Part shown: positions 1 to 64,000 of the stretch, piece by piece
Layout: every line of letters begins with the position of its first letter
How positions within the stretch are numbered: the first letter of the stretch is position 1
Source of the DNA: Methanobacteriota archaeon
GTDB lineage: Archaea > Thermoplasmatota > Poseidoniia > Poseidoniales > Thalassarchaeaceae
Reading direction: 5' to 3'
Assembly (NCBI GenBank): GCA_002730095.1
Contig: PBZE01000042.1
Span: forward strand, 623-64,622
DNA: 64,000 bases
The notes under the pieces: model-generated
Database searches by the model: none
What the model saw: the letters and a program-made list of their open reading frames with translations, nothing else
Told to the model about the DNA's origin: nothing
Translations under genes and position numbers: made by a program

Positions 1-1
1 C

Positions 2-1018
2 GACTTCTTCCAAATTGCCCAAAAGGTTCTTTCTAGGACAGAGAGAATGGAAGTTGGTAGTGCTGTTATGAGCATACTAGCTTCTGGGGGGCCTATTGCA
101 CAAGCAGAGAGAGTTGGTTCGTTCCTTACCTTACATGGACTCGATTCAAACGAAAAGAGGAAGTTGCATATCGGATTCAGTGCGGGAAGATTCGAATTCA
201 TGGCCAGACCTTACGGAATAGTTCCGAGGAATCCAGTAGAGGAGGCGGCTTGGCCCGCCCTAAGAGGTAGAATTTTCGCAGAAGCATCGGAGATTTTCCT
301 CAGACTACTGAGAGGGGAAATACTCTCAAGTGAAATGGTGGGAAAAACCATCCTTACCAGAGATAACTTCAGGAGTGATGAGGATTGGTCTAATGTTCAG
401 GAAAAGGCTTGCAAATACTTCGATCTAGAAGATTCTCCTGAATCAATAGAGATTGGAAATAGGTATCAATTTGAAGAAATCAAAATAATACCTCAAGATT
501 GGGACAGGGGCCTTCTGAATCTAATACTTGGCAGTCACGATCCGAATCTCCAGAGAGAGGTAAACAAATGGCTACCCGTACAGGTATTCAATCTGTCAAT
601 CACCCCTCCCAAGATAATCAATGAGACCCATGAAAGAATGAAAGAATCATATCACCGGGATGGAGGGGTGTGGAAGAGATCGATGATGCCAAGAACGGTA
701 ATGGTTTTCATCAACGAAGAAGAGGGTTTGAGTCCCAAAGAACGGAGTGAGGCGGCAAGAATTGAGGCTAAATCTGCGCTTTCTACCTACTGGAACGCCT
801 TGGAGGGCACCATAGACCCATCCAAAGTAGACAGGGCTGTTGATAATGCGGTAATCGGCAACGCAGAAGAAATAGTTGAGCAGATCCTGGGTCGCTACGA
901 TAAGGAAGATCGTCTAATGTGCTGGTTTGATTTCTTCAATCATGACAGCGATAGAGTGATGAGGAACATGACTGCATTCATGACCAAGGTGGCACCTAGG
1001 GTGAACGGGGGTGACTAG
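2..1018 (+). CDS. Luciferase-like (LLM-class) flavin-dependent oxidoreductase, probably 5'-truncated by the window edge
   Basis: The reading frame is open from nt 2 with no stop before ATG 47, so the gene likely starts upstream of the window. HIGFSAGRFEFMARPYG and IFAEASEIFLRLLRGE resemble the central part of LLM TIM-barrel proteins. The assignment is by eye only. Confidence 0.4.
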   Translation, partial: DFFQIAQKVLSRTERMEVGSAVMSILASGGPIAQAERVGSFLTLHGLDSNEKRKLHIGFSAGRFEFMARPYGIVPRNPVEEAAWPALRGRIFAEASEIFLRLLRGEILSSEMVGKTILTRDNFRSDEDWSNVQEKACKYFDLEDSPESIEIGNRYQFEEIKIIPQDWDRGLLNLILGSHDPNLQREVNKWLPVQVFNLSITPPKIINETHERMKESYHRDGGVWKRSMMPRTVMVFINEEEGLSPKERSEAARIEAKSALSTYWNALEGTIDPSKVDRAVDNAVIGNAEEIVEQILGRYDKEDRLMCWFDFFNHDSDRVMRNMTAFMTKVAPRVNGGD

Positions 1019-2185
1019 TTGGCTGGACGAGATAGCTCTCCCTCCTCTGTGTCTCCCGGGAGACCTGGATCATCCCTGTATCCAACAAATCCTCTCGGCG
1101 ATAGTCATGAGGGGATCGCCACTGGAAGAGATGTCGAATGGGAGCCACTGGTAGATTTTCGTAGAATGGATGTCTCTGAGAATACGATACATGGAGCAGT
1201 AGCATGGGCTCATGGAAATGAGATCATCCACTCATTTGGAGGCAATGTCTTGGTCTATGGGCGTTCCATGATGAAGCCTCTAATGATGAAGCCTTTCGTT
1301 GATGTCCTTGAGGATATGGATTGGACGCAGAAGGCCATATCATGTTCATCCCACAATGGAGATACTGAACATGTTTCCACAGCTCAATCATTGCTTTCTG
1401 AGTCTGAATGGGGACTTATGCAATGCCCTCTAGATGTCCCATTAATACAGTTTGGAAGGCAGGTAAGACGACCTCGCAGATGGTTTCACACATGCTCCGG
1501 AGAGCATGCTGCTATCCTCAAGGGAATGCGAAAAATGGGAATGAACAGAGCTGGTTATACCTTACCAAGCGCTCCCTGGTTCCCACTATACCTAGATGTT
1601 CTGAGAGAATACATGGGTAAGCCGGACTGGGAACCTTTGAGAGTTGCCAAGGACGGATGTGGATTCCCAACAGTTTCGAATACCGTGGATGAGCTCGCAG
1701 TAATGTTCGCAGGTCTTGCGAATCGGAAAAATGATGACTGGGTCTGGGAAGCTATGAACAGGCACCCTGATCTGGTAGGGGGATTCAATAGGCTTGACTC
1801 GACATGTCTCAAGGCGGGGGATGGTAAAATTCTGGCCAAGGAAGGAGCCGATGGGCTGCTTGGAATTTCTGTGGATCATCCAGACTGGCCAGATGGGCTT
1901 GGCATCGTAATCAAAATTGCCCATGGTTGGAATAGTCAAGCGACATGGTATGTTGCTAGGGCGGTTTTGGGAGTATTGGGGATTGATCTTAGGAATCCAT
2001 ATCCTCTTCATAGGCAGAAGGCGTTCATTGTCCCTGGAATTGTTCCTGACATAATGAGAGAGGCTCTTGAGGAAGTCGTTACCTGGGATGAATGGGATCC
2101 AGACAGGGATAGATTCTCAATGGATTGGAAGGAGTATTCCGAGGGAATGACTCGTAGTAATCCGTTTTCCAATGAGGGTTCCTGA
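1019..2185 (+). CDS. Asparaginase_II-family protein
   Basis: The motif series matches the family pattern: GRSMMKP (RSxxKP), CSSHNGDTEHV (SHxGExxH), CSGEHAAILKG (CSGKHA), KDGCGFPT (DGCGxP), AKEGADGLLG (K.GAEG). TTG 1019 abuts the upstream stop at 1016-1018. The start is uncertain, but similarity seems to extend upstream of the first in-frame ATG (1166). Confidence 0.6.
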   Translation: MAGRDSSPSSVSPGRPGSSLYPTNPLGDSHEGIATGRDVEWEPLVDFRRMDVSENTIHGAVAWAHGNEIIHSFGGNVLVYGRSMMKPLMMKPFVDVLEDMDWTQKAISCSSHNGDTEHVSTAQSLLSESEWGLMQCPLDVPLIQFGRQVRRPRRWFHTCSGEHAAILKGMRKMGMNRAGYTLPSAPWFPLYLDVLREYMGKPDWEPLRVAKDGCGFPTVSNTVDELAVMFAGLANRKNDDWVWEAMNRHPDLVGGFNRLDSTCLKAGDGKILAKEGADGLLGISVDHPDWPDGLGIVIKIAHGWNSQATWYVARAVLGVLGIDLRNPYPLHRQKAFIVPGIVPDIMREALEEVVTWDEWDPDRDRFSMDWKEYSEGMTRSNPFSNEGS

Positions 2186-3618
2186 TGAAGGTCCTGAACT
2201 ACATCCATGGAGAGTTCATCGAACCCGAATCAGATCATTGGATGGACAATTTATCTCCATCTACTGGAGATGTTATCGGGTCCATTCCCTTATCGGATGA
2301 AAGGGATGTGGGTAATGCGGTATCTGCAGCGGTGGCCGCGCTACCACAATGGAGCGGACTAGAACCATTAGAAAGAGCTGGGTGGCTAGAAAAAATCGCC
2401 GACTGCCTTGAAAGTAAATTTGAAGAAATAGCCTATTTGGAGAGCTTGGATACTGGAAAACCGATTTCTCTATCTAGATCGGTAGATGCAAAAAGGTCTG
2501 TCTCAAACTTCAGATTCTTCTCGGAATTGATTAGAAACTTAGACGAAGAAGTTTTCGAAATGGAAGATGCGACTAACATTGTGAAGCTCAAACCTGTTGG
2601 AGTCGGGGCTTTGATCACCCCTTGGAATCTGCCATTGTACCTGCTATCTTGGAAGGTAGCTCCAGCGATAGGGATGGGAAATACGGTAGTGTGCAAACCT
2701 AGTGAGATGACTCCACTAACTGCCGACTTGCTCATGAAAGTGGTCGACGAGGTGGGCCTCCCCCCAGGAGTGGTAAATCTGGTTCATGGGGATGGTGTCG
2801 CTGGATCCTCACTTACTGGCCATTCCGACGTGGACTTGGTCTCATTCACAGGCGGTACCGAAACTGGGTCGAAGGTAGCGCTATCTGCATCTCCCAAATT
2901 CAAGAAATTGAGTTTGGAGCTAGGTGGCAAGAACGCCAGTATTGTTTTCTCCGATTGCGATATGGAGAAAACCGTAGAGGGAGTAACAAGGGCTGCCTTT
3001 CTGAATCAGGGACAAGTTTGTCTCTGCGGCTCAAGGATTCTTGTTGAAGACTCAATTTATGATGAGTTTGTAGAACTTTTCGTCGATTCGGTGGAATCTA
3101 TGGTGATTGGGGATCCAATGAACGACTCTACACAACTCGGTGCCCTGATATCAAAGGAGCATCTGAAGAAGGTTGAGGGATACATTTCCCTAGCGATAGA
3201 AGAAGGAGGGGAAATCCTCACAGGGGGAGCACCATGTATCCCTAAGGAGCTGTCCGAAGGGAACTGGTTGGCTCCAACAGTGGTCGCTGGCCTTGACCCT
3301 GATTCAAGATGCTCCACCGAGGAAATCTTTGGCCCTGTTGTAACGATTCATCGCTTCGAAGGCGAAGCGCGAGCCGTAGAAATAGCGAATAATACCAGAT
3401 ATGGTCTCGCTGGTAGCGTATGGACTAGTGATCTAGAGAAGGGAGAGAGGGTTGCAGGCATGATCCACACGGGAATGGTTTGGGTGAATACCTGGCTCCA
3501 TAGGGACCTTAGAGTGCCATTTGGAGGAGTCAAGGACAGTGGCATCGGCAGAGAAGGAGGCCGATGGAGCCTGGGGTTCTTCTCGGAGCCACTTAACGTG
3601 TGTCTGAAGCATGAATGA
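2185..3618 (+). CDS. NAD(P)+-dependent aldehyde dehydrogenase
   Basis: ALDH hallmarks are present: ITPWNLPL, ELGGKN (general-base Glu), FLNQGQVCLCGSR (catalytic Cys), EEIFGPV, RYGLAGSVWT. The ATG overlaps the upstream stop (TGATG at 2183-2187). Confidence 0.9.
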   Translation: MKVLNYIHGEFIEPESDHWMDNLSPSTGDVIGSIPLSDERDVGNAVSAAVAALPQWSGLEPLERAGWLEKIADCLESKFEEIAYLESLDTGKPISLSRSVDAKRSVSNFRFFSELIRNLDEEVFEMEDATNIVKLKPVGVGALITPWNLPLYLLSWKVAPAIGMGNTVVCKPSEMTPLTADLLMKVVDEVGLPPGVVNLVHGDGVAGSSLTGHSDVDLVSFTGGTETGSKVALSASPKFKKLSLELGGKNASIVFSDCDMEKTVEGVTRAAFLNQGQVCLCGSRILVEDSIYDEFVELFVDSVESMVIGDPMNDSTQLGALISKEHLKKVEGYISLAIEEGGEILTGGAPCIPKELSEGNWLAPTVVAGLDPDSRCSTEEIFGPVVTIHRFEGEARAVEIANNTRYGLAGSVWTSDLEKGERVAGMIHTGMVWVNTWLHRDLRVPFGGVKDSGIGREGGRWSLGFFSEPLNVCLKHE

Positions 3619-4642
3619 GGGGCAAGACTGTAAGTCTTGGCGATGGTCCGTTGGAATAACCATGGCACCAGTTGGCATCATCGGAGTTGGGTCTTATGTC
3701 CCGCCCAAGGAAATGTCGAATGAAGATTGGTCAAAAATTGTGGATACCAGTGACGAATGGATTTCAACTAAAACAGGGATGAAGAGGAGGAGGATTGCCG
3801 ATCCTTCGGTATGCACGTCTGACTTGGCGGTTGAGGCGTCAAAAATCGCCCTGAGAAACTCTGGACTTTCCCCCTCTGACATTGACTTGATAATTCTGGC
3901 AACTTCGTCCCCTGATGTCCCTCTGTCTTCTACTGCCGGAATAGTTCAACATAAGCTCGGTTGCACAGACTGTGGCGCTTTTGATGTAAATGCAGTTTGT
4001 GCTGGATGGGTTCATGCTTTGGACATCGGTTCCAGGTTCGTAGGAACTAATGGATATGAGAATGTTCTAGTAATTGGCTCGGAAATTTATTCTAGAATCT
4101 TAAATTGGGAAGATAGGTCAACATGCGTTCTGTTCGGCGATGGTGCGGGAGCGGTCGTCCTCTCAGAGGTCCCAGAAGGCAAGGGCGTGATTGGATCTTG
4201 GCTGATGAGTGATGGGTCGGGGGCCCAAGTAATCGAGATTCCTGCTGGTGGAGTCAGGGTCCCAATACCAAGTGAGGGATTCGAAGATGGAATGCAATAT
4301 TTCCACATGGATGGTAGGGCCGTTTGGACATTTGCAATTGAGGCGTTCCCACAGGCCGTACTAGGGGTCCTGGAGAGGTATGGGAAGAGTATTGAGGATG
4401 TGGACCTGATAATACCGCATCAGGCAAATATCAACATCATCAAGGCCGGTATGGAAAATCTAGGATTACCCATGAGTAAGACATTCACCAACCTCCACAA
4501 ATATGGAAATACTGCTGGTGCCAGCGTCCCTATTGCGATGCATGAGGCCATGGAGGATGGTATGATAGTTGAGGGCAGCCTCGTGGTCACTGTTGCCTTT
4601 GGAGGAGGATTAGCATGGGGAGCTAATCTGATCCAATTCTAA
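3611..4642 (+). CDS. beta-ketoacyl synthase III (FabH)-like condensing enzyme
   Basis: The KAS III triad contexts are present: NAVCAGWVHAL (Cys), IPHQANINII (His), GNTAGASVP (Asn). The N-terminus GIIGVGSYVPP is typical. The likely start is ATG 3662 (MAPVGIIG) rather than 3611. Confidence 0.8.
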   Translation: MNEGQDCKSWRWSVGITMAPVGIIGVGSYVPPKEMSNEDWSKIVDTSDEWISTKTGMKRRRIADPSVCTSDLAVEASKIALRNSGLSPSDIDLIILATSSPDVPLSSTAGIVQHKLGCTDCGAFDVNAVCAGWVHALDIGSRFVGTNGYENVLVIGSEIYSRILNWEDRSTCVLFGDGAGAVVLSEVPEGKGVIGSWLMSDGSGAQVIEIPAGGVRVPIPSEGFEDGMQYFHMDGRAVWTFAIEAFPQAVLGVLERYGKSIEDVDLIIPHQANINIIKAGMENLGLPMSKTFTNLHKYGNTAGASVPIAMHEAMEDGMIVEGSLVVTVAFGGGLAWGANLIQF

Positions 4643-7600
4643 TTGTCGATTGGCCCCCATAATCCAGATACTTGATCGAAGGACAGTATTGAGCCATCGG
4701 GATTTTGACAGTAAACCTTGCCCGAGTTATCTACCCAAACCAATTGTCCGTTATCATTCATTTTGGCATCGCTTGGTGCTGTGATTGGCTTTTTCTCATC
4801 TAGGATATCCTTGGACAGGGATGTAGAATTTGGAACTGATACGCTAGAATATATTGTGGTGCTCTTATCATTGTATTCGACTCCTTCTTTTACAGAATTT
4901 GATAGATGCGAAATTTCTTCTTCATCCCCTCTCTTTCTAATAAATAACAGTCCGCCAAGACCCATAATAATCACAATAGAGAATAGTGCAACAAACATTA
5001 GCATTGAAACTTCGTCTTCTTCGACATATCTGTCTGGATCATTAGGGAAAGCATCTCCATTATCACCTACTCCGTCCATATCGGAGTCAACCCACTCGTT
5101 GGGATCGAGTGGGAAGTCGTCTAAACCATCCAAAAATCCATCATCATCTGAGTCTGGGTCGGTAGAACTGGTATTTCTTTGCTCTTCCTGGAGATCTGGA
5201 GATCCATCGTTGTCGTCATCGGTATCAGAATTATCCCCTATTCCATCCAAGTCGTTATCTGACCACTCTGTACTATCTAGCGGAAGGTCATCTTGCAGAT
5301 CCGGGAATCCATCGTTATCATCATCTTCGTCCTCGTCTGAGTCCTTGCACCCATCTGAGTCATTATCCGAATTAGCATCGCTAGACCAATCAGTTAGCCC
5401 CAAGGGGCAACTGTCCTGTAAATCGTTGATTCCATCTCCGTCGTCATCTTGATCAACTTCGTCATGTATCCTGTCTCCATCCGAATCAAGAAGACAATCA
5501 TCGATTGAAATAGCTGCAGATGAGATAGTTATGGTTTTGTCGGGACATGGTTCGGTAGACGAGCTTTTTGAGCTTGGAACATACTCATCAAGAGGTGCGG
5601 CAGTTTGCTCCGATTGACCTGAATTGGGGGCGAAATATCCCGGATCGGTATCTAGGCATGATGTTTGTCCGGGAGTGGGCTGATAGGTTCCTGGCTGACA
5701 GACTTCTTGTGACGAGGAAGCTGTTCCCGAGGAAAAATATCCTGGATCTGAGAGCAGACAGGATGATTGGCCGGGCGAAGACTGGTATTCACCGGGAGCA
5801 CAGGCACTCTGATTTGGAGAGGCATTTAGTGAGACATAGAAACCCGGATCGGCATCTATGCACGAGGCTTGACGAGTCTGATTTTGGAAGGACCCAGCTA
5901 AACATGGAGATTGGGCAGAGGACCCCTGGGAGGAGACATAGTGGCCCTCATCTGACTCCAGACATGATGATTGGTCGGATGCTGAGTCAATTGGATTGTA
6001 GGTACCTATTGGACATGGAGTCTGGCTGGTCGACATAGGCGCATCTACATAGAAACCCGGGTCTGCGGCTATGCAATCCTCCTGGCTCGGCAGCGGCTGA
6101 TATTGTCCCGGCTGACACTCTATCTGATTCACTGAGCCAATTAAATCCGTATAGAAACCGGGATCGGTGCCCATACAGGAAACTTGTCCCGGAGATGGTT
6201 GATACTCTCCAAGAGAACACGGGGTCTGAGAAGATGCACCCAATATCGAAGAAAAATATCCTGGATCTGCTTCAATGCAGGAAGAAGAGCTGTTTCCGGC
6301 TGGTTGAGGATTATATGTCCCTAATTGGCAGGGGATTTGGGATGTCGAGGCATTCTGATCTGTGTAATATCCTGGACTAGCTTCCATACACTCAGAGAGA
6401 CCTGCCTGATTGCCCCAAAATCCGGGTGAACAAGGTGTTTCCGATGAAGCCCCCTCTGAATCAACAAAGTACCCCGGTGAAGCTGGGATGCAGGAAACCT
6501 GGCCGAATGATGGTTGATAATTGCCTTCAGTGCATGGAGTCTGCGTGGAAGACCCATTTGTTGGGACTGCGTGGCCGGGGTCTGCATCGATACAGAATGA
6601 CGAGCTGTTGGCGGACTCCAATGGGTTGTAAGTGCCTGCCGGACAGGGAATTTCTGAGATTGAGCCGGGCAAATCAACATAGTGCCCTCCAGATGCATTG
6701 AAGCATTCTATTGCCCCATAAGAGGGCTGATAGGTACCTGCTTGACAGGGAATTTGCTCTGCAGAAGAGTTAGTGGGCACATGATGGCCAGGCGTTGCCT
6801 GCAGACAGAACGTCTGATTTGAAAGAGGTTGATAGAACCCTGGATCACATCCAATTTGAGCTATACTAGCGGTTCCTGGGACATAGTGCCCTGGACTTGC
6901 GGAAAGGCACGAAGACTGGGCAGATAATGGCTGATAGTAACCCGCAGAACAAGGAGTTTGAGAAGTGGAGTTGTAATTTGCCGCGTAATGCCCGGGAGAT
7001 ACGTCAATACAGTTGGTGGAGCCACTTGATGGTTGATACGTCCCGGGATTACAAGCGGTCTGATTAGTTGATCCCGATACCAGTACGTAGAACCCGGGAT
7101 CTGCAACCAGACAGTTATTTTGTCCGGATGAGGGTTGATAATTTCCAGGGGAGCATTGGGTCTGGGAGGATGCCCCTGAATTGGCGACATAATTCCCGGG
7201 AGATGCGGGAGTCTCGAAGGAAGCTCCATACTGAGGCACATAATTTCCTTGATTGGCCGATAAGCAAGACGATTGTCCAGATAGGGGCTGATAAGTTCCC
7301 GGGACGCATAAGTCCTCAGATGTTGCTCCGACGGTAGAGACATATCTTCCGGGAGATGCCAAATCACAGCTCGCTCTGCCAGTTTTGCCCTGATAGGTTC
7401 CAACTCTGCACTGGAAGAAGCCAATTTGAATCTCGGCATCGATAACCTCGGACTGATTGCCGAGTAATGAAGAGTCTAGAGTAGAGAAAAGACCCACTAA
7501 CATAGTGTAGCTCCCTGTTGATGAATTATTATTGGTGATAGAGATGACGACATTCGATGAATTCGTGAATGTCGTTCCGTTTGTGCTGACAGAAGCAATG

Positions 7601-9954
7601 TTTCCGCCTGAGGTTGAAAAATTGGAGGTTGCCAGCGGTACTGAAGATGCGTCAGATATACTGAGTGAAAAATTCGAGGGAGAGGTAAGTTCCAGGAAAA
7701 GGCCGTAATCCCTCGGTACGAAAATTGAAAATGAGTCGCCGGTATCATTGGACCAACTCAGATTTCCAATCTGTCCCATGTATGTGGAGCTTCGGGACTG
7801 GAGAGGGGTCGGGATTACACTATCTGCATCGCCGTACTGTCCATTTGTGTAATTCCCGACAGGAGATTGGATACATGAGGCCTGAGCCAAAGAGGGTTGG
7901 TAGTAGCCCGGATCGCAATGTTGCTGATTGGCAGAGCCCGAAGATGGAACAAAATATCCACTAGATGATTGATAGCATATGCTCTGCCCTTGCTCTGGTT
8001 GGTATGTTCCTGCTAAACAAGCTTCGTGAAATAGTGCCCCTTCTAGAGAATAATGGCCCGAAGGGGACAGATAACATGACAGTCTGCCCCATTGCCCTTC
8101 GGGGCAGTTGTTCCATCTCGCGGGATTGTTCGGGAAATCGTCCACAGAAGAGTTGAAGCCATCGCCATCTGAATCATTGGTGACATTCAAATCTAAGACG
8201 TTACGTATTCCATCTCCGTCCAAATCTTGATCTGAAAATGCGACTGATTCTCCCAGAGTGGTGTTGTTGAAGTTCATCAGATATGGTATCAGAATATTAT
8301 CTGACGATCCATCAAATTCCCCCGATTGGCCGCCCCAGCAAAATAGAGAATAGCTCTGGTTAATTGCACATGTGGATTGTGGCCCAGTAGCTATTGCTAT
8401 CGCATTTGAAGGCATTAGGGCATACGAAGGGACGTTTCCATCTGCTCCTGAGCATGCATTGGTGCTAGCGCTACAAGTGCCGTCCCCCCATTGTCCGTGG
8501 GTATTTACACCCCAGCAGCTAATCGATCCATTGTCCAGGAGGGCGCATGTGTGCCAGTATTTTCCATCGATATCCACAGCTGATCTATCGGAAGGTATCT
8601 GGATTAGCACGGAGTCTTCAGTGACTTGCCCATTGAGCGTGGAAACGGTGTAGGACTTCCCCCAGCAGCTAATTGATCCATTTTCGAAGATGGCGCATGT
8701 ACTATACCCCGTAGTAGAGATTGATGAGGCCATCATTCCGGTGGAGTGGTTAGCAACAACGGGGGAATTTGTACTGATTGTTGAGCCGTCTCCCAGATTT
8801 CCGTAGCCATTGAAACCCCAACACTTCACAGCCCCATTATCCAAGACTGCGCAACTGAAGTCATTGCCTGCAGATATTGATGTCGCCGTCCTACCTACCC
8901 CGAGGTCCACAGAAACTGGATAGTTCCTATTTGTGTTCGATCCATCGCCAAGTTGGCCATGATTGTTCCTCCCCCAGCATCTAACCGAAGCATCATCAAG
9001 AATGGCGCAATTGTGATTGTTTCCGTCGGATATGGCCACTGGTGTCCTAGTTCCGAAGTCCACCGACCCATTGGATAGCGAATTTGAGCCGATCCCTAGC
9101 TGGCCATAGTTATTCGTACCGCTGCATCTTAGTGTCCTGTTGTATAGAATCGAGCAGGGGCCTGCTTTCGAAATTACATCGTCTCCTGTTATCACTGGTA
9201 CTCCGGTGCTATTGAATGTGACAATGCTACCGTTAGACAAAACTATACTTGGAGAATCCGAATGAATTTCCAAGGATGAGTAACTGAATACTGAGCCTCT
9301 ATCTGAACCTGGCTGGTTTAGGCCTAATTTATTCACCTCTGGACCGGTCACGGGAGAAGAAGTAGCTTCCGAGATAGTCCATGAATCAGCCCCCCACGAG
9401 TCTCCAGAGGCCCCCCCGTCTCCGTTAACTAGATTCACTGCCATGTAGAATACTACATCTCCCGACCCCGATGAAGGGGCGATCCAGTCCACTGACCATG
9501 AACGTGAGTTGGAATTTGAATGTGTGACCTCTCCAGAGGAAATTCTCGCATTGGAACCTGGATTGGTGAAGGATCCTAGGTTGGAGTCTAGATTGAATCC
9601 CCCTTTAGTACCACTTGGACCGCCTGATGCAGAGGCCGTCAGAGAGTATGTGACTCCTGGATCATATCCGCTCGAAGGCAATCCAGTGAGACTAGGAGTG
9701 ACTGAGGGAGTGGTTGAGGAATGGCATGATCCGGCCCCACAACCATCGGTGGAACCGGTTTTTCCTGAACTGTAAGCGAAGGCTGTCTCTGGTACTGCCA
9801 TAAGAATGAGCATGAACAGAGTACCAATTATTATTATTCTAGATTTTGTCACAGAATCCCCCAAAAAATCAGCTCCATTTTCGATGAACAGATACTCGCA
9901 TCTGTCTCTCTCGATATTTAGCGCCACTGAAGACAATATGACTATTCCTACCAA
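4639..9954 (-). CDS. Giant type-I membrane-anchored surface protein with RCC1-like, ephrin-receptor-like Cys-rich and TSP3-like Ca-binding repeats
   Basis: A probable GTG start at 9852 gives the signal peptide MTKSRIIIIGTLFMLILMAVPETAFA. It is followed by a beta-rich N-domain containing CGAGSCH and about 6 RCC1-like blades (CWGxNxxGQLGDGS). Next come two blocks of PGxYQPxxGQxSC / PGxYVxxxGxxSQxxC units and DxDxDGxxDxxD repeats. One TM helix (nt ~4944-5003) is followed by RKRGDEEE and a ~115-aa tail. Confidence 0.8.
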   Translation of the reverse strand: MVGIVILSSVALNIERDRCEYLFIENGADFLGDSVTKSRIIIIGTLFMLILMAVPETAFAYSSGKTGSTDGCGAGSCHSSTTPSVTPSLTGLPSSGYDPGVTYSLTASASGGPSGTKGGFNLDSNLGSFTNPGSNARISSGEVTHSNSNSRSWSVDWIAPSSGSGDVVFYMAVNLVNGDGGASGDSWGADSWTISEATSSPVTGPEVNKLGLNQPGSDRGSVFSYSSLEIHSDSPSIVLSNGSIVTFNSTGVPVITGDDVISKAGPCSILYNRTLRCSGTNNYGQLGIGSNSLSNGSVDFGTRTPVAISDGNNHNCAILDDASVRCWGRNNHGQLGDGSNTNRNYPVSVDLGVGRTATSISAGNDFSCAVLDNGAVKCWGFNGYGNLGDGSTISTNSPVVANHSTGMMASSISTTGYSTCAIFENGSISCWGKSYTVSTLNGQVTEDSVLIQIPSDRSAVDIDGKYWHTCALLDNGSISCWGVNTHGQWGDGTCSASTNACSGADGNVPSYALMPSNAIAIATGPQSTCAINQSYSLFCWGGQSGEFDGSSDNILIPYLMNFNNTTLGESVAFSDQDLDGDGIRNVLDLNVTNDSDGDGFNSSVDDFPNNPARWNNCPEGQWGRLSCYLSPSGHYSLEGALFHEACLAGTYQPEQGQSICYQSSSGYFVPSSGSANQQHCDPGYYQPSLAQASCIQSPVGNYTNGQYGDADSVIPTPLQSRSSTYMGQIGNLSWSNDTGDSFSIFVPRDYGLFLELTSPSNFSLSISDASSVPLATSNFSTSGGNIASVSTNGTTFTNSSNVVISITNNNSSTGSYTMLVGLFSTLDSSLLGNQSEVIDAEIQIGFFQCRVGTYQGKTGRASCDLASPGRYVSTVGATSEDLCVPGTYQPLSGQSSCLSANQGNYVPQYGASFETPASPGNYVANSGASSQTQCSPGNYQPSSGQNNCLVADPGFYVLVSGSTNQTACNPGTYQPSSGSTNCIDVSPGHYAANYNSTSQTPCSAGYYQPLSAQSSCLSASPGHYVPGTASIAQIGCDPGFYQPLSNQTFCLQATPGHHVPTNSSAEQIPCQAGTYQPSYGAIECFNASGGHYVDLPGSISEIPCPAGTYNPLESANSSSFCIDADPGHAVPTNGSSTQTPCTEGNYQPSFGQVSCIPASPGYFVDSEGASSETPCSPGFWGNQAGLSECMEASPGYYTDQNASTSQIPCQLGTYNPQPAGNSSSSCIEADPGYFSSILGASSQTPCSLGEYQPSPGQVSCMGTDPGFYTDLIGSVNQIECQPGQYQPLPSQEDCIAADPGFYVDAPMSTSQTPCPIGTYNPIDSASDQSSCLESDEGHYVSSQGSSAQSPCLAGSFQNQTRQASCIDADPGFYVSLNASPNQSACAPGEYQSSPGQSSCLLSDPGYFSSGTASSSQEVCQPGTYQPTPGQTSCLDTDPGYFAPNSGQSEQTAAPLDEYVPSSKSSSTEPCPDKTITISSAAISIDDCLLDSDGDRIHDEVDQDDDGDGINDLQDSCPLGLTDWSSDANSDNDSDGCKDSDEDEDDDNDGFPDLQDDLPLDSTEWSDNDLDGIGDNSDTDDDNDGSPDLQEEQRNTSSTDPDSDDDGFLDGLDDFPLDPNEWVDSDMDGVGDNGDAFPNDPDRYVEEDEVSMLMFVALFSIVIIMGLGGLLFIRKRGDEEEISHLSNSVKEGVEYNDKSTTIYSSVSVPNSTSLSKDILDEKKPITAPSDAKMNDNGQLVWVDNSGKVYCQNPDGSILSFDQVSGLWGPIDN
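5600..7430 (-). repeat. About 17 tandem bipartite Cys-delimited units (~34-37 aa each), ephrin-receptor-like / GCC2_GCC3-like (coding)
   Basis: Short units (C-xPGxYQPxxGQxSC) alternate with long units (xxxxPGxY/FVxxxGxxSQxxC) from FQCRVGTYQGKTGRASC to CQPGTYQPTPGQTSCLDTDPGYF. I counted the units by hand. A smaller block of the same type lies at ~7850-8110. Confidence 0.7.
8300..9170 (-). repeat. RCC1-like beta-propeller blade repeats (coding, inside the giant gene)
   Basis: The peptide motif recurs as LRCSGTNNYGQLGIGS, VRCWGRNNHGQLGDGS, VKCWGFNGYGNLGDGS, ISCWGK, ISCWGVNTHGQWGDG and LFCWGG. On the + strand the DNA shows repeated ccccagca(g/t)ct near 8335, 8511, 8663, 8818 and 8972. Confidence 0.75.
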
Positions 9955-9961
9955 TTGTACT

Positions 9962-11755
9962 TCAGTGGGTCGTTACGAATACCTCTGACGCAAACGGGGG
10001 CATCTCCAATTCGGATTCAGAGAATGCTTCTTCGACGGAATCGAAATGACCTTGGCCATTCCTAATCCTAATTGCCCTGGTGCTGACAATCCTCCAAGAG
10101 GACTTCGCGCCTATTCCAGGGAGGGCTTCCAACTGGTTCCTTGTGGCAGAATTGATATCTATCCCACACTCAATGCCCGATATACTCCTCATCCCATGAG
10201 ATGTGACTAAAATATCGGATTCTGTCTCCAGCGGTATGGCATATGGCACCCCCACTAGTAATGGATATGCCCCAATCTGTCTCCCAAATGTTACTCCTGG
10301 AGAACCACGAATGGATGGCTGTGTGAATTTCTTATCCAGAACGTGTTCAGGCAGTCTAATCCTGCCCTCCCTAGATTCCCACCATACTGCTGAAAGTTTA
10401 GTACCTACAGGGGCGATTTCCTTGAGCATTGGCCTGTCGATTTCCTCCCTTACAGATTCTTTGAAACTCCTGAATTCAGTCTCTGGAATATCCTGAAATC
10501 CCTTGCCTTCGACTTGTCTGATATTTATTCTTCTAAGCCATAGTCCTTCTGACTTAATTTGTCTTAGAAGCTGAAGATTGAGGTCGTATGTGACCCGAGA
10601 CTCACCGTTCAGACCAGCAATGAAATTGAGTCCTGGCAAGAGTTTGGGCAGGCCCCTTGGGCCCCTCTCCCTTCCATATTCATTGATGTGCCTTATGGCA
10701 GTTTTCAGCTGCATCGGGTCGCAATTGAGCCAATTAGCATGATGAACTTCCGGATCTGCTGATTCCAAACCGAAAGAAAGCACCGCACCGTCTGAAAGAT
10801 TAGAGACGAGCTGTTTGGTAATTTCTGTTGAAGGCTCGATGTTCTGAGCAATAATTGAGGGATTTGCATTATCCACATGCAATATTTCGAGTGACTCATT
10901 TTCTCTTGCGCTGTTTAGTACCTTTGAAATGGGCTCTGGATTGGGAATTGGGTACTCCAAATCCTCGACCCCTTCGGCACGATAGGTGTAGATATCGGTA
11001 GCCCCGCCGATTCTTACATTGACCACTCCTGAGTCTATTGCTGCGTTTATCTCCTTAATGACGTCGGATTCTTCCCTCCAGAGAGGGAGCCCCTTCTTGG
11101 GCTCTATGCAGAATTTACACCCTCTCTTGAATCTGACACAGCCTTGGTAAAGCTCGATTTCGTATATCAGAGGGCCGCGCACACCGCCATGAGATGTTAT
11201 GTCGGGATGATCAGTTACTGCCTTTGATCCTGCTCCTTTCAAAGCCCATTTTGACCATTGGTCCGATGTTCTCTTCGTATGTGACCAAATTCCTGTCGAG
11301 AGGAAGTGGTTTAGGGTGGCGTCGGTATCTTTTACTGTGCAGAAAAGGTTCTTTCTTGGAGAAATCCAACCGGACTGTCTCCAATGTCTGATTGCCCATC
11401 CCCCACATAGTACTGGAACGATTGAGGGGATGGAAGAAAGTATTGCGTCTACTTCCCTCAGACTAATTGGGGTCCCTCTAATGTATTTCCCTGGGACCAC
11501 GGCGCCAGCAAGGATGATGGCCCCCTCTAAATTCTTCATCTCATTCCTGATTGAGCTTCTTCCATCTGAAGTCTCTAGCTTGGATTTGTATGACCTTCTC
11601 CATTGATCAACTGTCATGTACGTGTATTCAATGGCCCTCTCCTCTAACACTCCGCAGATATATCTTACATGAAACCCCACATAATTTGGAACTCCGAATG
11701 CCGCAGGCTCATCCTCGTAACCATCGATTACGAGCCAACCGCCTGACTCGTCCAT
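9962..11755 (-). CDS. Radical SAM-like Fe-S enzyme with C-terminal helix-hairpin-helix (COG1031-type), function unknown
   Basis: It has the Cys cluster YQGCVRFKRGCKFCIEP and a C-terminal HhH (RNQLEALPGIGAKSSWRIV). This architecture is the one described for the archaeal 'radical SAM with C-terminal HhH' group. Confidence 0.6.
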   Translation of the reverse strand: MDESGGWLVIDGYEDEPAAFGVPNYVGFHVRYICGVLEERAIEYTYMTVDQWRRSYKSKLETSDGRSSIRNEMKNLEGAIILAGAVVPGKYIRGTPISLREVDAILSSIPSIVPVLCGGWAIRHWRQSGWISPRKNLFCTVKDTDATLNHFLSTGIWSHTKRTSDQWSKWALKGAGSKAVTDHPDITSHGGVRGPLIYEIELYQGCVRFKRGCKFCIEPKKGLPLWREESDVIKEINAAIDSGVVNVRIGGATDIYTYRAEGVEDLEYPIPNPEPISKVLNSARENESLEILHVDNANPSIIAQNIEPSTEITKQLVSNLSDGAVLSFGLESADPEVHHANWLNCDPMQLKTAIRHINEYGRERGPRGLPKLLPGLNFIAGLNGESRVTYDLNLQLLRQIKSEGLWLRRINIRQVEGKGFQDIPETEFRSFKESVREEIDRPMLKEIAPVGTKLSAVWWESREGRIRLPEHVLDKKFTQPSIRGSPGVTFGRQIGAYPLLVGVPYAIPLETESDILVTSHGMRSISGIECGIDINSATRNQLEALPGIGAKSSWRIVSTRAIRIRNGQGHFDSVEEAFSESELEMPPFASEVFVTTH

Positions 11756-11780
11756 GTATATGCGGTCGAGTGCCTAGCCT

Positions 11781-13085
11781 TCACCGCTTCGACTGCCTTC
11801 TAGATTTGCCCCTATCCCTTCCGGAGCCGTTTGGAGATGATTCCTCTACTACGATCTTCCTTCCATTGATCTCTGAGCCATTCATTGCTTTGATTGCTCC
11901 GGAGCCTTCTTTTCGGGATTGGAATGTTATGAAAGCGAAGCCCTTGGACTTTCCAGAATCCTTGTCTTTAGCAAGATGTACTGATTCAATCTTGCCGTAT
12001 TTGGAGAATACCTCTGATAGGTCATCCTCTGAAAATTCATATGGAAGTCTCCCAATGAATAGTTTCATGCCCATGGACTCTTCGAGCTTACTTCTCATCT
12101 TGGAGATGGCCTCTCTCTCCTTAGATAGCTCCTCCCTGGTTGCCTTGCCTTGCTTTACCTTGTCCATGCAGTCCCTACACCTAATTGGTTTACCAGGGGT
12201 GGGCTTGAATGGGACTTTGGTTTTCTCCCCACAGAGGGTACAGACGGTTTCGTGCATCTCCCTCTTAGGTCGACTGGGGCCCCTAGAGCCACCTCTTCCC
12301 GAGGACCTCATGGAAGCAACCCTAGCTGGAATCTCATGACTGGCCCCCCTGCGGAAATCAGCGAGAGGTGACAGGTAAGGCCTAGATCCATCGTGGCTGA
12401 GATTGGATTCAGCCTCTGGAGACCATCGCTCCCCTGCACGATTCAATTTATCGAGCCCGAACCCTGTCTCATGACCATGGCCGAATCCATCTGATAATAC
12501 CCTATATGCAGTGTAGTCACATCTCGAACATTCTACATTGAAATCGATTTTCTTATCTGAAACATCTAGGATGAATCCACAAGCTGGACATGACGCAGAT
12601 AATACACCTAGTGATTTGTTTCCTTTGGTTGAGGCCTTTAGGATAGGATCATCCTTGATTATCTTGGCCCTGACAATATCCCTCATCCTCATTGCATCCC
12701 CCGGAGCAGGGATGAATCTATCCACCACTTCAGAGACATGGATGTCTGCGAAGAGGTTCAATGCTGGGAGGTCCCTGTGACCTCCATCCTTACTTTCTAT
12801 ATTGAGGATTCTTATTTCTGCTACATTCTCATTCAGCCTGGTGACCTGGCCAATTACGATATCGTCAACTTGAGGAGAGTTAATCGGTAGTCTGGAAGGC
12901 TCGATGGAGATGCTGCCATTGCCATCGACAACAACCCCAGTCAGGGTTGAGATAGATCGCCCATTGACCTCGATGATACCGTTCCCGGCCGAGGATCCTT
13001 TTGGGACAATTACTGTGGCCCCGGGTGTAACTTGGTCTCCAACCGTCGCTGACATTGGCATGGCGACCGGCCGACCACCTATCAA
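11781..13085 (-). CDS. csl4: Exosome cap subunit Csl4 fused to an RG-rich linker, a CxxC-x17-CxxC zinc knuckle and an RRM domain
   Basis: aa 1-200 have the Csl4 layout: an N-domain, an S1-like fold (DDIVIGQVTRLNENVAEIRI) and a Zn-ribbon (CPACG...CSRC). aa 260-275 are RG-rich. aa 282-306 read CTLCGEKTKVPFKPTPGKPIRCRDC. aa 340-415 form an RRM with RNP-2 (LFIGRL) and RNP-1 (KGFAFITF), followed by a basic tail. The upstream neighbour is the predicted RNA methylase that is conserved next to csl4 in archaea. Confidence 0.75.
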   Translation of the reverse strand: MIGGRPVAMPMSATVGDQVTPGATVIVPKGSSAGNGIIEVNGRSISTLTGVVVDGNGSISIEPSRLPINSPQVDDIVIGQVTRLNENVAEIRILNIESKDGGHRDLPALNLFADIHVSEVVDRFIPAPGDAMRMRDIVRAKIIKDDPILKASTKGNKSLGVLSASCPACGFILDVSDKKIDFNVECSRCDYTAYRVLSDGFGHGHETGFGLDKLNRAGERWSPEAESNLSHDGSRPYLSPLADFRRGASHEIPARVASMRSSGRGGSRGPSRPKREMHETVCTLCGEKTKVPFKPTPGKPIRCRDCMDKVKQGKATREELSKEREAISKMRSKLEESMGMKLFIGRLPYEFSEDDLSEVFSKYGKIESVHLAKDKDSGKSKGFAFITFQSRKEGSGAIKAMNGSEINGRKIVVEESSPNGSGRDRGKSRRQSKR

Positions 13086-13097
13086 CGGTACGGAGCC

Positions 13098-13712
13098 CTA
13101 CGGAGGAGATAATCTCCAAAAACCAGCCCTTGTTGACCCTCTTGTCTTCTTGTGATGAGCGTAAGATGCGGGAATCGGGAAATCGGCCTCGCCGTACTTC
13201 TCGACATTCCACCCCATATTCTCAAATCTATTTTTTATGTGTTGAGCATCGGAGCTGTGCATCAAATGGGCAGTCACCCCTAAAGTCGAAATTAAATCCA
13301 AGAAATGGGAATCTGCACCTTCAGTTTGACGCCCCCATGGAGGATTTGATATGACCAAGTCAATATTACTTAGATCGGGGTCTTCTTTCCCTATCTCGAT
13401 ATTCATAATTTCGTAACTTCCAGCTTGGAGAGTGCTCTCAGAATTTTTTGCAATCAGTTTGCACATTTCTTGATCAACATCGATGAAGGTGACAAAACCT
13501 GCGCCCATAATTGCAGCGCCAATTCCTAGAATCCCATTTCCTGCTCCCAAATCTGCTATTCTGCACCCAGGCGAAATATCGCCAAACGCCCTGATGTCAG
13601 ATAGCCATCTTGAAGCGATTTCCCCCGGAGTAAAATACTGTTCGAGTGAAGAATCAGGATTCTCATTTAGGTCTAGCTTAGAGAGGGTGATCGCAAGTCT
13701 CCGTAACCTCAC
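13098..13712 (-). CDS. SAM-dependent methyltransferase (COG2263 / METTL5-like, NPPW type)
   Basis: It has SAM-binding motif I (IADLGAGNGILGIGAAIMGA) and the amino-methyltransferase motif IV (VISNPPWG). It is adjacent to csl4, as in the predicted archaeal exosome superoperon. Confidence 0.75.
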   Translation of the reverse strand: MRLRRLAITLSKLDLNENPDSSLEQYFTPGEIASRWLSDIRAFGDISPGCRIADLGAGNGILGIGAAIMGAGFVTFIDVDQEMCKLIAKNSESTLQAGSYEIMNIEIGKEDPDLSNIDLVISNPPWGRQTEGADSHFLDLISTLGVTAHLMHSSDAQHIKNRFENMGWNVEKYGEADFPIPASYAHHKKTRGSTRAGFWRLSPP

Positions 13713-13731
13713 ATGCTTGCTAGGTGGGCGA

Positions 13732-14877
13732 TTATTGATTATGCTTATTGGATACCTGCCCTAGATGAAGTGCGGAGGATGAGTCATGAATTATTCCTTG
13801 GGCCAGCATCATCTCAGCCAAAAGTACACTATTTCCTGCAGCCCCTCTAATGGTGTTGTCCGAAATAACATCGAAACTGACGACATTACCAGATACCTGA
13901 ATGTTGCCGATATTGACCTCCATGTAACTCTGCAGAGACTGCTGTGTAGTAGTATGTTCTAATTTCTGAGGCTTGTCGATAGCCCCCTCTATGTCTGAAA
14001 CGAATCTTATTGGTGACTTACCGCTGGAAGGAAGGTCTAGATGTTGGATTGGAGTCTGAAAATCTGACCATATGTCCATTACTTGGTGCGCACTTACATT
14101 CTGGCTGAAATAAACTGTAACTGAGGCAGAATGGCCGAACTCTCTTCTTACTCTTTTGCATTCAGCTTCAACTGATATCTTGGTCGGTTCCACCACCAAT
14201 CCATCAAAATCCCCTAAAATCCTCTTCAATTCGCTTTCCACACTCAATGATTCCCCTGGAATTTTTGCATCGGGGAAGATTTCCTTCCTGGAATTCTCTA
14301 ACATAGTTCTACCTCCTCCTGAAAGGGACTGTTCTGTAGAGATCATTATTCTCTCAGCAGGAATGCCCCGAACTAGGGGGGCGATTGATATCGCCAGAGG
14401 GACCACCATGCAATTAGAGCATGAGACTAGCATCCCTTGGCCATACTCCAGCTGAAAATCGATAAGCTTCAGATGGTCATTGTTAACCTCTGGAACAATC
14501 AGAGGGACTTCCTCAGAGTGCCTGTGGATGGTAGAGTGGCTAATTACTACCAATCCCGCCATTGCCAATTCCTCCTCAATATATGACGCAGGGGAGTCTG
14601 GAAGAGCCGAGAAGACTATCCTGACTCCTTCTGAAATAAGATGGTTGGCCAGTTCATCATTTTGGCCAATTCCAATTACTTTGAGTTCAGGAAAAGATGG
14701 CCTTGGTCCGCTGAAGCTCCATGGAAGATCGGTAATTTTCTTGCCATCCGACTCAGGAGATCCGACCACACAGACAGGGACAAACCAATGGTGTCCTGCC
14801 AGCCTCTGTAACAATCTTTGAGCGACTAGACCCCGTGCGCCCAAGACAGCACACTTCACCCTGCCCAGAGTGCTCAT
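13732..14877 (-). CDS. asd: Aspartate-semialdehyde dehydrogenase (archaeal type)
   Basis: It has the N-terminal Rossmann motif VLGARGLVAQRLLQ, then VFSALPDS, VPLIVPEVN, the active-site segment SCSNCMVVPL, QSLSGGG and the C-terminal RGAAGNSVLLAEM. Related enzymes with other substrates (e.g. malonyl-CoA reductase) cannot be excluded. Confidence 0.75.
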   Translation of the reverse strand: MSTLGRVKCAVLGARGLVAQRLLQRLAGHHWFVPVCVVGSPESDGKKITDLPWSFSGPRPSFPELKVIGIGQNDELANHLISEGVRIVFSALPDSPASYIEEELAMAGLVVISHSTIHRHSEEVPLIVPEVNNDHLKLIDFQLEYGQGMLVSCSNCMVVPLAISIAPLVRGIPAERIMISTEQSLSGGGRTMLENSRKEIFPDAKIPGESLSVESELKRILGDFDGLVVEPTKISVEAECKRVRREFGHSASVTVYFSQNVSAHQVMDIWSDFQTPIQHLDLPSSGKSPIRFVSDIEGAIDKPQKLEHTTTQQSLQSYMEVNIGNIQVSGNVVSFDVISDNTIRGAAGNSVLLAEMMLAQGIIHDSSSALHLGQVSNKHNQ

Positions 14878-14960
14878 ACTTGCCCGTCTAGGGTTCAGGA
14901 TATGAAAGGGTGTTTCTAATTCAATGAATACTTCAAGTACCCCCGCCGCAAACGAATTCC

Positions 14961-16166
14961 ATGAACGAGCTCATGAGCCTGTTATTCATTGCTCTGGGAA
15001 TCGTTGTCGGCTGGCTAGCTGCTTCTCAGAAGGCCAAGACTGAAGTGATTAGATCCGAGGAGAGATTGGCTGCCATAGAAAATGGTCGTGAATTAATGGC
15101 TACGCAAATGGAAAGCGTCGCTTCGCGAGTCACTCGACAGAACTCTGAAGACTTTCTCAAGCTTGCAGAAGCTCGCCTTGGGAAGGTAAATGCTGAAGCT
15201 GAGAAAGATCATGTGGCTCGACGAAATGAAATTGAATCTCTTCTCGCCCCGATGAGTAAGTCTCTCGAGGACTTAGAAAAATTCTCCAAGGATCTAGAGA
15301 AGGAGAGAATTGGGGCATATGCCGGCATAAAGCGACAGATTGAGACTTTGGGGGATCGGGCAGATAAGCTAGGCACCGAAGCCTCAAACTTGTCGACCGC
15401 CTTGCGAAAGAGCTCAAATGTTCGAGGAGATTGGGGAGAAGTTGCACTTCGGAACCTTCTGGAAATGGCTGGAATGACCAAACACACCGATTTCCTTGAG
15501 CAGAAAGGTGCAGGGGGATTGATTCCAGATATGGTCGTCAGATTGCCCGGCGACGGTGCGATACCCATCGATGCAAAAACTAGTGGAAAGCACTATTTGG
15601 AAGCGTTGGAGCTAGAAGAAGGAGATGCAAGAAAGGCTAAGCTAGTTCAACATGCTAAAGCGATGCGCGAACGCGTGACGGATCTTACTAGGAAGGAGTA
15701 TCTCTCAAAGGTCAATGGCAGGGCTGATTTCGTTGTCATGTTTGTCCCCTCTGAGGCTTTAATCTCTGTTGCATTCGAAGTCGATCCGTCATTACATTCC
15801 GACGCAATGGACAGAGGCGTGGTGATTACATCTCCAGCTTCCTTGATTGCCCTTCTACGCACCGCTGCTCTGTATTGGCAACAGGTAAGATTTGCCGAGG
15901 AGGCTAAGGATGTGGTAGAAGTCGCTCAAGAATTTTACAAGCGAATGGCAGTATGGTCGGAACATTTCTCGAAGGTCGGAGAGGGGTTGGACAAAGCTAC
16001 GGACTTTTACAACAAAGCAGTCGGTTCTTGGGAAACCAACGTTCTTCCACAGGGACGACGTCTTGAGGAGCTTGATATCGCTACAAATCTTCCAAAGTCC
16101 CTGAGGGAGCCCAAGAAGATTAGTGAGAGTATTCGTGAGCCCTCGGTGCTTGATACGGAAGAGTAG
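14961..16166 (+). CDS. rmuC: DNA recombination protein RmuC
   Basis: It has an N-terminal TM helix, a long coiled-coil region, and a C-terminal nuclease-like core with PDMVVRLP, IPIDAK and DFVVMFVPSEA, all typical of RmuC. Confidence 0.75.
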   Translation: MNELMSLLFIALGIVVGWLAASQKAKTEVIRSEERLAAIENGRELMATQMESVASRVTRQNSEDFLKLAEARLGKVNAEAEKDHVARRNEIESLLAPMSKSLEDLEKFSKDLEKERIGAYAGIKRQIETLGDRADKLGTEASNLSTALRKSSNVRGDWGEVALRNLLEMAGMTKHTDFLEQKGAGGLIPDMVVRLPGDGAIPIDAKTSGKHYLEALELEEGDARKAKLVQHAKAMRERVTDLTRKEYLSKVNGRADFVVMFVPSEALISVAFEVDPSLHSDAMDRGVVITSPASLIALLRTAALYWQQVRFAEEAKDVVEVAQEFYKRMAVWSEHFSKVGEGLDKATDFYNKAVGSWETNVLPQGRRLEELDIATNLPKSLREPKKISESIREPSVLDTEE

Positions 16167-16196
16167 GATGATGTACAGTAGCCTTCTCGTACATGC

Positions 16197-16778
16197 ATGA
16201 TTGAGTGGCAAACAGGGAGCTACCACCCAGTAGTATTCCTTCCGGATGAGTATGAAGTCAGAGACTTCACTACAGGAGATTATACTCCTTCGGAATATGA
16301 ATTTGATATTGGCAGATATGATGAATTACGTCCCGGAATGTACTCAACAGAACTTTTCTCTGATGGAAGATTTCTACACATTGGAGTCGATATTGGCGCC
16401 CCTGTTGGAACTCCTTGTATGGCATTTGAGGAGGGAGAGATAGCCTACTTCGGATACAATCCTGATGATGGAGATTATGGAAATGTGATCGTTACTAAGC
16501 ATCTGGTGGACGGCACACCGGTTTGGGCACTCTATGGCCATCTCAGTTCCAGTTCCATCGAGGGGAAAGGTGTCGGCGAGAAAATCTCAAGAGGAGAGGT
16601 GATAGGATGGATGGGCGATAGACATGAGAATGGTGGCTGGGAGTCCCATCTTCATTTTCAGTTATCCCTGTTTGACCCGGGGACGCATGATATGCCAGGG
16701 GTTGTTTCACCCGAGGATCGTTTGGAGGCCCTCATAAAATATCCAGACCCAAGGCTCGTGTTGGGACCAATCTACTGA
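16197..16778 (+). CDS. M23-family (LytM-like) zinc metallopeptidase
   Basis: M23 signatures are present: HIGVDIGAPVGTP (HxxxD), YGNVIVTKH, ALYGHLSS, GEVIGWMG and SHLHFQL (HxH). No signal peptide is apparent. Confidence 0.75.
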   Translation: MIEWQTGSYHPVVFLPDEYEVRDFTTGDYTPSEYEFDIGRYDELRPGMYSTELFSDGRFLHIGVDIGAPVGTPCMAFEEGEIAYFGYNPDDGDYGNVIVTKHLVDGTPVWALYGHLSSSSIEGKGVGEKISRGEVIGWMGDRHENGGWESHLHFQLSLFDPGTHDMPGVVSPEDRLEALIKYPDPRLVLGPIY

Positions 16779-17848
16779 ATATCAGAAAGATGCTTCTTTA
16801 GCTCGGGAATAGGGTCCATCGAAGTTGGATTGACGCCCCTAATTAGAGCCAAGGAAATTGATACCCAATCAGACAAATGAGCTGCGTAAACCATTCTTTC
16901 TAGAAGGGTGCCTCCCTCGCAGAATATTTTCCAAACATTTTTTCTATCCAAATTTTCCTCCATCCATGAGATTCTAGAATCGGTTCTGTCATCCATGCCT
17001 TCACAAAGCATGATGATGAGTGCCCTATCAATCTTCGATTCATTATACCATGCAACTATCTCATTATGATTCATCTCTGGAACCACGGAGTATTTTGCAA
17101 AGGCCTCTGAGTTCTCGTTGATCTGACAAGTGAGCCTGTAAGCTGGAGCTTCTAGTATACTTGGGCACACTATTCCTATCTCCATATCAACTAGATTCCT
17201 CGATAGAGTCTCGGACATGCCATTCCCGCCAACAAAATCTAGCTTCTTTGATGACTCCCTTAATCTGGAGATCATTCTTATTATTTCTTCTTCGGATGGG
17301 CGATTAAGAATTCCCAATGACCAACATACCGCTAGTTGTGACCCTAATATGTGTCCAAATGCGGACCTAGGCATCTGCCCACTGGGTATTGAAATGTGCA
17401 TAGTTCCCTGATATGCGCCTAAAACCTCAGGCATCCTACCTCCAGAAGATATTCCTATAACGGTGCCTCCAGATTCCAATGCTTCCTTGACCCCGTCCAA
17501 TGTCTCTTCCGTATTTCCAGAGTATGAAGTTGCGATGATTAGCCAATCTGGACCCCACCAATTAGGCAGTCCATAATCTGTCCACACGACAAATGGAAGC
17601 CCTCCTTCTTCGTCCGAGATAGTTTTCAGGAATCTACCAGAAGACCCAGAACCCCCCATTCCAAGGAACAATACACCGGTCCAGTCAGAGTCTGGAGACA
17701 GATCGATCTTCATGCACATAGCGGCCTCAAGGTCATCGACGAAAGATCTGGTAAACTCGCACATGCCCTCTTCATCGAGAGATTCTTCCAATGAACTGAG
17801 TGAACTAGTAGGCATTCTCAACTCCTCCTTGATGGTATGGCTAACCAC
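16772..17848 (-). CDS. Bifunctional phosphoglucose/phosphomannose isomerase (SIS domain)
   Basis: It has GMGGSGSSG and SYSGNTEETL, the SIS-domain hallmarks of the archaeal/bacterial PGI/PMI family. The length of ~350 aa also fits. Confidence 0.7.
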   Translation of the reverse strand: MVSHTIKEELRMPTSSLSSLEESLDEEGMCEFTRSFVDDLEAAMCMKIDLSPDSDWTGVLFLGMGGSGSSGRFLKTISDEEGGLPFVVWTDYGLPNWWGPDWLIIATSYSGNTEETLDGVKEALESGGTVIGISSGGRMPEVLGAYQGTMHISIPSGQMPRSAFGHILGSQLAVCWSLGILNRPSEEEIIRMISRLRESSKKLDFVGGNGMSETLSRNLVDMEIGIVCPSILEAPAYRLTCQINENSEAFAKYSVVPEMNHNEIVAWYNESKIDRALIIMLCEGMDDRTDSRISWMEENLDRKNVWKIFCEGGTLLERMVYAAHLSDWVSISLALIRGVNPTSMDPIPELKKHLSDIQ

Positions 17849-18876
17849 TCGCCCTGTATGAATCCAATGCGCATAGACTTAGATTTAGCATCATCGTCAT
17901 ATGGCAATGCCACAGTGACTACTTTGTAATCCAGGGGCTCCATGACTTCAACTGCCGAGCTGTCCCTATTCAGTATTTCAACCGTGAATTGCTCACTCTC
18001 TGGACAAATGACCACAGAACCCTCCATGTCTCTCCATGAAGCCCCGGATCTCTCGAATCTATTCATTTTCTTGAGTATTGGACCGTCTTTTTGCCAGCTA
18101 TCTACAATCCAAAGCTCCTTCCTGAATCTTATCACATCTCCGATTCCATAAGCTGGTTTTCTGTAGCTTAGAGTCAATCTGGTGACCTCTATCCCATCAT
18201 TAGCGCCTACTACTGTTGAGGTTTCCTTTACGGTTCCTCCAAATTTTCTAACCAGGTTTCTGGCCCATCTTCTAGCCATGGCTTTAGATCCCAATTTCAA
18301 ATCCCAGCCCCCAGTAACTGGGCCTTCTTCGGAGATGAAGAACATTTGATCTGCTTCCATCTCGGAAAGCATCTCGTCGAGAGTACCCCTGAGTGATTTC
18401 AGCTCAGATTCAGAAAGCCTCCTGCCCGCGGACCTCAGTTGCATAACTGCCTCGAAGTAGGAACCGGCCTTTCTGGTGCAGGTCGGACACACAGCGTTAC
18501 TTGTTTGTAAAAGGACCTCATGGGAATCTGAAAACTCATAATTCTCAATTTTTCCCGAGACATTCACGTGTAGCCTACTCGTCCTTTCGTCGATTTCCTC
18601 TACGGAGAATTCTACTGAGACCTGCTTGGCCCTATCCTCGACACCGAGATTCCCCCTTATCCTCAAGTCGGCTAAATCATTGGCCCCAATTTCGGACCAT
18701 CTGCCCCTAATCTCATGAAATCCACACTTTGAGCACCTATCCTGCTGGATTCTTTCCGGCATCTTAGACAAATGTGTCCTGTCCCTTAGACATGCTTCGC
18801 ACATTCTTTCTGACGTGAGGGGAGGGGGGCCGCCACAAACTATGCAGAACTCGCCCTCAGACATGTCTCTCATCAA
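17818..18876 (-). CDS. NMD3-family protein (archaeal homologue of the 60S export adaptor)
   Basis: The N-terminal four-CxxC arrangement is present: CIVCGG...CEAC...CSKCG...W, then CPTC. The size and layout are typical of archaeal NMD3. Confidence 0.65.
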   Translation of the reverse strand: MMRDMSEGEFCIVCGGPPPLTSERMCEACLRDRTHLSKMPERIQQDRCSKCGFHEIRGRWSEIGANDLADLRIRGNLGVEDRAKQVSVEFSVEEIDERTSRLHVNVSGKIENYEFSDSHEVLLQTSNAVCPTCTRKAGSYFEAVMQLRSAGRRLSESELKSLRGTLDEMLSEMEADQMFFISEEGPVTGGWDLKLGSKAMARRWARNLVRKFGGTVKETSTVVGANDGIEVTRLTLSYRKPAYGIGDVIRFRKELWIVDSWQKDGPILKKMNRFERSGASWRDMEGSVVICPESEQFTVEILNRDSSAVEVMEPLDYKVVTVALPYDDDAKSKSMRIGFIQGEWLAIPSRRS

Positions 18877-18933
18877 TTGCGCCCGTGCCCACAGTTAGAA
18901 GGGTTCCCGATGCCGATCAATATTCATAAGACT

Positions 18934-19074
18934 CTATTCCTCTTCGTAGACAATAGAAATCTCATTGATTTTTGAGGATAGTTTTACGATGCTTGAACGC
19001 AGGTGATTAACATAGAATGCTATGATGGCAGACATAATTGCGTAAGCCAAAATCAATTCAGCGGTCCCCGTCAT
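18934..19074 (-). CDS. ccmD: Candidate heme exporter protein D (CcmD), 46 aa, absent from the ORF track
   Basis: My own translation is MTGTAELILAYAIMSAIIAFYVNHLRSSIVKLSSKINEISIVYEEE. Its ATG overlaps the ccmC stop (CAATGA at 19076-19071). It has a single hydrophobic helix and then a charged tail. Size, topology and position after ccmC fit CcmD, but the sequence is too short for confident homology. Confidence 0.45.
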   Translation of the reverse strand: MTGTAELILAYAIMSAIIAFYVNHLRSSIVKLSSKINEISIVYEEE

Positions 19075-19796
19075 TGGTTCACCTCGTCCAACCTTCTCTT
19101 AGCTTGTTCAACTCTGTCTTCTAATCTCAAAAGTGAGTCGCTAAGCATTGACAGGCCAATAAAGAGTACCATGAACGAAATAGTGCCGAACATCAGAACA
19201 GCCCTCATCATGGGGTCGAGTCCCGCCCCCTCGCCGTCAACTACAACTATGCCTGGGTGCCTTTTCTGATACAGGGTTGTCGCAATTGCTGTAATTGGCA
19301 CCAAGGCGAAACCAAACAGGCCAATTGCAGCAAGCGTATCCCTTGTCTCTTGGCCATCGGGCTGAGATCTCCTTGAAAGAACGAGAAATAACGCCACACC
19401 CGTGAGTAAAGCGAACGTGTTGAGCCTTAGATCGCCCCAATCCCAAGGGACGCCCCATTCTACCGAGCCCCATATGGGTCCTGAAGTGACCACTCCTGCT
19501 CCGAAAAGTAGGCCTAGGTCTGAGCCGGTTGATACCCATCTCCAACCCCACTCTGATCGATTCCTATACCATGACAAAGCGCCGATAAATAGCATACTGA
19601 AGGCCATGAATGATGACCATGCAAAGGGGACATGCCAGTAGAAAATTCTCTGTGCTTCCGGAGCGTTCCAAGCTATTGGGTCAACTCCAGGAGCATAGAA
19701 TACGCCCAAAAGTGCTGTACTTATTATTCCAAATATTCCTATTGAAGTTACTATGATTCCATTCCTTATCTTAATAGATAGGTCGGGGTACATCAT
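19071..19796 (-). CDS. ccmC: Heme exporter protein C (CcmC)
   Basis: It has the tryptophan-rich WWD motif (IWGSVEWGVPWDWGDLRLN), flanking conserved His contexts (YWHVPF; QKRHPG) and about 6 TM helices. Confidence 0.85.
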   Translation of the reverse strand: MMYPDLSIKIRNGIIVTSIGIFGIISTALLGVFYAPGVDPIAWNAPEAQRIFYWHVPFAWSSFMAFSMLFIGALSWYRNRSEWGWRWVSTGSDLGLLFGAGVVTSGPIWGSVEWGVPWDWGDLRLNTFALLTGVALFLVLSRRSQPDGQETRDTLAAIGLFGFALVPITAIATTLYQKRHPGIVVVDGEGAGLDPMMRAVLMFGTISFMVLFIGLSMLSDSLLRLEDRVEQAKRRLDEVNQ

Positions 19797-19833
19797 AACT
19801 TGCCAGAGGCCTCACAGTCAAGAATGCTGTTCT

Positions 19834-21246
19834 CTAGGCATCAGGAATAAAAATTGCAACGGCCCAGACCATCAGGGAGATTATACTAGCGAATATCAAT
19901 GACATTAGAGGGCTAGATGTTGAAAGATCCCAAGTCATACCAGTATCAAGAATCATTGAAAGAGCGTCGACTAACTGAATAAATGGCCAAATAAGAACAA
20001 CCAACAGAAGGGAGGCGACGGCCGCGCTAGACCTCCTCAAGTCGGAGACTAGCAGATGCAATGCGGTTGCAGCACATGAAATATCCATAATAACCAATGA
20101 TGGCAACCATAGCCAGTAAATCGTGCCTTGGTCGATATTTCCAGAGATTGATCCCTCGAGGACGAACCATGAGAGGTACGTCAAAGGTATTGGAAGGATT
20201 ATTGAGGCTGCCAAAACAGAAGTCGCCGGACGAATCTGTGGACCGCAAATCGCTGACCACCATTTCCCACAATCCTGCTCGGATAATCTAAGGATCATCG
20301 CTGGTGAGACTACGGCAGAAATGAATGCCGGGGCCAAGATTAATGCAGAAAATAATTCATAGTCTGAATTCATCGCATTTGTTCTTCCGACTATCGAATA
20401 AGACAGCAATAGGGCCAAGATAGCAGGAGTGGCTTTACCAATGGTATCTATTGGGTTTCTACTCTCGATAGATAACCCCCATGAAAAAAATGAGGAGATA
20501 GTCTGACTAGATTTTTCCGTTGAAAATTTTCTTTCCTTGAATTCCTGCTTTCCGATAGAATTGGATGTTTCAGAAATCTTTCCGGATTCCACCCTCACGA
20601 TTCTTGTCGAGTATGACATGATTTCCTCGTCATGTGTCGCGATGACAGCTGCATTACCTTTCTCGGAGAGCTCACATATCCAGCTCTTTAGTACACCCCT
20701 TGAGAATGAGTCTAGTCCTTCAGAAGGCTCGTCTAGGAATATCATCCTCGGAGTTTCGCAAAACAACGCTGGGGCCATTCCGGAGAGTACAGCGAGGCGC
20801 CTTCTGAGTCCTGCAGATAGTTGCGACACCCTATCCTCGCTTCTGTGGGATAGCCCCCATTCATCCAAGGCCGTAATAATCTCATCTTGATTGAGATTGA
20901 GGCCAGAAACTTTCAATGCAATCTCGAGTCTTTCTCTGACCTTTTCCTCGCCGCAAATTCCATCTGATTGTAGAGTCAATCCAAACGGCAATGGCTTTCT
21001 CCTAGTTCCCAGATGGTCCCTTACAATTAGCGGCTCCCCATCGTTTGATATCCATTTCACTTGACCTGAGGTTATAGGAAGGATTCCAATCAGAGATTCG
21101 ATCATGGTGGTCTTTCCTGAACCATTCTCTCCAGTGAGGCAAACGATATCCCCCTGGCTTAACTGGAAGTCTAGATTCTTGATGACGACCCGAGTTCCCC
21201 TAGACACGCTAAGGTTGCTCGTCTCGAGCATCGGCCCCTGCGTCAT
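19834..21246 (-). CDS. ABC ATPase fused to a polytopic membrane domain (CcmA-CcmB-like fusion by context)
   Basis: The N-terminal half has Walker A (GENGSGKTT), the signature LSAGLRRRLAV and Walker B (IFLDEPSEGLD). The C-terminal ~220 aa have about 6 hydrophobic helices. The gene lies directly upstream of ccmC. Identifying the membrane half as CcmB rests on context only. Confidence 0.6.
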   Translation of the reverse strand: MTQGPMLETSNLSVSRGTRVVIKNLDFQLSQGDIVCLTGENGSGKTTMIESLIGILPITSGQVKWISNDGEPLIVRDHLGTRRKPLPFGLTLQSDGICGEEKVRERLEIALKVSGLNLNQDEIITALDEWGLSHRSEDRVSQLSAGLRRRLAVLSGMAPALFCETPRMIFLDEPSEGLDSFSRGVLKSWICELSEKGNAAVIATHDEEIMSYSTRIVRVESGKISETSNSIGKQEFKERKFSTEKSSQTISSFFSWGLSIESRNPIDTIGKATPAILALLLSYSIVGRTNAMNSDYELFSALILAPAFISAVVSPAMILRLSEQDCGKWWSAICGPQIRPATSVLAASIILPIPLTYLSWFVLEGSISGNIDQGTIYWLWLPSLVIMDISCAATALHLLVSDLRRSSAAVASLLLVVLIWPFIQLVDALSMILDTGMTWDLSTSSPLMSLIFASIISLMVWAVAIFIPDA

Positions 21247-21299
21247 GCTTGTCGGAGTAGTATCGGTCGTTTGAGTCGTTCCATCCCAATAATTGCTAT

Positions 21300-22331
21300 T
21301 TGTTAGATGCTAGTGGAAGGGACATGAGCGCGATTATGGGGCTTGGCCTGTTTGAGTACTCGGTAGTTCTGGCCTTTGTTGTCGCCGGCATATTGCCTTA
21401 CATCTCAGCAGTTAGAGGGGGGACTAGTGTCGCTCTTGCTACGATCCTTTCACTTCTACTAGTTTCATTCGTGCAATTCTCAAATTCGATGATTCTCGGA
21501 GTTCCAATCCAACTTGGCTTTCTTGGATGGCCACTGGAAGTTTTTGGATCCATTCCTTCGATTTCTTCATCTCCCTTTGAGTCATACAGGATGTTCACAA
21601 GCGCGTGGATGCATGGCAGTTGGACCCATGTTCTTGGCAATATTCTCGTCATAGGACTGGTAGGCATACCTCTGGAGCAAAGAATGGGCGGCAAGAGGTG
21701 GATGGCAGTCTATTTTATCGGACTACTAGGTGGGAATATAGCATGGATTTTGACCCATCCTAATTCCAGCATTCCAACTGTGGGGGCCAGTGGTGCAGTG
21801 TTTGGGATTCTTGGAGCTTATATGGCATGCTGGCCGAGTGACAGAGTAGAGTTCCCCGTATTGTTCTTCATCCGGCCTTGGCCCATCTGGGTTATTGCCT
21901 TGGTTTACGTTGGATTCGAAGTATGGGTAATGAACGACCAACAATACCTAGCGGGTTCCAGTGTAGCCCATATGGCCCACATAGGGGGGTTCTTGTTGTC
22001 CTACACGTTCGCACGATCTATCGCCAAGGGGGGACCTCATTTGATTGAGGGGTCAATAGATGATGAAGGCAGACATTCAGAAGGGAGAATTCCTGATCTT
22101 GGGATTGACCCATGGAAATTACAGGGCATGGTGTTAGAAGGGCCTGCAGCGAGGGTTCTTGAGAAGTTAAAAACTGAAGGGGATGAGGTTGAGACAAGAA
22201 GAGCGTGGCTTGAGGAACTATCGGAGCATGTCCTATGCCCGACTTGCGAGGGTGAAATAATCTGTATCACAGAAAATGGACGTACATGGATAGAGTGCGG
22301 GGTCTCGAGTAAGCACCTAAGGTGGCCATAG
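21300..22331 (+). CDS. Rhomboid-family intramembrane serine protease with a C-terminal Cys-rich (zinc-ribbon-like) tail
   Basis: It has WTHVLGNILV (the HxxxN region), GASGAVFGILGAY (catalytic Ser) and AHMAHIGGF (catalytic His). The cytosolic tail ends CPTCEGEIICITENGRTWIECGVSSKH. The likely start is ATG 21324. Confidence 0.85.
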   Translation: MLDASGRDMSAIMGLGLFEYSVVLAFVVAGILPYISAVRGGTSVALATILSLLLVSFVQFSNSMILGVPIQLGFLGWPLEVFGSIPSISSSPFESYRMFTSAWMHGSWTHVLGNILVIGLVGIPLEQRMGGKRWMAVYFIGLLGGNIAWILTHPNSSIPTVGASGAVFGILGAYMACWPSDRVEFPVLFFIRPWPIWVIALVYVGFEVWVMNDQQYLAGSSVAHMAHIGGFLLSYTFARSIAKGGPHLIEGSIDDEGRHSEGRIPDLGIDPWKLQGMVLEGPAARVLEKLKTEGDEVETRRAWLEELSEHVLCPTCEGEIICITENGRTWIECGVSSKHLRWP

Positions 22332-22356
22332 TGCGAGAAAATGAGTCATAGACAGG

Positions 22357-25300
22357 TTGGGATTATACAGCGTCGGCAATTGGCTCTCTAAGAGAGCCAT
22401 GGCAAGAGCGTCAACTTCACTAACTCCAGTCCTCGTTTCTTTGATGCTTCTCATGCTCGATGTTTCTATCGCAGTGAGTGGCAATGACTGGGAAATCGAA
22501 GATGGGACGGAGTCTGGCGATTCTTCGGACATTGGCTACGCTGACAAAATTCCTGCGCTGATGTGCGGGAGTGAAGAATGTCCAGAGAAAGACAGGTCGC
22601 CTTATCTCCCTCCAAATGATGTTGAATGGCCGGTTCAGGAACCGGGTTGGTGGTTTAACTTCTGGAATGACAAGGACGGTAATGGGATGGATGATCGTTT
22701 ACAGTGGATAATTTCCGGAGAGAGAGATTCCGTCTCGACCAGTGCCATTATGGGAACTGATGGAAGAATGACTGTGGCTATTTTTGTCTGTTACTCGTGG
22801 CATCCCGGCGAATCAGATGTAGCTCGACTGAAGGAGGTTCTTTCGAACCACGGGTGGGATGAATTCGAGACCTACTTCCGAACAGTTGACATTCTGGACA
22901 CAATAATTGTCGAGCATGTCCCGGTGAGTTCATTAATTGATATCCTGATGCTTGAGGGAGTAGTTCTAGTTGAGCAGCAAGATGTCCTCGTACCTTATCT
23001 GAATACAGCCACCAAGGGATCCAAAGTCAGGTCCTCAGACATATTTTCAGAGACTATGATGGATTATGGATACGATGGTTCAGGAGTTGTAATCGCGATA
23101 GCGGACACAGGTGTTGATAATGAGCATTTTTCATTAGATGATTTCTCTGATGACAACACTGACAATGAAGCAGAGCCGGACGAATTACCGGATCCTAAAT
23201 GGGTGGCCGGATGTGATTCGACATCATGGAATCAACAAGATTGTGATGATGGGGCAGACGATCCTGATGATGGGGACGGCCATGGGACTCACGTTGCTGG
23301 TATCGCTCTTGGGACAGGGGGGCCAGATAGGGAAAATCAGGGTTATGCGCCAGGCGCATATTTGGTTGATATCAAAGTCATGACAGATGCAGGCGCATCC
23401 AATTCCGGCTACACGGTGGCAGGTATTAACTGGGCAGTACAGAATGTCGATACTGATTGGGGGAATAATGACTCTAGCAGAGGGATTGACATTCTATCAA
23501 TGTCATTCGGCAGTGGCTCGAATCCAGCAGGAGGAGAGGACCCGGGAGACAATGGAACCAGTCAGGATTCTTTGGCCGTTAATGCTGCATCTGAAGCAGG
23601 TATTGTTTGTGTCGCCGCGATTGGTAATGATGGGTACCGAAGAGTCACTTCAGTGGGAGCGGCGGACTCTGCCATTACCGTGGGCTCTATCGATGACAAG
23701 GCTAGTATCGAAAGAGGCGATGACTCAATCTCATCTTTTTCTAACTCGGGACCTAGGGAAGATGATGGCGATGATAATGAATGGGACGAGCTCAAGCCAG
23801 ATGTTGTAGGGCCTGGCTCGAACATAATGTCAGCGCAGCATGCCGCCTCAAGTTCTTCCCTCCCCGGCTCTGCTAAACCATTGGCAAGTGATAATTACGT
23901 TCAGAAGTCAGGAACAAGTATGTCGACTCCAGCAGTGGCTGGATTTATTGCGGCGATGCTGCAGATGGATGAAGACCTGACTCCTCAAGAAGTAAAGGAT
24001 ATACTACGAAATAACTCTGAAACTAGAGGTGGTTCGTCGGCTCCGGAGATCACCGAAAGGTGGAATGATCAGTATGGTTTTGGGATTATTGACGGCGAAA
24101 TGGTGATGCAGGCAATTCTGGGCGACAACAATGGAGGAGGAGATGGAAATGATACGACTCCACCGCCCACAGGTACTGAGGAGTGGGTGATTATTGAAAC
24201 GCCTGAGGAGGACTCATGGCTTGTAGAGGGAGAAACGTATAGTGTTCGTGGCCACATCGATGAAGATGCCGATACAAATGGGACTATCGAAGAGGTGAAC
24301 GTCAGTATCTCGTATAGATATCGGCCAGAAGAAGGCCCGAGACAGACTGCTATTTTGGTTGACTGGCATGTAGTACAGGGGACTCTTAATTGGTCGACGC
24401 CCTTTTCCATCCCTGAATTCACAGAGGATGAGATCGATGTGGAAGACATAATCATCAAGGTGAAGGCCAGGAATGAGTTCAACGTATGGAGTGAAATGGA
24501 GCAAAGTGAACATCCAGTCGGCTTGGTTGAAGTTAGTCTTGGAGGCCCCAGTGGACAAAGTCCGGTATCGGGAAATACGAATATTTTCGGTGGATGGGAG
24601 TCAGTAAATGGTGGAGAAATTCAATGGAGGCTGGGAACTGATGAATGGGAGACTGCTGAGCAATTTGGAGGATCCGGAAGTAGCTCAGGAGATTGGTCGG
24701 TTAGTTGGGACACTAGATCAGTAAACGATGGATTCTACCGCATATCAGTAAGGGTAGTGAGTGGAGATGGAATTTTCTCAGAGGAGGTCAGAAGGACTGT
24801 AGAAGTGGATAACGACCCCCCTGCCCCAGACCTTATTTTCCGAAGTGGGATAACGATTAGTGAATATGGCTTACCTATTGCTGAAACCTATGTTAACACA
24901 TTCCTTGAAGTCAGTTGTGAAGTGAGAAATGACGGCGACTTAGATGCGACTGAGGTCACCATTTATCTCAAGGAAAATGGGGCTAGGAAAGACGAAGTCG
25001 TCATCCCAAGTATTGGCAGCGGGGACATAGTAGAAATTGTTCTGTATTGGAATCCTCTCAGCCTAGGAGATCGCTCACTTACAGTATCCTTAGATCCAAC
25101 AAATGAAATTGACGAGATAAATGAGGGGGACAACGAGCAGACTGCGGAGTTTCCAGTACTGGAAAGGCCCCAAGGGGTCGATTTATCATTTAGAGAGGGA
25201 GCAGTCAGGACCGAGCCTCCGGTTCCGAGGCCTAATGAACAATTTTTGATCACTGCCAGAGTGGATAACTTGGGTTCGAGTGACGCTAGGGATATTGAAG

Positions 25301-27183
25301 CGACTTTGGAAATCAGAAATTCCGTCGGTTGGGAAACTGTTTCCTCGTCCCCAGTTAGCCTAGTGGTGGGGCAAGGTTCGTCACAGATTTCGTTCGCGCG
25401 CATTGAAAATTCTACAGGCCCTATTAACCTCCGGATTAGTGTCTCGGGCTCGTCTCTATCGGATTTAGATTGGTCGAACAATGAGATTGAGTCTTCGATC
25501 TTGGTTGACGAAACCACTCTTACTGGCCCACGTACTGCTAGCTTTACTACAGGTGAAGTGCCAGTGGAATTGATTCAATTGGGCGATGAGGGAGGCGTTG
25601 TCATAACGAACAAAGATGATGATCTCAGACTCTACAGACTAGGTAGCAATAGGGCATTGACTGCATGCTCTAATGTCTTGGAGGAGAAATGGTCGGGGGA
25701 TATTGTAGCTGTATCATCAGATGATGGCTTAGCGCACGTTGCATGGACAAGGAGATACCTTGACAATTCTGGTTTCTTCCAACAGACAGTCAGCTATACC
25801 ACGATTGACTCAAGCTGCCTAATGACCCCAATTCAAGACATAATGGAACCGATCTTACTATCCGATGGGAAATACTGGGGCATTGGAATGGATATCGAAG
25901 GGCCTGAGATATTACTTGCTGGATATCACCATGAAATCAATACTGGCTCATCTAACGATAACATTGCGGTTTTTATGGCGATATCAGAATCTCCGACTAA
26001 GTCTGCTGACTGGATAATCAACCCCCAGGTAGTTGGCGGACTGGATGTAATACCGGGAGCCACGGACCCTGTTGCCGTAGCGATGGGCGAGGAAGATGGC
26101 CATATTTTGTATCAAGACACAAGAAATGACACGACCGGGGCGGACAGACTGGGCCTGTGGTATTCCCATGGCCTCCCCGGGCAGACTTCATGGTCCTATA
26201 GAAAGGCAGTTGGAGACTATGCGTTCTCTCCCTCAATATCGGTTTCTCAGATTTCTGACGAGGATATAATCGTCGCATCATGGGGAGAAGGTTATGATCA
26301 GGGCTCAGAATTGGTTACGACTATTGTTGATAGCTCTTTTACCCCAATAGGGGAAGGAGAGGTCAGGACTCCCGCTAGGGGCCTCGGTCATCTCAAACTA
26401 TTGGAAACAGATAGAGGGGTCCAGTTGTTCTTTGACTTCGTGGGTCCGAGTGGCCCTCAGATGCAGTACGGAATGGTAAATCCTGAGGAGGGGTGGATTG
26501 GTATATCAGACCGACTGGGACTTGGAAGAATAATAGTTTCAAGCAGATCGCCAATAGATAGCGACGCCGTAATTCTGCAGACATCGCCCACAGGATGGCA
26601 AATCAGGGCTCTTGTCGATGACTCTTCTCCTGTGTCCTCAGACGGAACTATCCTTGATCAGGTTAGGGCTTACACCGGACTTGATGAGCGAAATTTCAAT
26701 GTGATCTTGATCGGGGTTTCAGGCGTCACAATAGTACTGAGCCTGTTAGTAATCCTGACTATGGCCACTAGAGCGCTCCGGTGGGCTAGTGGAGGAAGTC
26801 GGAAAAGAGTCACAGGGACTGTAATTCTCGAAGAGGATGTAGTTGATGTTATTGAAGAGACTGATATTCCAATCAAATCTTCAGACGTGGAACTAGTTGA
26901 AGAAACCACAATATCGGAAACTCAAGCTTCAACAGAGAGGAGGAAGAGGAGGGAATACAGATCGATGTCAGGGTCATCACTTGGAAATATTCCCGAAATC
27001 GGGGATGGATCCGGCTATTCGCCCCCTATTCCAATGCATGTCCCTCCGTCCCCCCTACCTGCCCCTCCCAGCGGCATTAACAGGAGGGTGATGTGCAAAT
27101 CTTGTAATGCAATCTTTGAAGTTGAATCGGGATTAAGCAGATCAAAGTGTCCGGTTTGTGGAGAAAGGATTGAGCTAGTTTGA
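22357..27183 (+). CDS. Giant subtilisin-like (S8) serine protease, TM-anchored, with a cytosolic C-terminal zinc ribbon
   Basis: The likely start is ATG 22399, giving the signal peptide MARASTSLTPVLVSLMLLMLDVSIAVSG. The catalytic triad contexts are IADTGVD, HGTHVAG and SGTSMSTPAVAG. Downstream are CARDB-like beta domains and a propeller-like region. A TM helix (ILIGVSGVTIVLSLLVILTMA, nt ~26700-26765) is followed by a ~140-aa tail ending CKSCNAIFEVESGLSRSKCPVCG. Confidence 0.85.
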   Translation: MGLYSVGNWLSKRAMARASTSLTPVLVSLMLLMLDVSIAVSGNDWEIEDGTESGDSSDIGYADKIPALMCGSEECPEKDRSPYLPPNDVEWPVQEPGWWFNFWNDKDGNGMDDRLQWIISGERDSVSTSAIMGTDGRMTVAIFVCYSWHPGESDVARLKEVLSNHGWDEFETYFRTVDILDTIIVEHVPVSSLIDILMLEGVVLVEQQDVLVPYLNTATKGSKVRSSDIFSETMMDYGYDGSGVVIAIADTGVDNEHFSLDDFSDDNTDNEAEPDELPDPKWVAGCDSTSWNQQDCDDGADDPDDGDGHGTHVAGIALGTGGPDRENQGYAPGAYLVDIKVMTDAGASNSGYTVAGINWAVQNVDTDWGNNDSSRGIDILSMSFGSGSNPAGGEDPGDNGTSQDSLAVNAASEAGIVCVAAIGNDGYRRVTSVGAADSAITVGSIDDKASIERGDDSISSFSNSGPREDDGDDNEWDELKPDVVGPGSNIMSAQHAASSSSLPGSAKPLASDNYVQKSGTSMSTPAVAGFIAAMLQMDEDLTPQEVKDILRNNSETRGGSSAPEITERWNDQYGFGIIDGEMVMQAILGDNNGGGDGNDTTPPPTGTEEWVIIETPEEDSWLVEGETYSVRGHIDEDADTNGTIEEVNVSISYRYRPEEGPRQTAILVDWHVVQGTLNWSTPFSIPEFTEDEIDVEDIIIKVKARNEFNVWSEMEQSEHPVGLVEVSLGGPSGQSPVSGNTNIFGGWESVNGGEIQWRLGTDEWETAEQFGGSGSSSGDWSVSWDTRSVNDGFYRISVRVVSGDGIFSEEVRRTVEVDNDPPAPDLIFRSGITISEYGLPIAETYVNTFLEVSCEVRNDGDLDATEVTIYLKENGARKDEVVIPSIGSGDIVEIVLYWNPLSLGDRSLTVSLDPTNEIDEINEGDNEQTAEFPVLERPQGVDLSFREGAVRTEPPVPRPNEQFLITARVDNLGSSDARDIEATLEIRNSVGWETVSSSPVSLVVGQGSSQISFARIENSTGPINLRISVSGSSLSDLDWSNNEIESSILVDETTLTGPRTASFTTGEVPVELIQLGDEGGVVITNKDDDLRLYRLGSNRALTACSNVLEEKWSGDIVAVSSDDGLAHVAWTRRYLDNSGFFQQTVSYTTIDSSCLMTPIQDIMEPILLSDGKYWGIGMDIEGPEILLAGYHHEINTGSSNDNIAVFMAISESPTKSADWIINPQVVGGLDVIPGATDPVAVAMGEEDGHILYQDTRNDTTGADRLGLWYSHGLPGQTSWSYRKAVGDYAFSPSISVSQISDEDIIVASWGEGYDQGSELVTTIVDSSFTPIGEGEVRTPARGLGHLKLLETDRGVQLFFDFVGPSGPQMQYGMVNPEEGWIGISDRLGLGRIIVSSRSPIDSDAVILQTSPTGWQIRALVDDSSPVSSDGTILDQVRAYTGLDERNFNVILIGVSGVTIVLSLLVILTMATRALRWASGGSRKRVTGTVILEEDVVDVIEETDIPIKSSDVELVEETTISETQASTERRKRREYRSMSGSSLGNIPEIGDGSGYSPPIPMHVPPSPLPAPPSGINRRVMCKSCNAIFEVESGLSRSKCPVCGERIELV

Positions 27184-27184
27184 T

Positions 27185-27856
27185 ATGCTAAGGATCCTGC
27201 TATCTTCCAAGTCCGAGAGGCGTCTTGAATGGCTTGAACAAAACATTTCGAGTTTTGCTGTAGAGGTTGATTTCAGACCATTGTTGGCATCCGAGATCAA
27301 CGCCCCCCAAGGATTGGAAGTTCGCAATCAAGTTGAGGAGGTTTGTCGTCACAAAGCGATTAATGCTTGTATCGAGCAAGTGATTTCTGAGAGGGAGGGA
27401 GGAAAGAGTTTTGATTTGATTTTGGTATCTGATACAATGATAGAAGATCCGGATGATGACCGATTATCTATTGGAAAACCTGAAGATATCCTTGGTGCCG
27501 CTAGTATCTTGCTCAGACTTTCAGGTAGGAGGCATAGAGTGTGGTCATCTACATCCATACTATTGCCGCCATGGACTGCGCACGAGGGAGAAGCGATAGA
27601 GGGGGGCTGGAAGGCTCAAAGCTACACCAATTCAGCCACAGTGGAATTCTCGGAGTTGGATGACATATCGATTGACGAGCTTGTTCGGTCGGGATCTTGG
27701 AAAGGTAAGGCTGGCGGATATGATCTTGCGGGCATGGCTGGAAAATATTGCAATGTCATAGACGGGGAAGAGGTTACTGTCCTGGGAATATCCTCTGATG
27801 CGGTTGGAATGCTAAACCTTATTCTTTCAGATAAAGGTGACTTCTCCAAACTTTAG
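27185..27856 (+). CDS. maf: Maf-family nucleoside triphosphate pyrophosphatase
   Basis: The Maf pattern is present: LLSSKSERR (SxSPRR), LVSDTMI (DT), IGKP, LSGRRHRVWS (LSGxxHxV) and KAGGYDLAG (KAGAYGIQ). Confidence 0.65.
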   Translation: MLRILLSSKSERRLEWLEQNISSFAVEVDFRPLLASEINAPQGLEVRNQVEEVCRHKAINACIEQVISEREGGKSFDLILVSDTMIEDPDDDRLSIGKPEDILGAASILLRLSGRRHRVWSSTSILLPPWTAHEGEAIEGGWKAQSYTNSATVEFSELDDISIDELVRSGSWKGKAGGYDLAGMAGKYCNVIDGEEVTVLGISSDAVGMLNLILSDKGDFSKL

Positions 27857-28312
27857 TACGAATTCCTTCTGAATCTCGTCGAACCATTCTAGCATTTCTG
27901 AGGAAAATCTCACCCTTTCAACTTCAGCATCCATCAATAAATCATCTTGAATTCCTTTCAGAGTTCCCGGTGCTGCACCACACGAAACACAGGCTCCATC
28001 TAAGTCAATTACCAAAGATAGGAGCTTGGTCGGTGGTGTTTTTTCCAAAATTTCCCAGCTAGTCAATATTAGGCCCCCTCCATGTCCATCCAATGCAGCT
28101 CTCACTGTACCTAATCTGGACATCAGAGCAGGTATTGTATCTGGATTATTTGTCTCAATTAGTTCTATCAAAGAGAGTGCCCTGAGTCTCGCAAGTTCAT
28201 CCTTATCATGATTGGAATCAATTCTCTTTTGAGCTTCAATCCTCATCTGATCTTCAATCTGCGAACCATACAATTTGACAAGATCGTCACCTCCATGTTC
28301 GGGAGACTCCAT
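27827..28312 (-). CDS. NifU/Nfu-type Fe-S cluster scaffold domain protein
   Basis: The C-terminal half has DGHGGGLIL and LDGACVSCGAAPGTLKGIQ (Nfu CxxC motif). It is divergent from sufCBD. Confidence 0.65.
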   Translation of the reverse strand: MESPEHGGDDLVKLYGSQIEDQMRIEAQKRIDSNHDKDELARLRALSLIELIETNNPDTIPALMSRLGTVRAALDGHGGGLILTSWEILEKTPPTKLLSLVIDLDGACVSCGAAPGTLKGIQDDLLMDAEVERVRFSSEMLEWFDEIQKEFVLKFGEVTFI

Positions 28313-28385
28313 GTGGTTCCATTGGGGGCCCTCTTTAGAAATGTACTAATGGAAGTTCGATGGTCTGCCACACACATTCAAAAGG

Positions 28386-29198
28386 ATGGAAGTATGCCAT
28401 GATATGAGGAGTAGCATGTCTAAGGATGAAGAAGCCATTCTGGAAGTCAAGGGGCTGAAGGTCGGAATTGAGAGTACGTCGATTCTGAAAGGCATAGATT
28501 TGAGAATACCCCAAGGGGAAATCCATGCCATAATGGGAAGAAATGGAAGTGGAAAGACTACTACTGCGAATGTAATTATGGGGCATCCAGCTTATGAGAT
28601 CGAAGAGGGAGAGATCCTTCTAAATGGTGAGAGCCTCCTAGAAATGGAGCCTTGGGAAAGATCCAGAGCAGGAGTTTTCCTATCATTTCAATATCCGCAA
28701 TCAATCCCTGGCCTCCAAGTGGGAAACTTTCTGAGGAAATCTGTTTCAAGTGTCAGAGGCGAAGATGCCGCAAGGGGCTCTGGTTTCAGAGAGAGTCTAA
28801 GCGAGGCCATGGAAGAGCTGGATATTCCGAAATCATTTCTCTCTAGATATGTCAATGACGGATTTAGCGGTGGAGAGAAAAAGCGCTTTGAAATTCTTCA
28901 ACTAATGCTATTGCAACCCAAACTTGCTGTTTTAGATGAGACCGACAGTGGATTGGATATCGATGGAATTAGGACTGTCGCCAAAGGCATAAATTCGGTC
29001 GTAAGAGGTACAGAAAATGGGGCTTTGATTATCACTCATTATTCAAGAATTCTTGAGCATGTGAATCCCGATAGGGTCCATATTATGATCGGAGGAAAAA
29101 TTGTGGCGAGTGGTGGGCCCTCTCTAGCAAACCTGCTGGAAGATAACGGGTACGATTGGTTGGAAGATCAAATTGCTGAGGGGGTGGTTTTCGAATGA
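28386..29198 (+). CDS. sufC: Fe-S cluster assembly ATPase SufC
   Basis: It has Walker A (GRNGSGKTT), [14 protein letters not shown] and Walker B ([13 protein letters not shown]). The size and the position before sufB/sufD fit. The likely start is ATG ~28416 ([11 protein letters not shown]). Confidence 0.9.
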
Positions 29199-30607
29199 GT
29201 GAGGGGAATGACGCCAGAGACGCTGTAGGCGACTACAAGGCTGGATGGCATGATCCAGAGAATTCCACAATCAGGTTTGACTTTGGACTATCTGAAAAGG
29301 TAGTCAGGGACATCTCTGAGATAAAAAATGAGCCTGAGTGGATGACTGAGATTAGGGTGAAAGCATACAGGCACTTCGTAGATAGGCCAATGCCTACCTG
29401 GGGGAATACCGAGGAGCTTATGGAGATAGATTTCGACAAGGTGTGCTATTTCTTGAAGTCCTCAGAGGGAATAGGAAGCTCATGGGAGGATGTACCAGAC
29501 GATATCAGAAACACGTTTGATCGTCTTGGAATACCTGAAGCTGAGCAGAAATGGCTTTCTGGAGTTACTACTCAATACGAATCTGAGACGGTCTACCACA
29601 GTATTCGAGAAGACTTGGAAAAGCAAGGCGTGATTTTCTTAGACATGGATACGGGACTTAGGGAGCATGAGGATGTAGTCAAGAAGTACTTCGGCAGTGT
29701 CATCCCATACAGTGACAATAAGTTCTCGGCACTCAATACTGCGGTGTGGTCAGGGGGATCTTTCATCTATGTTCCCAAGGGAGTTCATGTCGAGATGCCT
29801 GTTCAGGCATATTTCAGAATCAATGCAAAGAATATGGGCCAATTTGAAAGGACTCTAATTATTGCAGATGAAGGCAGTAGTATTCACTATGTTGAGGGAT
29901 GCACTGCTCCAACATACTCAACTGACTCATTGCACTCAGCGGTGGTAGAGTTGCTAGCCCTACCTGGCGCCCACATAAGGTACACCACTGTGCAAAATTG
30001 GAGCAACAACGTATACAATTTGGTCACCAAAAGAGGAGTTGCGCATGAGAATGCAAAGATTGAATGGGTGGATGGGAATATTGGGAGTAAACTCACAATG
30101 AAATATCCTGCAGTTATTTTGAAGGGCGAAGGATCTCATGCGGAGGTCATCTCCGTTGCTTATGCTGGGAATGGACAACACCAAGATGCTGGTGCTAAAG
30201 TACATCACATGGCATCCAATACAACTAGCAATATTTTATCCAAAAGCATCAGCAAAGATGGCGGGAGAGGCTCATACAGAGGCATAGCCAAAGTAATGCC
30301 CAAAGCGGAAAACTGTAGAATGAATATTGTCTGTGACGCCCTAATTCTAGATGAAGAGAGTAGGACCGACACTTACCCGACGATGGAGATTGCAAACTCT
30401 ACTGCTCATTGCGAGCATGAGGCAAGTGTCTCAAAGGTTGGAGATGAGCAGTTATTCTATCTTATGAGCAGGGGGCATACTGAAGCAGAAGCCCTTGGCA
30501 TGATTGTCAACGGTTTCTTCGAGCCATTCACTAGGGAGCTTCCGATGGAATATGCAGTGGAGCTGAACAAGCTCATGTCTCTGGAAATGGAAGGAAGCAT
30601 AGGTTGA
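29195..30607 (+). CDS. sufB: Fe-S cluster assembly protein SufB
   Basis: The 470-aa protein carries typical SufB segments: [55 protein letters not shown]. Its start overlaps the sufC stop. Confidence 0.9.
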
Positions 30608-31722
30608 GTGTGGATATGGATCCTACTTCGGTATACTTGTCTTCCGAAATGCCCGATAGGGCAGATCATTTGTGGAGATATACTTCCTGGAAGAAGACTC
30701 ATCCTACTGGCGATGTCAGGGAGATACCTGATGACATTTCATCGCCGAAGGTTGTTTTGAGGACCATTGATGGAAGTCCAATACCCGAAGGAATAACCCT
30801 CCTGCATCAAAAAACTGATTCAGAAGGCCTTCCAGATGAGGAAACTATCACAAAGAGCTTTCTTGAGGCGGTTACAAAGAACTCAAAGTTCACTTTGTCG
30901 GTCAGTCCCAGATTCAGGTCATCAATACCAATTATTGTAGATATACAAGCCGAAGGTGATTACTGTGCAGCTCATCTATGCCTAGAAGTAGGAAAACTCT
31001 CTGAGTTCGAAATGGTGACTCTGATTAGGGGCGATTGTGACTGGTTTGGTCTAATGAGGACTGGTTCAACTGGGGAAGGTTCGATTTGTAATGATGTGTT
31101 GGTTAACAAGATGACAGGGGGGAGCCTGCTAAGGGTCGAGTCGGTTTCCATTCCCAGAAACTCTCAGTTCAAGTCGGGAACTGTGTCATCAGGATCTAAA
31201 TTAACCAAGGCCGATCTAAGGTATCGAATGTTTGGACCCGGGGGGAGCTTGAATGTTCTTGGTTCTATATTATCAGCTGGGAAGATGAGTCTGGATCATC
31301 ATATTGAGATTTACCATGACTCCCCAGAAACATTCAGTCGTCTAGACTGGAACTCTGCTTGTGGGGGAAGCAGCAAGACAGTTGGAACAGGGATGTTGCG
31401 GGTATCTAGGGGCTCAAATGGTGCCGATGCAGCGCAACTTTTCAGTAATCTGCTCTTATCTGGCGAAGCCCAAGCTGATTCAATTCCTGAATTGGAGGTC
31501 TCAGAGCATGATGTAGTAGGTTGTGGCCACGGAACTGCAAGTGGGCCGGTTGATGAAAATCAAATGTTCTATTTGGAATCCAGGGGGATGTCCCCTCGTG
31601 AATCCAGAAGTACACTAATCGCCGCTTTCCTGAATTCAACTCTCTCTGAAATGGGAGGGGATCTGATGCATGGTTGGCTGGTATCAGAGTTGGATGATGA
31701 TCTAAACGAGCTTTGGGATTAG
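30604..31722 (+). CDS. sufD: Fe-S cluster assembly protein SufD
   Basis: It is SufB-paralogous, with a beta-helix C-terminal region ([33 protein letters not shown]). It directly follows sufB with overlapping junctions. Confidence 0.75.
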
Positions 31723-32546
31723 GAAGAACGGTCTCTGTAAGTTGCGGCTAAAGCAGATATTACAAGTCCGCAAGACGCTCCGAATAAAATTCCCTGGTCC
31801 TGCAGTCCGTATCCTGCCAGATCTCTGAATGCCAGTGCCATTACAATTGTCACAGGAATTGAAAAGATACCGAATCTAGTAGCCCATAACCTAAGACTTG
31901 GTGCTTTTCCCATGGGTCTAAGGGTGACTGATGATGAGTTCTGAATTACCTGCCAATTTACTCTCTCTGCATCTATCTTCAATCTCTGAAGAATTGCATT
32001 CCTGATTCCTGGATCATAGTTAGAGTCGGATTCTTTGCCAATTATTCCTGTCCTGAGTTTTACTCTCCTGAGACTCTCCCTGCCATCAATCAACCGTTCA
32101 CATAAAGCGGCCGCACTAGATGGGTCAAGTCCCCTTAAATCGACCACTAATACCCCCCTACTCCTCTTGACCCTCTCATTCACATCCCAAATAGAGCCCC
32201 TCAATCTAACCCTTTCTTCTATGGGAGATAGGGTAGATCGCAGGAAGTCTGTCTCGGCCCTTCTTCTATCTTCTCTAAAATCTCCTTCCTCGGATATTTC
32301 ACTAATCCTGTAAAGAGCGAATGAAAGGATCAGCAAAAATGCCGTGGACCCAGTGACAATTCCAGCCCTCAATGAAAAAATGATATCTGGATTTTCGAGA
32401 CCGGTGGCAAAAATTGAGATGAAAATTGCCATGGTACCAACCATAGAGCCAGCTACGAATGAAATCGATATGGCGTCCTTGGCCGATATGTCCGTCACGC
32501 TATCCGTAAGAAGCAATCGTTCAAGAGTTAGAGGGTAGGGATACAT
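31719..32546 (-). CDS. Membrane protein, unknown function (two hydrophobic blocks flanking a soluble Arg-rich domain)
   Basis: It has 2-3 N-terminal TM helices, a ~110-aa charged domain (VLVVDLRGLDPSSAAALCERLIDG...VKLRTGIIGKES, faintly Smr-like) and 2 C-terminal TM helices. No confident family assignment is possible. Confidence 0.35.
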   Translation of the reverse strand: MYPYPLTLERLLLTDSVTDISAKDAISISFVAGSMVGTMAIFISIFATGLENPDIIFSLRAGIVTGSTAFLLILSFALYRISEISEEGDFREDRRRAETDFLRSTLSPIEERVRLRGSIWDVNERVKRSRGVLVVDLRGLDPSSAAALCERLIDGRESLRRVKLRTGIIGKESDSNYDPGIRNAILQRLKIDAERVNWQVIQNSSSVTLRPMGKAPSLRLWATRFGIFSIPVTIVMALAFRDLAGYGLQDQGILFGASCGLVISALAATYRDRSS

Positions 32547-32550
32547 TGAT

Positions 32551-33465
32551 TTGGCATGGATTATTGGGGATGTTATGTGTATTCTCTGTCAGCAAGAAGG
32601 TCTGATGGCAGGGTTAGTTGAAGACTCTCCACTTGCATTAGTTGCCGGCTCAGTTGTGGTCACTGTATGTGCCGTGAAAGTTAATGTCTCCAAGAATATC
32701 GGGAGTAAACCCCTGAAGAATGGTAGAAAAGACAGGAAATCGGAAATTAGAGTTTCTTCTGTCTTGGGACTCATATCCGGTTTCTTGCTTTTGATGTTCT
32801 TTGTATCCCCATTCATGCTGGAAGAAGGTAGTGTTCCTGAGCTATCTGGTAGAGCAAATGCTATTGATTACATGAACGAGGATAGCTGGGGAAATGATGA
32901 ACACTCTGAGAATGGAAAATTAGGGCATAATCAGTCTTCTCATGGAGGATCATTTTCCTGGTCTGAACTGAATCCAATGTTCGGCTTCGTCTATGCATTT
33001 GGAGATATTAATTGCCATCAGAAACATGATAGGTCATGGACAATAAATGAAAATCAAATGCCTGTTTGCACCAGGGATGTGGGGATATTCTTGGGATTCT
33101 TCATGGGATGCATCTTTTTCAGATTGAGGGGCTTGAATAGATGGACAGTTCGAGATTCTTTCCTTTCCGTGTTTGATGATGATTCCATAAAATCTGTTTA
33201 CATCGCAGATAGTCGGATGAGGCTGATGTTCCTGTTCTTGGCCTTGGGCATTATCCCCATGGCAATTGATGGGTTTACCCAACTTCTCACAGACTATGAG
33301 TCAACTAATGGAGTCAGGGTGATTACTGGATTCATGGCAGGATTCGTCCTTGGATGGTTCGTCTGCTCGGCATTGTCATCTAAGCCAGACTTATTTGATT
33401 CGCCGTCGTCTGTTGTGCTTCCTGCAGATTCTAGACTGGCACTAATCGATCAGCCGGATCTGTGA
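32551..33465 (+). CDS. DUF2085-like membrane protein
   Basis: The segment DINCHQKHDRSW...MPVCTRDVGIFLGFFMG matches my recollection of the DUF2085 core (CHQ..RS....P.C.R..GIY.G). It has multiple TM helices. The TTG start at 32551 is doubtful because it lies only 4 nt from the divergent gene. Confidence 0.45.
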   Translation: MAWIIGDVMCILCQQEGLMAGLVEDSPLALVAGSVVVTVCAVKVNVSKNIGSKPLKNGRKDRKSEIRVSSVLGLISGFLLLMFFVSPFMLEEGSVPELSGRANAIDYMNEDSWGNDEHSENGKLGHNQSSHGGSFSWSELNPMFGFVYAFGDINCHQKHDRSWTINENQMPVCTRDVGIFLGFFMGCIFFRLRGLNRWTVRDSFLSVFDDDSIKSVYIADSRMRLMFLFLALGIIPMAIDGFTQLLTDYESTNGVRVITGFMAGFVLGWFVCSALSSKPDLFDSPSSVVLPADSRLALIDQPDL

Positions 33466-34796
33466 GACCACCATTGAATGAGTTCATCTTCATTTGAAGG
33501 TGTCGGGAATAGGTCGCTACCAGAACCCAAAATTGTTATTCGTTCTATGGTCGAAATTAGTGCGGAAGTGTGTTTTCCTGATCTTACTATCTGGCCCATA
33601 GCGAATCTGATGTGCGTTCTGGGGTTTTTCTTACGCCACTTCGCCAAGGCCTCCTTCAAAGGCCATACAGCAATGGCTAATCGGCCAAAGGATCGGTATT
33701 CTTCCTTCATCTGAGAACGTGGTGCCTCCCTTCCAATTAGGGACTTATGCTGATGGATACATCCTAATTTTTCATTGAGATACCTCACAATTGTCTGAGT
33801 GTGTCTTTCTGAGACCGACCTAACTGGGCCCAGTGATTTCCTGAGTTCTCTAATGTCAGCTGATCTCATCAAAGAGAGAGTCCCGCAGATTGATGACATT
33901 GAATGTGACAATACGTTTTTTGGGACATCTATTCTTTCGTTTTCTCCCGTCTTCTCCAGTATTTTTGAATGGGTATTTTGAAAATTTTTGAGAATCGTCC
34001 AAGGAGCCTCCCCGCACAACCAATCTTCCTCCCTTATACTAGGCTTTACGCCAAGCCCTTCCAATGTGGATTGACCCCTAGATGACTTAATCAGTGACCT
34101 GATTAGATTCTTATCGACTTCTTCAGAACGGACATTGACTGGTTCGGGCCTTGAATGCATGAAATTTCTTATCAGAGACTTGAGCTTCATTTTGAAATCG
34201 TCCTCGGAGCTTTCATTCAATACGGGCCCTATTATTGCCCCCATATCGAAGGGGGTCGGCATGTCCATACTTCCAGAAAGTAATTCCCTGTAGCCCTCAC
34301 GAATTTCCCCCTGGAGTACGCTAGTCTCGAAGTATTCCTCCTTGTCTGAATGGGCCCTAAGGGTCCCACTCTTTATCCTGCTAAGCGCGACCTTTGGGTC
34401 GCAATCGACCCAGATACAGAGATCAGGCACTAGTGCGGCGGAGTTCATATGGGCCACTCTTTCTACTCCCAAGCCCCCGACAATGCCCTGGTAAACGAGA
34501 GAAGAGTGGATATTCCTTTCACTCACTACACCAATTCCTGACTCCAATCTAGGCAATATCCACCCATGTGAGTGATCGACCCTGTCTGCAGCGAAGAGTC
34601 CTGCTTCATTCTCCGGAGTGGTCGTTTTCCTTCTAACTGAGTCTATGGCCAACCTTCCAAGTGGGTGATCCCTCCTAGGCTCTCCAGTAACACTGACTGA
34701 TACGAATGGGAATTCCTTTCTCATTACTTCCGAAACTACCTTGGTGGCGAGTCCCTTTCCACTACCGTCGCCCCCCTCTATTGTGATCAGGTACAC
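33450..34796 (-). CDS. Thymidylate-kinase-like P-loop kinase with a ~230-aa C-terminal extension
   Basis: The N-terminal ~210 aa have Tmk features: ITIEGGDGSGKG (P-loop), TGEP, LFAADRVDH, SERNIHSSLVYQG and PDLCIWVDCDP. The rest has no motif I recognise. Confidence 0.6.
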   Translation of the reverse strand: MYLITIEGGDGSGKGLATKVVSEVMRKEFPFVSVSVTGEPRRDHPLGRLAIDSVRRKTTTPENEAGLFAADRVDHSHGWILPRLESGIGVVSERNIHSSLVYQGIVGGLGVERVAHMNSAALVPDLCIWVDCDPKVALSRIKSGTLRAHSDKEEYFETSVLQGEIREGYRELLSGSMDMPTPFDMGAIIGPVLNESSEDDFKMKLKSLIRNFMHSRPEPVNVRSEEVDKNLIRSLIKSSRGQSTLEGLGVKPSIREEDWLCGEAPWTILKNFQNTHSKILEKTGENERIDVPKNVLSHSMSSICGTLSLMRSADIRELRKSLGPVRSVSERHTQTIVRYLNEKLGCIHQHKSLIGREAPRSQMKEEYRSFGRLAIAVWPLKEALAKWRKKNPRTHIRFAMGQIVRSGKHTSALISTIERITILGSGSDLFPTPSNEDELIQWWSHRSG

Positions 34797-34798
34797 GA

Positions 34799-35566
34799 CT
34801 AATCCTCCTTCGAGTAAACGTCATAGAATTGATTTCTTGACAAGCCTACTAGGCCCATTCCAGAAAGAGTAAAAAGTGGCCCTACAAATATCATCCCTCC
34901 ACTCCAAAGACTGAGGAAGGATAGCCACCATGTTTTACGATAGCTCCCTCCCTTGTTTGCTTCCAAAGCTCCAGCGATTCCCGCAAGACCAGTCAATAAC
35001 GCGAAGACTGCGAATATAGTTGCTATCAAAACCGATTCATCGAGATGGCTTTCCCCTGTCATATCAAGTTGGATTGGAGGCCCATCGCCCTCGATTAGTG
35101 TGACAGAAATTTGCGAGTGGTCACCTGGGATTAAAGAAATTCGAACTGTGACATTACCTGGGTGTTCTATTTCAAGTAGAACCGTCCTCCTAGGAACATC
35201 ACTGATTGAAAATCTACCGCTTGAGTCAGTAACATAGGTGCCAACTTCCAGTTCTTCTTCGTCAAATAAGGTAACTTCGACCCCTTCGACGCCATCTCCT
35301 CCAGATGAATTACCTACTAGTTCTGAAATTACAATTCCGTCAATATCTGCTGTCCCTCCAGACTCTTCCATCTGGCCCGAGAGGATATCACTTACGTTAC
35401 CCGAAATGAGCATGATTCCAATTACCATTCCCAATAAGCCGCCAATTCCAATCATTACTGCCCCGAGGTTTCTGGTTGCTGAATCGGTAGCGATATCTGA
35501 GAGCCACAATTCTAAGCCGTTCATTCCGTCAATTTCATCTTCATGGCCATCAATAATCGTACTCAC
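34799..35566 (-). CDS. Membrane protein with an extracytoplasmic carboxypeptidase-regulatory-like beta domain
   Basis: A TM helix near aa 35-55 is followed by VEGVEVTLFDEE...TDSSGRFSISDVP (CarboxypepD_reg-like pattern) and then 3 C-terminal TM helices. It overlaps the upstream gene end by 17 nt. Confidence 0.35.
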   Translation of the reverse strand: MSTIIDGHEDEIDGMNGLELWLSDIATDSATRNLGAVMIGIGGLLGMVIGIMLISGNVSDILSGQMEESGGTADIDGIVISELVGNSSGGDGVEGVEVTLFDEEELEVGTYVTDSSGRFSISDVPRRTVLLEIEHPGNVTVRISLIPGDHSQISVTLIEGDGPPIQLDMTGESHLDESVLIATIFAVFALLTGLAGIAGALEANKGGSYRKTWWLSFLSLWSGGMIFVGPLFTLSGMGLVGLSRNQFYDVYSKED

Positions 35567-36599
35567 CCCCTTCGCTCTGACCTAATGGTACAGCATTATG
35601 CTGTTCATCATGTCGATTATTAGATTCATGGTTCTTGCCCTCTTCCGTACTAGTCTTGGTGTAAGAAGTGGCAACTGAAAACAGGATCGCCAATAATAGT
35701 ACCATACCAAAGGAGGACCAAATCGAGTCTTCATTTTGTCCACAACCGTAGATGCAGATATTTTCTTCTGTTCCTGAAAGATTAGTCATTGAAACAAGAT
35801 ACATTGAAGACCAATTCTTCCCTGTTATCCAAAATTCTGAGGAGTTTTTATGTGCAATTCCGTTTAGGACATTATTGACTCCATTACCATTATTTGCAGA
35901 TAAAAATGAAGCATCAAAATCGCCTAGTAAAGTGCCATTTAATGGGTCGAATAGAACTATTCTATCGTCTTGCCAGATGTTTGCTAGAACTCTTGGCCCT
36001 TCTATTGTATTGATGCATTCGAGTTCATTTATCTTGCTAATATCGTTTCCGAAATCATCGGTTATGGACACCACTCTAAGAATTTCGAATGATTCTGGGT
36101 CCCTAATTGAAATGGAGGATGTCCCATTGGACATTACGAGTGATTCCCCATCAAAACAAATCCCCCATCCCTCTCCTTGGTATCTAAATGAAGAAACAAT
36201 TGAGAGGTTCTCAATATCAAAAACGTAAGCCACTTCACTCTTCCATGTTAACATAATTATGGTCTCGTTATACACCGTTATTCCCTCTGAGAAAATGGAT
36301 TCATTCATAGGAACCGATCTAATCACCTCGCCGGTCCACGGGTTGACTTCTCTCAGAGATGAGCTGCCATACAGGCCTGTGCTCTCATACAAACTTCCAT
36401 TGTGCATCTCGAGGCCTTGTGTGAATGCATTTTCATCATGATAATGTTCGCTCAGTAAAACGATTTCATAGTCCGCCGAAGTATCTGAATTGGGAACTGA
36501 TTCGGCCTGAAAAATGGGTAAAATCATACTCAAAAACACAAGTGAGGCTAGCATTAAACTGCCTCCCCCCGTACGACTCATGTATGAACGATGCTCCAT
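35550..36599 (-). CDS. Glutaminyl-peptide cyclotransferase (beta-propeller, plant/bacterial type), signal peptide plus C-terminal TM anchor
   Basis: FTQGLEMHNGSLYESTGLYGSSSLREV, FSEGITVYNETIIMLTWKS, EGWGICFDG, INELECI and VLANIWQ fit the glutamine cyclotransferase family pattern. It has an N-terminal signal (LVFLSMILPIFQA|ES) and a C-terminal helix (GMVLLLAILFSVATSY). Confidence 0.7.
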   Translation of the reverse strand: MEHRSYMSRTGGGSLMLASLVFLSMILPIFQAESVPNSDTSADYEIVLLSEHYHDENAFTQGLEMHNGSLYESTGLYGSSSLREVNPWTGEVIRSVPMNESIFSEGITVYNETIIMLTWKSEVAYVFDIENLSIVSSFRYQGEGWGICFDGESLVMSNGTSSISIRDPESFEILRVVSITDDFGNDISKINELECINTIEGPRVLANIWQDDRIVLFDPLNGTLLGDFDASFLSANNGNGVNNVLNGIAHKNSSEFWITGKNWSSMYLVSMTNLSGTEENICIYGCGQNEDSIWSSFGMVLLLAILFSVATSYTKTSTEEGKNHESNNRHDEQHNAVPLGQSEGGEYDY

Positions 36600-36648
36600 C
36601 GGTGTTAAAATACGTCTTAGAACCGATTCATTCTAGTTACAACACGGA

Positions 36649-39600
36649 GTGTTGAGTATGTTGGGTCGTGCGAATCGTTATTCTTCTAGTAGGGCCGTCA
36701 TTTTAGCGGCTCTTCTGATGGTGACAAGCTTGTCCCCAATGGCATTTGCAGATAATGCCAATGACGAGGCCATAGACCAAATTGTTGGCGACCTTAGTGA
36801 GTTTGATCCTGCGTCGGATGGGAAGCCGTATTTGTTCTCCGCGTCGCCAGTTCCAATATATTCGGCCACGGGATTTCTCAAATCTCAATGGAGATCTGAC
36901 GGCTATCCTGACTTGACCCTTCCATTCTCACAATCATACCTCAATTCTAGGAGTGCGACAAGAAATTGTGACAATGCATGGAGTGTTGGAGACACCAGTG
37001 ACGTCGCAACTGCTGGCGGGTCCATTTCTGCTACTGTACAAAAGATTTCGAGTAACTCCGCAATAATAGTTGAGGATGGCCAAGTGATACCTTCCACGAC
37101 TCTGAATGATATTGCCTCTACTTGGGAGTCGACGATTTTCCCCACGGTAACTAGCTACTTTGGGTCTACGCCAGACGTTGACAATAACTGTCAGGTAGAA
37201 ATCATAGTCTTCTCCATTGACGGAGCAGGGGGGATAGGGGGATATTTCGTCCCTGGGCTTTCATCTTCCACTGACTCACTATTCATCGATATTGACGACC
37301 TCAGTTGGAGGAACACTATAATTGCACATGAATTCCAACATCTCTTGCACAACGCGAGAGATCCCTTTGAGTTTATTTGGATAGATGAGGGTGCTGCTGA
37401 CATGGCCGCATACCTATGTTTTGGAGTCACCAGCACCCTTACGGGTCATGCTAATGCGTGGTCGCAGAATTCCAATATGAGCGTGAGATGGTGGAATCAG
37501 AGAATTGCCGATTATGGCGCTGGGTTCCTGTTCATGATGTACCTATCGGACAAGCTCGGAGGTGCTTCATCAATATCGGCATTGGTAGCCAATACTGATA
37601 CGGGAGGAAGTGCAATAGAGGATCTTGCATCCAATCCTCCTCCCGGTTCGACGCCCATTGGAACGACAATGAGTGATATTTTCGCCAATTTCACACTGGC
37701 TGTATCCATAGACAGTGAACAAGGCGCGTTTGGTTTCTCAAATCTAGATCTTAGTTCGGCCTGCACTTCTGCATTTATTTGCAAGGCCCAGATGAGTGGA
37801 TTCAACGATCAATGGGTGAATCCATGGACGAGCCCTCTGCAAGAGCTAGAGGGATGGGGGATGAGGGCTTACAAATTCAATCAAGGATCGGGTGCACCAC
37901 TGAATATCATGGCTCAACCCTCTGAATTTGGGTTTGAAGGTGCCTTGCTCGCTAAAGACAGCAGTACTGGAAGTTGGTCCATGAGCAGGATGAGGGTTGA
38001 TCAAGTCACTGGCTCCATTACTGGCTTGATTCATGGTTTTGGGACTGATGTTGATGAAGTCTGGATGACAACATGGTACGAGTCGTCTGTTGATGATTGT
38101 GATTATAATTATGCGACTTGTGGAATAACGAGTGGGGACTATCCGACTGCTACTGTCACCGTTCAGGCGATGCTAGTAACTGATCCTGCTGAAGTATCGA
38201 TAGATTCCATAGACGGATTCGACAGGGATGGAGATGGCCTGTCCGATAGTGTTCAGATGGACCTAGATGTTGTTTCTAATTCATTTTTCGAAATACTCGA
38301 AGTGACTGTGGATGCATTCTCAAATAATACACTCGTGGATACTAAAGTATTCACGGTGACAGCGGGAAATAGTATTGCGACGGAGAAGAGCATATGGTTC
38401 ACTCCGCCATATACCTCTGAGTGGACCTTTGGGGCAGAGGTCAGGGACGTGACATCGACTTTGGTGGATCAGGCTTTCTCATTGCCAATTCAACTAGCTA
38501 ACATGGAGCCTGTTGCGTCGATCTCTGTTTCCGTAAATTCTACTCAGACTTGGCTCCCAGTGAATATGTTCGGATCTGGTTATGATGAATGGGGCTTTGG
38601 AATGGAGAACGGGTCATTCTCTAACAATGAAACCCCTATTGCATATTTCTGGGACTTGGGGGATAATATTTCATCTACACTGAAAAATCCAGTGCATCGG
38701 TTTTTGGAGGCTGGTACATACCCGGTGGTCCTGACTGTTATGGATCAGGGGGGCTTCTACTCCGAATCACAGACATGGACTGTGGATGTTCAGGATACTA
38801 GTGATCCGATCCCAGAGATTTCTGTAGAAGGGGTAGTGGTTTCCGAAGAGTTGATCCTGATGACAAATCAACAGGTGATGTTTTCTGCCCTCGGAACTAC
38901 AGATAATCTTCCCCTTGAGGAGCTCTATTTTGAGTGGAACTGGGGAGATGGGGAGATAGAATCGGGGATCGGATTATACGAATCTAGTCATTCATGGGTC
39001 GATGGAAGTGCAGACGGCATAATCTACACTCTTTCTCTCCTGGTTAGCGATGGGATTCATGATGTCGAGCATACAATCTTCATCAGGGTCCTAAACAGAG
39101 TTCCTCAGCAGATTTTTGATAGTCAGCTTCAGACATACACTCTGACCCCACTCACTCTTCCGACATTATTCACAGACAGTGATGGAATGATAGTTAGCTA
39201 TGATTGGTCATTTGAAGAAGGAGTAAATCTTGACGGTAGCGGTATGGCAATGACCTCAGATTTCTCCCAACTATCATCTGATTTGGCTAATCCCGTAGTC
39301 GGATGGCTGACTCCGGGACTGAAGAATATAGGCCTGACGGTCACTGATGATGATGGAAACTCCACATCTGCCACCATCCAAGTTAATGTGATCAACCAGA
39401 GGCCGGTTGCGGTCTTCTCCAGGCCAATGGATGGGACAGTAGATACGACATATACATTCACTAGTTACTCTTTCGATCCTGATGGAGACTCGACTCAACT
39501 TTCCACCATCTGGACCATATCGGATCTTTCTGGCATAATCGAGAATACTACATCTGTAAGTCACACTTTCATGGAGCCCGGACTATACACGGTTTCACTA

Positions 39601-40761
39601 AGAGTCGTCGATGTACTTGGCCTTTCTTCGGCTGAGAAATCTTTTAGTTTGAGAATAGAAAATCCACTACCAGTCCCGATGATTGATTTCTCTTGTCCGA
39701 ATGTGAATGGGACAATATTGGATAGGGAGCCGACGGACGTTGAGCAAGTTATCTGGCAAGTCCCTTGGGTTGAAGGGGGAGGGGCCTTTGTTTCACCGAT
39801 GAGTCTCATCAAGTTTGATGGATCAGGTAGCTATGATTCCGATCCCGCTTTCAATGGAAAATCTTCAATGGACATTGAAGATCCAGAATGGAATGGAATT
39901 ACTAGATGGATTTGGGACTTCGGAGATGCGAGCCCGGCAGTCGAGGGAGGAGTTGTTTGGCATCAATATTCGATTCCCGGCACATATACAGTGACTCTCA
40001 CCGTAGTGGATGGATTTGAAGGGGGGGAGACGAACACCACTTCTATACAGGTAATTGTTTCGAAATCTCCTGTGATCATGACAGATAGACCAATTTCTTC
40101 TGATTACGTCAACATGGGAGATCCAGTTTACTTGAATTACAGTGTTTTTGATCAGGACTTAGAAGACGGCCTTGTGGCATGGATGGATTCTGATGCGTCG
40201 ATTGACACGGATGGGGATGGAGATTCCACTAACGACAGGGACATGACTCTGTCTGGAGACTTGGTGGTGAGATGGGATCTAGATGCAAGCAAGGACTCCG
40301 ACGGAGATGGCAATTACAAGAATGACTGGGACTGGAATCCTGAATCATGGAGTGAGGAAGGTGAAATTAGGATCACTATGCAGGTTTGTGATGCTGTGGA
40401 TGTTTGTGCAGAAAGAGACTACGTGATCACTGTACTATCGACAGAAGATGAGTATGTTCCCAAGTCATTATCGGACCTAACATGGGAGGACATAGTCCCC
40501 AATAGGGAGAGCGGTGGCCTTCTGGCACTCGTTGGACTAGTACTACTCCTAGGTTGGATAATAATGAGGCAGAAAGATGAAGAGGAGCTTGAAGCTGAGG
40601 ATATGATGGAGACATATGATGTCGATGAAGTTGAAGCGGATGGAGGACTCCCGGGGATGGATCAACACAAACCTCCTCCTCAGCCAAAGTATCTTTCGGA
40701 AGATGAACGCAGGGACACAGATTCTGGTTATGTACGCCCAATTAGAACTAGGAGGCGTTGA
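36649..40761 (+). CDS. Giant secreted zinc metalloprotease (HExxH) with multiple PKD-like domains and a C-terminal TM anchor
   Basis: The likely start is ATG 36655, with the signal ...SLSPMAFA|DN. The HEFQH site lies at nt 37326-37340 within IIAHEFQHLLHN...IDEGAAD (gluzincin-like, possibly M30-like). There are at least 5 PKD-like modules (WDLGDN...GTYPVVLTVMDQGG; WNWGDG; LTVTDDDGNS; GLYTVSLRVVD; WDFGDA...GTYTVTLTVVDG). DxDxDG loops follow, then a TM helix (LLALVGLVLLLGWIIM) and a ~70-aa charged tail. Confidence 0.75.
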   Translation: MLSMLGRANRYSSSRAVILAALLMVTSLSPMAFADNANDEAIDQIVGDLSEFDPASDGKPYLFSASPVPIYSATGFLKSQWRSDGYPDLTLPFSQSYLNSRSATRNCDNAWSVGDTSDVATAGGSISATVQKISSNSAIIVEDGQVIPSTTLNDIASTWESTIFPTVTSYFGSTPDVDNNCQVEIIVFSIDGAGGIGGYFVPGLSSSTDSLFIDIDDLSWRNTIIAHEFQHLLHNARDPFEFIWIDEGAADMAAYLCFGVTSTLTGHANAWSQNSNMSVRWWNQRIADYGAGFLFMMYLSDKLGGASSISALVANTDTGGSAIEDLASNPPPGSTPIGTTMSDIFANFTLAVSIDSEQGAFGFSNLDLSSACTSAFICKAQMSGFNDQWVNPWTSPLQELEGWGMRAYKFNQGSGAPLNIMAQPSEFGFEGALLAKDSSTGSWSMSRMRVDQVTGSITGLIHGFGTDVDEVWMTTWYESSVDDCDYNYATCGITSGDYPTATVTVQAMLVTDPAEVSIDSIDGFDRDGDGLSDSVQMDLDVVSNSFFEILEVTVDAFSNNTLVDTKVFTVTAGNSIATEKSIWFTPPYTSEWTFGAEVRDVTSTLVDQAFSLPIQLANMEPVASISVSVNSTQTWLPVNMFGSGYDEWGFGMENGSFSNNETPIAYFWDLGDNISSTLKNPVHRFLEAGTYPVVLTVMDQGGFYSESQTWTVDVQDTSDPIPEISVEGVVVSEELILMTNQQVMFSALGTTDNLPLEELYFEWNWGDGEIESGIGLYESSHSWVDGSADGIIYTLSLLVSDGIHDVEHTIFIRVLNRVPQQIFDSQLQTYTLTPLTLPTLFTDSDGMIVSYDWSFEEGVNLDGSGMAMTSDFSQLSSDLANPVVGWLTPGLKNIGLTVTDDDGNSTSATIQVNVINQRPVAVFSRPMDGTVDTTYTFTSYSFDPDGDSTQLSTIWTISDLSGIIENTTSVSHTFMEPGLYTVSLRVVDVLGLSSAEKSFSLRIENPLPVPMIDFSCPNVNGTILDREPTDVEQVIWQVPWVEGGGAFVSPMSLIKFDGSGSYDSDPAFNGKSSMDIEDPEWNGITRWIWDFGDASPAVEGGVVWHQYSIPGTYTVTLTVVDGFEGGETNTTSIQVIVSKSPVIMTDRPISSDYVNMGDPVYLNYSVFDQDLEDGLVAWMDSDASIDTDGDGDSTNDRDMTLSGDLVVRWDLDASKDSDGDGNYKNDWDWNPESWSEEGEIRITMQVCDAVDVCAERDYVITVLSTEDEYVPKSLSDLTWEDIVPNRESGGLLALVGLVLLLGWIIMRQKDEEELEAEDMMETYDVDEVEADGGLPGMDQHKPPPQPKYLSEDERRDTDSGYVRPIRTRRR

Positions 40762-40767
40762 ATCGAT

Positions 40768-41652
40768 ATGAAGGGCGGATTGAGGACTTTGTCCGTTGTG
40801 ACTAGCTTCTTCTTGCTTGCGCCTAATTTTTTCCTTGTTGCACTATTGATATTTTCTTCTTCTGCATCCGCACAGAGCTCGGGTTCCTGTGATGTACCTG
40901 CAGTGAATGACCCAACTACACGGGACATGATATCATTAGAGCCTGTTGAAGACAGCTGGTGGGATTCTGTAGAAGAGCCAAGATTTAATCTGGTGTCTGA
41001 TGTATTCACTGACTTCACTGTGGACAACGATTCAGCAACTGCCATTGGCATGAAGCTAGTACCTGGGCATATGTACACATTCTGCATTAGTATTTCGAGT
41101 AATCAGGATGACCCTCCACTAGATCCTAATTCTGACATCTACTTGATGACTGAACCGAATTGGGATAGATACAAGCTTGACTACGAACTTAGGGATGAAG
41201 TTGGTTTCTTCGACGCCTTTGACATGCTTCCGGTTGAGTGGAGGGACATGGATGACTGGCTCCCCTTCAGAGATGTTCATGCATATGAGGGAGTTACGTA
41301 CCAAGAGTTCTCGGTTGCTATTGACTCTAGCGGGTCTGGTTTCTTCGGAGGGGGTGACATACCGTACTACCTGGTCATTGATGGATGGAATAATCGGCGG
41401 CACACAAATACCGATGCTGCTGGAGGGGATGTTGATGTAGAGGTTCTGATAGATGTTGAAGATCGCTTGAATATTCCTAAATTCACTGCCACGCTATTGG
41501 TGGGTTCACTTCCTCTAGCTTGTATTATTGTGCCTATGATAATTCATTCCAGGTATATGTCGAACGGCAAGGAAGGGTCTGACGTAGAAGTAAGTCGCGA
41601 GGTCCCCTATCTAGATAAGGAGCAGAGTGACAAACGAGATTACGATGAATAA
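40768..41652 (+). CDS. Secreted, C-terminally TM-anchored protein of unknown function
   Basis: It has a signal-like N-terminus with a predicted AxA site (SSSASA|QSS), an acidic Trp-rich ectodomain, a TM helix (LLVGSLPLACIIVPMII) and a ~40-aa charged tail. It starts 6 nt after the protease gene. Confidence 0.4.
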   Translation: MKGGLRTLSVVTSFFLLAPNFFLVALLIFSSSASAQSSGSCDVPAVNDPTTRDMISLEPVEDSWWDSVEEPRFNLVSDVFTDFTVDNDSATAIGMKLVPGHMYTFCISISSNQDDPPLDPNSDIYLMTEPNWDRYKLDYELRDEVGFFDAFDMLPVEWRDMDDWLPFRDVHAYEGVTYQEFSVAIDSSGSGFFGGGDIPYYLVIDGWNNRRHTNTDAAGGDVDVEVLIDVEDRLNIPKFTATLLVGSLPLACIIVPMIIHSRYMSNGKEGSDVEVSREVPYLDKEQSDKRDYDE

Positions 41653-42437
41653 CCTAGTAGTTTCCATGCCGTTGTCAGATCTGATACGTTTATCTTTCCC
41701 GAATGAGATAGGTGCCAACCCACTTGCATTGTCGAGTATACCATCTTCTGGTTTAGCAGAGGAGCATGAATTCTGGACCAATCGCCTCCCGAACCAACAC
41801 CCATCATAGACATCTCAATCTCTGAGCCCCTCAATTCCCATGCGGCTTCAAATACTCTCAGTGCCCCTTCAAATCCTGAAATTGGATAGCACATCTTTAC
41901 CATGTCTCCATGACTGGAGTAATCTTCTACTTCTGCCACTATCTCACTTGCGGGAGGGGGATTCTCCTCAGAGTGGTGTGAGGCTATTATCTTGGTTTTC
42001 CCCGACGCCTTCTCCATCAATGATTTCCTATCTGATGCTGCAATGTCTACTTCCAGATCGACCCAGCTTACCTCACTCTCAATTGCTGTCCTCAGAACCT
42101 CGATTCTACTAGACTCGTCACCTGGGTAGTAACCTCCCTGTCTCTCTGGCCTGCATGTAAGTATCACGGGCAATTCTATTCCTTGCTTGAATGACGAAAG
42201 TGCTGATTTTAAATCCACGGAATCGAGGGGTTGGACCTGATACTCTATTTCCCTCCTAGGAGATTTTTTTGAATCACCGTCTTCCTCTGACTCCTCCATC
42301 TCTACTTCTCTTGTCCAAAGCTTATCGAGCCTCACCTCCACTAAATCAGCTCCAGCTGCAGTAGCTAAAGAGGCGTCCTTGAGCATCTCATCGACCGTGC
42401 ACCCAGTCAATACGACACACACCAGTGGCAGTTCCAT
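41640..42437 (-). CDS. aroD: 3-dehydroquinate dehydratase, type I
   Basis: It has CVVLTGCTVDEM...AGADLVEVRLD, KIIASHHSEENPP (catalytic Lys region) and MSMMGVGSGGDWSRI (MGxxGxxSR). It contains an acidic insertion (EMEESEEDGDSKK). Confidence 0.7.
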   Translation of the reverse strand: MELPLVCVVLTGCTVDEMLKDASLATAAGADLVEVRLDKLWTREVEMEESEEDGDSKKSPRREIEYQVQPLDSVDLKSALSSFKQGIELPVILTCRPERQGGYYPGDESSRIEVLRTAIESEVSWVDLEVDIAASDRKSLMEKASGKTKIIASHHSEENPPPASEIVAEVEDYSSHGDMVKMCYPISGFEGALRVFEAAWELRGSEIEMSMMGVGSGGDWSRIHAPLLNQKMVYSTMQVGWHLSHSGKINVSDLTTAWKLLGYSS

Positions 42438-42768
42438 TCAGTTCTTCGAACCTAGGATTCTGTTTAATCGTGTCGTGTCAACTGGGAATAGTAGTAACCC
42501 ATAATTTACTCTCCTCATCGAAGGATGGATTTGGCAAATTTGATCCCGATACGTGATTTATTATGGATAGAAAAACCATTCTCCAGTATGTTTCATAAGC
42601 CTCGTCTTGGGATTTTGAATAGTACACTATCATAGAATTAGGGGTATCTAGAAGAATGGTATATTGACTTTTTTCTCGGAGAGAATAAAGTAGTGAAAAT
42701 GAATGATTTTTACCGATATATTCGCAGGGTTGAATAACCCCCTACCACTAGATTATAGCATTATGATT

Positions 42769-47460
<4,692 letters not shown>

Positions 47461-47502
47461 CACCGTTCCACTTAAGCGGGGACCTCTAGTCGATAAGACG
47501 CT

Positions 47503-47589
47503 GCGGCAGTCGCATAGCCTGGCCATTGCGCTGGATTGCTAATCCAGTGGTGTTTCACCTCGGGAGTTCGAATCTCCCCTGCCGCGCCA
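47503..47589 (+). tRNA. tRNA-Ser (anticodon GCU), CCA encoded
   Basis: I hand-folded the cloverleaf. The 7-bp acceptor stem is GCGGCAG/CTGCCGC. The anticodon stem is CTGGA/TCCAG with loop TTGCTAA. There is a long variable arm (GGTG-TTT-CACC). The T-arm is GGGAG-TTCGAAT-CTCCC, followed by discriminator G and CCA. Confidence 0.9.
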
Positions 47590-47634
47590 TAAATTCTGGA
47601 CATCAGTTATCTGCTCGTACTATCTCGACAGAGT

Positions 47635-48492
47635 GTGGCAGGAGTTACAGAGGTAGCCTTTGTTACTATCTGCGCATTTATTTTAGGAGGAATAATCATC
47701 CTGAGGAGGCATTTTGCCATGTCGCCTTCTAACGATAGGTCTTGGGTCAATGATAACCAAAGACTCACCAATATTGAAATCAATGGCGATAAGGCTCACA
47801 TAAAGAATGTCAGGGACTTCAACTGGAGATCGACTAAAGATTTTGATGAACATTGGGTAGACATGTCGGTTGACTTGGATAAGGTCAGTAAGATTTGGTT
47901 TGTCCTAGAGTATTTCAGCCCTGAAAGGAAAGAAATGGCACACACCATATTGAGTTATGAATTTGAAGATGGCACCAGACTGGCATGCTCAATAGAAGTA
48001 AGGAAGAGAGAAGGGGCGCGTTATCACCCACTGAAAGGGGTCTTTAGAACGTACGAGTTGATCTATGTCTGGGGTACCGAACGTGATGTTATTGGAGTAA
48101 GATCGAGGTGCAGGAAGAAGTCCAAAACTCACTTATTCGAAGGAGTAGTACTTGGACCGGGGAACGAAAGGAGAATGCTGGAGTCGTACATTCGAAGAAC
48201 CAATAAACTAGCAAATGAGCCTGAATGGTACAATACTATCACCAACACCTGTACAACAAACATAGTTAATCATGTAAATGAAGTATATCCAGGAAGAGTG
48301 CCATGGGCAATAGGGATATTGATGCCCGGTTTAAGCCCTAAGATGTTACTCAGGAATAACTTGGTCAAGGCGTCTGGCAGTGTGGATGAGGCCATGGAGT
48401 CGAGCTTGATCGATTCAATCTCTGAAAAATGGGATTATTCCACTGATTTCGGAGATTGGATCAGGGGAGTGAATACGAGGATTGAACATTAA
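47635..48492 (+). CDS. DUF4105-like protein (Lnb N-terminal-domain-like), N-terminal TM helix
   Basis: The pattern IKNVRDFNWRS...IWFVLEYFSP...AHTILSYEF...SIEVRKREG..Y...YELIYVWGTERDVI...YNTITNTCTTNIV fits my recollection of DUF4105. The start codon is uncertain. Confidence 0.5.
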   Translation: MAGVTEVAFVTICAFILGGIIILRRHFAMSPSNDRSWVNDNQRLTNIEINGDKAHIKNVRDFNWRSTKDFDEHWVDMSVDLDKVSKIWFVLEYFSPERKEMAHTILSYEFEDGTRLACSIEVRKREGARYHPLKGVFRTYELIYVWGTERDVIGVRSRCRKKSKTHLFEGVVLGPGNERRMLESYIRRTNKLANEPEWYNTITNTCTTNIVNHVNEVYPGRVPWAIGILMPGLSPKMLLRNNLVKASGSVDEAMESSLIDSISEKWDYSTDFGDWIRGVNTRIEH

Positions 48493-48510
48493 TGAGCGTG
48501 ACGAGGGTGC

Positions 48511-49704
48511 ATGTGGGAGTTCGATGGCACCGAACTAAGTGGTGCCTTTGACTGGGGCCTCCCTCCATCTAAAAGTCACATCATCCGATGGCTGGCCCTC
48601 AGCTCACAGGATGAAAAAGGCACCCTTATTTCATTCTCGGGAACAATGGGCGAGGATCCTGTATCAATGGCAAGATGCCTAATATCGATGGGTGCGGAGA
48701 TAGATTTTCATGATGATCATTGGTTTGTTAGAGGGCAACAGGATAGATTGTCTCTTCCGGAACACGATTTGCAATGTGGAAACTCTGGAACGACGGCTAA
48801 TGTGATATCTGCCATGTCTGCATGCCTTGAAGGGACTGCCATAATCGATGGAGACGTTTCTTTGAGGAGGAGAGAGTCACGTGGCCTATGTGAAACTTTG
48901 ACCGACCTAGGATGCGAGGTTAGCAGTTACTCAATTCCAAGGAGGATTTCCGGAATAATATGTCATGAGAAGGCCTCCCTAGACTGGGAGGAGACGAGTC
49001 AGGGCGCCACAGCAATGGCACTTGCATCCCCAAATCTATCGTCCGATATTTCTCTATCTTTGAATGGCACACCGATAAGCAGGGGTTATTGGGAGCTAAC
49101 AAGGGACATTTGCTCGAGGTCAGGAATTGATATTGACACTAAGAACGGCATACTAAAGCTAGGTCCATGGAAAGTTGACACTCCATCGGAAATATCGGTT
49201 CTGGGAGAGCAGAGTCTAATTCCCATGAGGATTCTTTTCTCAAGATTGCATGGTGTTGAGGTAAAGACGAATAGGACAGAGGAAATTACAGGACTCGGTC
49301 TCGCAATACATAACATGGAATGTAACTCTGATATCTTAAATCTGAAGGACGGGTCTGATATAATCACCCCGTCTGCTGCAATAATGGCACTCGGTTCTGG
49401 AGGAAGAATAACTGGTTGCCCACATGCAAGGGGCAAGGAAAGCGACAGAATTTCTAAGACGGTAAAGATGCTTGGGGATTTTGGAATCAAGACGAAGGAA
49501 ACTTCTGACGGGATTATCATACCTGGAAAACAGAGTATACAGCGCCCTGAAGAAACTGTGGAGACATATTCGGACCATAGAATGGCGATGACAGCTATGA
49601 TTCTTGCTTCTAAAGTCGGAGGATCCATAGATAATCCAGAGTGTGTAAGCGCGACTGATCCGAGATTTGTACAGCGACTGGGGGATATCTGTGATTCATG
49701 TTGA
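48511..49704 (+). CDS. aroA: 3-phosphoshikimate 1-carboxyvinyltransferase (EPSP synthase)
   Basis: It has PPSKSHIIRWLAL (PxSKS), GNSGTTANV, LRRRESRGL and DHRMAMTAMILA. The length is somewhat short, at 397 aa. Confidence 0.8.
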   Translation: MWEFDGTELSGAFDWGLPPSKSHIIRWLALSSQDEKGTLISFSGTMGEDPVSMARCLISMGAEIDFHDDHWFVRGQQDRLSLPEHDLQCGNSGTTANVISAMSACLEGTAIIDGDVSLRRRESRGLCETLTDLGCEVSSYSIPRRISGIICHEKASLDWEETSQGATAMALASPNLSSDISLSLNGTPISRGYWELTRDICSRSGIDIDTKNGILKLGPWKVDTPSEISVLGEQSLIPMRILFSRLHGVEVKTNRTEEITGLGLAIHNMECNSDILNLKDGSDIITPSAAIMALGSGGRITGCPHARGKESDRISKTVKMLGDFGIKTKETSDGIIIPGKQSIQRPEETVETYSDHRMAMTAMILASKVGGSIDNPECVSATDPRFVQRLGDICDSC

Positions 49705-49728
49705 TTCGAATAAGGGGGAAATCAAATA

Positions 49729-50670
49729 GTGAGAGAAGTGAAGACTCATCTGCTACTTTTACTAGTTGCTGCAGTGTGGGGTTCTACTTGGGCCGTTGGC
49801 AGATTCCTGAGCTATGGGCTGGATGATGCCAGGGCCAATATGGGGCCTGCTACATCTGCTTGGTTGAGATATGTCTTCGCTGTTGCAGGATTCCTAGCTT
49901 GGTGTTGGATTTACAGAAATATGGACGGTCCAAGAGTACTTCCCAAGGGAGAAAAGGCATGGAAATACACTTTCTGGATGGCTCTACTAGGGACAATGGG
50001 CTATCAACTCCTGTTCATGAATGGAATGAAGTGGACGGCTGCAGGTGATGCCTCCATGATCATCCCAATGAATCCAGTATTCACAGTACTTCTTGCAGCC
50101 CCACTACTGGGGCAGAGATTGAGTCCGAGAATGGTTCTGGGATTACTCATAGGTTTGATTGGTGTGGCCATAGTGATAGGTTGGAGTCCAAATACTGAGA
50201 TTCCATTTGAGCATCGATTGCTTGGTGGTGTTATGATAGGTCTTGCTGCTCTAATGTGGGCCGCGACCAGTAATCTGACCAAGATGGCGCTCCTAGATGG
50301 AACGATTGGAACCTCGCTAGAAATTGTTGTTTGGTATTCCATAATAGGTTGGGTTCTTCTAACTCCTTGGATGCTATTTGAGATCTGGCAATCTGGAATT
50401 CCAATTCCCAACGCAACCGAATGGATTTCTGTAGCATATTTGGGGATTATATCGACGGTCCTAACATATGCATGGTTCGCAAGGGGCATCGACAGGATTG
50501 GCGCTACCGCTGCATCATCCTATGTTTTTCTAGTTCCTGTGTTCGGAGTATTAGGTGGGTGGCTATTTCTGGATGAGAATATTGGGGCCTCGATGTTAGC
50601 AGGATTCTTTCTGGTCATCTTGGGGGTCAGAGAGGTTCAAAAACAAAGCGAGCTTATTACTAGCGGCTGA
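49729..50670 (+). CDS. DMT-superfamily (EamA-like) transporter
   Basis: It has about 10 TM helices in two EamA-like halves and an N-terminus (LLLVAAVWGSTWAVGR) typical of the family. Confidence 0.65.
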   Translation: MREVKTHLLLLLVAAVWGSTWAVGRFLSYGLDDARANMGPATSAWLRYVFAVAGFLAWCWIYRNMDGPRVLPKGEKAWKYTFWMALLGTMGYQLLFMNGMKWTAAGDASMIIPMNPVFTVLLAAPLLGQRLSPRMVLGLLIGLIGVAIVIGWSPNTEIPFEHRLLGGVMIGLAALMWAATSNLTKMALLDGTIGTSLEIVVWYSIIGWVLLTPWMLFEIWQSGIPIPNATEWISVAYLGIISTVLTYAWFARGIDRIGATAASSYVFLVPVFGVLGGWLFLDENIGASMLAGFFLVILGVREVQKQSELITSG

Positions 50671-50684
50671 ATTAAATTCGTATC

Positions 50685-51278
50685 TTGGTCCTCACGATTA
50701 AATATAGGGGGTCAGTCGCCCGCCAGAGAGGTGAGTATGTGGCACGCAAACCGGCGAAGATGTATCGTCAAGTAAAGGGGCAATCTTTCACTCGAAGAGA
50801 ATACACTGGAGGAGTTCCGAATAATCGGATCCTGAGGTACTTCATGGGCAACAGGAAGGCTGCTGAAGCTGGTGATTTCCCTGTTGTCATGGAGTTGACC
50901 TCGGACAATGCTTGTCAAATCAGAGACACTGCCTTAGAAGCCGCAAGACAAGTCGCAAATTCTACTATCAGAAATTCCGCCGGAGCTGATGGTTATGCCC
51001 TCAGAATCCATGTTTATCCCCACCAGATATTGCGTGAAAATAAACAGGCGACGGGTGCTGGTGCTGACCGTGTCTCTCAAGGGATGAGGCAGGCCTTTGG
51101 AAAAAATGTGGGAACTGCCGCTAGGGTTTTGAGAGGTCAGACAATAGTGTCAATTCATATGAATCCAGAAGATTACGATGCGGCTAGAGAGGCACTTCGT
51201 AAAGCGAGCTGCAAGTTCCCTACTCCTTGCTCCCATAAAGTAGTCAAAGGGGCCGAGCACTTGAAGGGCAAAGTCTGA
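50685..51278 (+). CDS. rpl10e: 50S ribosomal protein L10e (uL16)
   Basis: ARKPAKMYRQVKGQSFTRREYTGGVP is the canonical L10e N-terminus. The probable true start is GTG 50739 (MARKPAKMY). Confidence 0.9.
   Translation: MVLTIKYRGSVARQRGEYVARKPAKMYRQVKGQSFTRREYTGGVPNNRILRYFMGNRKAAEAGDFPVVMELTSDNACQIRDTALEAARQVANSTIRNSAGADGYALRIHVYPHQILRENKQATGAGADRVSQGMRQAFGKNVGTAARVLRGQTIVSIHMNPEDYDAAREALRKASCKFPTPCSHKVVKGAEHLKGKV
50698..50706 (+). promoter_or_regulatory. Candidate archaeal TATA box (TTAAATATA) for the L10e operon
   Basis: This AT-rich octamer-like element lies 33 nt upstream of the probable GTG start at 50739. GAGGTGA (50727-50733) lies 5 nt before that GTG as a possible SD-like element. Confidence 0.35.
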
Positions 51279-51280
51279 GG

Positions 51281-51868
51281 TTGATGGGCATGGAGCCCGG
51301 CGACCCCCTATCCATCCTCCATGATTCCTTGAGAGGAGCTCCGATTATTTGGAAGGGCGATTATCCATACTTTATCCATCCAATTTCAGATGGGATACCC
51401 AGAATGGATGCCAGTGTATTAAGAGCTGCTAGAGACCTAATAGTATCAATGGTAGACTGGTCCAAGATTGATCTAATTGTGAGTGTTGAGGCGATGGGGC
51501 TTCCACTACTCGCTGCAGTTGGAGAGGCCACAGGGAAACCAACAGTAGTCATTAGGAAGAGGTCGTATGGAATGAGAGGAGAAGTGAAGGTGGAAGTTTC
51601 CACCGGCTATTCAAAATCTACAACTTACATAAATGACATCAGTCCTGGAGAGAGAGTATTGATTGTAGATGATGTAATTTCCACAGGTGGAACTCTTGAG
51701 CCGATACTGGAAGCTATCGAGGGCATGGGGGCTAAGCTACAAGACATCATCATAGCGATAGAGAAGGGGAATGGACGGGAACGTCTATCCAAAGAACGAC
51801 CTAATTGGAGAATTAGGACTCTGGCAAGGATTGATATTATTGACGGAAAAGTGGAAATTATCGAGTGA
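51281..51868 (+). CDS. hpt: Purine phosphoribosyltransferase (archaeal hypoxanthine/guanine PRTase-like)
   Basis: It has the PRPP-binding motif VLIVDDVISTGGT. The overall pattern (SDGIPRMD, VSVEAMGLPLLAAVG, VIRKRSYG) matches the archaeal Hpt/Apt-like family. Substrate specificity has not been established. Confidence 0.6.
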   Translation: MMGMEPGDPLSILHDSLRGAPIIWKGDYPYFIHPISDGIPRMDASVLRAARDLIVSMVDWSKIDLIVSVEAMGLPLLAAVGEATGKPTVVIRKRSYGMRGEVKVEVSTGYSKSTTYINDISPGERVLIVDDVISTGGTLEPILEAIEGMGAKLQDIIIAIEKGNGRERLSKERPNWRIRTLARIDIIDGKVEIIE

Positions 51869-52981
51869 TTGCAGATGGATTTGGACAGGCATGATTTTCA
51901 ACTTGGCGAACTAGTCGAGAAGATAAAATCAAATGATCATAGATTGGTCGCACTTCAAGTTCCAGAGGGCCTTAAGATGCAAGCACTTGAAATGATGGAT
52001 CAAATCGAGGATGACTCCGGTGCGAAAGTGATACTTGCAGCTGATCCATGTTACGGTGCTTGTGACTTAGTGCATGATAAAATGAGGGCTATGGGCGTCG
52101 AATTGGTCGCTCACATGGGACATAGCCAAATGAACATAGACTCTGGAATGCCAACTCAATTCATCTCGGTTACATATGACGGAGAGCCAGAAATAGAGAG
52201 TATTTTGCCCATACTAAAATCTCACTTATCGATAGCTGAATCTAGAATAGGTGCTGACTTCTCAACAGAATTAAATGAAAAGGAAGCTCAAGATATTTTT
52301 TTGGATGCCGTGGGCAGGTTTTCTCCCCTTAAGTCGACGAAGCTGGGACTTGTCGGGTCCATTCAACATCTTCACCTACTGCCGAAATATAAGGCGATGC
52401 TCGAGAGAGCAGGTTTTGAGGTAGTGATACCCACGGGAGGAGATAGGCTAACCTTCCCTGGGCAGGTACTAGGGTGTAATTATTCAGGAGATAGTGATGA
52501 AATAGGTCATTACCTGTTCTTAGGATCTGGTGACTTCCATCCGATTGGACTTGTATTGCACACGGGAAAGCCACTGGCTCTCTTGGACCCCTACACTGGA
52601 GATTCTAGTGAAATGTCGTTTGGAAGAATTGAGAGGATCCTCAGACAGAGATTCGGACTGATTATGGAAATCGATAACGCTAAGACATTTGGGATCTTAA
52701 TTGGGGAGAAGCCGGGCCAAATGAGGAGGAACCTAGCCATAAGGATGAAGAGAATCCTCGAAAAGCATGGTCGTAAGGGATATTTATTGGCATTGGATCA
52801 CGTTAGTCCGGATCTGATAGACTTCTACCCGGTTGATGCTTTCGTAAATACTGCCTGTCCAAGAATAGCTATTGATGACTCGGTTAGGTATGACAAGCCC
52901 CTTGTAACCCCTTACGAGTTAGAAGTCGCCCTAGGTGAAAAGAAGTGGGAGAACGGATACCAATTTGATGAGATTCCTTGA
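51869..52981 (+). CDS. dph2: Diphthamide synthesis protein Dph2 (2-(3-amino-3-carboxypropyl)histidine synthase)
   Basis: It has VALQVPEGLK and conserved Cys contexts (DPCYGACD, NTACPRI). The size and layout are those of archaeal Dph2. Confidence 0.75.
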   Translation: MQMDLDRHDFQLGELVEKIKSNDHRLVALQVPEGLKMQALEMMDQIEDDSGAKVILAADPCYGACDLVHDKMRAMGVELVAHMGHSQMNIDSGMPTQFISVTYDGEPEIESILPILKSHLSIAESRIGADFSTELNEKEAQDIFLDAVGRFSPLKSTKLGLVGSIQHLHLLPKYKAMLERAGFEVVIPTGGDRLTFPGQVLGCNYSGDSDEIGHYLFLGSGDFHPIGLVLHTGKPLALLDPYTGDSSEMSFGRIERILRQRFGLIMEIDNAKTFGILIGEKPGQMRRNLAIRMKRILEKHGRKGYLLALDHVSPDLIDFYPVDAFVNTACPRIAIDDSVRYDKPLVTPYELEVALGEKKWENGYQFDEIP

Positions 52982-53035
52982 TTGGAATAAAACGCCCCTT
53001 GTGTAACAAGCATTTTTTGACTGTCCTTACTGAAT

Positions 53036-54244
53036 ATGTCTAAGAACGATGTTGGTAAGTGTATCCTGATGGCGGGGTACTTAGACCGGATTGGCGCCGG
53101 CAAGGTCCTTCTTGATAGGGGGCCTCTATCTTTCGATTGGACGCCCCCTCAATTGGTCGGCAGGGACAGGGAACTAGAATCACTGGCTTCAATGTTCATG
53201 GGGATTGGGAACGAGGGAGTCAGTGGCCGAGCGGTAGTTGTTGGTCACGTAGGTACCGGTAAGACAGTTCTAACCAGAAGATTTGGGGAAGATGTAATCA
53301 GAGAAATGGACGGCATTAGGAAGATGGTTCTTTCTCATGTCAATTGTAGGAATCACCCTTCAACTTCCCAGGTGCTGCAACAGATTGCTCTGTCGCTTGA
53401 CTCAAGGCATCCGGAAAGGGGGTTCAGCTCGGGCGAGATAATCCAGTCAATAAGGAGGAACATCCGATCTAGGGGACTTCACATGATACTCGTCTTGGAC
53501 GAGGTAGATGTCCTTGTTAGGAGAGACAGTAGTGATCTGATATACAAACTTCTACGAATAGATGAAGGCCAAGGCAATCAAGGAACGATTTCACTGATTC
53601 TGGTAAGTCAGGACCAATCTTTGATGGGAATGATGGAGCCGGCAATAATTTCTAGACTGGGAGAAAGTAATGTTTTGAGTCTGAAACCTTACGATTCTGA
53701 AGGCCTGGTTGGAATATCGAGGCAGCGATATGAAGCTTCATGCAAGCCAGGTTCTGTAGGCGAAGAAGTACTGGAAAAGATTGGCAGATTCGCCTCTGAG
53801 ACCGGGGATGCGAGACTGGCAATTGAACTCCTAGAGGCCGCTGTAAGAAGAGCAGAGATGGACGGAAGAGGCGAGGTAAATGTTAGTGACGTTATGCCTA
53901 GTACCATAAGGACAGCTTCCGTTGAGCCGAGTCAAGTAGATACCCTCAGTGTTCATGAGAAACTCATCCTACTGGGAATTTGTAGGAGATTACGAAAAGA
54001 AGAGGAAATTTCGAGTGGTGATGCTCGGAAGCTGTATGAACTCGTATGCGAGGAATTCGCGATTAAAACTAGGAGCTATACCACGTTCTGGAAGCATCTA
54101 AAATCGTTAGAAACTGAAGGTTTGCTAGAAGCCAGATCTACTAATACTTCTGTGGGAAGAGGCAGAACTACGTACATAACAATGACTAATACTTCCCCCG
54201 CTACAATAGGTAGCAGGATAGAGAAGGAGTTCATGAACCGCTGA
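53036..54244 (+). CDS. cdc6: ORC1-type DNA replication protein (Orc1/Cdc6)
   Basis: It has LVGRDRELESL, Walker A (GHVGTGKT), Walker B (LVLDEVD), sensor-2/lid (GDARLAIELLEAA) and a C-terminal winged helix (LKSLETEGLLEARS). Confidence 0.9.
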   Translation: MSKNDVGKCILMAGYLDRIGAGKVLLDRGPLSFDWTPPQLVGRDRELESLASMFMGIGNEGVSGRAVVVGHVGTGKTVLTRRFGEDVIREMDGIRKMVLSHVNCRNHPSTSQVLQQIALSLDSRHPERGFSSGEIIQSIRRNIRSRGLHMILVLDEVDVLVRRDSSDLIYKLLRIDEGQGNQGTISLILVSQDQSLMGMMEPAIISRLGESNVLSLKPYDSEGLVGISRQRYEASCKPGSVGEEVLEKIGRFASETGDARLAIELLEAAVRRAEMDGRGEVNVSDVMPSTIRTASVEPSQVDTLSVHEKLILLGICRRLRKEEEISSGDARKLYELVCEEFAIKTRSYTTFWKHLKSLETEGLLEARSTNTSVGRGRTTYITMTNTSPATIGSRIEKEFMNR

Positions 54245-54315
54245 TTGGCTATTCAGTTGGCTTCCGAACCGCTCTTATAGGGGCCTCATGTCGGGTTGCC
54301 GTCCGAGGAGTAAAT

Positions 54316-54810
54316 ATGGCAGGCGAGCAGTCATTCAAGGCAGTCGTTAACGACACTAATCCGAAGTATGGGGGCCGTGCTTTCTCCATAGAAATCACTG
54401 GGTCAAACTACAATCATTTCCTTGGTAAGAAGATAGGTGACTCAGTAGATGGAATGTTCGTCGGTGAGGGAGATCAATCACTTACGGGATATCGATTAGA
54501 AATCACCGGAGGATCAGACCTTACTGGAAGGCCAATGAGGCCAGACTTGGATGGAAGTGGCGTCAAATCAGTTCTAATTACCGCTGGAATAGGATACAAA
54601 GGAGATAAGAAGGTCAACAAGAAGGGCAAGACATACAGGTACAGGTATGACGGTCTGAGAAAGAGAAGGAATCTCCGTGGAAATGTAATAAGTCAAGAAA
54701 CTAGGCAAATCAACTTGAAGATAGTTGATGCTGGAAAGAGGCCACTTGGTGTGATTTTCGGCATAGAAGAGGAAGCTCCTGACAATCAGTCCTCTGGTGA
54801 AGAGGAGTGA
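54316..54810 (+). CDS. rps6e: 30S ribosomal protein S6e
   Basis: GYRLEITGGSDLTGRPMRPDL and the basic C-terminal region are typical of S6e. GGAGG lies 8 nt upstream of the ATG. Confidence 0.85.
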   Translation: MAGEQSFKAVVNDTNPKYGGRAFSIEITGSNYNHFLGKKIGDSVDGMFVGEGDQSLTGYRLEITGGSDLTGRPMRPDLDGSGVKSVLITAGIGYKGDKKVNKKGKTYRYRYDGLRKRRNLRGNVISQETRQINLKIVDAGKRPLGVIFGIEEEAPDNQSSGEEE

Positions 54811-54832
54811 AAATTGGGAGATGATCTAACTG

Positions 54833-56071
54833 GTGAATGATTTACCAAGTCAGCCCGAAGTAAATATTGGGATGGTCGGACACGTAGATCATGGGAAAAC
54901 CACACTTACCCAAGCACTATCTGGGACTTGGACAGATACACATTCCGAAGAGAGGAAACGTGGAATCAGTATCAAACTAGGATATGCTGATACAGCCTTC
55001 TACAAGAATAAGGAAGGGGAGTACTACGCTAGAGGAAAGAATCCGGAAGGGGGAGAAGATTCTGACGAGGACCTCCTGAGAGTTATCTCATTCGTTGATG
55101 CTCCTGGGCACGAGACTCTGATGGCGGTCATGATTTCTGGAGCGGCAATCATGGATGGTGCCTTGCTATTGGTTGCAGCAAACGAGACCTGCCCCCAGGC
55201 ACAAACAAGAGAACATCTTGCTGCTCTACAAATAGCGGGAATAGAGAACATAGTAGTAGTTCAAAATAAAGTTGACCTAGTCACTAAAGAAAGGGCCATT
55301 GAATCTTATAATGAGATATTATCATTCATCGATGGTACAATTGCCGAAGGATCCCCGATTGTTCCGGTTTCGGCCCATCATGATGTCAATCTGGATATTC
55401 TCATTAGGGCCATAGAGGATACTATACCGAGCCCTGAAATTGATTCTGACGAGAAGGGGCTGATGTATGTCGCGAGGTCCTTCGATGTCAATAGGCCTGG
55501 ATCAAGGCCTGACAAGCTCAGAGGAGGAATTGTTGGAGGCAGCATAGTGGAAGGCTCATTCAGTGTTGGAGATACCATATTAATAGCCCCGGGTCGTAGA
55601 ATTGTAGAGGGAAATAAAACAAGATGGGAGCCTCTAAAGACAACTATTGAGAATATTAAAGCTGGAGGATTAGACCTTGAAACTGCTCATGCGGGCGGAC
55701 TTTGCGGCATAGCCACTCCTATGGATCCAATGTCAACAAAGGCGGATGACCTATCTGGACAAGTGATGGCAAGAGACGGTGAGCTTCCCCCAGTATGGGA
55801 ATCTCTAGATCTGAATCTGCAACTTCTTGAAAAGATGGTTTCCGGAGGCGATGGTGATGAGGGAGTGGTAAAGCCCTTGCAGACTAATGAAATGTTGATG
55901 GTTAATTCGGCCACAGCGACAAGCGTGGGGACTGTTTCATCTTCTAAGAAGGGAGAGGCTCGATTAGCATTGAGGCTTCCAATTTGTGCCAAGAAGGGAA
56001 GTAGAATCACGTTATCCAGAAGAGTTGGCGCACGTTGGAGACTAATTGGCCATGGCACCATAAAGGGGTGA
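54833..56071 (+). CDS. eif2g: Translation initiation factor aIF2 subunit gamma
   Basis: It has the GTPase motifs GHVDHGKTT, DAPGHE and QNKVD, and the aIF2-gamma domain II/III pattern. Confidence 0.9.
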   Translation: MNDLPSQPEVNIGMVGHVDHGKTTLTQALSGTWTDTHSEERKRGISIKLGYADTAFYKNKEGEYYARGKNPEGGEDSDEDLLRVISFVDAPGHETLMAVMISGAAIMDGALLLVAANETCPQAQTREHLAALQIAGIENIVVVQNKVDLVTKERAIESYNEILSFIDGTIAEGSPIVPVSAHHDVNLDILIRAIEDTIPSPEIDSDEKGLMYVARSFDVNRPGSRPDKLRGGIVGGSIVEGSFSVGDTILIAPGRRIVEGNKTRWEPLKTTIENIKAGGLDLETAHAGGLCGIATPMDPMSTKADDLSGQVMARDGELPPVWESLDLNLQLLEKMVSGGDGDEGVVKPLQTNEMLMVNSATATSVGTVSSSKKGEARLALRLPICAKKGSRITLSRRVGARWRLIGHGTIKG

Positions 56072-56075
56072 TTGA

Positions 56076-56441
56076 ATGACGGGGATTCTCGTCGACACTT
56101 GTGGATGGGTCGCCTTAGTAAAATCTGGACTAAATCTAGATTCAGAGATGTCGAAGGTGATTGGTAAGCCGGAGCTTTTCGTCATACAAAGTGTATGGGA
56201 AGAGTTGGAGGACTTGGCCAAGGACAAAAGGGGGCTTCTCTTAGAATTGCTAAAATCTAGATGCATAATAATTGAAGATCCCATAGGGGTGAGCCATACG
56301 GATAAAATGTTGATTCAGCTCTCCAAGAGTAACAAATGGCCTGTTTTGACCGTTGACACTAGACTGAAAGAGGGACTCTCACGATCTGGATGCCAATATA
56401 TCGAAGTAGTCTCAGATAGAATGCTTAGATTAATTGACTAA
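56076..56441 (+). CDS. PIN-domain protein
   Basis: The acidic residues are spaced as in PIN domains: ILVDTCG (D7), WEELED and LTVDTRL. It lies directly after aIF2-gamma, a conserved archaeal neighbourhood. Confidence 0.55.
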   Translation: MTGILVDTCGWVALVKSGLNLDSEMSKVIGKPELFVIQSVWEELEDLAKDKRGLLLELLKSRCIIIEDPIGVSHTDKMLIQLSKSNKWPVLTVDTRLKEGLSRSGCQYIEVVSDRMLRLID

Positions 56442-56731
56442 GGCAGAGTGAATAGATCGTCGTCTCCTTGGCCATCCATGAATCCTATTTTTACTGCAGC
56501 ATCAATCCAAGCATGGGCATAGTTTATCGCTCCAAATGCCCTTACCAAATCTCCCTTTTGCATGAAATACCTAGCATCTGAAAAATAATCATCACACATC
56601 CTAAGCATCGAAGATAGCTTTTCTGAGTTCTCGGGTTTGAGTTTGATCGGCGTTGCCTTTTTTCTCGCCTCTTCGGTCAAGGACATGTATTTCTCAACTC
56701 TTTCAATGGTAACAATTATCTTGTCGTTCAA
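56438..56731 (-). CDS. DUF357-like small protein
   Basis: CDDYFSDARYFMQKGDLVRAFGAINYAHAWIDAAVKIG matches my recollection of the DUF357 helical-hairpin pattern (Y..DA..F...GD...A......YA.G..DA). Confidence 0.5.
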   Translation of the reverse strand: MNDKIIVTIERVEKYMSLTEEARKKATPIKLKPENSEKLSSMLRMCDDYFSDARYFMQKGDLVRAFGAINYAHAWIDAAVKIGFMDGQGDDDLFTLP

Positions 56732-56733
56732 AA

Positions 56734-58602
56734 CTATGCCTCCACTAATTTCTGGGCCGCCTCGGTGATTTTGAAGAGTCTTTTTCTACCCTGCTTTCTC
56801 ACAGATAGAAACCCCGATTTATGCAGTCCGTTGTATATTTGTGAAAGTCTGGGCCTGCCGACTTCCAATCTGGCCTGAAGTTCGGCGTCAGAGGGAGATA
56901 TCTCTCTCTTGGAAGCTGCTGAGATTACTAGGAGTTCGGCTTCATTGAGGGAATTTGATCGGTTCACATCAAAGGGTTTGTCTGGCTCCCATAAGTTAGC
57001 TGTTCGGAATGACTCTGAATTAGAGGGAGTAGTGTGATTCGAGGAATCTGAAATTTCAGCGATTGGAGAATCATCAATTCCAAAAAGGGAATCTTTTGCA
57101 ATCTCCTCTTCGAAGGCAGGCAGGGATGATTCCATTGAAGACTCTACAGACCAATGGGCAGAATTTGTAGATATTACACTAGATGGTGAAGACTCTGTGT
57201 TCCCCTCCACATTGTCATTTTTCTGTTTCGAGTCAAAATTCTTGTCACTTTGATCTCCCGAATCTGGCATGGGTCTTGGTTCAGTATTGGGCCATAAAGG
57301 TGCTACTTCCGATATTGATTCAATTAATGGGGTGCCATCTTCCGAATTGGGCTGTGAAATCTGAGCTACTCTAGATCTGCCCAATAGCCCCTCGAAGCCA
57401 CTTCCGGACTTGAACATCGGAGGCTCGGTTCCTGGTTGCATATACACAAAATCATCCAATGTGCCTTGTTCGGATTTTGGCCTTGTGTCAATCACTTCTT
57501 CGGTGATGCCCTCATTCTGGATTTCATCTTCATTATCCTGTAACCACAAATCACTTGGATCGTCGAGGGGATCACTTTGTTCTTCGATGTCCTCGTATAA
57601 TTCTGAGTCGACCAATAAATCATTAATTTCTTGGGTTTCATCGATTTCATCGATCGGTTCAAAACTTTCCTTCTCCCTCTGGGAAAATGAAAAATCCGCA
57701 TCTTCTTGGACATCAATATCCGAGAACATGGATCTTTCAAGGGGGGCTTCGACTTCTTCTTGAATTTCAATTGCCCCAGAGGGCTCTGCGATATTGTCGG
57801 ATATTTGCCAACGCATCAGCCTCTCCAATGTCCCCTGTGCACCTACATCCCTCCTCTCATCAGTCAGATCTCTGAGTAGTCTGATTACATCTCTAGGATT
57901 GCCCGAGGTAGATTCGTGAATTCTAGATAGAAGATTATCTTGAATGATCCATTTCTCCCTAGCCTTCCTGGATACGAGTCTGTTAGAAAGATCCTGTATC
58001 TGATCTTTTGTCAGATTTTCAATATGTTGAGGATCATCATACAACTGTGCTGTCTCCTCATCTATTGTAGAAAGCTGAGATGGAGTCAGGACAACTATCA
58101 CCAAAGCCCTAAGCCTTTGAAGGATCGGCGATATTGAGCTAAGCACAGGGGCTATTTCAACACTGGATGGATAGTCGAGCGAAATGACTGGTAGATTACC
58201 TGCAGACTCCTCTAAATTAGAAACCAAATCATCAATCATCTTCTGATTAGAACCGGAAGAGGCGAATCCACAGAAGTGTATTGAGAGCTCATGAATTATC
58301 GTATTTACTGGGTCTTTCATAGGCCAATATTGGCCGACGAAACTTCTTCTGGTCTGAGACGCCAGAGTTCTCACAATCGATGATCTGCCTGAGCCCCTCT
58401 CGCCTACCAATAGAAACATCCTCGGAGATTGGGAAACTATGTGCTCCCTCCAGGAAGAAATCAAGCGATCCCTCCCAACTAGGTATTCTGCCCTGCCACT
58501 TTCAATTGGCCTGAGGTCGAATGGATTGCCCCTAAGTAGAGGAAGTCCTAGTTTCTCTGCCACGCCCTCCCTCACAATCACCTTGAGAGTAGTAGAGTAC
58601 AT
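56734..58602 (-). CDS. Divergent Orc1/Cdc6-like AAA+ protein with degenerate Walker A, a long acidic insertion and a C-terminal winged helix
   Basis: The N-terminus has LVGRDRLISS and the P-loop GERGSGRSS (Arg at the Walker A Lys position, nt 58381-58404). It also has VISLDYP (weak Walker B) and GNPRDVIRLLRDL (like the GDARxAxxLL lid motif). aa ~270-520 are strongly acidic and low-complexity. The C-terminus (LSQIYNGLHKSGFLSVRKQGRKRLFKIT) is wHTH-like. Confidence 0.5.
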   Translation of the reverse strand: MYSTTLKVIVREGVAEKLGLPLLRGNPFDLRPIESGRAEYLVGRDRLISSWREHIVSQSPRMFLLVGERGSGRSSIVRTLASQTRRSFVGQYWPMKDPVNTIIHELSIHFCGFASSGSNQKMIDDLVSNLEESAGNLPVISLDYPSSVEIAPVLSSISPILQRLRALVIVVLTPSQLSTIDEETAQLYDDPQHIENLTKDQIQDLSNRLVSRKAREKWIIQDNLLSRIHESTSGNPRDVIRLLRDLTDERRDVGAQGTLERLMRWQISDNIAEPSGAIEIQEEVEAPLERSMFSDIDVQEDADFSFSQREKESFEPIDEIDETQEINDLLVDSELYEDIEEQSDPLDDPSDLWLQDNEDEIQNEGITEEVIDTRPKSEQGTLDDFVYMQPGTEPPMFKSGSGFEGLLGRSRVAQISQPNSEDGTPLIESISEVAPLWPNTEPRPMPDSGDQSDKNFDSKQKNDNVEGNTESSPSSVISTNSAHWSVESSMESSLPAFEEEIAKDSLFGIDDSPIAEISDSSNHTTPSNSESFRTANLWEPDKPFDVNRSNSLNEAELLVISAASKREISPSDAELQARLEVGRPRLSQIYNGLHKSGFLSVRKQGRKRLFKITEAAQKLVEA

Positions 58603-58780
58603 AACATTAACGTTTTATTACGGATTGAAATAACTAAATTAACGTATATTTACGCTTTTTCAATAATATTTTTTTTTATATATTAGACTAGTATTACGTT
58701 TTTTAATTTTATCATTAACGCTTTTCTAACGCTTTAATTATGCGTTAACAAAGCGTTAATGTCTTTATTAACGCTTTAAA
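58603..58780. repeat. Cluster of about 9-10 short TTAACGCTTT-like motifs in both orientations within an AT-rich spacer
   Basis: Direct copies or variants start at 58607 (TTAACGTTTT), 58639 (TTAACGTATA), 58650 (TTACGCTTTT), 58694 (TTACGTTTTT), 58715 (TTAACGCTTT), 58727 (TAACGCTTTA) and 58768 (TTAACGCTTT). Inverted copies lie at 58742-58748 (GCGTTAA) and 58751-58760 (AAGCGTTAAT). A central T/A tract spans 58661-58690. Confidence 0.7.
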
Positions 58781-58825
58781 TTAGTGATTATTGGGTTCTT
58801 TGGAGATATACTCGAAGTCGGTTAA

Positions 58826-60190
58826 GTGACTCTAAGAAGAAGAATTAAGCGAAATGTACAGAAGGGTGTTTTTTCTGAAGAGCATGATAACATGCCAGTT
58901 GATAGCAGTCGATTGAAAGGATTCTACAAACTATCTGTCCCAGAGAGAAGGAGCTTGCTCTCAGATATAGCAGGATTGGATGAGCGAATGGTAGAGGCGT
59001 GGGCCTCTAACGGAGAACTATCAGAGGAAGTCGCCGATAGAATGATTGAGAATGTGATTGGCACATATTCGCTCCCAATTGGTGTGGCGACCAATTTCAT
59101 AATCGATGGCGAGCATTATTTGATTCCCTTTGTTGTTGAAGAGGCGAGTGTTGTCGCTGCAGCTTCCAACATGGCGAAGAGGTGCCATTCGAAGGGCGGT
59201 TTTGTTTCCAACAATGATGAGCCTGTTATGATTGGTCAAATCCAAGTTGTAGGTTGTGATGATCCGGAGGCTGCCAGGCAAGCAATACTTTCATCTGAGA
59301 AAGAGTTGATTGAAGCATGTAATGACGTCGACCCTATTCTCGTGAAATTTGGTGGCGGATGCAGAGGAGTTGAGGCTCGTATTATTGAGACTGGGTCGGG
59401 ACCCATGGTCATAGTGCATATCCTAGTTGATTGCAGAGATGCTATGGGGGCGAATGCAGTAAATACCATGGCAGAAACCATAGCTCCAAGGATAGAGGAG
59501 CTGAGCTCTGGAACAGTTATCCTTAGGATAATCAGCAACCTTGCTGTACATCGGCTGGCAAAAGTTAGTGCCACATTCACTCCTGAAGAAATGTCGGATA
59601 CCGGATCGGATAGGGAAGGTGGTTCGAGAGTTATTGACGGTGTCATTCAAGCATATCATTTCGCTGCGGCGGACCCATTTAGGGCAACGACTCACAACAA
59701 GGGGATAATGAATGCGATTTCACCGATTGCTATAGCATGTGGACAGGATTGGAGAGCGATAGAGTCTGGCGCCCATTCCTACGCATCTTATGGGAGGGAA
59801 TATGGATCCATGACTCACTGGGAAGAAGACGACGATGGGAACTTAGTTGGCTCAATTGAGATACCAATGGCAGTAGGGCTCGTCGGAGGGGCCGTTAGGA
59901 TACATCCGGGAGCTCAGGCAAATGTGGCACTATTGGGACTTAGGACTGCTAACGATCTCGCCAAGGTTATGGCAGCGGCAGGGCTAGCTCAGAATCTTGG
60001 CGCATTGAGGGCTCTGGCAACTGTAGGCATTCAGGCCGGACATATGAAATTGCATCTCATGAATATGGTAGCCGCTTCAGGTGCCGAGGGCGAAGAGATT
60101 GAAGCTGTCGCGAAGATGGTCAGGGAAAGTGGGGAGCGAATCACCATGGCAGCAGTCGAAGAGGCCTTGACAATAGTTAGAGGCAACTAG
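58826..60190 (+). CDS. hmgA: Hydroxymethylglutaryl-CoA reductase (class II-like)
   Basis: EEASVVAAASN, CRDAMGANAVNTM, GQDWRA and VGGAVRIHP fit the class II HMGR pattern. The likely start is ATG 58892 (MPVDSSRLKGFYKLS). Confidence 0.85.
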   Translation: MTLRRRIKRNVQKGVFSEEHDNMPVDSSRLKGFYKLSVPERRSLLSDIAGLDERMVEAWASNGELSEEVADRMIENVIGTYSLPIGVATNFIIDGEHYLIPFVVEEASVVAAASNMAKRCHSKGGFVSNNDEPVMIGQIQVVGCDDPEAARQAILSSEKELIEACNDVDPILVKFGGGCRGVEARIIETGSGPMVIVHILVDCRDAMGANAVNTMAETIAPRIEELSSGTVILRIISNLAVHRLAKVSATFTPEEMSDTGSDREGGSRVIDGVIQAYHFAAADPFRATTHNKGIMNAISPIAIACGQDWRAIESGAHSYASYGREYGSMTHWEEDDDGNLVGSIEIPMAVGLVGGAVRIHPGAQANVALLGLRTANDLAKVMAAAGLAQNLGALRALATVGIQAGHMKLHLMNMVAASGAEGEEIEAVAKMVRESGERITMAAVEEALTIVRGN

Positions 60191-61443
60191 TCTAGTCTCC
60201 TATGTGGTTGATTCTTGGGAATATACTTCGGCCTGTAGATAGGCGTCCCCCTTCCTTCCCTAGCGTTTCTTTCATCGAGTATCTGCGCACAGATTCCAGC
60301 TACTCTTGCCCAACCGAAGAATGTGGTGTAGTAGTCCGGCTTCCTGAAACCAACTGAGTGAAGTAAAGTACCGCTACCAAGGTCGACATTCGGATAGGGA
60401 TTACTGATTTTTGGAATTCTCTCTTTCAAGATATCGGGAGTGATTTCTCTTAGCACTTTAACTGTTTTATATAATTCCTCATCTGGACATATTTCCTCTC
60501 CGAGTCCGATAAGCAGTCTGGCACGAGGATCCTCGGCCCTCAGGACACCATGTCCAAATCCATATATCGGCCGTCTAGCATCAATCTCAGCATTGACGAA
60601 TGATTTAACCTCATCTTCACTCGAAGTTCCTATTCTTTGAATGAATTCCAAGACAGCTTGGTTGGCCCTGCCATGTAGTGGTCCCGATAATGCATTCATT
60701 GCACTTGACATAGCAGAATATACTGAAGCCCTTCCGGAAGCTACCGCTTTACCTGTGAAAGTAGAGAGATTGCCCCCTCCATGATCCATATGGAGTATGA
60801 AAAAGAATCTCAGTACTCTGCACATCCTTTCTGCTTCTTCCCCCTCAACTCCAAGCATGTGAACAAAATTTTCCACTAAGCCAAGCTCTGGATTTCTCGG
60901 TTTCAATTGTTCTTTCCTACCTCCTCTGAGTAGGAAAACGCGTGCCATTAGTTCAGGCATTCTAGCAATAAGATTCATTGAGTCTGCACGAACATCGCCT
61001 GTGGCTTCTGCAGTTCCCAAAGCCATAATCCCAATTGCGAGCCAATCCATCGGATGGCCACTTCCAGGAGTCAATGACTCCAAGACCCTCAATGCACCAG
61101 TAGGGAGGGACTCAGCCCTATGAACCAATTCTGCCCTGAATTTATCGGATTGTTCCTTGGTTGGAAGCTCTTTGAAAAGTAGCAGATATATGACATCCTC
61201 CTCCTCCAAATCAACTAAGTCCTCAACTGGATATCCGACATAATGCACCCCTTCCATGGGATCAACGTATGATGTCTGGCAAGTCCCCACTGGGATTCCT
61301 CTTAATCCAGTATCCAAATTGGATTCCCTTACATTGAATAGAGTCTCTTCATCATCCATGCACACACCGGACCTAGGGAATGGTGGAGACGTCATAATGT
61401 CTCCGTATTTAGGAATCATAAATGACAGGTGTATAATGCCCAT
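60187..61443 (-). CDS. gltA: Citrate synthase
   Basis: It has HMDHGGGNLSTF, SGPLHGRANQ and GFGHGVLRAEDPR, which carry the catalytic His/His/Asp contexts. Its stop overlaps the hmgA stop in convergent orientation. Confidence 0.9.
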   Translation of the reverse strand: MGIIHLSFMIPKYGDIMTSPPFPRSGVCMDDEETLFNVRESNLDTGLRGIPVGTCQTSYVDPMEGVHYVGYPVEDLVDLEEEDVIYLLLFKELPTKEQSDKFRAELVHRAESLPTGALRVLESLTPGSGHPMDWLAIGIMALGTAEATGDVRADSMNLIARMPELMARVFLLRGGRKEQLKPRNPELGLVENFVHMLGVEGEEAERMCRVLRFFFILHMDHGGGNLSTFTGKAVASGRASVYSAMSSAMNALSGPLHGRANQAVLEFIQRIGTSSEDEVKSFVNAEIDARRPIYGFGHGVLRAEDPRARLLIGLGEEICPDEELYKTVKVLREITPDILKERIPKISNPYPNVDLGSGTLLHSVGFRKPDYYTTFFGWARVAGICAQILDERNAREGRGTPIYRPKYIPKNQPHRRLD

Positions 61444-61492
61444 TTTCTGCCTAAAATCAAAAAATTATTGGAAAACACCCCAATGATGATAA

Positions 61493-62125
61493 TTGAAAGG
61501 ATATGGCCGGGGGAGCGTGGATAGCTGGCAACAAGCGGTCGATTCAATGGATCCTGAGCATGAACATATGCTCAGGGGAGGCACCGTGAGTAATTTCTTC
61601 CTGAGAGAATCATTGACCTACAGCCATCCTGTATTTGTTGGAGGGTGCTATGGATTAATGATTTCAATAGCTCTATTACTCCCCTTGGCATATAATAGCC
61701 ATGGAGGGGAGTATCTAGGATTTGCGAGACACTGGGGGCTACAAGCGCTTATCATAATATCAATAACATCAATCCTTGGAGCCTTCTCAATTTTTACCTC
61801 TATGGCAGTGAAGAGGCCCCCTGCGAGGCTCCGTAACTGGAGGAAAATCCTATTTCTACTTCCATTCTTGGGCCTTACAGTACTTTCAATATCTATAATT
61901 TACGAATATGGCGGACATTTGTTCCTAAGATTGGGATGGTTTTTTTATGTACTTCCTGGTCCTCTCTGGGTGCATCTTTCCTATGCCCCTAGATGGAGGA
62001 TAATCGAAAGGATTGACAGGGGGATCGATCCATTTGAAGGAATGGGGAAGACAATTTATGGCGATAGTTCGGGACTCAACGGCTCAGAGGACAAGGATTT
62101 GGATGAAGTGGTAGAAATACTGTAG
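61493..62125 (+). CDS. Membrane protein, unknown function (about 4 TM helices)
   Basis: The call rests on hydrophobic segments only. I recognise no motif. Confidence 0.3.
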   Translation: MKGYGRGSVDSWQQAVDSMDPEHEHMLRGGTVSNFFLRESLTYSHPVFVGGCYGLMISIALLLPLAYNSHGGEYLGFARHWGLQALIIISITSILGAFSIFTSMAVKRPPARLRNWRKILFLLPFLGLTVLSISIIYEYGGHLFLRLGWFFYVLPGPLWVHLSYAPRWRIIERIDRGIDPFEGMGKTIYGDSSGLNGSEDKDLDEVVEIL

Positions 62126-62127
62126 AT

Positions 62128-62583
62128 CTATTCTGAGATATTCCCTTCAAGTTCCATTATTGAACTCCTTAAGTCATCGGGAATCTTCACTGGCTCCCCT
62201 AATGAATAATCTATCATGACGCATACCACTCTTCCAGTTGCCACGACCTTGTTCTGCTGGGAGGAGCTATTGATCAAATACTTCATTTCGAAGGAAGTTC
62301 TTCCAATTTTCGAAACACATGTATTGCACACAACAATATCAGGAAAAATTACTGGGACCTTGTAGTCAACCTCTATCCTCGCCAAAATTGGTCCGATCTT
62401 GGAATTTTCATACAGCTCCATCATTCCTATTTTGGAGAAATACCTCATTCTTACGGTTTCCATCCATTTTGCGAAAACGGTGTGATTGACATGCCCTAAT
62501 GAATCCATATCTCCCCAATTAACTGTTATATCAGTTGATATTGTCCATTCGTTTTCTACCGAATCTAGATTCTTAATTGGCAT
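62128..62583 (-). CDS. Acyl-CoA thioesterase (4HBT / YbgC-like hotdog fold)
   Basis: VNWGDMDSLGHVNHTVFAKWMETVR matches the hotdog thioesterase N-terminal motif (D.D..GHV.N..Y). The size of ~150 aa also fits. Confidence 0.7.
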   Translation of the reverse strand: MPIKNLDSVENEWTISTDITVNWGDMDSLGHVNHTVFAKWMETVRMRYFSKIGMMELYENSKIGPILARIEVDYKVPVIFPDIVVCNTCVSKIGRTSFEMKYLINSSSQQNKVVATGRVVCVMIDYSLGEPVKIPDDLRSSIMELEGNISE

Positions 62584-62592
62584 TTCTCTACC

Positions 62593-63771
62593 TCAAATTA
62601 GTCGTAATTCATTACCGCATCTCTCGAACTCTGATAGGACCTTATCTAAATCATCTCTAGTGAGTCCTGAGGACATTTGAGTTCTCACTCTGGCCTTATC
62701 TCTGGAAACCATCGGGAATACTATTGCTCCAACTAAAATTCCACTATTGGATAGCATCAAAGAAAGTTCTTTCGCCACCTTACTTTCACCGCACATCACT
62801 GGAATTATTGGAGTCTCTGATAGTCCCGTATCGAACCCAATAGATTGGAGTTCTTTTCTGAAATAATTTGTATTTTCCCAGAGATTCTTGACATGTTCTG
62901 GTTCATCCATCAGAACCTCAACAGCGGCTTTCTGAGCGGCAGCTACTCCGGGTGGCTGACTTCCTGAAAGTAACCATGAGCGACTATGGTTTAGTGCATA
63001 TCTCCTCACTAATTCTGATCCTGCTAATATCCCTCCTTGGACCCCCATTGCCTTGGAGTATGATCCTAACTCGAAGTCTACACGACCTTGGAGACCGAAA
63101 TGTGCGACGATTCCCTTTCCATCTCCTAGGACCCCTTCGCCATGACAATCGTCGACCATTATCATGGCATCGTAATCCTCCGCAACATCTGTAATTTCAT
63201 CAAGGGGAGCTATATCTCCATCCATACTGAAAACTCCATCAGTTATGATTAGCTTTCTATCAGCGTCCTTATTTTGCGAAAGAGTTCTTTCGAGGGCCCC
63301 AATATCGTTGTGAGGGTAAACCGACCTGCTGGCTTTGGTGAGTCTTACTCCATCAATAATGGAGCCATGGTTGAGTTCATCTGAGATAATTACATCCTCC
63401 TTGCCTCTGACAAGAGTAGGGATAAGCCCCACATTAGCTGTGTATCCTGCAGAATAAATTAGAGACGCCTCGACTTCTTTGAATTGTGCTGCCTTCTTTT
63501 CTGCCTCTATGTGGATGTCCAGTGTTCCAGCTATTGCCCTCACAGAACCTGAGCCAGCTCCATATTTTCTTGTTGCCTGCAAAGCCGCCTCAACTACTCT
63601 TGGATGTGTAGTCAAATTCAGATAGTTATTTGCTGAAAGCATGATCATGTCTTTGCCGTCGACTTTACAATGAGGTCCGCTTGCCGATTCCAAAACAGGA
63701 GGATTCCACTCCAAATCATGTGATTTTAGTTCATCGAGCCTTTTGGACATCCAGGATAGGTCGGCTGCCAT
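62593..63771 (-). CDS. kbl: Glycine C-acetyltransferase (2-amino-3-ketobutyrate CoA ligase) / alpha-oxoamine synthase family
   Basis: SANNYLNL, ISDELNHGSIIDGVRL, TDGVFSMDGDIAPL, MVDDCHG, the GSYSKAMG PLP-Lys region and KARVRTQMSSGLT are close to the E. coli Kbl pattern. BioF-like specificity cannot be fully excluded. Confidence 0.8.
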   Translation of the reverse strand: MAADLSWMSKRLDELKSHDLEWNPPVLESASGPHCKVDGKDMIMLSANNYLNLTTHPRVVEAALQATRKYGAGSGSVRAIAGTLDIHIEAEKKAAQFKEVEASLIYSAGYTANVGLIPTLVRGKEDVIISDELNHGSIIDGVRLTKASRSVYPHNDIGALERTLSQNKDADRKLIITDGVFSMDGDIAPLDEITDVAEDYDAMIMVDDCHGEGVLGDGKGIVAHFGLQGRVDFELGSYSKAMGVQGGILAGSELVRRYALNHSRSWLLSGSQPPGVAAAQKAAVEVLMDEPEHVKNLWENTNYFRKELQSIGFDTGLSETPIIPVMCGESKVAKELSLMLSNSGILVGAIVFPMVSRDKARVRTQMSSGLTRDDLDKVLSEFERCGNELRLI

Positions 63772-63845
63772 GGATTCCGATTAGGTAGGAGGTACATTGC
63801 TCCATCGGAGCGAGTTCTTCATTTCCTACGCCTCTATCCGACATC

Positions 63846-64000
63846 ATGACTGGTCAATCTGTAGAAGTAACTCTACTCGGAAATACTCAGGATGGGGGAT
63901 ACCCACAAGTAGGATGTTTGAAGGACTGCTGCATGAAAGTAAGAGGTAATGTATCATTATCGAGAATGCCCGTTTCTTTGGGATTGAAAGGTGCGGATGG
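63846..64000 (+). CDS. PqqB-like / MBL-fold protein, 3'-truncated by the window edge
   Basis: My own translation from ATG 63846 is MTGQSVEVTLLGNTQDGGYPQVGCLKDCCMKVRGN... It resembles the PqqB-type N-terminus (LGSAAGGGFPQWNCxCxxC). Only 51 codons are visible. Confidence 0.35.
   Translation, partial: MTGQSVEVTLLGNTQDGGYPQVGCLKDCCMKVRGNVSLSRMPVSLGLKGAD

Follow-up and report, generated by a model that had tools for sequence, protein, structure and literature searches.

Introduction

The archaeal exosome serves as a model for the origin of the eukaryotic exosome, and the way in which archaea choose its substrates is poorly understood. To our knowledge, all accessory proteins of the archaeal exosome, i.e., DnaG, aRNase J and Nop5, act in trans, two of them (DnaG and aRNase J) via the cap subunit Csl4. 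DnaG docks at the C-terminal zinc-ribbon domain of Csl4. The C-terminal domain of Csl4 is also the docking site of aRNase J (PMC7144898), and the same article and the supplement of PMC7414124 describe that DnaG, which enters the cap through Csl4, boosts the binding of A-rich RNA in other archaea. Canonical archaeal Csl4 (e.g., AF_0206 of A. fulgidus, PDB 2ba1/3m7n; NF034126, COG1096/arCOG00676) has about 180–200 aa and ends with ...YGKG. The Csl4 protein that is analyzed here has the same three-domain body and the same COG2263 methylase neighbor, but it carries about 230 additional residues, and the common part is only about 25–35% identical.

Several known systems are comparable to this extended Csl4 in one respect and differ from it in another. 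DnaG adds RNA binding to the cap via Csl4, but it is a separate polypeptide with a Toprim domain and has neither an RRM nor a zinc knuckle. The eukaryotic adaptor NEXT combines the RRM of RBM7 and the zinc knuckle of ZCCHC8 with MTR4, and TRAMP contains the zinc knuckles of Air1/2. In these adaptors RRM and/or zinc-knuckle modules bring RNA to the exosome, as is proposed here for extended Csl4. However, NEXT and TRAMP act in trans, are centered on a helicase and use CCHC knuckles, whereas the modules of extended Csl4 are covalently attached and the knuckle is of the prokaryotic CxxC-x17-CxxC type, and the likeness would be an analogy, without evidence of common descent. In bacterial PNPase, the RNase PH-type ring carries KH and S1 domains at the C-terminus of its own subunit. 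RNA-binding domains are thereby held covalently over a phosphorolytic ring, as would be the case here, but they differ in kind (KH and S1) and are fused to the catalytic ring subunit, not to a cap subunit. The closest free-standing relatives of the modules are small bacterial RRM proteins (Rbp type, with a Gly-rich tail) and the CxxC-x17-CxxC proteins of M. mazei, which are single-domain proteins, in contrast to the fused modules of extended Csl4. Otherwise, RRMs are considered to be largely confined to bacteria and eukaryotes.

Results

The Extended csl4 Gene Occupies the Ancestral Methylase-csl4 Locus

The analyzed DNA, called the window below, is a stretch of 64,000 nucleotides from an archaeon of the Thalassarchaeaceae. 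It contains a csl4 open reading frame at positions 11781..13085 of the minus strand, which is initiated by TTG, comprises 434 aa and has no internal stop (stop codon 11781–11783). It was thereby confirmed that a single unbroken reading frame runs from Csl4 through to the RRM, as had been noted in a preliminary description of this DNA. The true start is likely an ATG at 13061 or 13055, because homologues start with the Met that corresponds to one of these codons. The residue numbers given below for the domains count from the Met at 13061 (Met9), while those of profile matches refer to the 434-aa frame. The order of the parts is Csl4, a post-ribbon segment, an RG-rich tether, a zinc knuckle, a helical connector, an RRM and a K/R-rich tail, and the added half of the protein has a net charge of +18. 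An ORF of 262 aa on the opposite strand (11551..12339, plus strand) was taken as a shadow ORF, as there was no evidence in its support.

Immediately upstream of csl4, where the preliminary description had placed the conserved partner methylase, a METTL5/COG2263-type methyltransferase with an NPPWG motif is indeed encoded (13098..13712, minus strand); its PDB matches are PH1948 (3e-21), human METTL5 (1e-20) and also Ta1320. The downstream gene (9962..11755, minus strand), which starts 25 nt past the csl4 stop, encodes a radical-SAM protein (COG1031/arCOG01359) that has a helix-hairpin-helix at its C-terminus. The COG1031 and COG2263/arCOG00910/K07579 typing of the two neighbors follows the orthologues of SIMO Bin 19-2, as listed in supplement 4 of PMC9723583. 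The order methylase, csl4, radical-SAM gene is kept among relatives. The methylase adjoins csl4 in all variant loci except L006, in which a GtrA gene intervenes and the methylase lies one gene further, and the radical-SAM gene follows in L001–L006, L008, L009 and L091–L093, but not in L007. In another archaeon (locus L094), a COG2263-type methylase adjoins a canonical short csl4. The methylase-csl4 arrangement is the ancestral locus, and it is occupied by the fused gene. No rrp4, rrp41 or rrp42 gene was found in the 64-kb window or in the neighborhoods of the variants.

The N-Terminal Part Is a Complete Csl4

The N-terminal approximately 197 residues are a complete Csl4, consisting of the N-domain, the S1 domain and a zinc ribbon with four Cys, so that the assignment of the first 200 or so residues in the preliminary description was borne out. 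The N-terminal domain (Rpl27-like/ECR1_N-type, aa 1–60, 12882..13061, minus strand) was delimited by the NF034126 alignment and modeled by AF2 with pLDDT values of 87–96; its residues P13, G14, G26, G28 and G42 are invariant, and this is likewise the case in canonical Csl4. The S1/OB domain (aa 61–150, 12612..12881, minus strand) was identified by profile, AF2 and Foldseek, and 30 of its 90 alignment columns are invariant. The C-terminal zinc ribbon (CPAC...CSRC; aa 151–197, 12471..12611, minus strand) was assigned by alignment with canonical Csl4. Its ligands C158, C161, C178 and C181 do not vary among 64 homologues, and it terminates with GFGHGH at the point where canonical Csl4 proteins stop.

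The NCBIfam equivalog profile for Csl4, NF034126, matched aa 18–201 over profile positions 2–178 of 180 with 93.2 bits, by a narrow margin above the cut-off of 90. A profile of the family matched the A. fulgidus Csl4 chain 2ba1_A with E = 3.9e-57, spanning chain residues 2–178 of 179, and human Csl4/EXOSC1 (6h25_I, 6d6q_I, 2nn6_I) with E values of about 3e-24. An AF2 model of aa 1–250 (pLDDT 89, pTM 0.76) had 2ba1_A as its best Foldseek match (E = 2.3e-14), and archaeal, yeast and human exosome Csl4 chains ranked above Rrp4 and Rrp40. The clade is divergent: identity to A. fulgidus Csl4 is about 29%, and canonical Csl4s reach at most 70 bits against it. Methanonatronarchaeum was among the organisms with the closest canonical Csl4s.

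A Conserved Segment and a Variable Tether Follow the Zinc Ribbon

The zinc ribbon is followed by a clade-specific segment of aa 198–246 (12324..12470, minus strand), which was recognized by its conservation among all variants of the extended protein, irrespective of whether they carry a zinc knuckle plus an RRM, two RRMs, one RRM or two zinc knuckles. Its consensus is LNRxGxRWSxEAExxLxHDGxRPYLSPxADxRRGxxHExP. With 21 of 49 columns invariant and a dN/dS of 0.019, it is one of the most strongly conserved regions of the whole protein. AF2 modeled residues 198–220 against the Csl4 body with pLDDT values of 91–95, and residues 221–250 with low confidence. Because of the high conservation and the confident modeling of the first half, these approximately 50 residues are not a loose linker, and residues 221–246, which are invariant yet poorly modeled, may be a region that binds a partner.

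The RG-rich flexible tether proper spans aa 247–266 (12264..12323, minus strand) and includes SSGRGGSRGPSRPKR. No column is invariant, but its composition is kept (18–30 residues, 29% R/K, 23% G), and its AF2 pLDDT is below 50. Thus, of the RG-rich linker that had been described initially the RG stretch stood, while the approximately 50 residues after the zinc ribbon had wrongly been taken as part of a plain linker.

The Cassette Joins a Zinc Knuckle to an RRM with a Basic Tail

The zinc knuckle (TIGR04272/PF23477 zf_Tbcl_2) covers aa 267–302 (12156..12263, minus strand). Both profiles matched it above their cut-offs, at aa 275–310 of the 434-aa frame (TIGR04272 with 51.8 bits versus 36, PF23477 with 50.8 versus 27). 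The Cys-to-Cys core CTLCGEKTKVPFKPTPGKPIRCRDC was found at exactly 12168–12242 (minus strand), the position given for it in the preliminary description, and the 17-residue spacer was verified in the sequence. C274, C277, C295 and C298 are invariant in the 64 homologues, and the pLDDT of the model is about 78–85. Two members of the CxxC-x17-CxxC family from M. mazei were found by ICP-MS to bind zinc (PMC12704099). The csl4 knuckle is a predicted zinc-binding element.

A helical connector (aa 303–331, 12069..12155, minus strand) leads from the knuckle to the RRM; AF2 modeled helices at residues 296–303 and 309–329 with pLDDT values of about 82–85, and the connector is moderately conserved. The RRM, with the RNP-2 motif LFIGRL and the RNP-1 motif KGFAFITF, comprises aa 332–406 (11844..12068, minus strand), and its location within nt 11841–12068 had been given correctly before. 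Profile support is strong: Pfam RRM_1 (PF00076) matched aa 342–411 of the 434-aa frame with 74.9 bits versus a cut-off of 20.7. E values against RRMs of the PDB go down to 7e-38, for a PABP chain with four RRMs. Residues 332–407 were modeled as beta-alpha-beta-beta-alpha-beta with pLDDT values of 82–87, and Foldseek of the RRM in the full-length model revealed RBM39, CIRBP, HuR and Fox1 with target-normalized TM scores of 0.90–0.95 and an rmsd of about 1 Å. F335, F375 and F377 are invariant in the 64 homologues. From its intact RNP motifs, the RRM is expected to bind single-stranded RNA.

The C-terminal tail (aa 407–426, 11784..11843, minus strand) is basic, as had been noted, with 45% R/K and 3% D/E across the 64 homologues, and it is modeled as disordered. 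The pTM of the full-length AF2 model is 0.30, and therefore the model is uninformative about the placement of the arm and the inter-domain geometry. All three named domains, i.e., Csl4, zinc knuckle and RRM, exceed curated cut-offs, and the initial domain reading as a whole, including the linker, the tail and the neighboring methylase, is upheld by profile, fold and comparative evidence. All eight zinc-ligand Cys and the RNP aromatics are invariant in the 64 homologues, and chance is therefore not a viable source of the extension, as judged by comparison of the sequences.

The Extension Is Conserved Throughout Poseidoniia and Is Modular

More than 120 full-length fused relatives with 55–100% identity were found, which stem from independent samples and assemblers and lie on independent contigs of up to 337 kb. 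The dN/dS values per region were 0.02–0.08 in comparison with the closest relative (L091), and at the junction, where the two are 94% identical at the amino-acid and 82% at the nucleotide level, the value was 0.017; usable dN/dS values could be obtained from the 84% relative alone, because relatives with 78–80% identity are saturated at synonymous sites. These substitution patterns indicate that the added half is under purifying selection in the same polypeptide.

A survey of csl4 architectures in relatives had been suggested in the preliminary description, which had not foreseen how widespread the fusion is. In the genomes compared, the C-terminal extension is clade-wide in Poseidoniia (marine group II), and it is modular. 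The labeled members of the variant found in the window, with zinc knuckle plus RRM, are Thalassarchaeaceae, while those of the variant with two RRMs include Poseidoniaceae. In other variants the post-ribbon segment is followed by one RRM or by two zinc knuckles plus RGG repeats. The two-RRM proteins of Poseidoniaceae and of other Poseidoniia/Thermoplasmatota MAGs belong to the same clade; they share the post-ribbon segment and the C-terminal RRM, the methylase neighbor (mostly adjacent) and, in most cases, the radical-SAM gene downstream. In contrast, they have an RRM in place of the zinc knuckle, their Csl4 part is 30–47% identical to that of the window protein, and their C-terminus is formed by a conserved S(K/R)RE-x-x-A-x-x-EEG peptide, whereas the latter ends in the K/R tail. 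Cassettes have been exchanged among families (ZnK+RRM, RRM+RRM, ZnK+ZnK+RGG), which suggests that selection acts on tethered RNA affinity in general, perhaps with preferences that differ by lineage.

Outside of Csl4, the RRM is most closely related to RRM proteins of bacteria that stand alone and have about 90–160 aa, with 38–47% identity. The profile of the bacterial Rbp-type RRMs, NF058537, yielded 81.9 bits, below its cut-off of 100, so that the domain is similar to this family without being a member. The mean RRM identity is 38–39% between Csl4 variants and 39–41% to bacterial RRMs, over a domain of 75 residues and with a retrieval-biased bacterial set. That set had been retrieved by an RNP-1 motif search of species contigs, in which only three csl4 loci (L010–L012) were recovered. 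A ready-made bacterial cassette of zinc knuckle and RRM was considered and rejected: the longer tblastn matches (L014, L064, L076 and L087) consist of an RRM and a Gly-rich tail and have no knuckle.

Exosome Genes Are Encoded and Transcribed in a Related Genome

The co-occurrence of the fused gene with Rrp41, Rrp42 and Rrp4 rests on a published annotation table for the Thalassarchaeaceae MAG SIMO Bin 19-2 (PMC9723583, supplement 4). According to this table, the MAG has SDO1-rrp4-rrp41-rrp42 and dnaG with transcript coverage in a field metatranscriptome, and it carries K03679, K11600 and K12589 together with the RRM-bearing K07573 gene. The latter is a COG1096 csl4 gene of 1,270 nt with a Pfam RRM match, located between the COG1031 and COG2263 genes. 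It is the single COG1096 entry among the rows listed for this MAG, and its Prokka name is csl4_1. Its transcripts are given there with 0.03–0.13 CPM, versus 1.6–3.9 for rrp41 and rrp4. The supplements of Rinke et al. contained nothing on rrp4, rrp41 or rrp42.

Discussion

We consider it fairly probable that the gene encodes the Csl4 orthologue of the Thalassarchaeaceae type (marine group IIb), which is C-terminally extended across Poseidoniia and would be assembled into the exosome cap with RNA-capturing arms. The most likely function of the extension would be that of a tethered RNA-capture arm on the cap, and the earlier proposal that the cap gains an extra built-in surface for RNA recruitment seems reasonable. 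Through its Csl4 part, the protein would join the trimeric cap that covers the ring of Rrp41 and Rrp42, and the post-ribbon segment would pack on the peripheral zinc-ribbon side, which is the docking side of DnaG and aRNase J in other archaea. An arm of zinc knuckle, RRM and basic tail would thereby be flexibly attached to each Csl4, at a position over the S1 pore or next to it. Such arms could catch 3′ regions of single-stranded RNA and would thereby raise the local substrate concentration, and they would probably bias the choice of substrates for phosphorolytic decay or tailing. In principle, the arms would act as the KH/S1 domains do in bacterial PNPase, and as DnaG or the eukaryotic adaptors with RRMs and zinc knuckles do, but they would act in cis.

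For a more far-reaching version we see a modest chance, namely that Poseidoniia have built adaptors for substrate selection into the cap subunit, as an analogue in cis of the RRM and zinc-knuckle adaptor complexes of eukaryotes, that the post-ribbon segment is a new interface on the zinc-ribbon hub of Csl4, which repositions or regulates the docking of DnaG or aRNase J, and that the cassette swaps (ZnK+RRM in Thalassarchaeaceae, RRM+RRM in Poseidoniaceae, ZnK+ZnK+RGG elsewhere) correspond to different specificities of decay or tailing.

It is unlikely that the fused protein is instead a free-standing RNA-binding protein or chaperone with S1, zinc-knuckle and RRM domains, which has no role in the cap and perhaps exists beside a canonical Csl4. 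The divergence of the clade would fit such a protein, i.e., the approximately 29% identity to A. fulgidus Csl4, the NF034126 score barely above the cut-off and the at most 70 bits of canonical Csl4s, and so would two entries in the SIMO Bin 19-2 table, the transcript level below that of the core exosome genes and the suffix in csl4_1, which hints that this MAG has another gene named csl4. However, the fused gene takes the ancestral place of csl4 next to the methylase gene, and all three Csl4 domains are kept, including N-terminal PG and GxG motifs that are shared with canonical Csl4 and have no obvious role outside of the complex. In addition, the best fold matches are Csl4 chains from assembled exosomes, only one COG1096 entry is present among the table rows listed, and in an exhaustive search for homologues no short Csl4 that was intact exceeded about 35% identity.

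Just as unlikely is the possibility that an internal start before the RRM additionally yields a small, free, Rbp-like RRM protein, so that the fusion would partly reflect gene packing. Most homologues have a Met directly before the RRM (MGxKLF), internal starts of just this kind occur among the gene calls of annotation pipelines, and the nearest relatives of the RRM outside of Csl4 are the small free-standing bacterial proteins described above. On the other hand, this Met is not invariant, and no promoter-like A/T-rich box was seen upstream of it when the sequence was read by eye. Moreover, the tether, the knuckle and the connector, which precede it, are under strong purifying selection in frame, and thus the full-length product is certainly made.

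It is quite improbable that the cassettes have taken over from DnaG as the RNA-binding accessory that is bound to Csl4 in the cap. DnaG docks on Csl4 and enhances the binding of A-rich RNA elsewhere (PMC7144898; supplement of PMC7414124), and the extension is attached at the zinc-ribbon domain, which is required for aRNase J binding (PMC7144898), but the Thalassarchaeaceae MAG SIMO Bin 19-2, according to its table, still encodes and transcribes an arCOG04281 DnaG beside the fused csl4 (PMC9723583).

The probability that a chimeric join, a missed stop or a frameshift fused csl4 with a separate zinc-knuckle/RRM gene is close to nil. Some database entries look split: three GenBank MAGs list a 115-aa “RNA-binding protein”, L090 has a Csl4 of 277 aa with two RRM fragments behind it, and there are many short Csl4-like fragments. 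But the full ORF of 487 aa is intact in L006, where the 115-aa call begins at an internal Met, L090 comes from long reads with many errors and its neighboring genes are broken up as well, the short matches finish in out-of-frame junk, and both the more than 120 full-length homologues and the selection at the junction are at odds with an artefact. The split-gene candidates P0289/P0291 and P0138 were accordingly rejected as gene-calling or indel artefacts, and the short Csl4 matches of high identity as frameshifted or truncated fragments. As these two apparent cases are artefactual, a natural stop between csl4 and the RRM is found in none of the orthologous loci.

Returning to the extended Csl4, this fusion is present in databases and yet seems never to have been described in the literature. 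No description of the architecture was known to the preliminary description, and this held insofar as no paper on a Csl4 with an RRM was found in the literature on the archaeal exosome, on CxxC-x17-CxxC proteins and on Poseidoniales, with subscription journals thinly covered; it did not hold for databases, as IMG, PGAP and one supplementary table flag the fusion in part, without discussion. Hundreds of entries of the window type are labeled only “CxxC-x17-CxxC domain-containing protein” or “hypothetical”, and some two-RRM versions are labeled “nucleolin” or are cut to a 115-aa “RNA-binding protein”. Because of such labels, surveys by product name could score Csl4 as absent from such genomes.

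The Poseidoniia are the most abundant planktonic archaea of the ocean, and they are uncultured. In this ecologically dominant class, RRM and zinc-knuckle modules have been joined to Csl4 and swapped between families, and if the arms capture RNA for the exosome, they would represent a natural experiment in adaptor evolution.

Results

The csl4 Gene of the Window Encodes an Extended Csl4

The extended csl4 ORF (11781..13085, minus strand) comprises 434 codons and has no internal stop. As judged from homologues, its start is likely the ATG at 13061 or 13055, and residues were counted from the Met at 13061. The preliminary description had proposed that Csl4, a CxxC-x17-CxxC element and an RRM are fused in this ORF, and each module was confirmed with curated profile libraries. 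The NCBIfam Csl4 equivalog model NF034126 scored 93.2 bits (cut-off 90) and spanned amino acids 18-201 of the ORF. The zinc knuckle (12168-12242, minus strand) was recognized by TIGR04272 (51.8 bits, cut-off 36) and Pfam PF23477 (50.8 bits, cut-off 27), and the RRM (11841-12068, minus strand) by Pfam RRM_1 (74.9 bits, cut-off 20.7); the nucleotide coordinates originally proposed for both were exact. The proposed RG stretch and basic tail were likewise confirmed. Zinc binding has been demonstrated for the CxxC-x17-CxxC zinc-knuckle family (PMC12704099). Across 64 aligned homologues there was no variation at the eight zinc-ligand cysteines (four of the Csl4 ribbon, four of the knuckle) or at the RNP aromatics F335, F375 and F377. 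The net charge is -4 for the Csl4 body and +18 for the added half. There is very little doubt about the identity and the architecture of the extended Csl4.

A profile of clade and canonical Csl4 sequences matched A. fulgidus Csl4 (PDB 2ba1_A) over residues 2-178 of 179 (E = 3.9e-57) and human Csl4/EXOSC1 chains at about 3e-24, and direct BLASTP of the window protein against AF_0206 yielded 29% identity (E = 3e-12). Residues 1-250 were modeled with AlphaFold2 using a deep alignment (mean pLDDT 89, pTM 0.76), and Foldseek matched the model best to Csl4 chains from exosomes of archaea, yeast and human, ranking these above Rrp4 and Rrp40. Its equivalog score, fold, cysteines, locus and co-occurrence with the exosome core all place the extended protein in the Csl4 family.

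Canonical Csl4 ends with YGKG, at the position of GFGHGH in the window protein. The following region of about 50 residues, LNRxGxRWSxEAExxLxHDGxRPYLSPxADxRRGxxHExP, is invariant in 21 of 49 columns, a conservation on par with that of the S1 domain and the Zn ribbon. It had at first been taken as part of a linker, a reading that holds solely for the RG tether: the true flexible tether is confined to the next 18-30 residues, which have no invariant column and a conserved composition (29% R/K, 23% G). In the AlphaFold2 model residues 198-220 form two short helices with the Csl4 body (pLDDT 91-95). Residues 221-250 were modeled with low confidence, though residues 221-246 are highly conserved, and because of this combination the latter may represent a partner-binding motif.

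The region coding for the RRM and the zinc knuckle is overlapped by a 262-aa ORF on the other strand (11551..12339, plus strand), which was treated as a mere shadow of the minus-strand gene, itself strongly conserved. In the last 20 csl4 codons (11784..11843, minus strand), a very small sample, dS versus the relative at locus L093 was only 0.30, while the remainder of the gene was saturated; the low value may reflect signals that serve the next gene, whose start lies 25 nt further on.

The Fused Gene Occupies the Ancestral csl4 Position

As had been noted, a methylase gene lies directly upstream (13098..13712, minus strand). PDB matches identified a METTL5/COG2263-type methyltransferase (P. 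horikoshii PH1948, 3e-21; human METTL5, 1e-20; T. acidophilum Ta1320). The order RmuC/asd – methylase – extended csl4 – radical-SAM/HhH – giant RCC1 surface protein was kept down to 56% protein identity. At L094, a locus of another archaeon with a canonical 197-aa Csl4, the order is diphthamide synthase – methylase – csl4 – rpoL. The L094 methylase is collinear with that of the window (E = 3e-20, NPP[FW]G motif), indicating that the fused gene resides at the ancestral csl4 position.

The downstream gene (9962..11755, minus strand) encodes a radical-SAM protein of COG1031/arCOG01359 that carries a helix-hairpin-helix at its C-terminus. It follows extended csl4 at loci L001-L006, L008, L009 and L091-L093, L007 being the sole exception among the Poseidoniia loci examined; at L094 rpoL takes its place. 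At L092 the start of the COG1031 gene and the csl4 stop share 4 nt (4275-4278). The COG1031 proteins of the window and L008 are 60% identical, the Csl4 parts of the same two lineages about 30-36%.

Three giant proteins of the window are predicted to be surface or secreted proteins: a 1771-aa protein with RCC1-like repeats, many Ephrin_rec_like repeats and an acidic Asp-rich region (4639..9954, minus strand), which lies in synteny with csl4 at L001 and L092, a 1608-aa protein with subtilase and CARDB domains (22357..27183, plus strand) and a 1370-aa protein with PKD repeats (36649..40761, plus strand). DNA gyrase B and A (42801..47460), tRNA-Ser(GCT) (47503..47589) and SufC (28386..29198), all on the plus strand, are ordinary housekeeping genes that fit a Thermoplasmatota chromosome.

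No exosome ring subunit is encoded within the 64-kb window. The Thalassarchaeaceae MAG SIMO Bin 19-2 contains an SDO1-rrp4-rrp41-rrp42 operon (K03679, K11600, K12589) and arCOG04281 DnaG, both with transcript coverage, and a 1,270-nt COG1096/arCOG00676/K07573 "Csl4" gene with a Pfam RRM match, located between COG1031/arCOG01359 radical-SAM/HhH and a COG2263/arCOG00910 "putative methylase" (PMC9723583 supplement 4). This is the arrangement of the window. The Prokka suffix _1 usually implies that another call in the genome bears the same gene name. The fused gene of SIMO Bin 19-2, gene 1120, carries the Prokka name csl4_1, and neither csl4_2 nor a second COG1096 was among the rows listed for this MAG (PMC9723583 supplement 4).

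The Fusion Is Clade-Wide and Its Cassettes Vary

In a search of 5.8 billion proteins, full-length relatives numbered more than 120. They are 55-100% identical and 388-479 aa long (417-479 aa in nearly all cases), and every one has both zinc-knuckle and RRM Pfam matches. They stem from ENA, JGI, NCBI, Logan and Tara assemblies with contigs of up to 337 kb. Versus the closest relative with DNA (84% identical), dN/dS was 0.02-0.08 in regions with estimable dS; more distant pairs were saturated at synonymous sites. At nt 12240-12480, where a chimeric join had been feared, dN/dS was 0.017 (94% amino-acid and 82% nucleotide identity), which speaks against an artefact.

Both apparent split genes were rejected. 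A 115-aa "RNA-binding protein" called in three GenBank MAGs (L004 650..997, GCA_012964315.1; L005 938..1285, GCA_012965585.1; L006 2787..3134, GCA_012965105.1; e.g., HIA39672.1) covers only the last 115 codons, its start being a Met inside a much longer Csl4-RRM-RRM frame. At L006 this 487-aa frame is unbroken (1671..3134), and at L004 it stays open almost to the end of the contig. The 277-aa Csl4 of L090 derives from an error-rich long-read assembly with fragmented neighbors and is directly followed by two RRM fragments. Other short high-identity Csl4 matches end in out-of-frame junk.

When the Csl4 part alone served as query in an exhaustive HMMER search, all intact matches of at least 95 bits were long (387-487 aa), and shorter entries at this level were fragments or frameshifted calls. 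A sharp break separated them from the matches below 70 bits, which were for the most part ordinary Csl4 proteins, about 185-200 aa long, of unrelated archaea such as Methanonatronarchaeum. The C-terminal extension is thus a clade property with interchangeable cassettes. The post-ribbon segment is common to all long Csl4 proteins, and the cassettes differ after it: zinc knuckle plus RRM (window type; labeled members Thalassarchaeum, Poseidoniia, Poseidoniales), two RRMs (Poseidoniaceae, Poseidoniales, Thermoplasmatota), a single RRM, or two zinc knuckles followed by some 120 residues of RGG repeats. An example of the last is protein P0129 (L007 10001..11383, on a 3.0-Mb contig), with two CxxC-x17-CxxC knuckles, an RGG/GGR tail of about 120 residues and no RRM. 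The window-type knuckle aligned at the RRM1 position of the two-RRM type. In the window type the C-terminal tail is 45% K/R, and the conserved acidic/basic C-terminal peptide S(K/R)RE-x-x-A-x-x-EEG of all other variants (P0121, P0123, P0126-P0129, P0134, P0135, P0141; loci L006-L009, L012) is absent; this peptide may be a short docking motif.

The closest free-standing RRM relatives were small bacterial RRM/Gly-rich proteins (38-47% identity), and no zinc knuckle-RRM cassette was present among the bacterial relatives found. The bacterial Rbp model of NCBIfam scored 81.9 bits, under its cut-off of 100. RRM identity was 38-39% between Csl4 variants and 39-41% to the bacterial set, neither being closer. 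A free-standing 86-aa RRM of an Archaeoglobus MAG (JACDNU010000016.1, L021 521..781), 46-47% identical to the window RRM, shows that RRM genes occur sporadically in other archaea. Accounts of eukaryogenesis trace RRMs to bacteria, in keeping with how scarce they are in archaea (PMC9887622).

Discussion

In other archaea, the C-terminal zinc-ribbon domain of Csl4 is needed for aRNase J binding (PMC7144898), and DnaG joins the cap via Csl4 (PMC7144898; PMC7414124 supplement). It is fairly probable that the extension is a cap-mounted arm for RNA capture. The Csl4 body would mount on the Rrp41-Rrp42 ring and the extension would exit from the zinc-ribbon domain, so that every cap Csl4 would bear a leashed arm of knuckle, RRM and tail. 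This arm would capture single-stranded RNA and feed the S1 pore, raising RNA affinity and perhaps biasing substrate choice, and the invariant, poorly modeled residues 221-246 may bind a further partner.

That the extended Csl4 acts instead as an exosome-independent RNA-binding protein is improbable. The same small chance is given to an additional free RRM product from an internal start, which would be compatible with the capture arm. A replacement of DnaG by the cassettes is slightly less probable still, as DnaG is present alongside fused csl4. An artefact of assembly or gene calling is virtually discounted by the numerous fused relatives from different assembly sources, the retained gene order, the invariant cysteines and aromatics, and the dN/dS across the junction.

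The extended Csl4 resembles PNPase with its cis KH/S1 domains, DnaG and the eukaryotic NEXT/TRAMP adaptors with their RRMs and zinc knuckles in principle, but is a member of none of them. The architecture is already in public databases and is partly recognized by pipelines: some two-RRM versions are named "Csl4" by PGAP and some orthologues "nucleolin" by IMG, while the window type is labeled only "CxxC-x17-CxxC domain-containing protein" or "hypothetical". Csl4 and RRM appear together in one row of one supplementary table (PMC9723583 supplement 4), and the gene is unmentioned in the main text of that paper. No paper found describes or discusses the architecture, subscription journals being largely outside the search.

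The 115-aa and "nucleolin" mis-annotations could make Csl4 seem missing in gene-content surveys. Although not a new kind of system, the extended Csl4 comes as a clean surprise to the archaeal RNA-decay field, one that holds across the clade and lends itself to experiment.

What the first reader, a model, noticed from the sequence alone, without database searches (positions are those of the whole stretch)
56734..58602. Orc1/Cdc6-like paralogue with Walker A Lys-to-Arg and a ~250-aa acidic insertion between the AAA+ and winged-helix parts
The protein has the Orc1/Cdc6 order of elements: LVGRDR, then a P-loop, then a lid motif (GNPRDVIRLLRDL, compare GDARLAIELLEAA in the canonical copy at 53036), then a C-terminal wHTH. 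However, the P-loop reads GERGSGRSS, with Arg where the invariant Lys should be. Walker B is weak (VISLDYP). A very acidic low-complexity segment (aa ~270-520, nt ~57043-57795, rich in D/E/S/Q) separates the ATPase-like module from the DNA-binding module. This suggests an ATPase-impaired initiator-like or regulator-like protein, only 2.5 kb from the canonical orc1/cdc6 and directly abutting the repeat array. The acidic tract could mimic DNA or recruit basic partners, but I cannot tell which.
Basis: partly seen in the sequence, partly recalled or inferred. Interest (0 to 1): 0.6.

Follow-up and report, generated by a model that had tools for sequence, protein, structure and literature searches.

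The report
Degenerate AAA+ DNA-binder with box array
Nearly every marine Group II archaeon (Poseidoniales) carries this undescribed protein: an ATPase-like domain without its catalytic residues, a long acidic floppy linker and a repressor-type DNA-binding domain. It always sits behind a conserved array of TTAACGC boxes that it most likely binds, and it resembles an Orc1/Cdc6 replication initiator without being one.

Summary
The ORF at 56734-58602 (-) encodes a confidently predicted AAA+ module (aa ~20-265), a 266-aa disordered linker with net charge -54, and a C-terminal winged helix.

The Walker A reads GxxGSG-R-[ST]S. Arg occupies the Lys position in 225 of 235 distinct family sequences, and Lys has returned at least 4 times independently. 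The Walker B Asp is invariant but never followed by Glu, the Arg-finger position is mostly hydrophobic, and the sensor-2 Arg is variable.

The family is single-copy in 95 of 96 Poseidoniales genomes and absent from sister families. It is not an Orc1/Cdc6 member:
- The Orc1/Cdc6 models never hit it.
- Every genome already has two canonical Orc1 genes.
- The winged helix is ArsR/SmtB-like, not Cdc6_C.

A rigidly phased TTAACGC/GCGTTAA array lies upstream of the gene in every locus examined. In this genome the phased pair occurs only there, and the array overlaps TATA-like elements of this gene and of divergent hmgA.

In this protein's clade the linker carries a PIP-box-like motif, QGTLDDFV, resembling the clamp-loader (RFC-L) tail KQFTLDSF.

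Best reading: a nucleotide-binding but non-hydrolysing protein that assembles on its own operator array. An origin or centromere role is neither supported nor excluded.

The parts
56734..58602 (-). 622-codon ORF with three parts: degenerate AAA+ module, acidic disordered linker and ArsR-like winged helix. The true start is probably an in-frame GTG 7-13 codons downstream of the annotated ATG.
57808..58545 (-). AAA+ base and lid (aa ~20-265), pLDDT about 90, with two helices between strands beta2 and beta3
   Evidence: model; Foldseek: MuB, Cdc6/Orc1, NB-ARC and RFC, E 2e-8 to 3e-6; hhalign vs Orc1 profile, probability 91.5%
58378..58404 (-). Walker A GERGSGRSS, with Arg73 in place of the canonical Lys
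   Evidence: R in 225 and K in 10 of 235 distinct sequences; G67, G70, G72 and S75 invariant; at least 4 independent R-to-K changes.
58168..58194 (-). Walker B LPVISLDYP. Asp143 is invariant; the next residue is Y/A/V/F/L/H and never Glu.
57856..57903 (-). Lid motif GNPRDVIRLLRDLTDE. G234, P236, R244 and D248 are near-invariant; the sensor-2-like Arg237 is present in only 131 of 235.
57007..57804 (-). Acidic disordered linker (aa 267-532), net charge -54, carrying conserved short motifs
57442..57468 (-). PIP-box-like motif QGTLDDFVY (aa 379-387)
   Evidence: Q-x-T-L-D-x-[FY]-[VILM] at one homologous site in 152 of 314 members, with no other PIP-pattern match in any linker; the only such match among G000 ORFs; the RFC-L tail is KQFTLDSF.
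57370..57405 (-). Order-wide linker motif G-[F/L]-x-G-L-x-x-R-x-[R/K] (GSGFEGLLGRSR, aa 400-411), overlapping the only predicted helix of four or more residues in the linker (aa 403-415)
   Evidence: (R409 invariant)
56737..56970 (-). ArsR/SmtB-like winged helix-turn-helix (aa ~545-622). The recognition helix is GRPRLSQIYNGL and the basic wing is SVRKQGRKRLF.
   Evidence: pLDDT 89.6; HlyU, SqrR, BigR, SmtB, CzrA; TM 0.6-0.68
58603..58825 (.). Divergent spacer with the phased TTAACGC/GCGTTAA box array. Full TAACG/CGTTA sites are at 58608, 58640, 58716, 58727, 58743, 58754 and 58769. Degenerate TTACG sites are at 58618, 58650 and 58694.
56438..56731 (-). DUF357 gene immediately downstream, probably co-transcribed. 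It is the conserved last gene of the ancestral operon.
58826..60190 (+). HMG-CoA reductase gene, divergently transcribed from the array in every locus where the upstream neighbour could be read (10 loci of 3 families)
53036..54244 (+). Canonical Orc1/Cdc6, the lower-scoring of the two paralogues in the genome. It is a syntenic neighbour, not part of the unit.

Best explanation
This is a Poseidoniales-specific, single-copy DNA-binding protein of an undescribed family. It is not an Orc1/Cdc6 initiator.

Shown:
- It has three parts: an AAA+ module, an acidic disordered linker and an ArsR-type winged helix.
- The catalytic residues are degenerate across the family while the P-loop is strictly conserved.
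- The gene is always paired with a phased TTAACGC box array, and that array is unique in the genome.

Inferred:
- The winged helix reads the TTAACGC half-sites immediately upstream of its own gene.
- The AAA+ module acts as a nucleotide-binding switch that does not hydrolyse. This rests on the preserved P-loop with Arg or Lys, the absence of a Walker B Glu, and the near-absence of an Arg finger. It would drive or stabilise oligomerisation on the 11-bp-phased sites.
- The resulting complex covers the TATA-like elements of its own operon (this gene plus DUF357). Its outermost box abuts the TATA-like element of the divergent HMG-CoA reductase gene. It would therefore autoregulate and probably co-regulate hmgA.
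- The acidic linker (net charge -54) both tempers the basic winged helix electrostatically and displays short docking motifs. One motif, G-F-x-G-L-x-x-R-x-R, is found across the order. In this protein's clade there is also a PIP-box-like QGTLDDFV motif that could tie the complex to PCNA.
For: Architecture:
- AlphaFold2 gives pLDDT about 90 for aa 20-265 and about 94 for aa 540-622. Almost all of aa 267-532 is below pLDDT 50.
- The N-domain is an AAA+ fold (Foldseek probability 1.00 to MuB, Cdc6/Orc1, NB-ARC proteins and RFC).
- The C-domain matches ArsR/SmtB and MarR repressors at TM 0.6-0.68, with RMSD about 2 Å for the best hits. Sequence matches to BigR, ArsR and HlyU agree.

Degenerate catalysis with a constrained P-loop:
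- G67, G70, G72 and S75 are invariant, and position 73 is only ever R (225) or K (10).
- D143 is invariant and never followed by E.
- The Arg-finger position holds Arg in 21 of 235 sequences, and the sensor-2 position in 131 of 235.
- Lys has returned at least 4 times within Arg clades.

Pairing of protein and array:
- All 10 loci from three families carry the array.
- 65 Thalassarchaeaceae loci have a mean of 6.8 TAACG sites in the 430 bp around the gene start, against 0.55 per kb elsewhere, with fixed spacings of 11, 15-16, 26-27, 38, 42 and 53 bp.
- The most distant member with readable upstream DNA (about 23% identity, Lys type) has the array too.
- In this genome it is the only cluster of this kind and the only place with 11-bp-phased pairs.
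- Across 61 genomes of the order, nearly all phased pairs lie next to this gene (against the coordinates).

Promoter overlap: the gene-proximal boxes contain or flank TAAATATA and TAATAAAA. Box 1 abuts a TTTAAAT-like element on the hmgA side.

Conservation: the gene is found in 40 of 41 relatives and 95 of 96 genomes of the order, and in none of the listed genomes of the sister families in the class.

PIP-like motif.
Against:
- A 266-aa flexible linker would not transmit AAA+ geometry to the winged helices. The strict 11-bp phasing may therefore reflect helix-helix contacts or a different protein.
- Other DNA binders are encoded nearby and could own the array: the second Orc1 here, and a MarR-like gene in other genera.
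- Nine or more rigidly conserved sites is more elaborate than a usual operator.
- The PIP-like motif is limited to about half of the sampled family members, so it cannot be part of the core mechanism.
- Whether Arg73 still supports nucleotide binding is unknown.
Confidence: 0.55

Rival explanations
1. The array and the protein form a chromosomal landmark rather than a mere operator. Candidates are a secondary replication origin, a centromere-like or condensin-loading site, or a PCNA-coupled switch. On this reading the protein is a lineage-specific, hydrolysis-dead origin- or site-recognition factor, working like DnaA on DnaA boxes or ParB on parS.
For: - The AAA+ fold is nearest to DNA-coating or DNA-encircling ATPases (MuB, Cdc6/Orc1, TnsC).
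- There are two helices between beta2 and beta3, as in the aligned Orc1. The clamp-loader small subunit of this genome appears to have one.
- A single multi-site locus per genome is conserved over a whole order.
- Synteny with smc-scpA-scpB on one side and the second Orc1 on the other is conserved.
- A PIP-like motif is present.
- In this genome an AT-rich stretch of about 70 bp separates the two box clusters.
- In the complete relative G026, sustained positive GC skew starts within about 10 kb of the array.
Against: - The clean switch points of the AT and MK disparity curves in G026 lie at about 97 kb and about 1217 kb. The locus is at 695 kb.
- In G079 the cumulative GC-skew minimum is 170-240 kb away from the locus.
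- In the Poseidoniaceae-type relatives examined the whole spacer is only 139-195 bp, with no AT-rich unwinding element, yet must hold two promoters.
- A more conventional origin candidate, with ORB-like repeats flanking an A/T tract, lies upstream of the higher-scoring Orc1 on contig C32.
- The winged helix is of repressor type.
Confidence: 0.15
2. The protein is a true, fast-evolving Orc1/Cdc6 paralogue, a third initiator, whose winged helix and lid have drifted beyond HMM recognition.
For: - The element order is collinear, and hhalign to the Orc1 profile gives probability 91.5%, E 8e-7.
- Cdc6/Orc1 structures are among the top Foldseek hits.
- 6 of 36 members weakly hit PF24389 ORC-CDC6-like.
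- A canonical orc1 gene is a neighbour.
Against: - TIGR02928 finds two Orc1 genes in each of 41 genomes and never this gene, while RFC-L does get weak hits.
- There is no Cdc6_lid or Cdc6_C hit.
- The C-domain aligns to the Orc1 winged-helix domain with probability 1% and is structurally ArsR/SmtB-like.
- The RFC subunits score as well as Orc1.
- phmmer of the N-domain against 1.84 billion representative proteins finds only 96 hits, with lengths and identities consistent with its own family.
Confidence: 0.05
3. The box array is the operator of a different protein, for example the second Orc1 or the MarR-like neighbour. This protein would act elsewhere, for example as a scaffold or chaperone using its acidic tail, and its adjacency to the array would merely be inherited synteny.
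For: - Nothing links the winged helix to the boxes except adjacency.
- The other genes of the block (PIN, eIF2-gamma, S6e, Orc1, Dph2) are equally syntenic.
Against: - The array always lies directly at this gene's start. The Orc1 block, by contrast, changes orientation and distance.
- The MarR-like gene is missing from the equivalent position in this window, yet the array is unchanged.
- The recognition helix and wing are among the most conserved parts of the protein, in parallel with the boxes.
- The half-sites often form palindromes (TTAACGCGTTAA), which fits ArsR-type binding.
Confidence: 0.15

Closest known systems
Archaeal Orc1/Cdc6 initiators (TIGR02928; Pfam AAA_22 + Cdc6_lid + Cdc6_C; e.g. 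PDB 2qby, 2v1u)
   Same: - An N-terminal 'F..P..LVGR' lead-in, then an AAA+ base and lid, then a winged helix.
- Two helices between beta2 and beta3.
- Among the best structural and profile matches.
- Encoded near a repeat array and near a bona fide orc1.
   Different: - No family HMM hit.
- ArsR-type rather than Cdc6_C winged helix.
- A 266-aa acidic linker is inserted between lid and winged helix.
- Walker A has Arg, there is no Walker B Glu, the Arg-finger position is mostly hydrophobic, and sensor 2 is variable.
- The cognate boxes are 7-bp TTAACGC half-sites, unlike ORB elements.
ArsR/SmtB-family repressors (HlyU, SqrR, BigR, SmtB, CzrA)
   Same: - The C-terminal roughly 80 residues have this fold (TM 0.6-0.68).
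- The LSQ-type recognition helix is shared.
- The targets are short sites, often palindromic, overlapping promoters.
   Different: - It is a terminal domain of a 622-aa protein, not a stand-alone dimer of about 100 aa.
- It scores far below the family cut-off (14.9 vs 55 bits).
- No metal- or sulfide-sensing residues were identified.
- It is joined to an AAA+ module.
DNA-coating AAA+ ATPases MuB and TnsC
   Same: MuB is the best Foldseek match (E 2e-8, TM 0.64-0.67 over the whole target) and TnsC also ranks in the top 25. Both are compact AAA+ base-plus-lid proteins that polymerise on DNA.
   Different: They are active ATPases with canonical motifs, bind DNA non-specifically through the AAA+ filament, belong to transposons, and have no acidic linker or winged helix.
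Bacterial DnaA and its paralogue Hda (functional analogy, from general knowledge)
   Same: - An AAA+ module plus a helix-turn-helix domain.
- Arrays of short asymmetric boxes next to the protein's own gene, with autoregulation.
- DnaA has a flexible linker domain.
- Hda is an AAA+ protein with a sliding-clamp-binding motif.
   Different: - Different domain order and no detectable sequence relationship beyond AAA+.
- DnaA needs ATP hydrolysis for its regulation.
- No evidence here of origin function.
AAA_16/STAND-type transcription regulators (MalT/LAL class) and archaeal Arch_ATPase proteins (e.g. Sso1545, PDB 2fna)
   Same: - The best Pfam matches are AAA_16, AAA_22 and nSTAND1.
- The lid carries a GxP-like 'G-N-P' motif.
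- The logic is an NTPase followed by a DNA-binding domain.
- 2fna ranks 34th in Foldseek.
   Different: - No sensor repeats; a disordered acidic linker takes their place.
- The P-loop Lys is replaced by Arg.
- Scores are below the Pfam cut-off for this protein (28.2 vs 32.6 bits).

Membership tests
Orc1/Cdc6 (archaeal initiators) | Whole-protein match to TIGR02928 / NCBIfam ORC1-type models above the cut-off | tested here: not met
   - no ORC1 model is listed for P0001, whereas the neighbouring Orc1 scores 217 bits.
- six-frame search of 41 genomes finds two Orc1 genes each and never this gene, even at E <= 1e-3.
Orc1/Cdc6 (archaeal initiators) | Cdc6-type lid (PF22703) and Cdc6_C winged helix (PF09079) | tested here: not met
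   - no hit in any of 36 members.
- the C-domain profile against the Orc1 winged-helix domain gives probability 1.1%.
- the top 50 structural hits are all ArsR/SmtB or MarR proteins.
Orc1/Cdc6 (archaeal initiators) | AAA+ core of the initiator type (base plus lid, extra helix between beta2 and beta3), closer to Orc1 than to other AAA+ clades | tested here: inconclusive
   - The fold and the two-helix insert are present.
- The Orc1 profile aligns over 218 columns.
- However, MuB, NB-ARC proteins and RFC score within two orders of magnitude, and the RFC-L and RFC-S sequences score at least as well as Orc1.
Orc1/Cdc6 (archaeal initiators) | Catalytic set: Walker A Lys, Walker B Asp-Glu, Arg finger, sensor-2 Arg | tested here: not met
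   out of 235 distinct sequences: Arg 225 / Lys 10 at Walker A; Asp followed by Y/A/V/F/L/H; Arg at the finger position in 21; sensor-2 Arg in 131.
Orc1/Cdc6 (archaeal initiators) | Binds origin recognition boxes and loads MCM at an origin | not testable with these tools
   Skew analyses of two relatives do not place an origin at the array. No replication data are available.
ArsR/SmtB winged-helix repressors | Winged helix-turn-helix fold of the family | tested here: met
   pLDDT 89.6; HlyU, SqrR, SmtB, CzrA and BigR at TM 0.6-0.68, probability 1.00.
ArsR/SmtB winged-helix repressors | Family HMM above the cut-off (NF033788 HTH_metalloreg) | tested here: not met
   14.9 bits against a cut-off of 55. 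BigR equivalog: 22.5 bits against 155.
Pfam AAA_16 (PF13191) | Match above the gathering score | tested here: inconclusive
   This protein scores 28.2 bits against a cut-off of 32.6. 34 of 36 members match at E <= 0.01, and many relatives are pre-annotated as PF13191.
PIP-box (PCNA-interacting peptide) proteins | Motif Q-x-x-[LIM]-x-x-[FY]-[FYWLVI] in a disordered region, conserved among orthologues | tested here: met
   - QGTLDDFV at aa 379-386 in the disordered linker.
- The same site is conserved in 152 of 314 members, and it is the only Q.T[LIM]D.[FY]x match among the genome's ORFs.
- It resembles the RFC-L tail KQFTLDSF.
PIP-box (PCNA-interacting peptide) proteins | Physical binding to PCNA | not testable with these tools
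   No complex prediction or assay was available.

The most novel reading that the evidence does not exclude
The TTAACGC array and this protein form a Poseidoniales-specific chromosomal landmark coupled to replication. A hydrolysis-dead, Orc-shaped AAA+ protein would assemble on a unique phased site between smc-scpAB and the second orc1. It would then use its acidic linker motifs, including a PIP box in Thalassarchaeum-type lineages, to talk to PCNA or other replisome or condensin parts. That would make it a secondary origin, a centromere or condensin-loading site, or an Hda-like replication-sensing switch.
Probability: 0.12. Interest if true: 0.85.

Novelty: new variant of a known kind. Interest (0 to 1): 0.55.

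Why it matters
Poseidoniales are among the most abundant archaea in the surface ocean and have never been cultured. This protein is one of their few clade-defining, near-universal genes with no assigned function.

It offers three things:
- A natural example of an AAA+ module kept under strong selection although its hydrolytic residues are gone, with Arg and Lys swapping repeatedly at the P-loop.
- A eukaryote-style long acidic disordered linker carrying conserved docking motifs.
- A predicted protein-DNA pair that can be tested directly in vitro without cultivating the organism.

If the array controls hmgA, this would be a candidate regulator of the committed step of isoprenoid lipid synthesis in this group. 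If the PIP-like motif is real, DNA replication would be linked to that switch.

Tried and rejected
1. Origin test by nucleotide skew. I rebuilt the complete relative G026 from 120 fetched pieces. The AT and MK disparity curves switch at about 97 kb and about 1217 kb, not at the locus (695 kb) and not at either orc1 gene. GC skew has a broad flat minimum at 500-690 kb and rises from about 690 kb, which is suggestive only. In G079 (half sampled) the minimum is 170-240 kb away. Result: inconclusive, leaning against an origin.

3. Search for compact relatives without the linker, using a linker-deleted profile. The 120 proteins shown (length 516-616 aa) all look like members of the same family. Earlier notes claim such compact AAA_16/ExeA-like relatives exist; I could not check this.

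4. Genome-wide avoidance of the box. TTAACGC is at its Markov expectation (ratio 0.99). Its rarity comes from general TTAA depletion, so there is no evidence of selection against off-target sites. The reversed-pattern control is confounded by dinucleotide bias.

5. 'In-frame TAG' in one genus. This is an artefact: the stop lies upstream of the real start.

6. Is Orc1 the nearest paralogue in the genome? No. An HMM search ranks Orc1 about 17th (E 0.8), and single-sequence hhalign puts RFC-L and RFC-S at or above Orc1.

7. Literature. Searches on Marine Group II with Cdc6/origin, on Poseidoniales with AAA+/winged helix, and on DUF357 found no description of this family. Raymann et al. 2014 (PMC3914693) discuss only canonical Cdc6/Orc1 copies.
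Full report
**The observation**

The minus-strand ORF 56734-58602 is open for 622 codons.
- LVGRDR at aa 41-46
- GERGSGRSS at aa 67-75, with Arg73 where the Walker A Lys belongs
- LPVISLDYP at aa 137-145
- GNPRDVIRLLRDL from aa 234
- a C-terminal helix-turn-helix

Residues 267-532 have 25% Asp+Glu, 5% Lys+Arg and net charge -54.

The window comes from a Poseidoniales (Marine Group II) genome. Related loci carry titles such as Candidatus Thalassarchaeum and Thalassarchaeaceae.

**Structure**

An AlphaFold2 model built on 36 diverse homologues gives:
- a confident N-terminal domain (aa 20-265, pLDDT about 90);
- a segment, aa 267-532, that is almost entirely below pLDDT 50, with one helix of four or more residues at aa 403-415;
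- a confident C-terminal domain (aa 540-622, pLDDT about 94).

Foldseek against the PDB shows that the N-domain is an AAA+ base plus lid. The best hits are MuB (2e-8), Drosophila and human Cdc6, Sulfolobus Orc1-1 and Orc1-3, Aeropyrum ORC1, plant NB-ARC domains, RFC subunits, RuvB and TnsC. All fall within about two orders of magnitude, so the fold alone does not single out Orc1/Cdc6.

The model has two helices between beta2 and beta3 (aa 98-111 and 119-132). The aligned Orc1 has the same arrangement. The RFC small subunit of the same genome appears to have only one helix there.

The C-domain was modelled separately (pLDDT 89.6). It matches ArsR/SmtB and MarR repressors (HlyU, SqrR, SmtB, CzrA, BigR, NolR) at TM 0.6-0.68. 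No Orc1/Cdc6 winged helix appears among the top 50.

**Sequence-family tests**

- Pfam gives only sub-threshold AAA_16 (28.2 vs 32.6 bits), AAA_22 and nSTAND1. There is no Cdc6_lid or Cdc6_C hit. The neighbouring Orc1 hits all three Orc1 domains.
- Of 36 family members, 34 hit AAA_16, 24 AAA_22, 10 nSTAND1 and 6 the ORC-CDC6-like family, all weakly.
- NCBIfam gives weak BigR/ArsR matches for the C-terminus and no ORC1 model.
- A six-frame search with TIGR02928 in 41 genomes finds two canonical Orc1 genes per genome. In this genome they are on contig C32 (373 bits) and at window 53036 (217 bits). This gene is never found, although RFC-L is weakly hit.
- Profile-profile comparison of the N-domain with the local Orc1 family gives probability 91.5% and E 8e-7 over 218 collinear columns.
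- Against single sequences of the same genome, RFC-L (score 44.9, 195 columns) and RFC-S (36.1) do at least as well as Orc1 (33.7).
- The C-domain aligns to the Orc1 winged-helix domain with probability 1%.
- phmmer of the N-domain against 1.84 billion representative proteins returns only 96 hits, apparently all from this family.

The protein is therefore an AAA+ protein of the initiator / clamp-loader / STAND neighbourhood fused to an ArsR-like domain. It is not a member of the Orc1/Cdc6 family.

**Distribution and synteny**

The gene is single-copy in 40 of 41 relatives (18 of 18 high-quality genomes). In a wider draw it is present in 95 of 96 genomes of the order. It is absent from all listed genomes of the other families in the class.

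Public names for it are 'hypothetical protein', 'ATP-binding protein' or 'MarR family regulator'.

Gene order is conserved across three families:
- smc-scpA-scpB
- HMG-CoA reductase, divergently transcribed
- a 140-350 bp spacer
- this gene
- a 346-aa protein without Pfam hits
- DUF357
- PIN_9, eIF2-gamma, S6e, the second Orc1 and Dph2

The part from this gene onward is also kept in the most distant members, at 21-23% identity. In the genus of the window the 346-aa gene is gone (no tblastn hit in the genome). DUF357 follows directly at 56438-56731.

**Catalytic motifs across the family**

Counts are over 235 distinct N-domains.
- Walker A: G67, G70, G72 and S75 are invariant. Position 73 is Arg in 225 and Lys in 10.
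- Walker B: Asp143 is invariant. The next residue is Y, A, V, F, L or H, never Glu.
- Arg finger: the position aligned to the Orc1 finger holds Arg in only 21.
- Sensor 2: Arg237 is present in 131.

On a maximum-likelihood tree of 63 representatives, the Lys-bearing members sit in at least four separate places inside Arg-bearing clades. Arg is therefore the likely ancestral state, and Lys returned repeatedly.

A P-loop kept this strictly, with only Arg or Lys allowed, argues that it still binds phosphate or nucleotide. The missing Glu and the near-absent Arg finger argue against hydrolysis. This is an inference, consistent with the known behaviour of Walker A Lys-to-Arg mutants.

**The linker**

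The linker is poorly conserved overall but carries islands. One motif, G-[F/L]-x-G-L-x-x-R-x-[R/K] (aa 400-411 here), is found across the order and overlaps the linker's one predicted helix. Trp-containing acidic motifs are also conserved.

In this protein's clade there is in addition QGTLDDFV(Y) at aa 379-387. The pattern Q-x-T-L-D-x-[FY]-[VILM] occupies the same site in 152 of 314 members. No other PIP-pattern match occurs in any linker.

In this genome it is the only match to that pattern among all ORFs of 100 aa or more. The C-terminal tails of RFC-L (KQFTLDSF), a putative PolB (QKSLLDF) and a third protein (QSTLGEF) show the local PIP-box style. This is a credible PCNA-interacting peptide, but it is lineage-restricted and untested.

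**The box array**

The 223-bp spacer 58603-58825 (25% G+C) carries TAACG/CGTTA sites at 58608, 58640, 58716, 58727, 58743, 58754 and 58769, plus degenerate TTACG copies.

The same array precedes the gene everywhere I looked:
- in all 10 loci from three families, whatever the G+C content (0.25-0.53);
- in 65 Thalassarchaeaceae loci, with 6.8 sites in the 430 bp around the gene start against 0.55 per kb elsewhere, and fixed spacings of 11, 15-16, 26-27, 38, 42 and 53 bp;
- in the most distant Lys-type member with readable upstream DNA.

In this genome it is the only cluster with four or more sites per 200 bp, and the only place with 11-bp-phased pairs. Across 61 genomes of the order, nearly all phased pairs lie next to this gene.

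An alignment of spacers shows five invariant central boxes. It also shows two gene-proximal composite boxes, GCGTAAATATACGTTAAT and CCGTAATAAAACGTTAAT, which contain TATA-like sequences. The outermost box abuts a TTTAAAT-like element facing hmgA.

The annotated ATG at 58602 lies inside the conserved element AATGTTATGTACTC. Relatives have no ATG at that position. The real start is probably an in-frame GTG 7-13 codons downstream, behind AGGTGA or GGAGG-like sequences.

**Origin or operator?**

Skew analysis does not support an origin at the array.
- In the complete relative G026 the AT and MK disparity curves switch at about 97 kb and about 1217 kb. The locus is at 695 kb. GC skew has a broad flat minimum at 500-690 kb.
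- In G079 the minimum is 170-240 kb away from the locus.

A conventional origin candidate lies elsewhere. The 398-bp, 36% G+C region upstream of the higher-scoring Orc1 on contig C32 holds two copies of AAAGTGT[GA][GA]AAA flanking an A/T tract. These are the only two copies in the genome.

The spacers of the Poseidoniaceae-type relatives examined are only 139-195 bp, without an AT-rich stretch.

I therefore favour an operator-like nucleoprotein complex controlling this operon and probably hmgA. The landmark reading (origin, centromere or PCNA-coupled switch) stays as a minority possibility.

**Relation to earlier notes**

After forming this reading I consulted the scan's notes. Several earlier agents, working on orthologues in other genomes, reached the same general conclusion. 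These are AI notes and not independent evidence.

As far as those short excerpts show, this report adds:
- the phylogeny of the Arg/Lys swap;
- the PIP-like motif and its match to the local RFC-L tail;
- the order-wide linker motif;
- the count of two canonical Orc1 genes per genome;
- the C32 origin candidate;
- the whole-genome disparity curves;
- the correction to the start codon.

**Limits**

- DNA binding, nucleotide binding, oligomerisation and PCNA binding are all inferred.

Noticed in passing
outside the window: genome contig C32:3553-3950 (upstream of the higher-scoring Orc1 at C32:3951-5189): A 398-bp, 36% G+C spacer holds the only two genomic copies of AAAGTGT[GA][GA]AAA, 76 bp apart, flanking an A/T tract. 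This is a conventional ORB-like origin candidate beside the Orc1-1-type gene.
   Followed up: partly
window 58563-58602: The annotated ATG start overlaps a conserved DNA element (AATGTTATGTACTC) that has no ATG in relatives. In-frame GTG codons at 58581, 58575 and 58563, behind AGGTGA or GGAGG-like sequences, are likelier starts. The first 7-13 residues are probably not translated.
   Followed up: partly
whole genome (G000): Several palindromes are strongly under-represented against Markov expectation. The tetranucleotide TTAA has 1572 occurrences against 9258 expected (ratio 0.17). GTTAAC is at 0.25 and ACGCGT at 0.23. This looks like restriction-site avoidance.
   Followed up: no
window 56438-56731 (-) and loci L013-L021, L157, L158: The ancestral operon is this gene, a 346-aa protein with no Pfam or PDB sequence match, and DUF357. 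The 346-aa gene is lost in the genus of the window and gives no tblastn hit anywhere in the genome. DUF357 is retained.
   Followed up: partly
window 58767-58826: The outermost box (ATTAACGCTTT) is followed at once, in the hmgA direction, by a TTTAAAT-like TATA element. That element is conserved as A/T-rich in relatives, so HMG-CoA reductase may be under control of the array.
   Followed up: partly
relative genome G026 (complete, 2.06 Mb): The AT-skew and MK disparity curves form a clean V with turning points near 97 kb and 1217 kb. Neither coincides with the two orc1 genes (701 kb and 1830 kb), so the replication architecture of this group is unclear from composition alone.
   Followed up: partly
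window 49729-56441: The block EamA transporter, ribosomal L10e, phosphoribosyltransferase, Dph2, Orc1, S6e, eIF2-gamma, PIN_9 is present. The part from Dph2 to PIN_9 is syntenic across the order, although its orientation relative to the AAA+/winged-helix gene flips between lineages.
   Followed up: no
outside the window: genome contigs C43:13810-15405, C10:30874-33504, C25:12546-14657: Three large proteins end in seven-residue PIP boxes that terminate at the Phe. They are RFC-L (KQFTLDSF), a putative PolB (QKSLLDF) and a 704-aa protein (QSTLGEF). Together they define the local PCNA-binding style.
   Followed up: no

Follow-up and report, generated by a model that had tools for sequence, protein, structure and literature searches.

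Bacterial DnaA boxes are 9-mers in oppositely oriented arrays with a phasing of ~11 bp, located beside the gene of an AAA+ DNA-binding protein, and they can serve in autoregulation as well. The parC site of plasmid R1 (parC/ParR) works both in centromere-like partition and as an operator. Ss-LrpB, an archaeal autoregulator, has three regularly spaced boxes in its own control region, and regulators of the ArsR type, which commonly autoregulate, normally bind inverted repeats as dimers. Archaeal origins of replication carry ORB elements with the consensus CTTCCAGTGGAAACGAAAGGGGT (TTCCAsTGGAAA core, usually with a G-string), and canonical ORBs are present in the origins of other Thermoplasmatota (PMC4153887). 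The Orc1 paralogue Orc1-2 of Sulfolobus acts as a transcription regulator and not as an initiator, controlling a global DNA-damage regulon via a short promoter motif (PMC9738581). The present analysis concerns a box array in the spacer between hmgA and the gene of a 622-aa protein (X622) in the Poseidoniales (Marine Group II); a literature search turned up no publication that deals with the box motif or with the replication origin of the Poseidoniales. With moderate confidence, the spacer is interpreted here as a cooperative, largely autoregulatory operator array, or cis-regulatory platform, of X622 and its DUF357 partner, and possibly of hmgA too.

The divergent control region extends from 58576 to 58891 of the window (the whole stretch of 64,000 nt that was analyzed), as delimited by an alignment of 69 spacers. 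The X622 gene (56734..58575, minus strand), characterized by family alignment, AF2, Foldseek, and hhalign, has an open reading frame that could reach 58602, but comparison with relatives, in which the start-codon column is conserved, places its true start at the GTG at 58575. This codon is preferred over the ATG at 58602 because relatives have ATT there or an in-frame stop after it. On the other side, the open reading frame of hmgA (HMG-CoA reductase, 58892..60190, plus strand; Pfam HMG-CoA_red, E = 1e-104) could reach 58826 and its true start is the ATG at 58892, with an MPVD start in 69 of 71 loci. An earlier note on this DNA had described a gap of 223 bp between the two genes; the AT-rich gap is real but the noncoding region, as given by the relatives, is larger. 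The observation that the spacer is far more AT-rich than its surroundings holds (25% GC vs. 46% for the window), and when the window is profiled in 100-bp stretches, the twelve with the lowest GC all fall within it.

The immediate neighborhood is conserved. A DUF357 gene (56438..56731, minus strand; Pfam DUF357, 71 bits) starts 2 nt downstream of X622 and follows it wherever a locus extends far enough, which makes it a probable operon partner. The hmgA gene is the divergent neighbor in every sufficiently long Poseidoniales locus and in the sister clade, and is preceded by a leader of ~45 nt (58848..58891, plus strand; ..CGAAATGTACAGAAGG.. here and ..GTTAGAAG.. in the consensus of the alignment), the conservation of which suggests that hmgA is regulated. 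RNAalifold found no conserved structure in this leader, and an Rfam search of the window returned only a tRNA; both results speak against a structured RNA or a known RNA family in the spacer. The genuine orc1/cdc6 gene (53036..54244, plus strand; TIGR02928, 217 bits, with Cdc6_C and Cdc6_lid; PDB 1fnn, E = 3e-37) is located 4.4 kb from the spacer with five genes in between, is flanked by gaps of merely 54 and 71 bp, and stays near the array in conserved synteny. The window also contains gyrB and gyrA, and one related locus (L199) contains the genes for SMC and ScpB. The X622 locus is found at 608–622 kb of the 1.6-Mb contig JBJLBP010000001.1.

The spacer box reads TTAACGCTTT (AWGCGTKAR on the other strand) and occurs in 11 copies of 9–10 bp each. 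All of the copies listed in the earlier note are real (direct at 58607, 58639, 58650, 58694, 58715, 58727, and 58768; inverted at 58742–58748 and 58751–58760), and one degenerate copy (TTACGG, core 58618–58623) had been overlooked. Two clusters can be distinguished. The distal, partly palindromic cluster A consists of five boxes in the orientation A1< A2> A3> A4< A5<. A1 (58767..58777, minus strand; ATTAACGCTTT on the plus strand; 17.7 bits) is closest to hmgA and is found in all Poseidoniales examined. A2 (58750..58760, plus strand; AAAGCGTTAAT; position weight matrix [PWM] score 17.7 bits) is inverted relative to A1 and forms one inverted-repeat arm with A3 (58739..58749, plus strand; TATGCGTTAAC; 14.7 bits); the other arm is made up of A4 (58725..58735, minus strand; TCTAACGCTTT on the plus strand; 14.2 bits) and A5 (58714..58724, minus strand; ATTAACGCTTT on the plus strand; 17.7 bits). 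These four boxes constitute a 20-nt inverted repeat with 90% identity (58713–58732 and 58742–58761), which is made of invariant boxes without covariation and is therefore predicted to be a protein-binding palindrome and not an RNA hairpin. The proximal cluster B has three boxes in one orientation: B1 (58638..58648, minus strand; ATTAACGTATA on the plus strand; PWM 13.1 bits), the first conserved box of the X622-side cluster; B2 (58616..58626, minus strand), which is degenerate here, is AAGCGTGAG in most relatives and was assigned from its alignment column and logo; and B3 (58606..58616, minus strand; ATTAACGTTTT on the plus strand; PWM 15.0 bits). The tandem pairs A2-A3, A4-A5, and B2-B3 are 10–11 bp apart, which places paired boxes on one face of the helix.

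Two further boxes are of restricted distribution. B0 (58648..58658, minus strand; ATTTACGCTTT on the plus strand; PWM 12.6 bits) lies 10 bp from B1 and is an extra box of close (MGIIa) relatives (e.g., L001 and L008) that is missing from the order-wide consensus. A degenerate box identified by pattern match (58692..58702, minus strand; TTACGTTTT) overlaps a small conserved element (TCGnnnnTACTG), and the consensus of the other sampled clades has no box in those columns. Between the clusters lies a pure A/T tract (58662..58685), proposed as an unwinding element in the earlier note; the tract measures 24 nt. B3 abuts a conserved TATA-like octamer (58601..58608, minus strand; AATGTTAT here and AATATTAT in the consensus) that is located ~30 nt upstream of the GTG and whose flanking positions are 67–100% conserved, GC-rich genomes included. 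By its distance and A/T content, and going by what is generally known of archaeal promoters, this octamer is a candidate for the core promoter of X622. The TATA box that had been placed at 58645–58652 is an MGIIa-specific feature and lacks wider conservation.

The array is specific to this locus. A PWM built from relatives gave eight matches of at least 12.6 bits in the 64-kb window, all within 58606–58777, and outside the spacer only three weak matches (≤11.7 bits) compared with ~5 expected at random. The pattern TWACGYTTT occurs eight times in 64 kb, seven times inside 58608–58777, with a shuffle expectation of 0.62; eight occurrences were reached in none of 100 shuffles. Across 71 loci, the PWM matched 443 times in 15.6 kb of array and three times in 781 kb of flanking DNA. 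In the window and in ~781 kb of related sequence, no other gene is preceded by a box; this rules out a general promoter (BRE/TATA) motif and gives no sign of a wider regulon, and the scan of the window and the related loci ties the motif to the X622 locus within the DNA examined (~74 kb of the source genome and the orthologous 14-kb stretches of other genomes). A wider regulon or second arrays may exist beyond this DNA. Chance or low complexity as the source of the array is ruled out by the shuffles and by conservation in relatives. An origin from viral or mobile-element iterons was also rejected, as a scan of viral contigs with a two-box pattern gave only chance single matches of that pattern. 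It also returned some unrelated iteron-like arrays (L116 and L195), all lacking X622 and hmgA.

An alignment of orthologous spacers, which the earlier note had proposed, showed the array to be conserved in 69 Poseidoniales genomes, with X622 identity down to 36% and locus GC of 39–63%; together with the enrichment, this confirms the claim of a real repeat array beside the divergent gene. The eight box positions recur in all 69 genomes, with box cores 96–100% conserved while the bases between the boxes drift, and the array was found in every locus with enough upstream DNA. The geometry is close to invariant: the spacings A1-A2 (16 bp), A2-A3 (11 bp), A3-A4 (15 bp), A4-A5 (11 bp), and B2-B3 (10 bp) are each the same in 69 of 69 genomes, B1-B2 is 22 bp in 66 of 69, and the distance from A5 to B1 is 74–78 bp (77 bp in 44 of 69). 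B3 is located 39–40 nt from the X622 start codon in 69 of 69 genomes, whereas 109 to 238 nt, depending on the lineage, separate A1 from the start of hmgA, so that the array is anchored to X622 and not to hmgA. The region between the clusters keeps its length (59–63 bp) while its GC content (13–52%) tracks that of the genome; in GC-rich relatives it reaches 41–52% GC with a longest A/T run of 4–6 nt. Conservation extends beyond the order, as a more distant sister clade, examined through five divergent X622 homologues (profile E 1e-32 to 1e-47), has kept the box, the X622 gene, and hmgA with a different arrangement of the boxes. Four of the five loci include enough upstream DNA, and in all four the spacer ahead of X622 is again filled with this box, in the layout >>> <<< gap >>; the fifth (L196), with just 102 bp of upstream sequence, contains one strong box match and box-like remnants. 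No AT tract was found in the sister-clade loci L198 and L199.

X622 consists of a degenerate Orc/Cdc6-like AAA+ domain, an acidic disordered linker of ~280 aa, and a C-terminal ArsR-like winged helix. The earlier description of the gene as Orc1/Cdc6-like fits insofar as the AAA+ domain may be distantly related to Orc/Cdc6, but X622 fails all family models and is not a bona fide Orc1/Cdc6. It scored 28.2 bits against Pfam AAA_16 (cut-off 32.6 bits), had no match above threshold to TIGR02928, Cdc6_C, or Cdc6_lid, and had no match with E < 1 to Orc/Cdc6 proteins of the PDB in sequence or profile searches. A profile of the X622 family matched only 194 proteins among 1.84 billion representatives, which indicates that it shares no members with Orc1/Cdc6, a very large family. 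Signs of a distant relationship come from structure and profile comparisons. A Foldseek search with the model of the AAA+ domain (pLDDT 60) had Pyrobaculum Cdc6 (1fnn) as its second-best match (E = 4e-5, 21% identity) amid NLR, MuB, and RFC proteins, and hhalign against a Poseidoniales Cdc6 profile gave a collinear alignment with a probability of 37–56% (E ~1e-4) in which GNPRDVIRLL is aligned to GDARLAIELL. The model has the AAA+ fold, and the P-loop, Walker B, and sensor-2 are collinear with Cdc6. The Walker motifs are degenerate in all Poseidoniales members: Walker A reads GERGSGRS with an invariant Arg73 in place of Lys, and Walker B reads LDYP for LDEVD, so that Tyr replaces Glu in Marine Group II, while two sister-clade members have kept the Walker A Lys (GIGKTS). 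The sequence QGTLDDFV (aa 379–386) resembles a PIP box (PCNA-binding), but as the sister clade has FDLDMEAL at the equivalent place and thus does not conserve it, it is at most a lead to a PCNA-binding motif. A defense-system ATPase was rejected, with all PADLOC matches at E > 0.004 and a conserved housekeeping neighborhood.

The C-terminal 80 residues (AF2 pLDDT 81–91) match HlyU, SqrR, BigR, and SmtB, and the top 50 PDB matches in Foldseek are almost all of the ArsR/SmtB or MarR type (HlyU, SqrR, BigR, NolR, SmtB, CadC, and MarR) with a probability of 1.00 and target TM-scores of 0.6–0.68. The motif R(P/S)RLSQIxNxL in the recognition helix is conserved in both clades. The X622 profile matched HlyU with E = 0.007, and the scores against ArsR-type family HMMs are far under the thresholds (BigR, 22.5 bits; cut-off 155 bits). 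The ArsR/SmtB repressors HlyU, BigR, SqrR, and SmtB are thus the best structural and sequence matches of this domain, but they are small (~100 aa) dimeric proteins, whereas the domain in the 622-aa X622 stands behind an AAA+ module and a disordered linker of 280 aa, and the sites at the X622 locus are mainly direct repeats in place of a single 12-2-12 palindrome. Orc1-2 provides a precedent for an Orc/Cdc6-type AAA+/winged-helix protein as a sequence-specific regulator (PMC9738581); it is a clear Orc1/Cdc6 member, which X622 is not detectably by HMMER, and the boxes at X622 were seen at one locus only.

The main proposal of the earlier note was a replication origin. In this reading, which is judged very unlikely, the spacer would be the Poseidoniales chromosomal origin and the boxes would be lineage-specific substitutes for ORBs, bound by Orc1/Cdc6 or X622 around an unwinding element. 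Resemblance to an archaeal oriC is evident in the many short, differently oriented repeats that surround the most AT-rich stretch of the window in this intergenic region, in the distantly Orc/Cdc6-like AAA+ domain and the winged helix of X622, and in the genuine orc1/cdc6 gene nearby, the own flanks of which are too small for an origin; site spacing this strictly conserved is also typical of origins. However, the box is without resemblance to CTTCCAGTGGAAACGAAAGGGGT, as had been noted before, and canonical ORBs are used by other Thermoplasmatota (PMC4153887). The window contains no canonical ORB match with one or fewer mismatches, its 25 matches with two mismatches, a number close to the 14 expected by chance, include none in the spacer, and no exact match was found in 75 related loci, indicating that the origin must either look unusual or lie elsewhere. 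The 363-bp gap upstream of gyrB (42438–42800), considered as an alternative origin, also contains no ORB-like repeats. The adjoining gene that had been taken for an orc1/cdc6 paralogue is X622, which fails the Orc1/Cdc6 models, and the proposed melting tract is absent from GC-rich relatives and from the sister clade, while the boxes that flank the region between the clusters (A5 and B1) are direct and not inverted. Furthermore, the boxes of 9–10 bp follow each other at one helical turn, the array keeps a fixed distance of 39–40 nt to a start codon, and the genes on either side mostly point toward the spacer and not away from it.

Strand asymmetry gave the same answer. No skew inflection at the spacer was detected in a local test at fourfold sites, in which the strand component was +0.085 over 58 kb to the left (29 plus-strand and 20 minus-strand genes, P = 0.0006) and +0.076 over 15 kb to the right (15 genes, P = 0.02); the window's plus strand is enriched in G and T on both sides. 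In 38 of 46 other genomes the two sides likewise agree in the sign of the bias, and in several sign-reversed lineages both sides of the spacer flip together. The origin proposal thus fails in the comparisons with ORBs and Orc1/Cdc6 models, in the conservation of the A/T tract, and in local strand asymmetry, and the geometry of the array is tied to the X622 start. The secondary proposal of the earlier note, a dense autoregulatory operator array, is by contrast supported by the fixed distance to the X622 start codon, the co-occurrence of gene and array, and the ArsR-like winged helix.

The remaining explanations accept the array as a protein-binding platform and differ in its binder or its purpose. 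The boxes could be operators of an unlinked transcription factor with hmgA (mevalonate and lipid synthesis) as the main target, X622 being merely co-regulated. The persistence of hmgA as the divergent neighbor in the Poseidoniales and the sister clade, the placement of cluster A on the hmgA side, and the conserved leader are what this would predict, but the more than two-fold variation in the distance between cluster A and hmgA, set against the fixed distance to X622, the constant position of the array beside a gene encoding a highly conserved DNA-binding domain, and the lack of boxes upstream of other genes in ~780 kb make it unlikely. A somewhat more remote alternative is a different type of chromosomal nucleoprotein platform with X622 as its dedicated binder, such as a centromere-like partition site and operator or a site for the titration or regulation of replication factors. 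Two repeat clusters phased at 10–11 bp and held at a rigid distance upstream of the operon of an ATPase-like DNA-binding protein would fit such a platform, as would conservation well beyond the needs of a simple operator and the replication and chromosome genes in the neighborhood (orc1/cdc6, gyrB, and gyrA in the window; SMC and ScpB in L199). Against it stand the lack of a ParA-, ParM-, or SegA-like partner gene, the degenerate ATPase motifs of X622, and the restriction of the SMC neighborhood to one locus; the resemblance to parC is tentative.

A bolder variant, which is speculative and rated as rather unlikely, makes X622 an Orc/Cdc6-derived pseudo-ATPase that would polymerize on the two phased clusters as DnaA or ParR do. 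Protein and array would then form a nucleoprotein machine of the chromosome that has so far gone unrecognized in Marine Group II and related Thermoplasmatota, and its target would be the chromosome itself, where the array might be a dormant or conditional origin, a replication-regulating site, or a centromere-like site. If this were true, the effect on the X622 promoter and hmgA would be a by-product. Bacterial DnaA-box arrays may serve as an analogy, as they too consist of oppositely oriented, phased boxes beside the gene of an AAA+ DNA-binding protein; unlike them, the X622 array has no sequence relationship to DnaA boxes, X622 of Marine Group II lacks the Walker A Lys and Walker B Glu, and an origin function is unsupported. 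The 8–11 sites, their invariant spacing, and their conservation throughout the order greatly exceed what simple autoregulation normally requires, which counts against the operator interpretation and hints at a more elaborate nucleoprotein machine.

The operator interpretation draws on the constrained position of the array near the X622 start (B3 at 39–40 nt in 69 of 69 genomes and the A/T octamer at ~30 nt) and on the co-occurrence of array and X622 across lineages, even where the array is rearranged; X622 also brings a suitable DNA-binding domain in its winged helix and an oligomerization module in its modelled AAA+ fold. Of the systems described, autoregulators of the Ss-LrpB type are similar in having phased sites in the regulator's own promoter region that overlap or abut the BRE/TATA elements, with cooperativity inferred at the X622 locus; they differ in that the X622 array comprises eight conserved sites (11 here) over ~175 bp with a spacing kept throughout the order and that X622 is a multidomain AAA+-like protein of 620 aa. 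We infer the identity of the binder, the promoter positions, and the sign of regulation in the following model. X622 would recognize the box via its conserved C-terminal ArsR-like winged helix and would assemble head-to-tail on the phased direct repeats via its degenerate AAA+ domain. Since B3 abuts the TATA-like octamer ~30 nt ahead of the start codon, protein bound to cluster B would block or tune the access of TBP/TFB and thereby lead to autoregulation. Looping or wrapping would probably bring cluster A, ~77 bp away, into this higher-order complex, and cluster A may couple the complex to hmgA. The binder could also be some protein other than X622. The consistent unit of the array is a direct repeat, unlike the usual sites of ArsR-type proteins, and this counts against the operator interpretation.

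Few archaea of the surface ocean are as abundant as those of Marine Group II, which are uncultured, and to our knowledge nothing is known about their gene regulation or about the start of their chromosome replication. As the candidate next to cdc6 is not origin-like in the local skew tests, the Poseidoniales origin is to be sought elsewhere. The analysis defines a regulatory DNA element with a precise consensus and a geometry that is conserved across the whole order and beyond, and provides a candidate binder from a small unannotated family in which a degenerate Orc/Cdc6-like AAA+ domain is joined to an ArsR-type winged helix. Both the element and the protein are short and well defined, which makes direct biochemistry feasible without culture. 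Since the product of hmgA is the key enzyme in the synthesis of archaeal isoprenoid lipids, control of membrane-lipid output in these archaea may involve the element.

The 223-bp gap at 58603-58825 has a GC content of 25%, compared with 46% for the window, and the twelve 100-bp stretches with the lowest GC in the window's profile all lie inside it, in agreement with the AT-richness described in the earlier note. The sequence TWACGYTTT occurs eight times in the 64 kb and seven of these matches lie within 58608-58777 (0.62 matches expected; none of 100 shuffles reached eight). All motif copies listed in the earlier note are real, and a degenerate copy with its core at 58618-58623 had been overlooked. 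The boxes form two clusters. Cluster A lies on the side of the plus-strand HMG-CoA reductase gene hmgA and consists of A1 (58767-58777), A4 (58725-58735) and A5 (58714-58724), which point left, and A2 (58750-58760) and A3 (58739-58749), which point right. Cluster B lies on the side of the divergent minus-strand gene for a 622-aa protein, X622, and consists of B1 (58638-58648), B2 (58616-58626) and B3 (58606-58616) in a common orientation. An additional box, B0 (58648-58658), is found in this genome and its close relatives, and a further degenerate box is located at 58692-58702. The 20-nt inverted repeat at 58713-58732 and 58742-58761 (90%) is composed of four boxes.

A comparison with 75 related loci, 69 of which contributed to a spacer alignment (X622 identity down to 36%, locus GC 39-63%), revealed an identical gene order in every locus of sufficient length: hmgA and, divergently, X622, DUF357, PIN, eIF2-gamma, S6e, orc1/cdc6 and dph2. 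Wherever enough upstream DNA is available, the box motif is present in the equivalent spacer, and it is all but absent elsewhere; a weight matrix (≥12.5 bits) gave 443 matches in 15.6 kb of array and 3 in 781 kb of flanking DNA. Eight box positions with the consensus AWGCGTKAR have cores that are 96-100% conserved in the 69 spacers while the bases between them drift, so that the array is indeed conserved in relatives. The spacing is 16 bp for A1-A2, 11 bp for A2-A3, 15 bp for A3-A4, 11 bp for A4-A5 and 10 bp for B2-B3 in 69 out of 69 genomes, 22 bp for B1-B2 in 66 out of 69, and 74-78 bp for A5-B1 (77 bp in 44 genomes). The geometry of the entire array (~175 bp) is thus fixed, and the essentially invariant spacings identify a direct repeat one helical turn apart as the recurrent unit. 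Two viral contigs carry tandem GCGTTA or TAACGC repeats of their own with 10-11-bp spacing (L116, 10784-10860; L195, 1485-1560) and contain no X622 or hmgA homologue; these arrays are probably iterons or operators of independent origin, the common hexamer being coincidental.

The start of X622 was corrected to the GTG at 58575, the conserved start column of the alignment; the ATG at 58602 reads ATT in one related locus (L001), and in another (L014) an in-frame stop comes after it. The hmgA start was corrected to the ATG at 58892, at the conserved MPVD codons. Box B3 is located 39-40 nt from the X622 start codon in 69 out of 69 genomes, and A1 lies anywhere between 109 and 238 nt from the hmgA start, which ties the array to X622 and not to hmgA. 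B3 is followed by an A/T octamer (consensus AATATTAT, here AATGTTAT at 58601-58608) that is kept even in GC-rich genomes. Archaeal TATA boxes lie ~26-27 nt upstream of transcription start sites, and because the octamer is centred ~30 nt from the start codon it would represent the X622 core promoter, giving a near-leaderless mRNA and placing B3 where the BRE would be.

On the other side, hmgA is preceded by a leader of ~45 nt (58848-58891; ..AAATGTACAGAAGG.. here, ..GTTAGAAG.. in the consensus) that is conserved throughout the order at a constant distance from the start codon; a GGTGA-like Shine-Dalgarno sequence follows it. No conserved RNA structure was predicted within the leader by RNAalifold. 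The leader is probably non-coding, since the ATG that it contains, in frame with hmgA in some genomes, is out of frame in this window. The hexamer ATGTAC flanks the control region on either side (58597-58602 and 58854-58859), reading outward towards X622 within ATTATGTACTC and towards hmgA within AAATGTACAG; the two copies fall within conserved non-coding blocks and may be initiator or start-site elements.

The genuine Orc1/Cdc6 of the window is the 402-aa product of 53036-54244 (TIGR02928, 217 bits; PDB 1fnn, E = 3e-37), which contains the Cdc6_lid and Cdc6_C domains. X622 has a single Pfam match below the cut-off (AAA_16, 28 bits) and matched no Cdc6 model and no Orc/Cdc6 sequence in the PDB. 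Its family profile retrieved only 194 matches from 1.84 billion representative proteins, indicating a small, closed family that HMMER does not connect to the huge Orc1/Cdc6 family. AlphaFold predicts an AAA+-type core (residues 60-263, moderate confidence), ~280 acidic disordered residues with a few conserved short motifs, and a confident C-terminal winged helix (residues 545-620) that matches ArsR/SmtB/MarR regulators such as HlyU, SqrR, BigR and SmtB; the likeness to ArsR is one of fold only. Pyrobaculum Cdc6 is the second-best match of the AAA+ part (21% identity), beside NLR, MuB and RFC. A profile-profile comparison aligns X622 collinearly but weakly with the Poseidoniales Cdc6 family (probability 37-56%, E about 1e-4), pairing Walker A GSGR(S/T) with GSGKT, Walker B LDYP with LDEVD, and Sensor 2 GNPRDVIRLL with GDARLAIELL. 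All Poseidoniales members carry an invariant arginine for the Walker A lysine and a tyrosine for the Walker B glutamate. The "Orc-like" label of the earlier note therefore holds for architecture and distant fold and fails for membership of Orc1/Cdc6. Where public sources name X622 it is a "hypothetical protein" or, for a fragment, an "ArsR family regulator". The disordered linker contains EQGTLDDFVY (residues 379-388, ~57439-57468, minus strand), conserved within the Poseidoniales, which we take to resemble a PCNA-interacting PIP box (Qxx[LIM]xxF[FYLV]; compare QGRLDDFF in FEN1); a sister clade has FDLDMEAL in its place. Further conserved linker motifs are GxGFxGLxxRS and SAxWSVEPS.

Five much more divergent full-length X622 homologues, of this sister clade (profile E-values 1e-32 to 1e-47), could be placed on their contigs (L196-L200). 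Synteny around X622 is retained: locus L199 reads hmgA and, divergently, X622, an extra 349-aa gene, DUF357, a MarR-like gene, PIN, eIF2-gamma, S6e, orc1/cdc6 and dph2. TTAACGC boxes fill the spacer in all four loci with enough upstream DNA, and L196, with only 102 bp upstream, shows one strong match and box-like remnants. The layout (three direct boxes, three inverted, a gap, two direct) is unlike that of the Poseidoniales, and the proteins retain the recognition motif of the winged helix, R(P/S)RLSQIxNxL. That box and X622 gene stay together while the layout is reshuffled is the strongest, though still indirect, argument that X622 reads the boxes. Because the Walker A lysine survives in two of the homologues (P0190 and P0192), the arginine of Marine Group II (the Poseidoniales) is a derived loss. 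The sister-clade loci share an extra conserved ORF of 343-352 aa between X622 and DUF357 that has no Pfam match, and L196, L197 and L199 carry a 134-136-aa gene between DUF357 and PIN (MarR/TFE-like by Pfam in L199). In L199, hmgA is flanked by SMC and ScpB genes.

The earlier note had proposed a replication origin or, alternatively, an autoregulatory operator; the origin reading is disfavoured. Methanomassiliicoccales, which belong to the same phylum, use the canonical origin repeat ORB (GTTCCAGTGGAAATGG-AGGGGTA) (PMC4153887); no such sequence with ≤1 mismatch is present in the window, where the motif had rightly been described as unlike ORB, and the 75 loci contain no exact match. The pure A/T tract suggested as an unwinding element (58662-58685) is present in AT-rich lineages only: the region between the clusters keeps a length of 59-63 bp while its GC content tracks that of the genome (13% to 52%), A/T runs there are just 4-6 nt in GC-rich genomes, and L198 and L199 lack the tract altogether. 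Transcription-linked and strand-linked composition bias were separated at fourfold-degenerate sites. Coding-strand GC skew in the window is -0.02 for plus-strand and -0.19 for minus-strand genes (29 vs 20 genes, Mann-Whitney p = 0.0006) and AT skew shows the mirror pattern; the plus strand is thus G- and T-enriched (r about +0.085). To the right of the spacer, where near-identical contigs extend 10 kb beyond the window, 15 genes give -0.015 vs -0.167 (r = +0.076, p = 0.02). The asymmetry keeps its sign across the spacer, where an origin or terminus must flip it. The two 6-kb flanks agree in sign in 38 of 46 other Poseidoniales genomes, and in several lineages of opposite sign both flanks are reversed together (e.g., L042, L043, L053, L060, L065 and L067). 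Genes on either side are mostly directed at the spacer, whereas the usual co-orientation is away from an origin. The test is local, presumes that strand bias reflects replication direction as it usually does, and draws on flanks that are orthologous from genome to genome; an origin at the spacer that is weak or dormant is still conceivable. The plus-strand G/T enrichment (~0.08 at fourfold sites, independent of gene orientation) extends over at least 74 kb (window 1-64000 and L202 1-15000), which implies one replication direction through the whole region.

The genome is otherwise compact (most intergenic gaps <80 bp), yet the window holds three very large ORFs at 4639-9954 (1771 aa), 22357-27183 (1608 aa) and 36649-40761 (1370 aa). 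The largest intergenic gap of the window (42438-42800, 363 bp, 38% GC) separates a dehydroquinase gene from gyrB-gyrA. It has no ORB-like repeats; a perfect hairpin (11-nt arms, TTGAGGGTTCC gta GGAACCCTCAA, 42767-42791) is located ~10 nt upstream of gyrB.

The number of sites, their invariant spacing and their order-wide conservation surpass the needs of simple autoregulation, and we therefore leave a small share of belief to a less ordinary chromosomal function, for example a conditional origin or a platform like those of DnaA or ParR. Array and X622 resemble, by functional analogy, the DnaA-box arrays beside dnaA and the parC/ParR operator-centromere of bacteria, and the boxes resemble archaeal multi-box autoregulators. 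An Orc1 paralogue that acts as a transcription regulator, Orc1-2, provides a precedent (PMC9738581). The array lies outside the oriC/ORB class, as X622 does outside the Orc1/Cdc6 family, and a literature search found nothing on the box motif or on a Poseidoniales origin. Most likely, the spacer is an autoregulatory operator array bound by X622. The data establish the array with its statistics, conservation and geometry, as well as the domain content of X622; which protein binds, where the promoters lie and the sign of the regulation we infer. The winged helix would bind the boxes, and the catalytically degenerate AAA+ module would let X622 assemble head-to-tail along the phased direct repeats. 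Binding to B1-B3, over the BRE/TATA region, would place the X622-DUF357 operon under autoregulation. Cluster A, ~77 bp away, would be brought into the same complex by looping or wrapping, and may link that complex to hmgA. We rate the locus as a putative operator array with an unusual, uncharacterised regulator.
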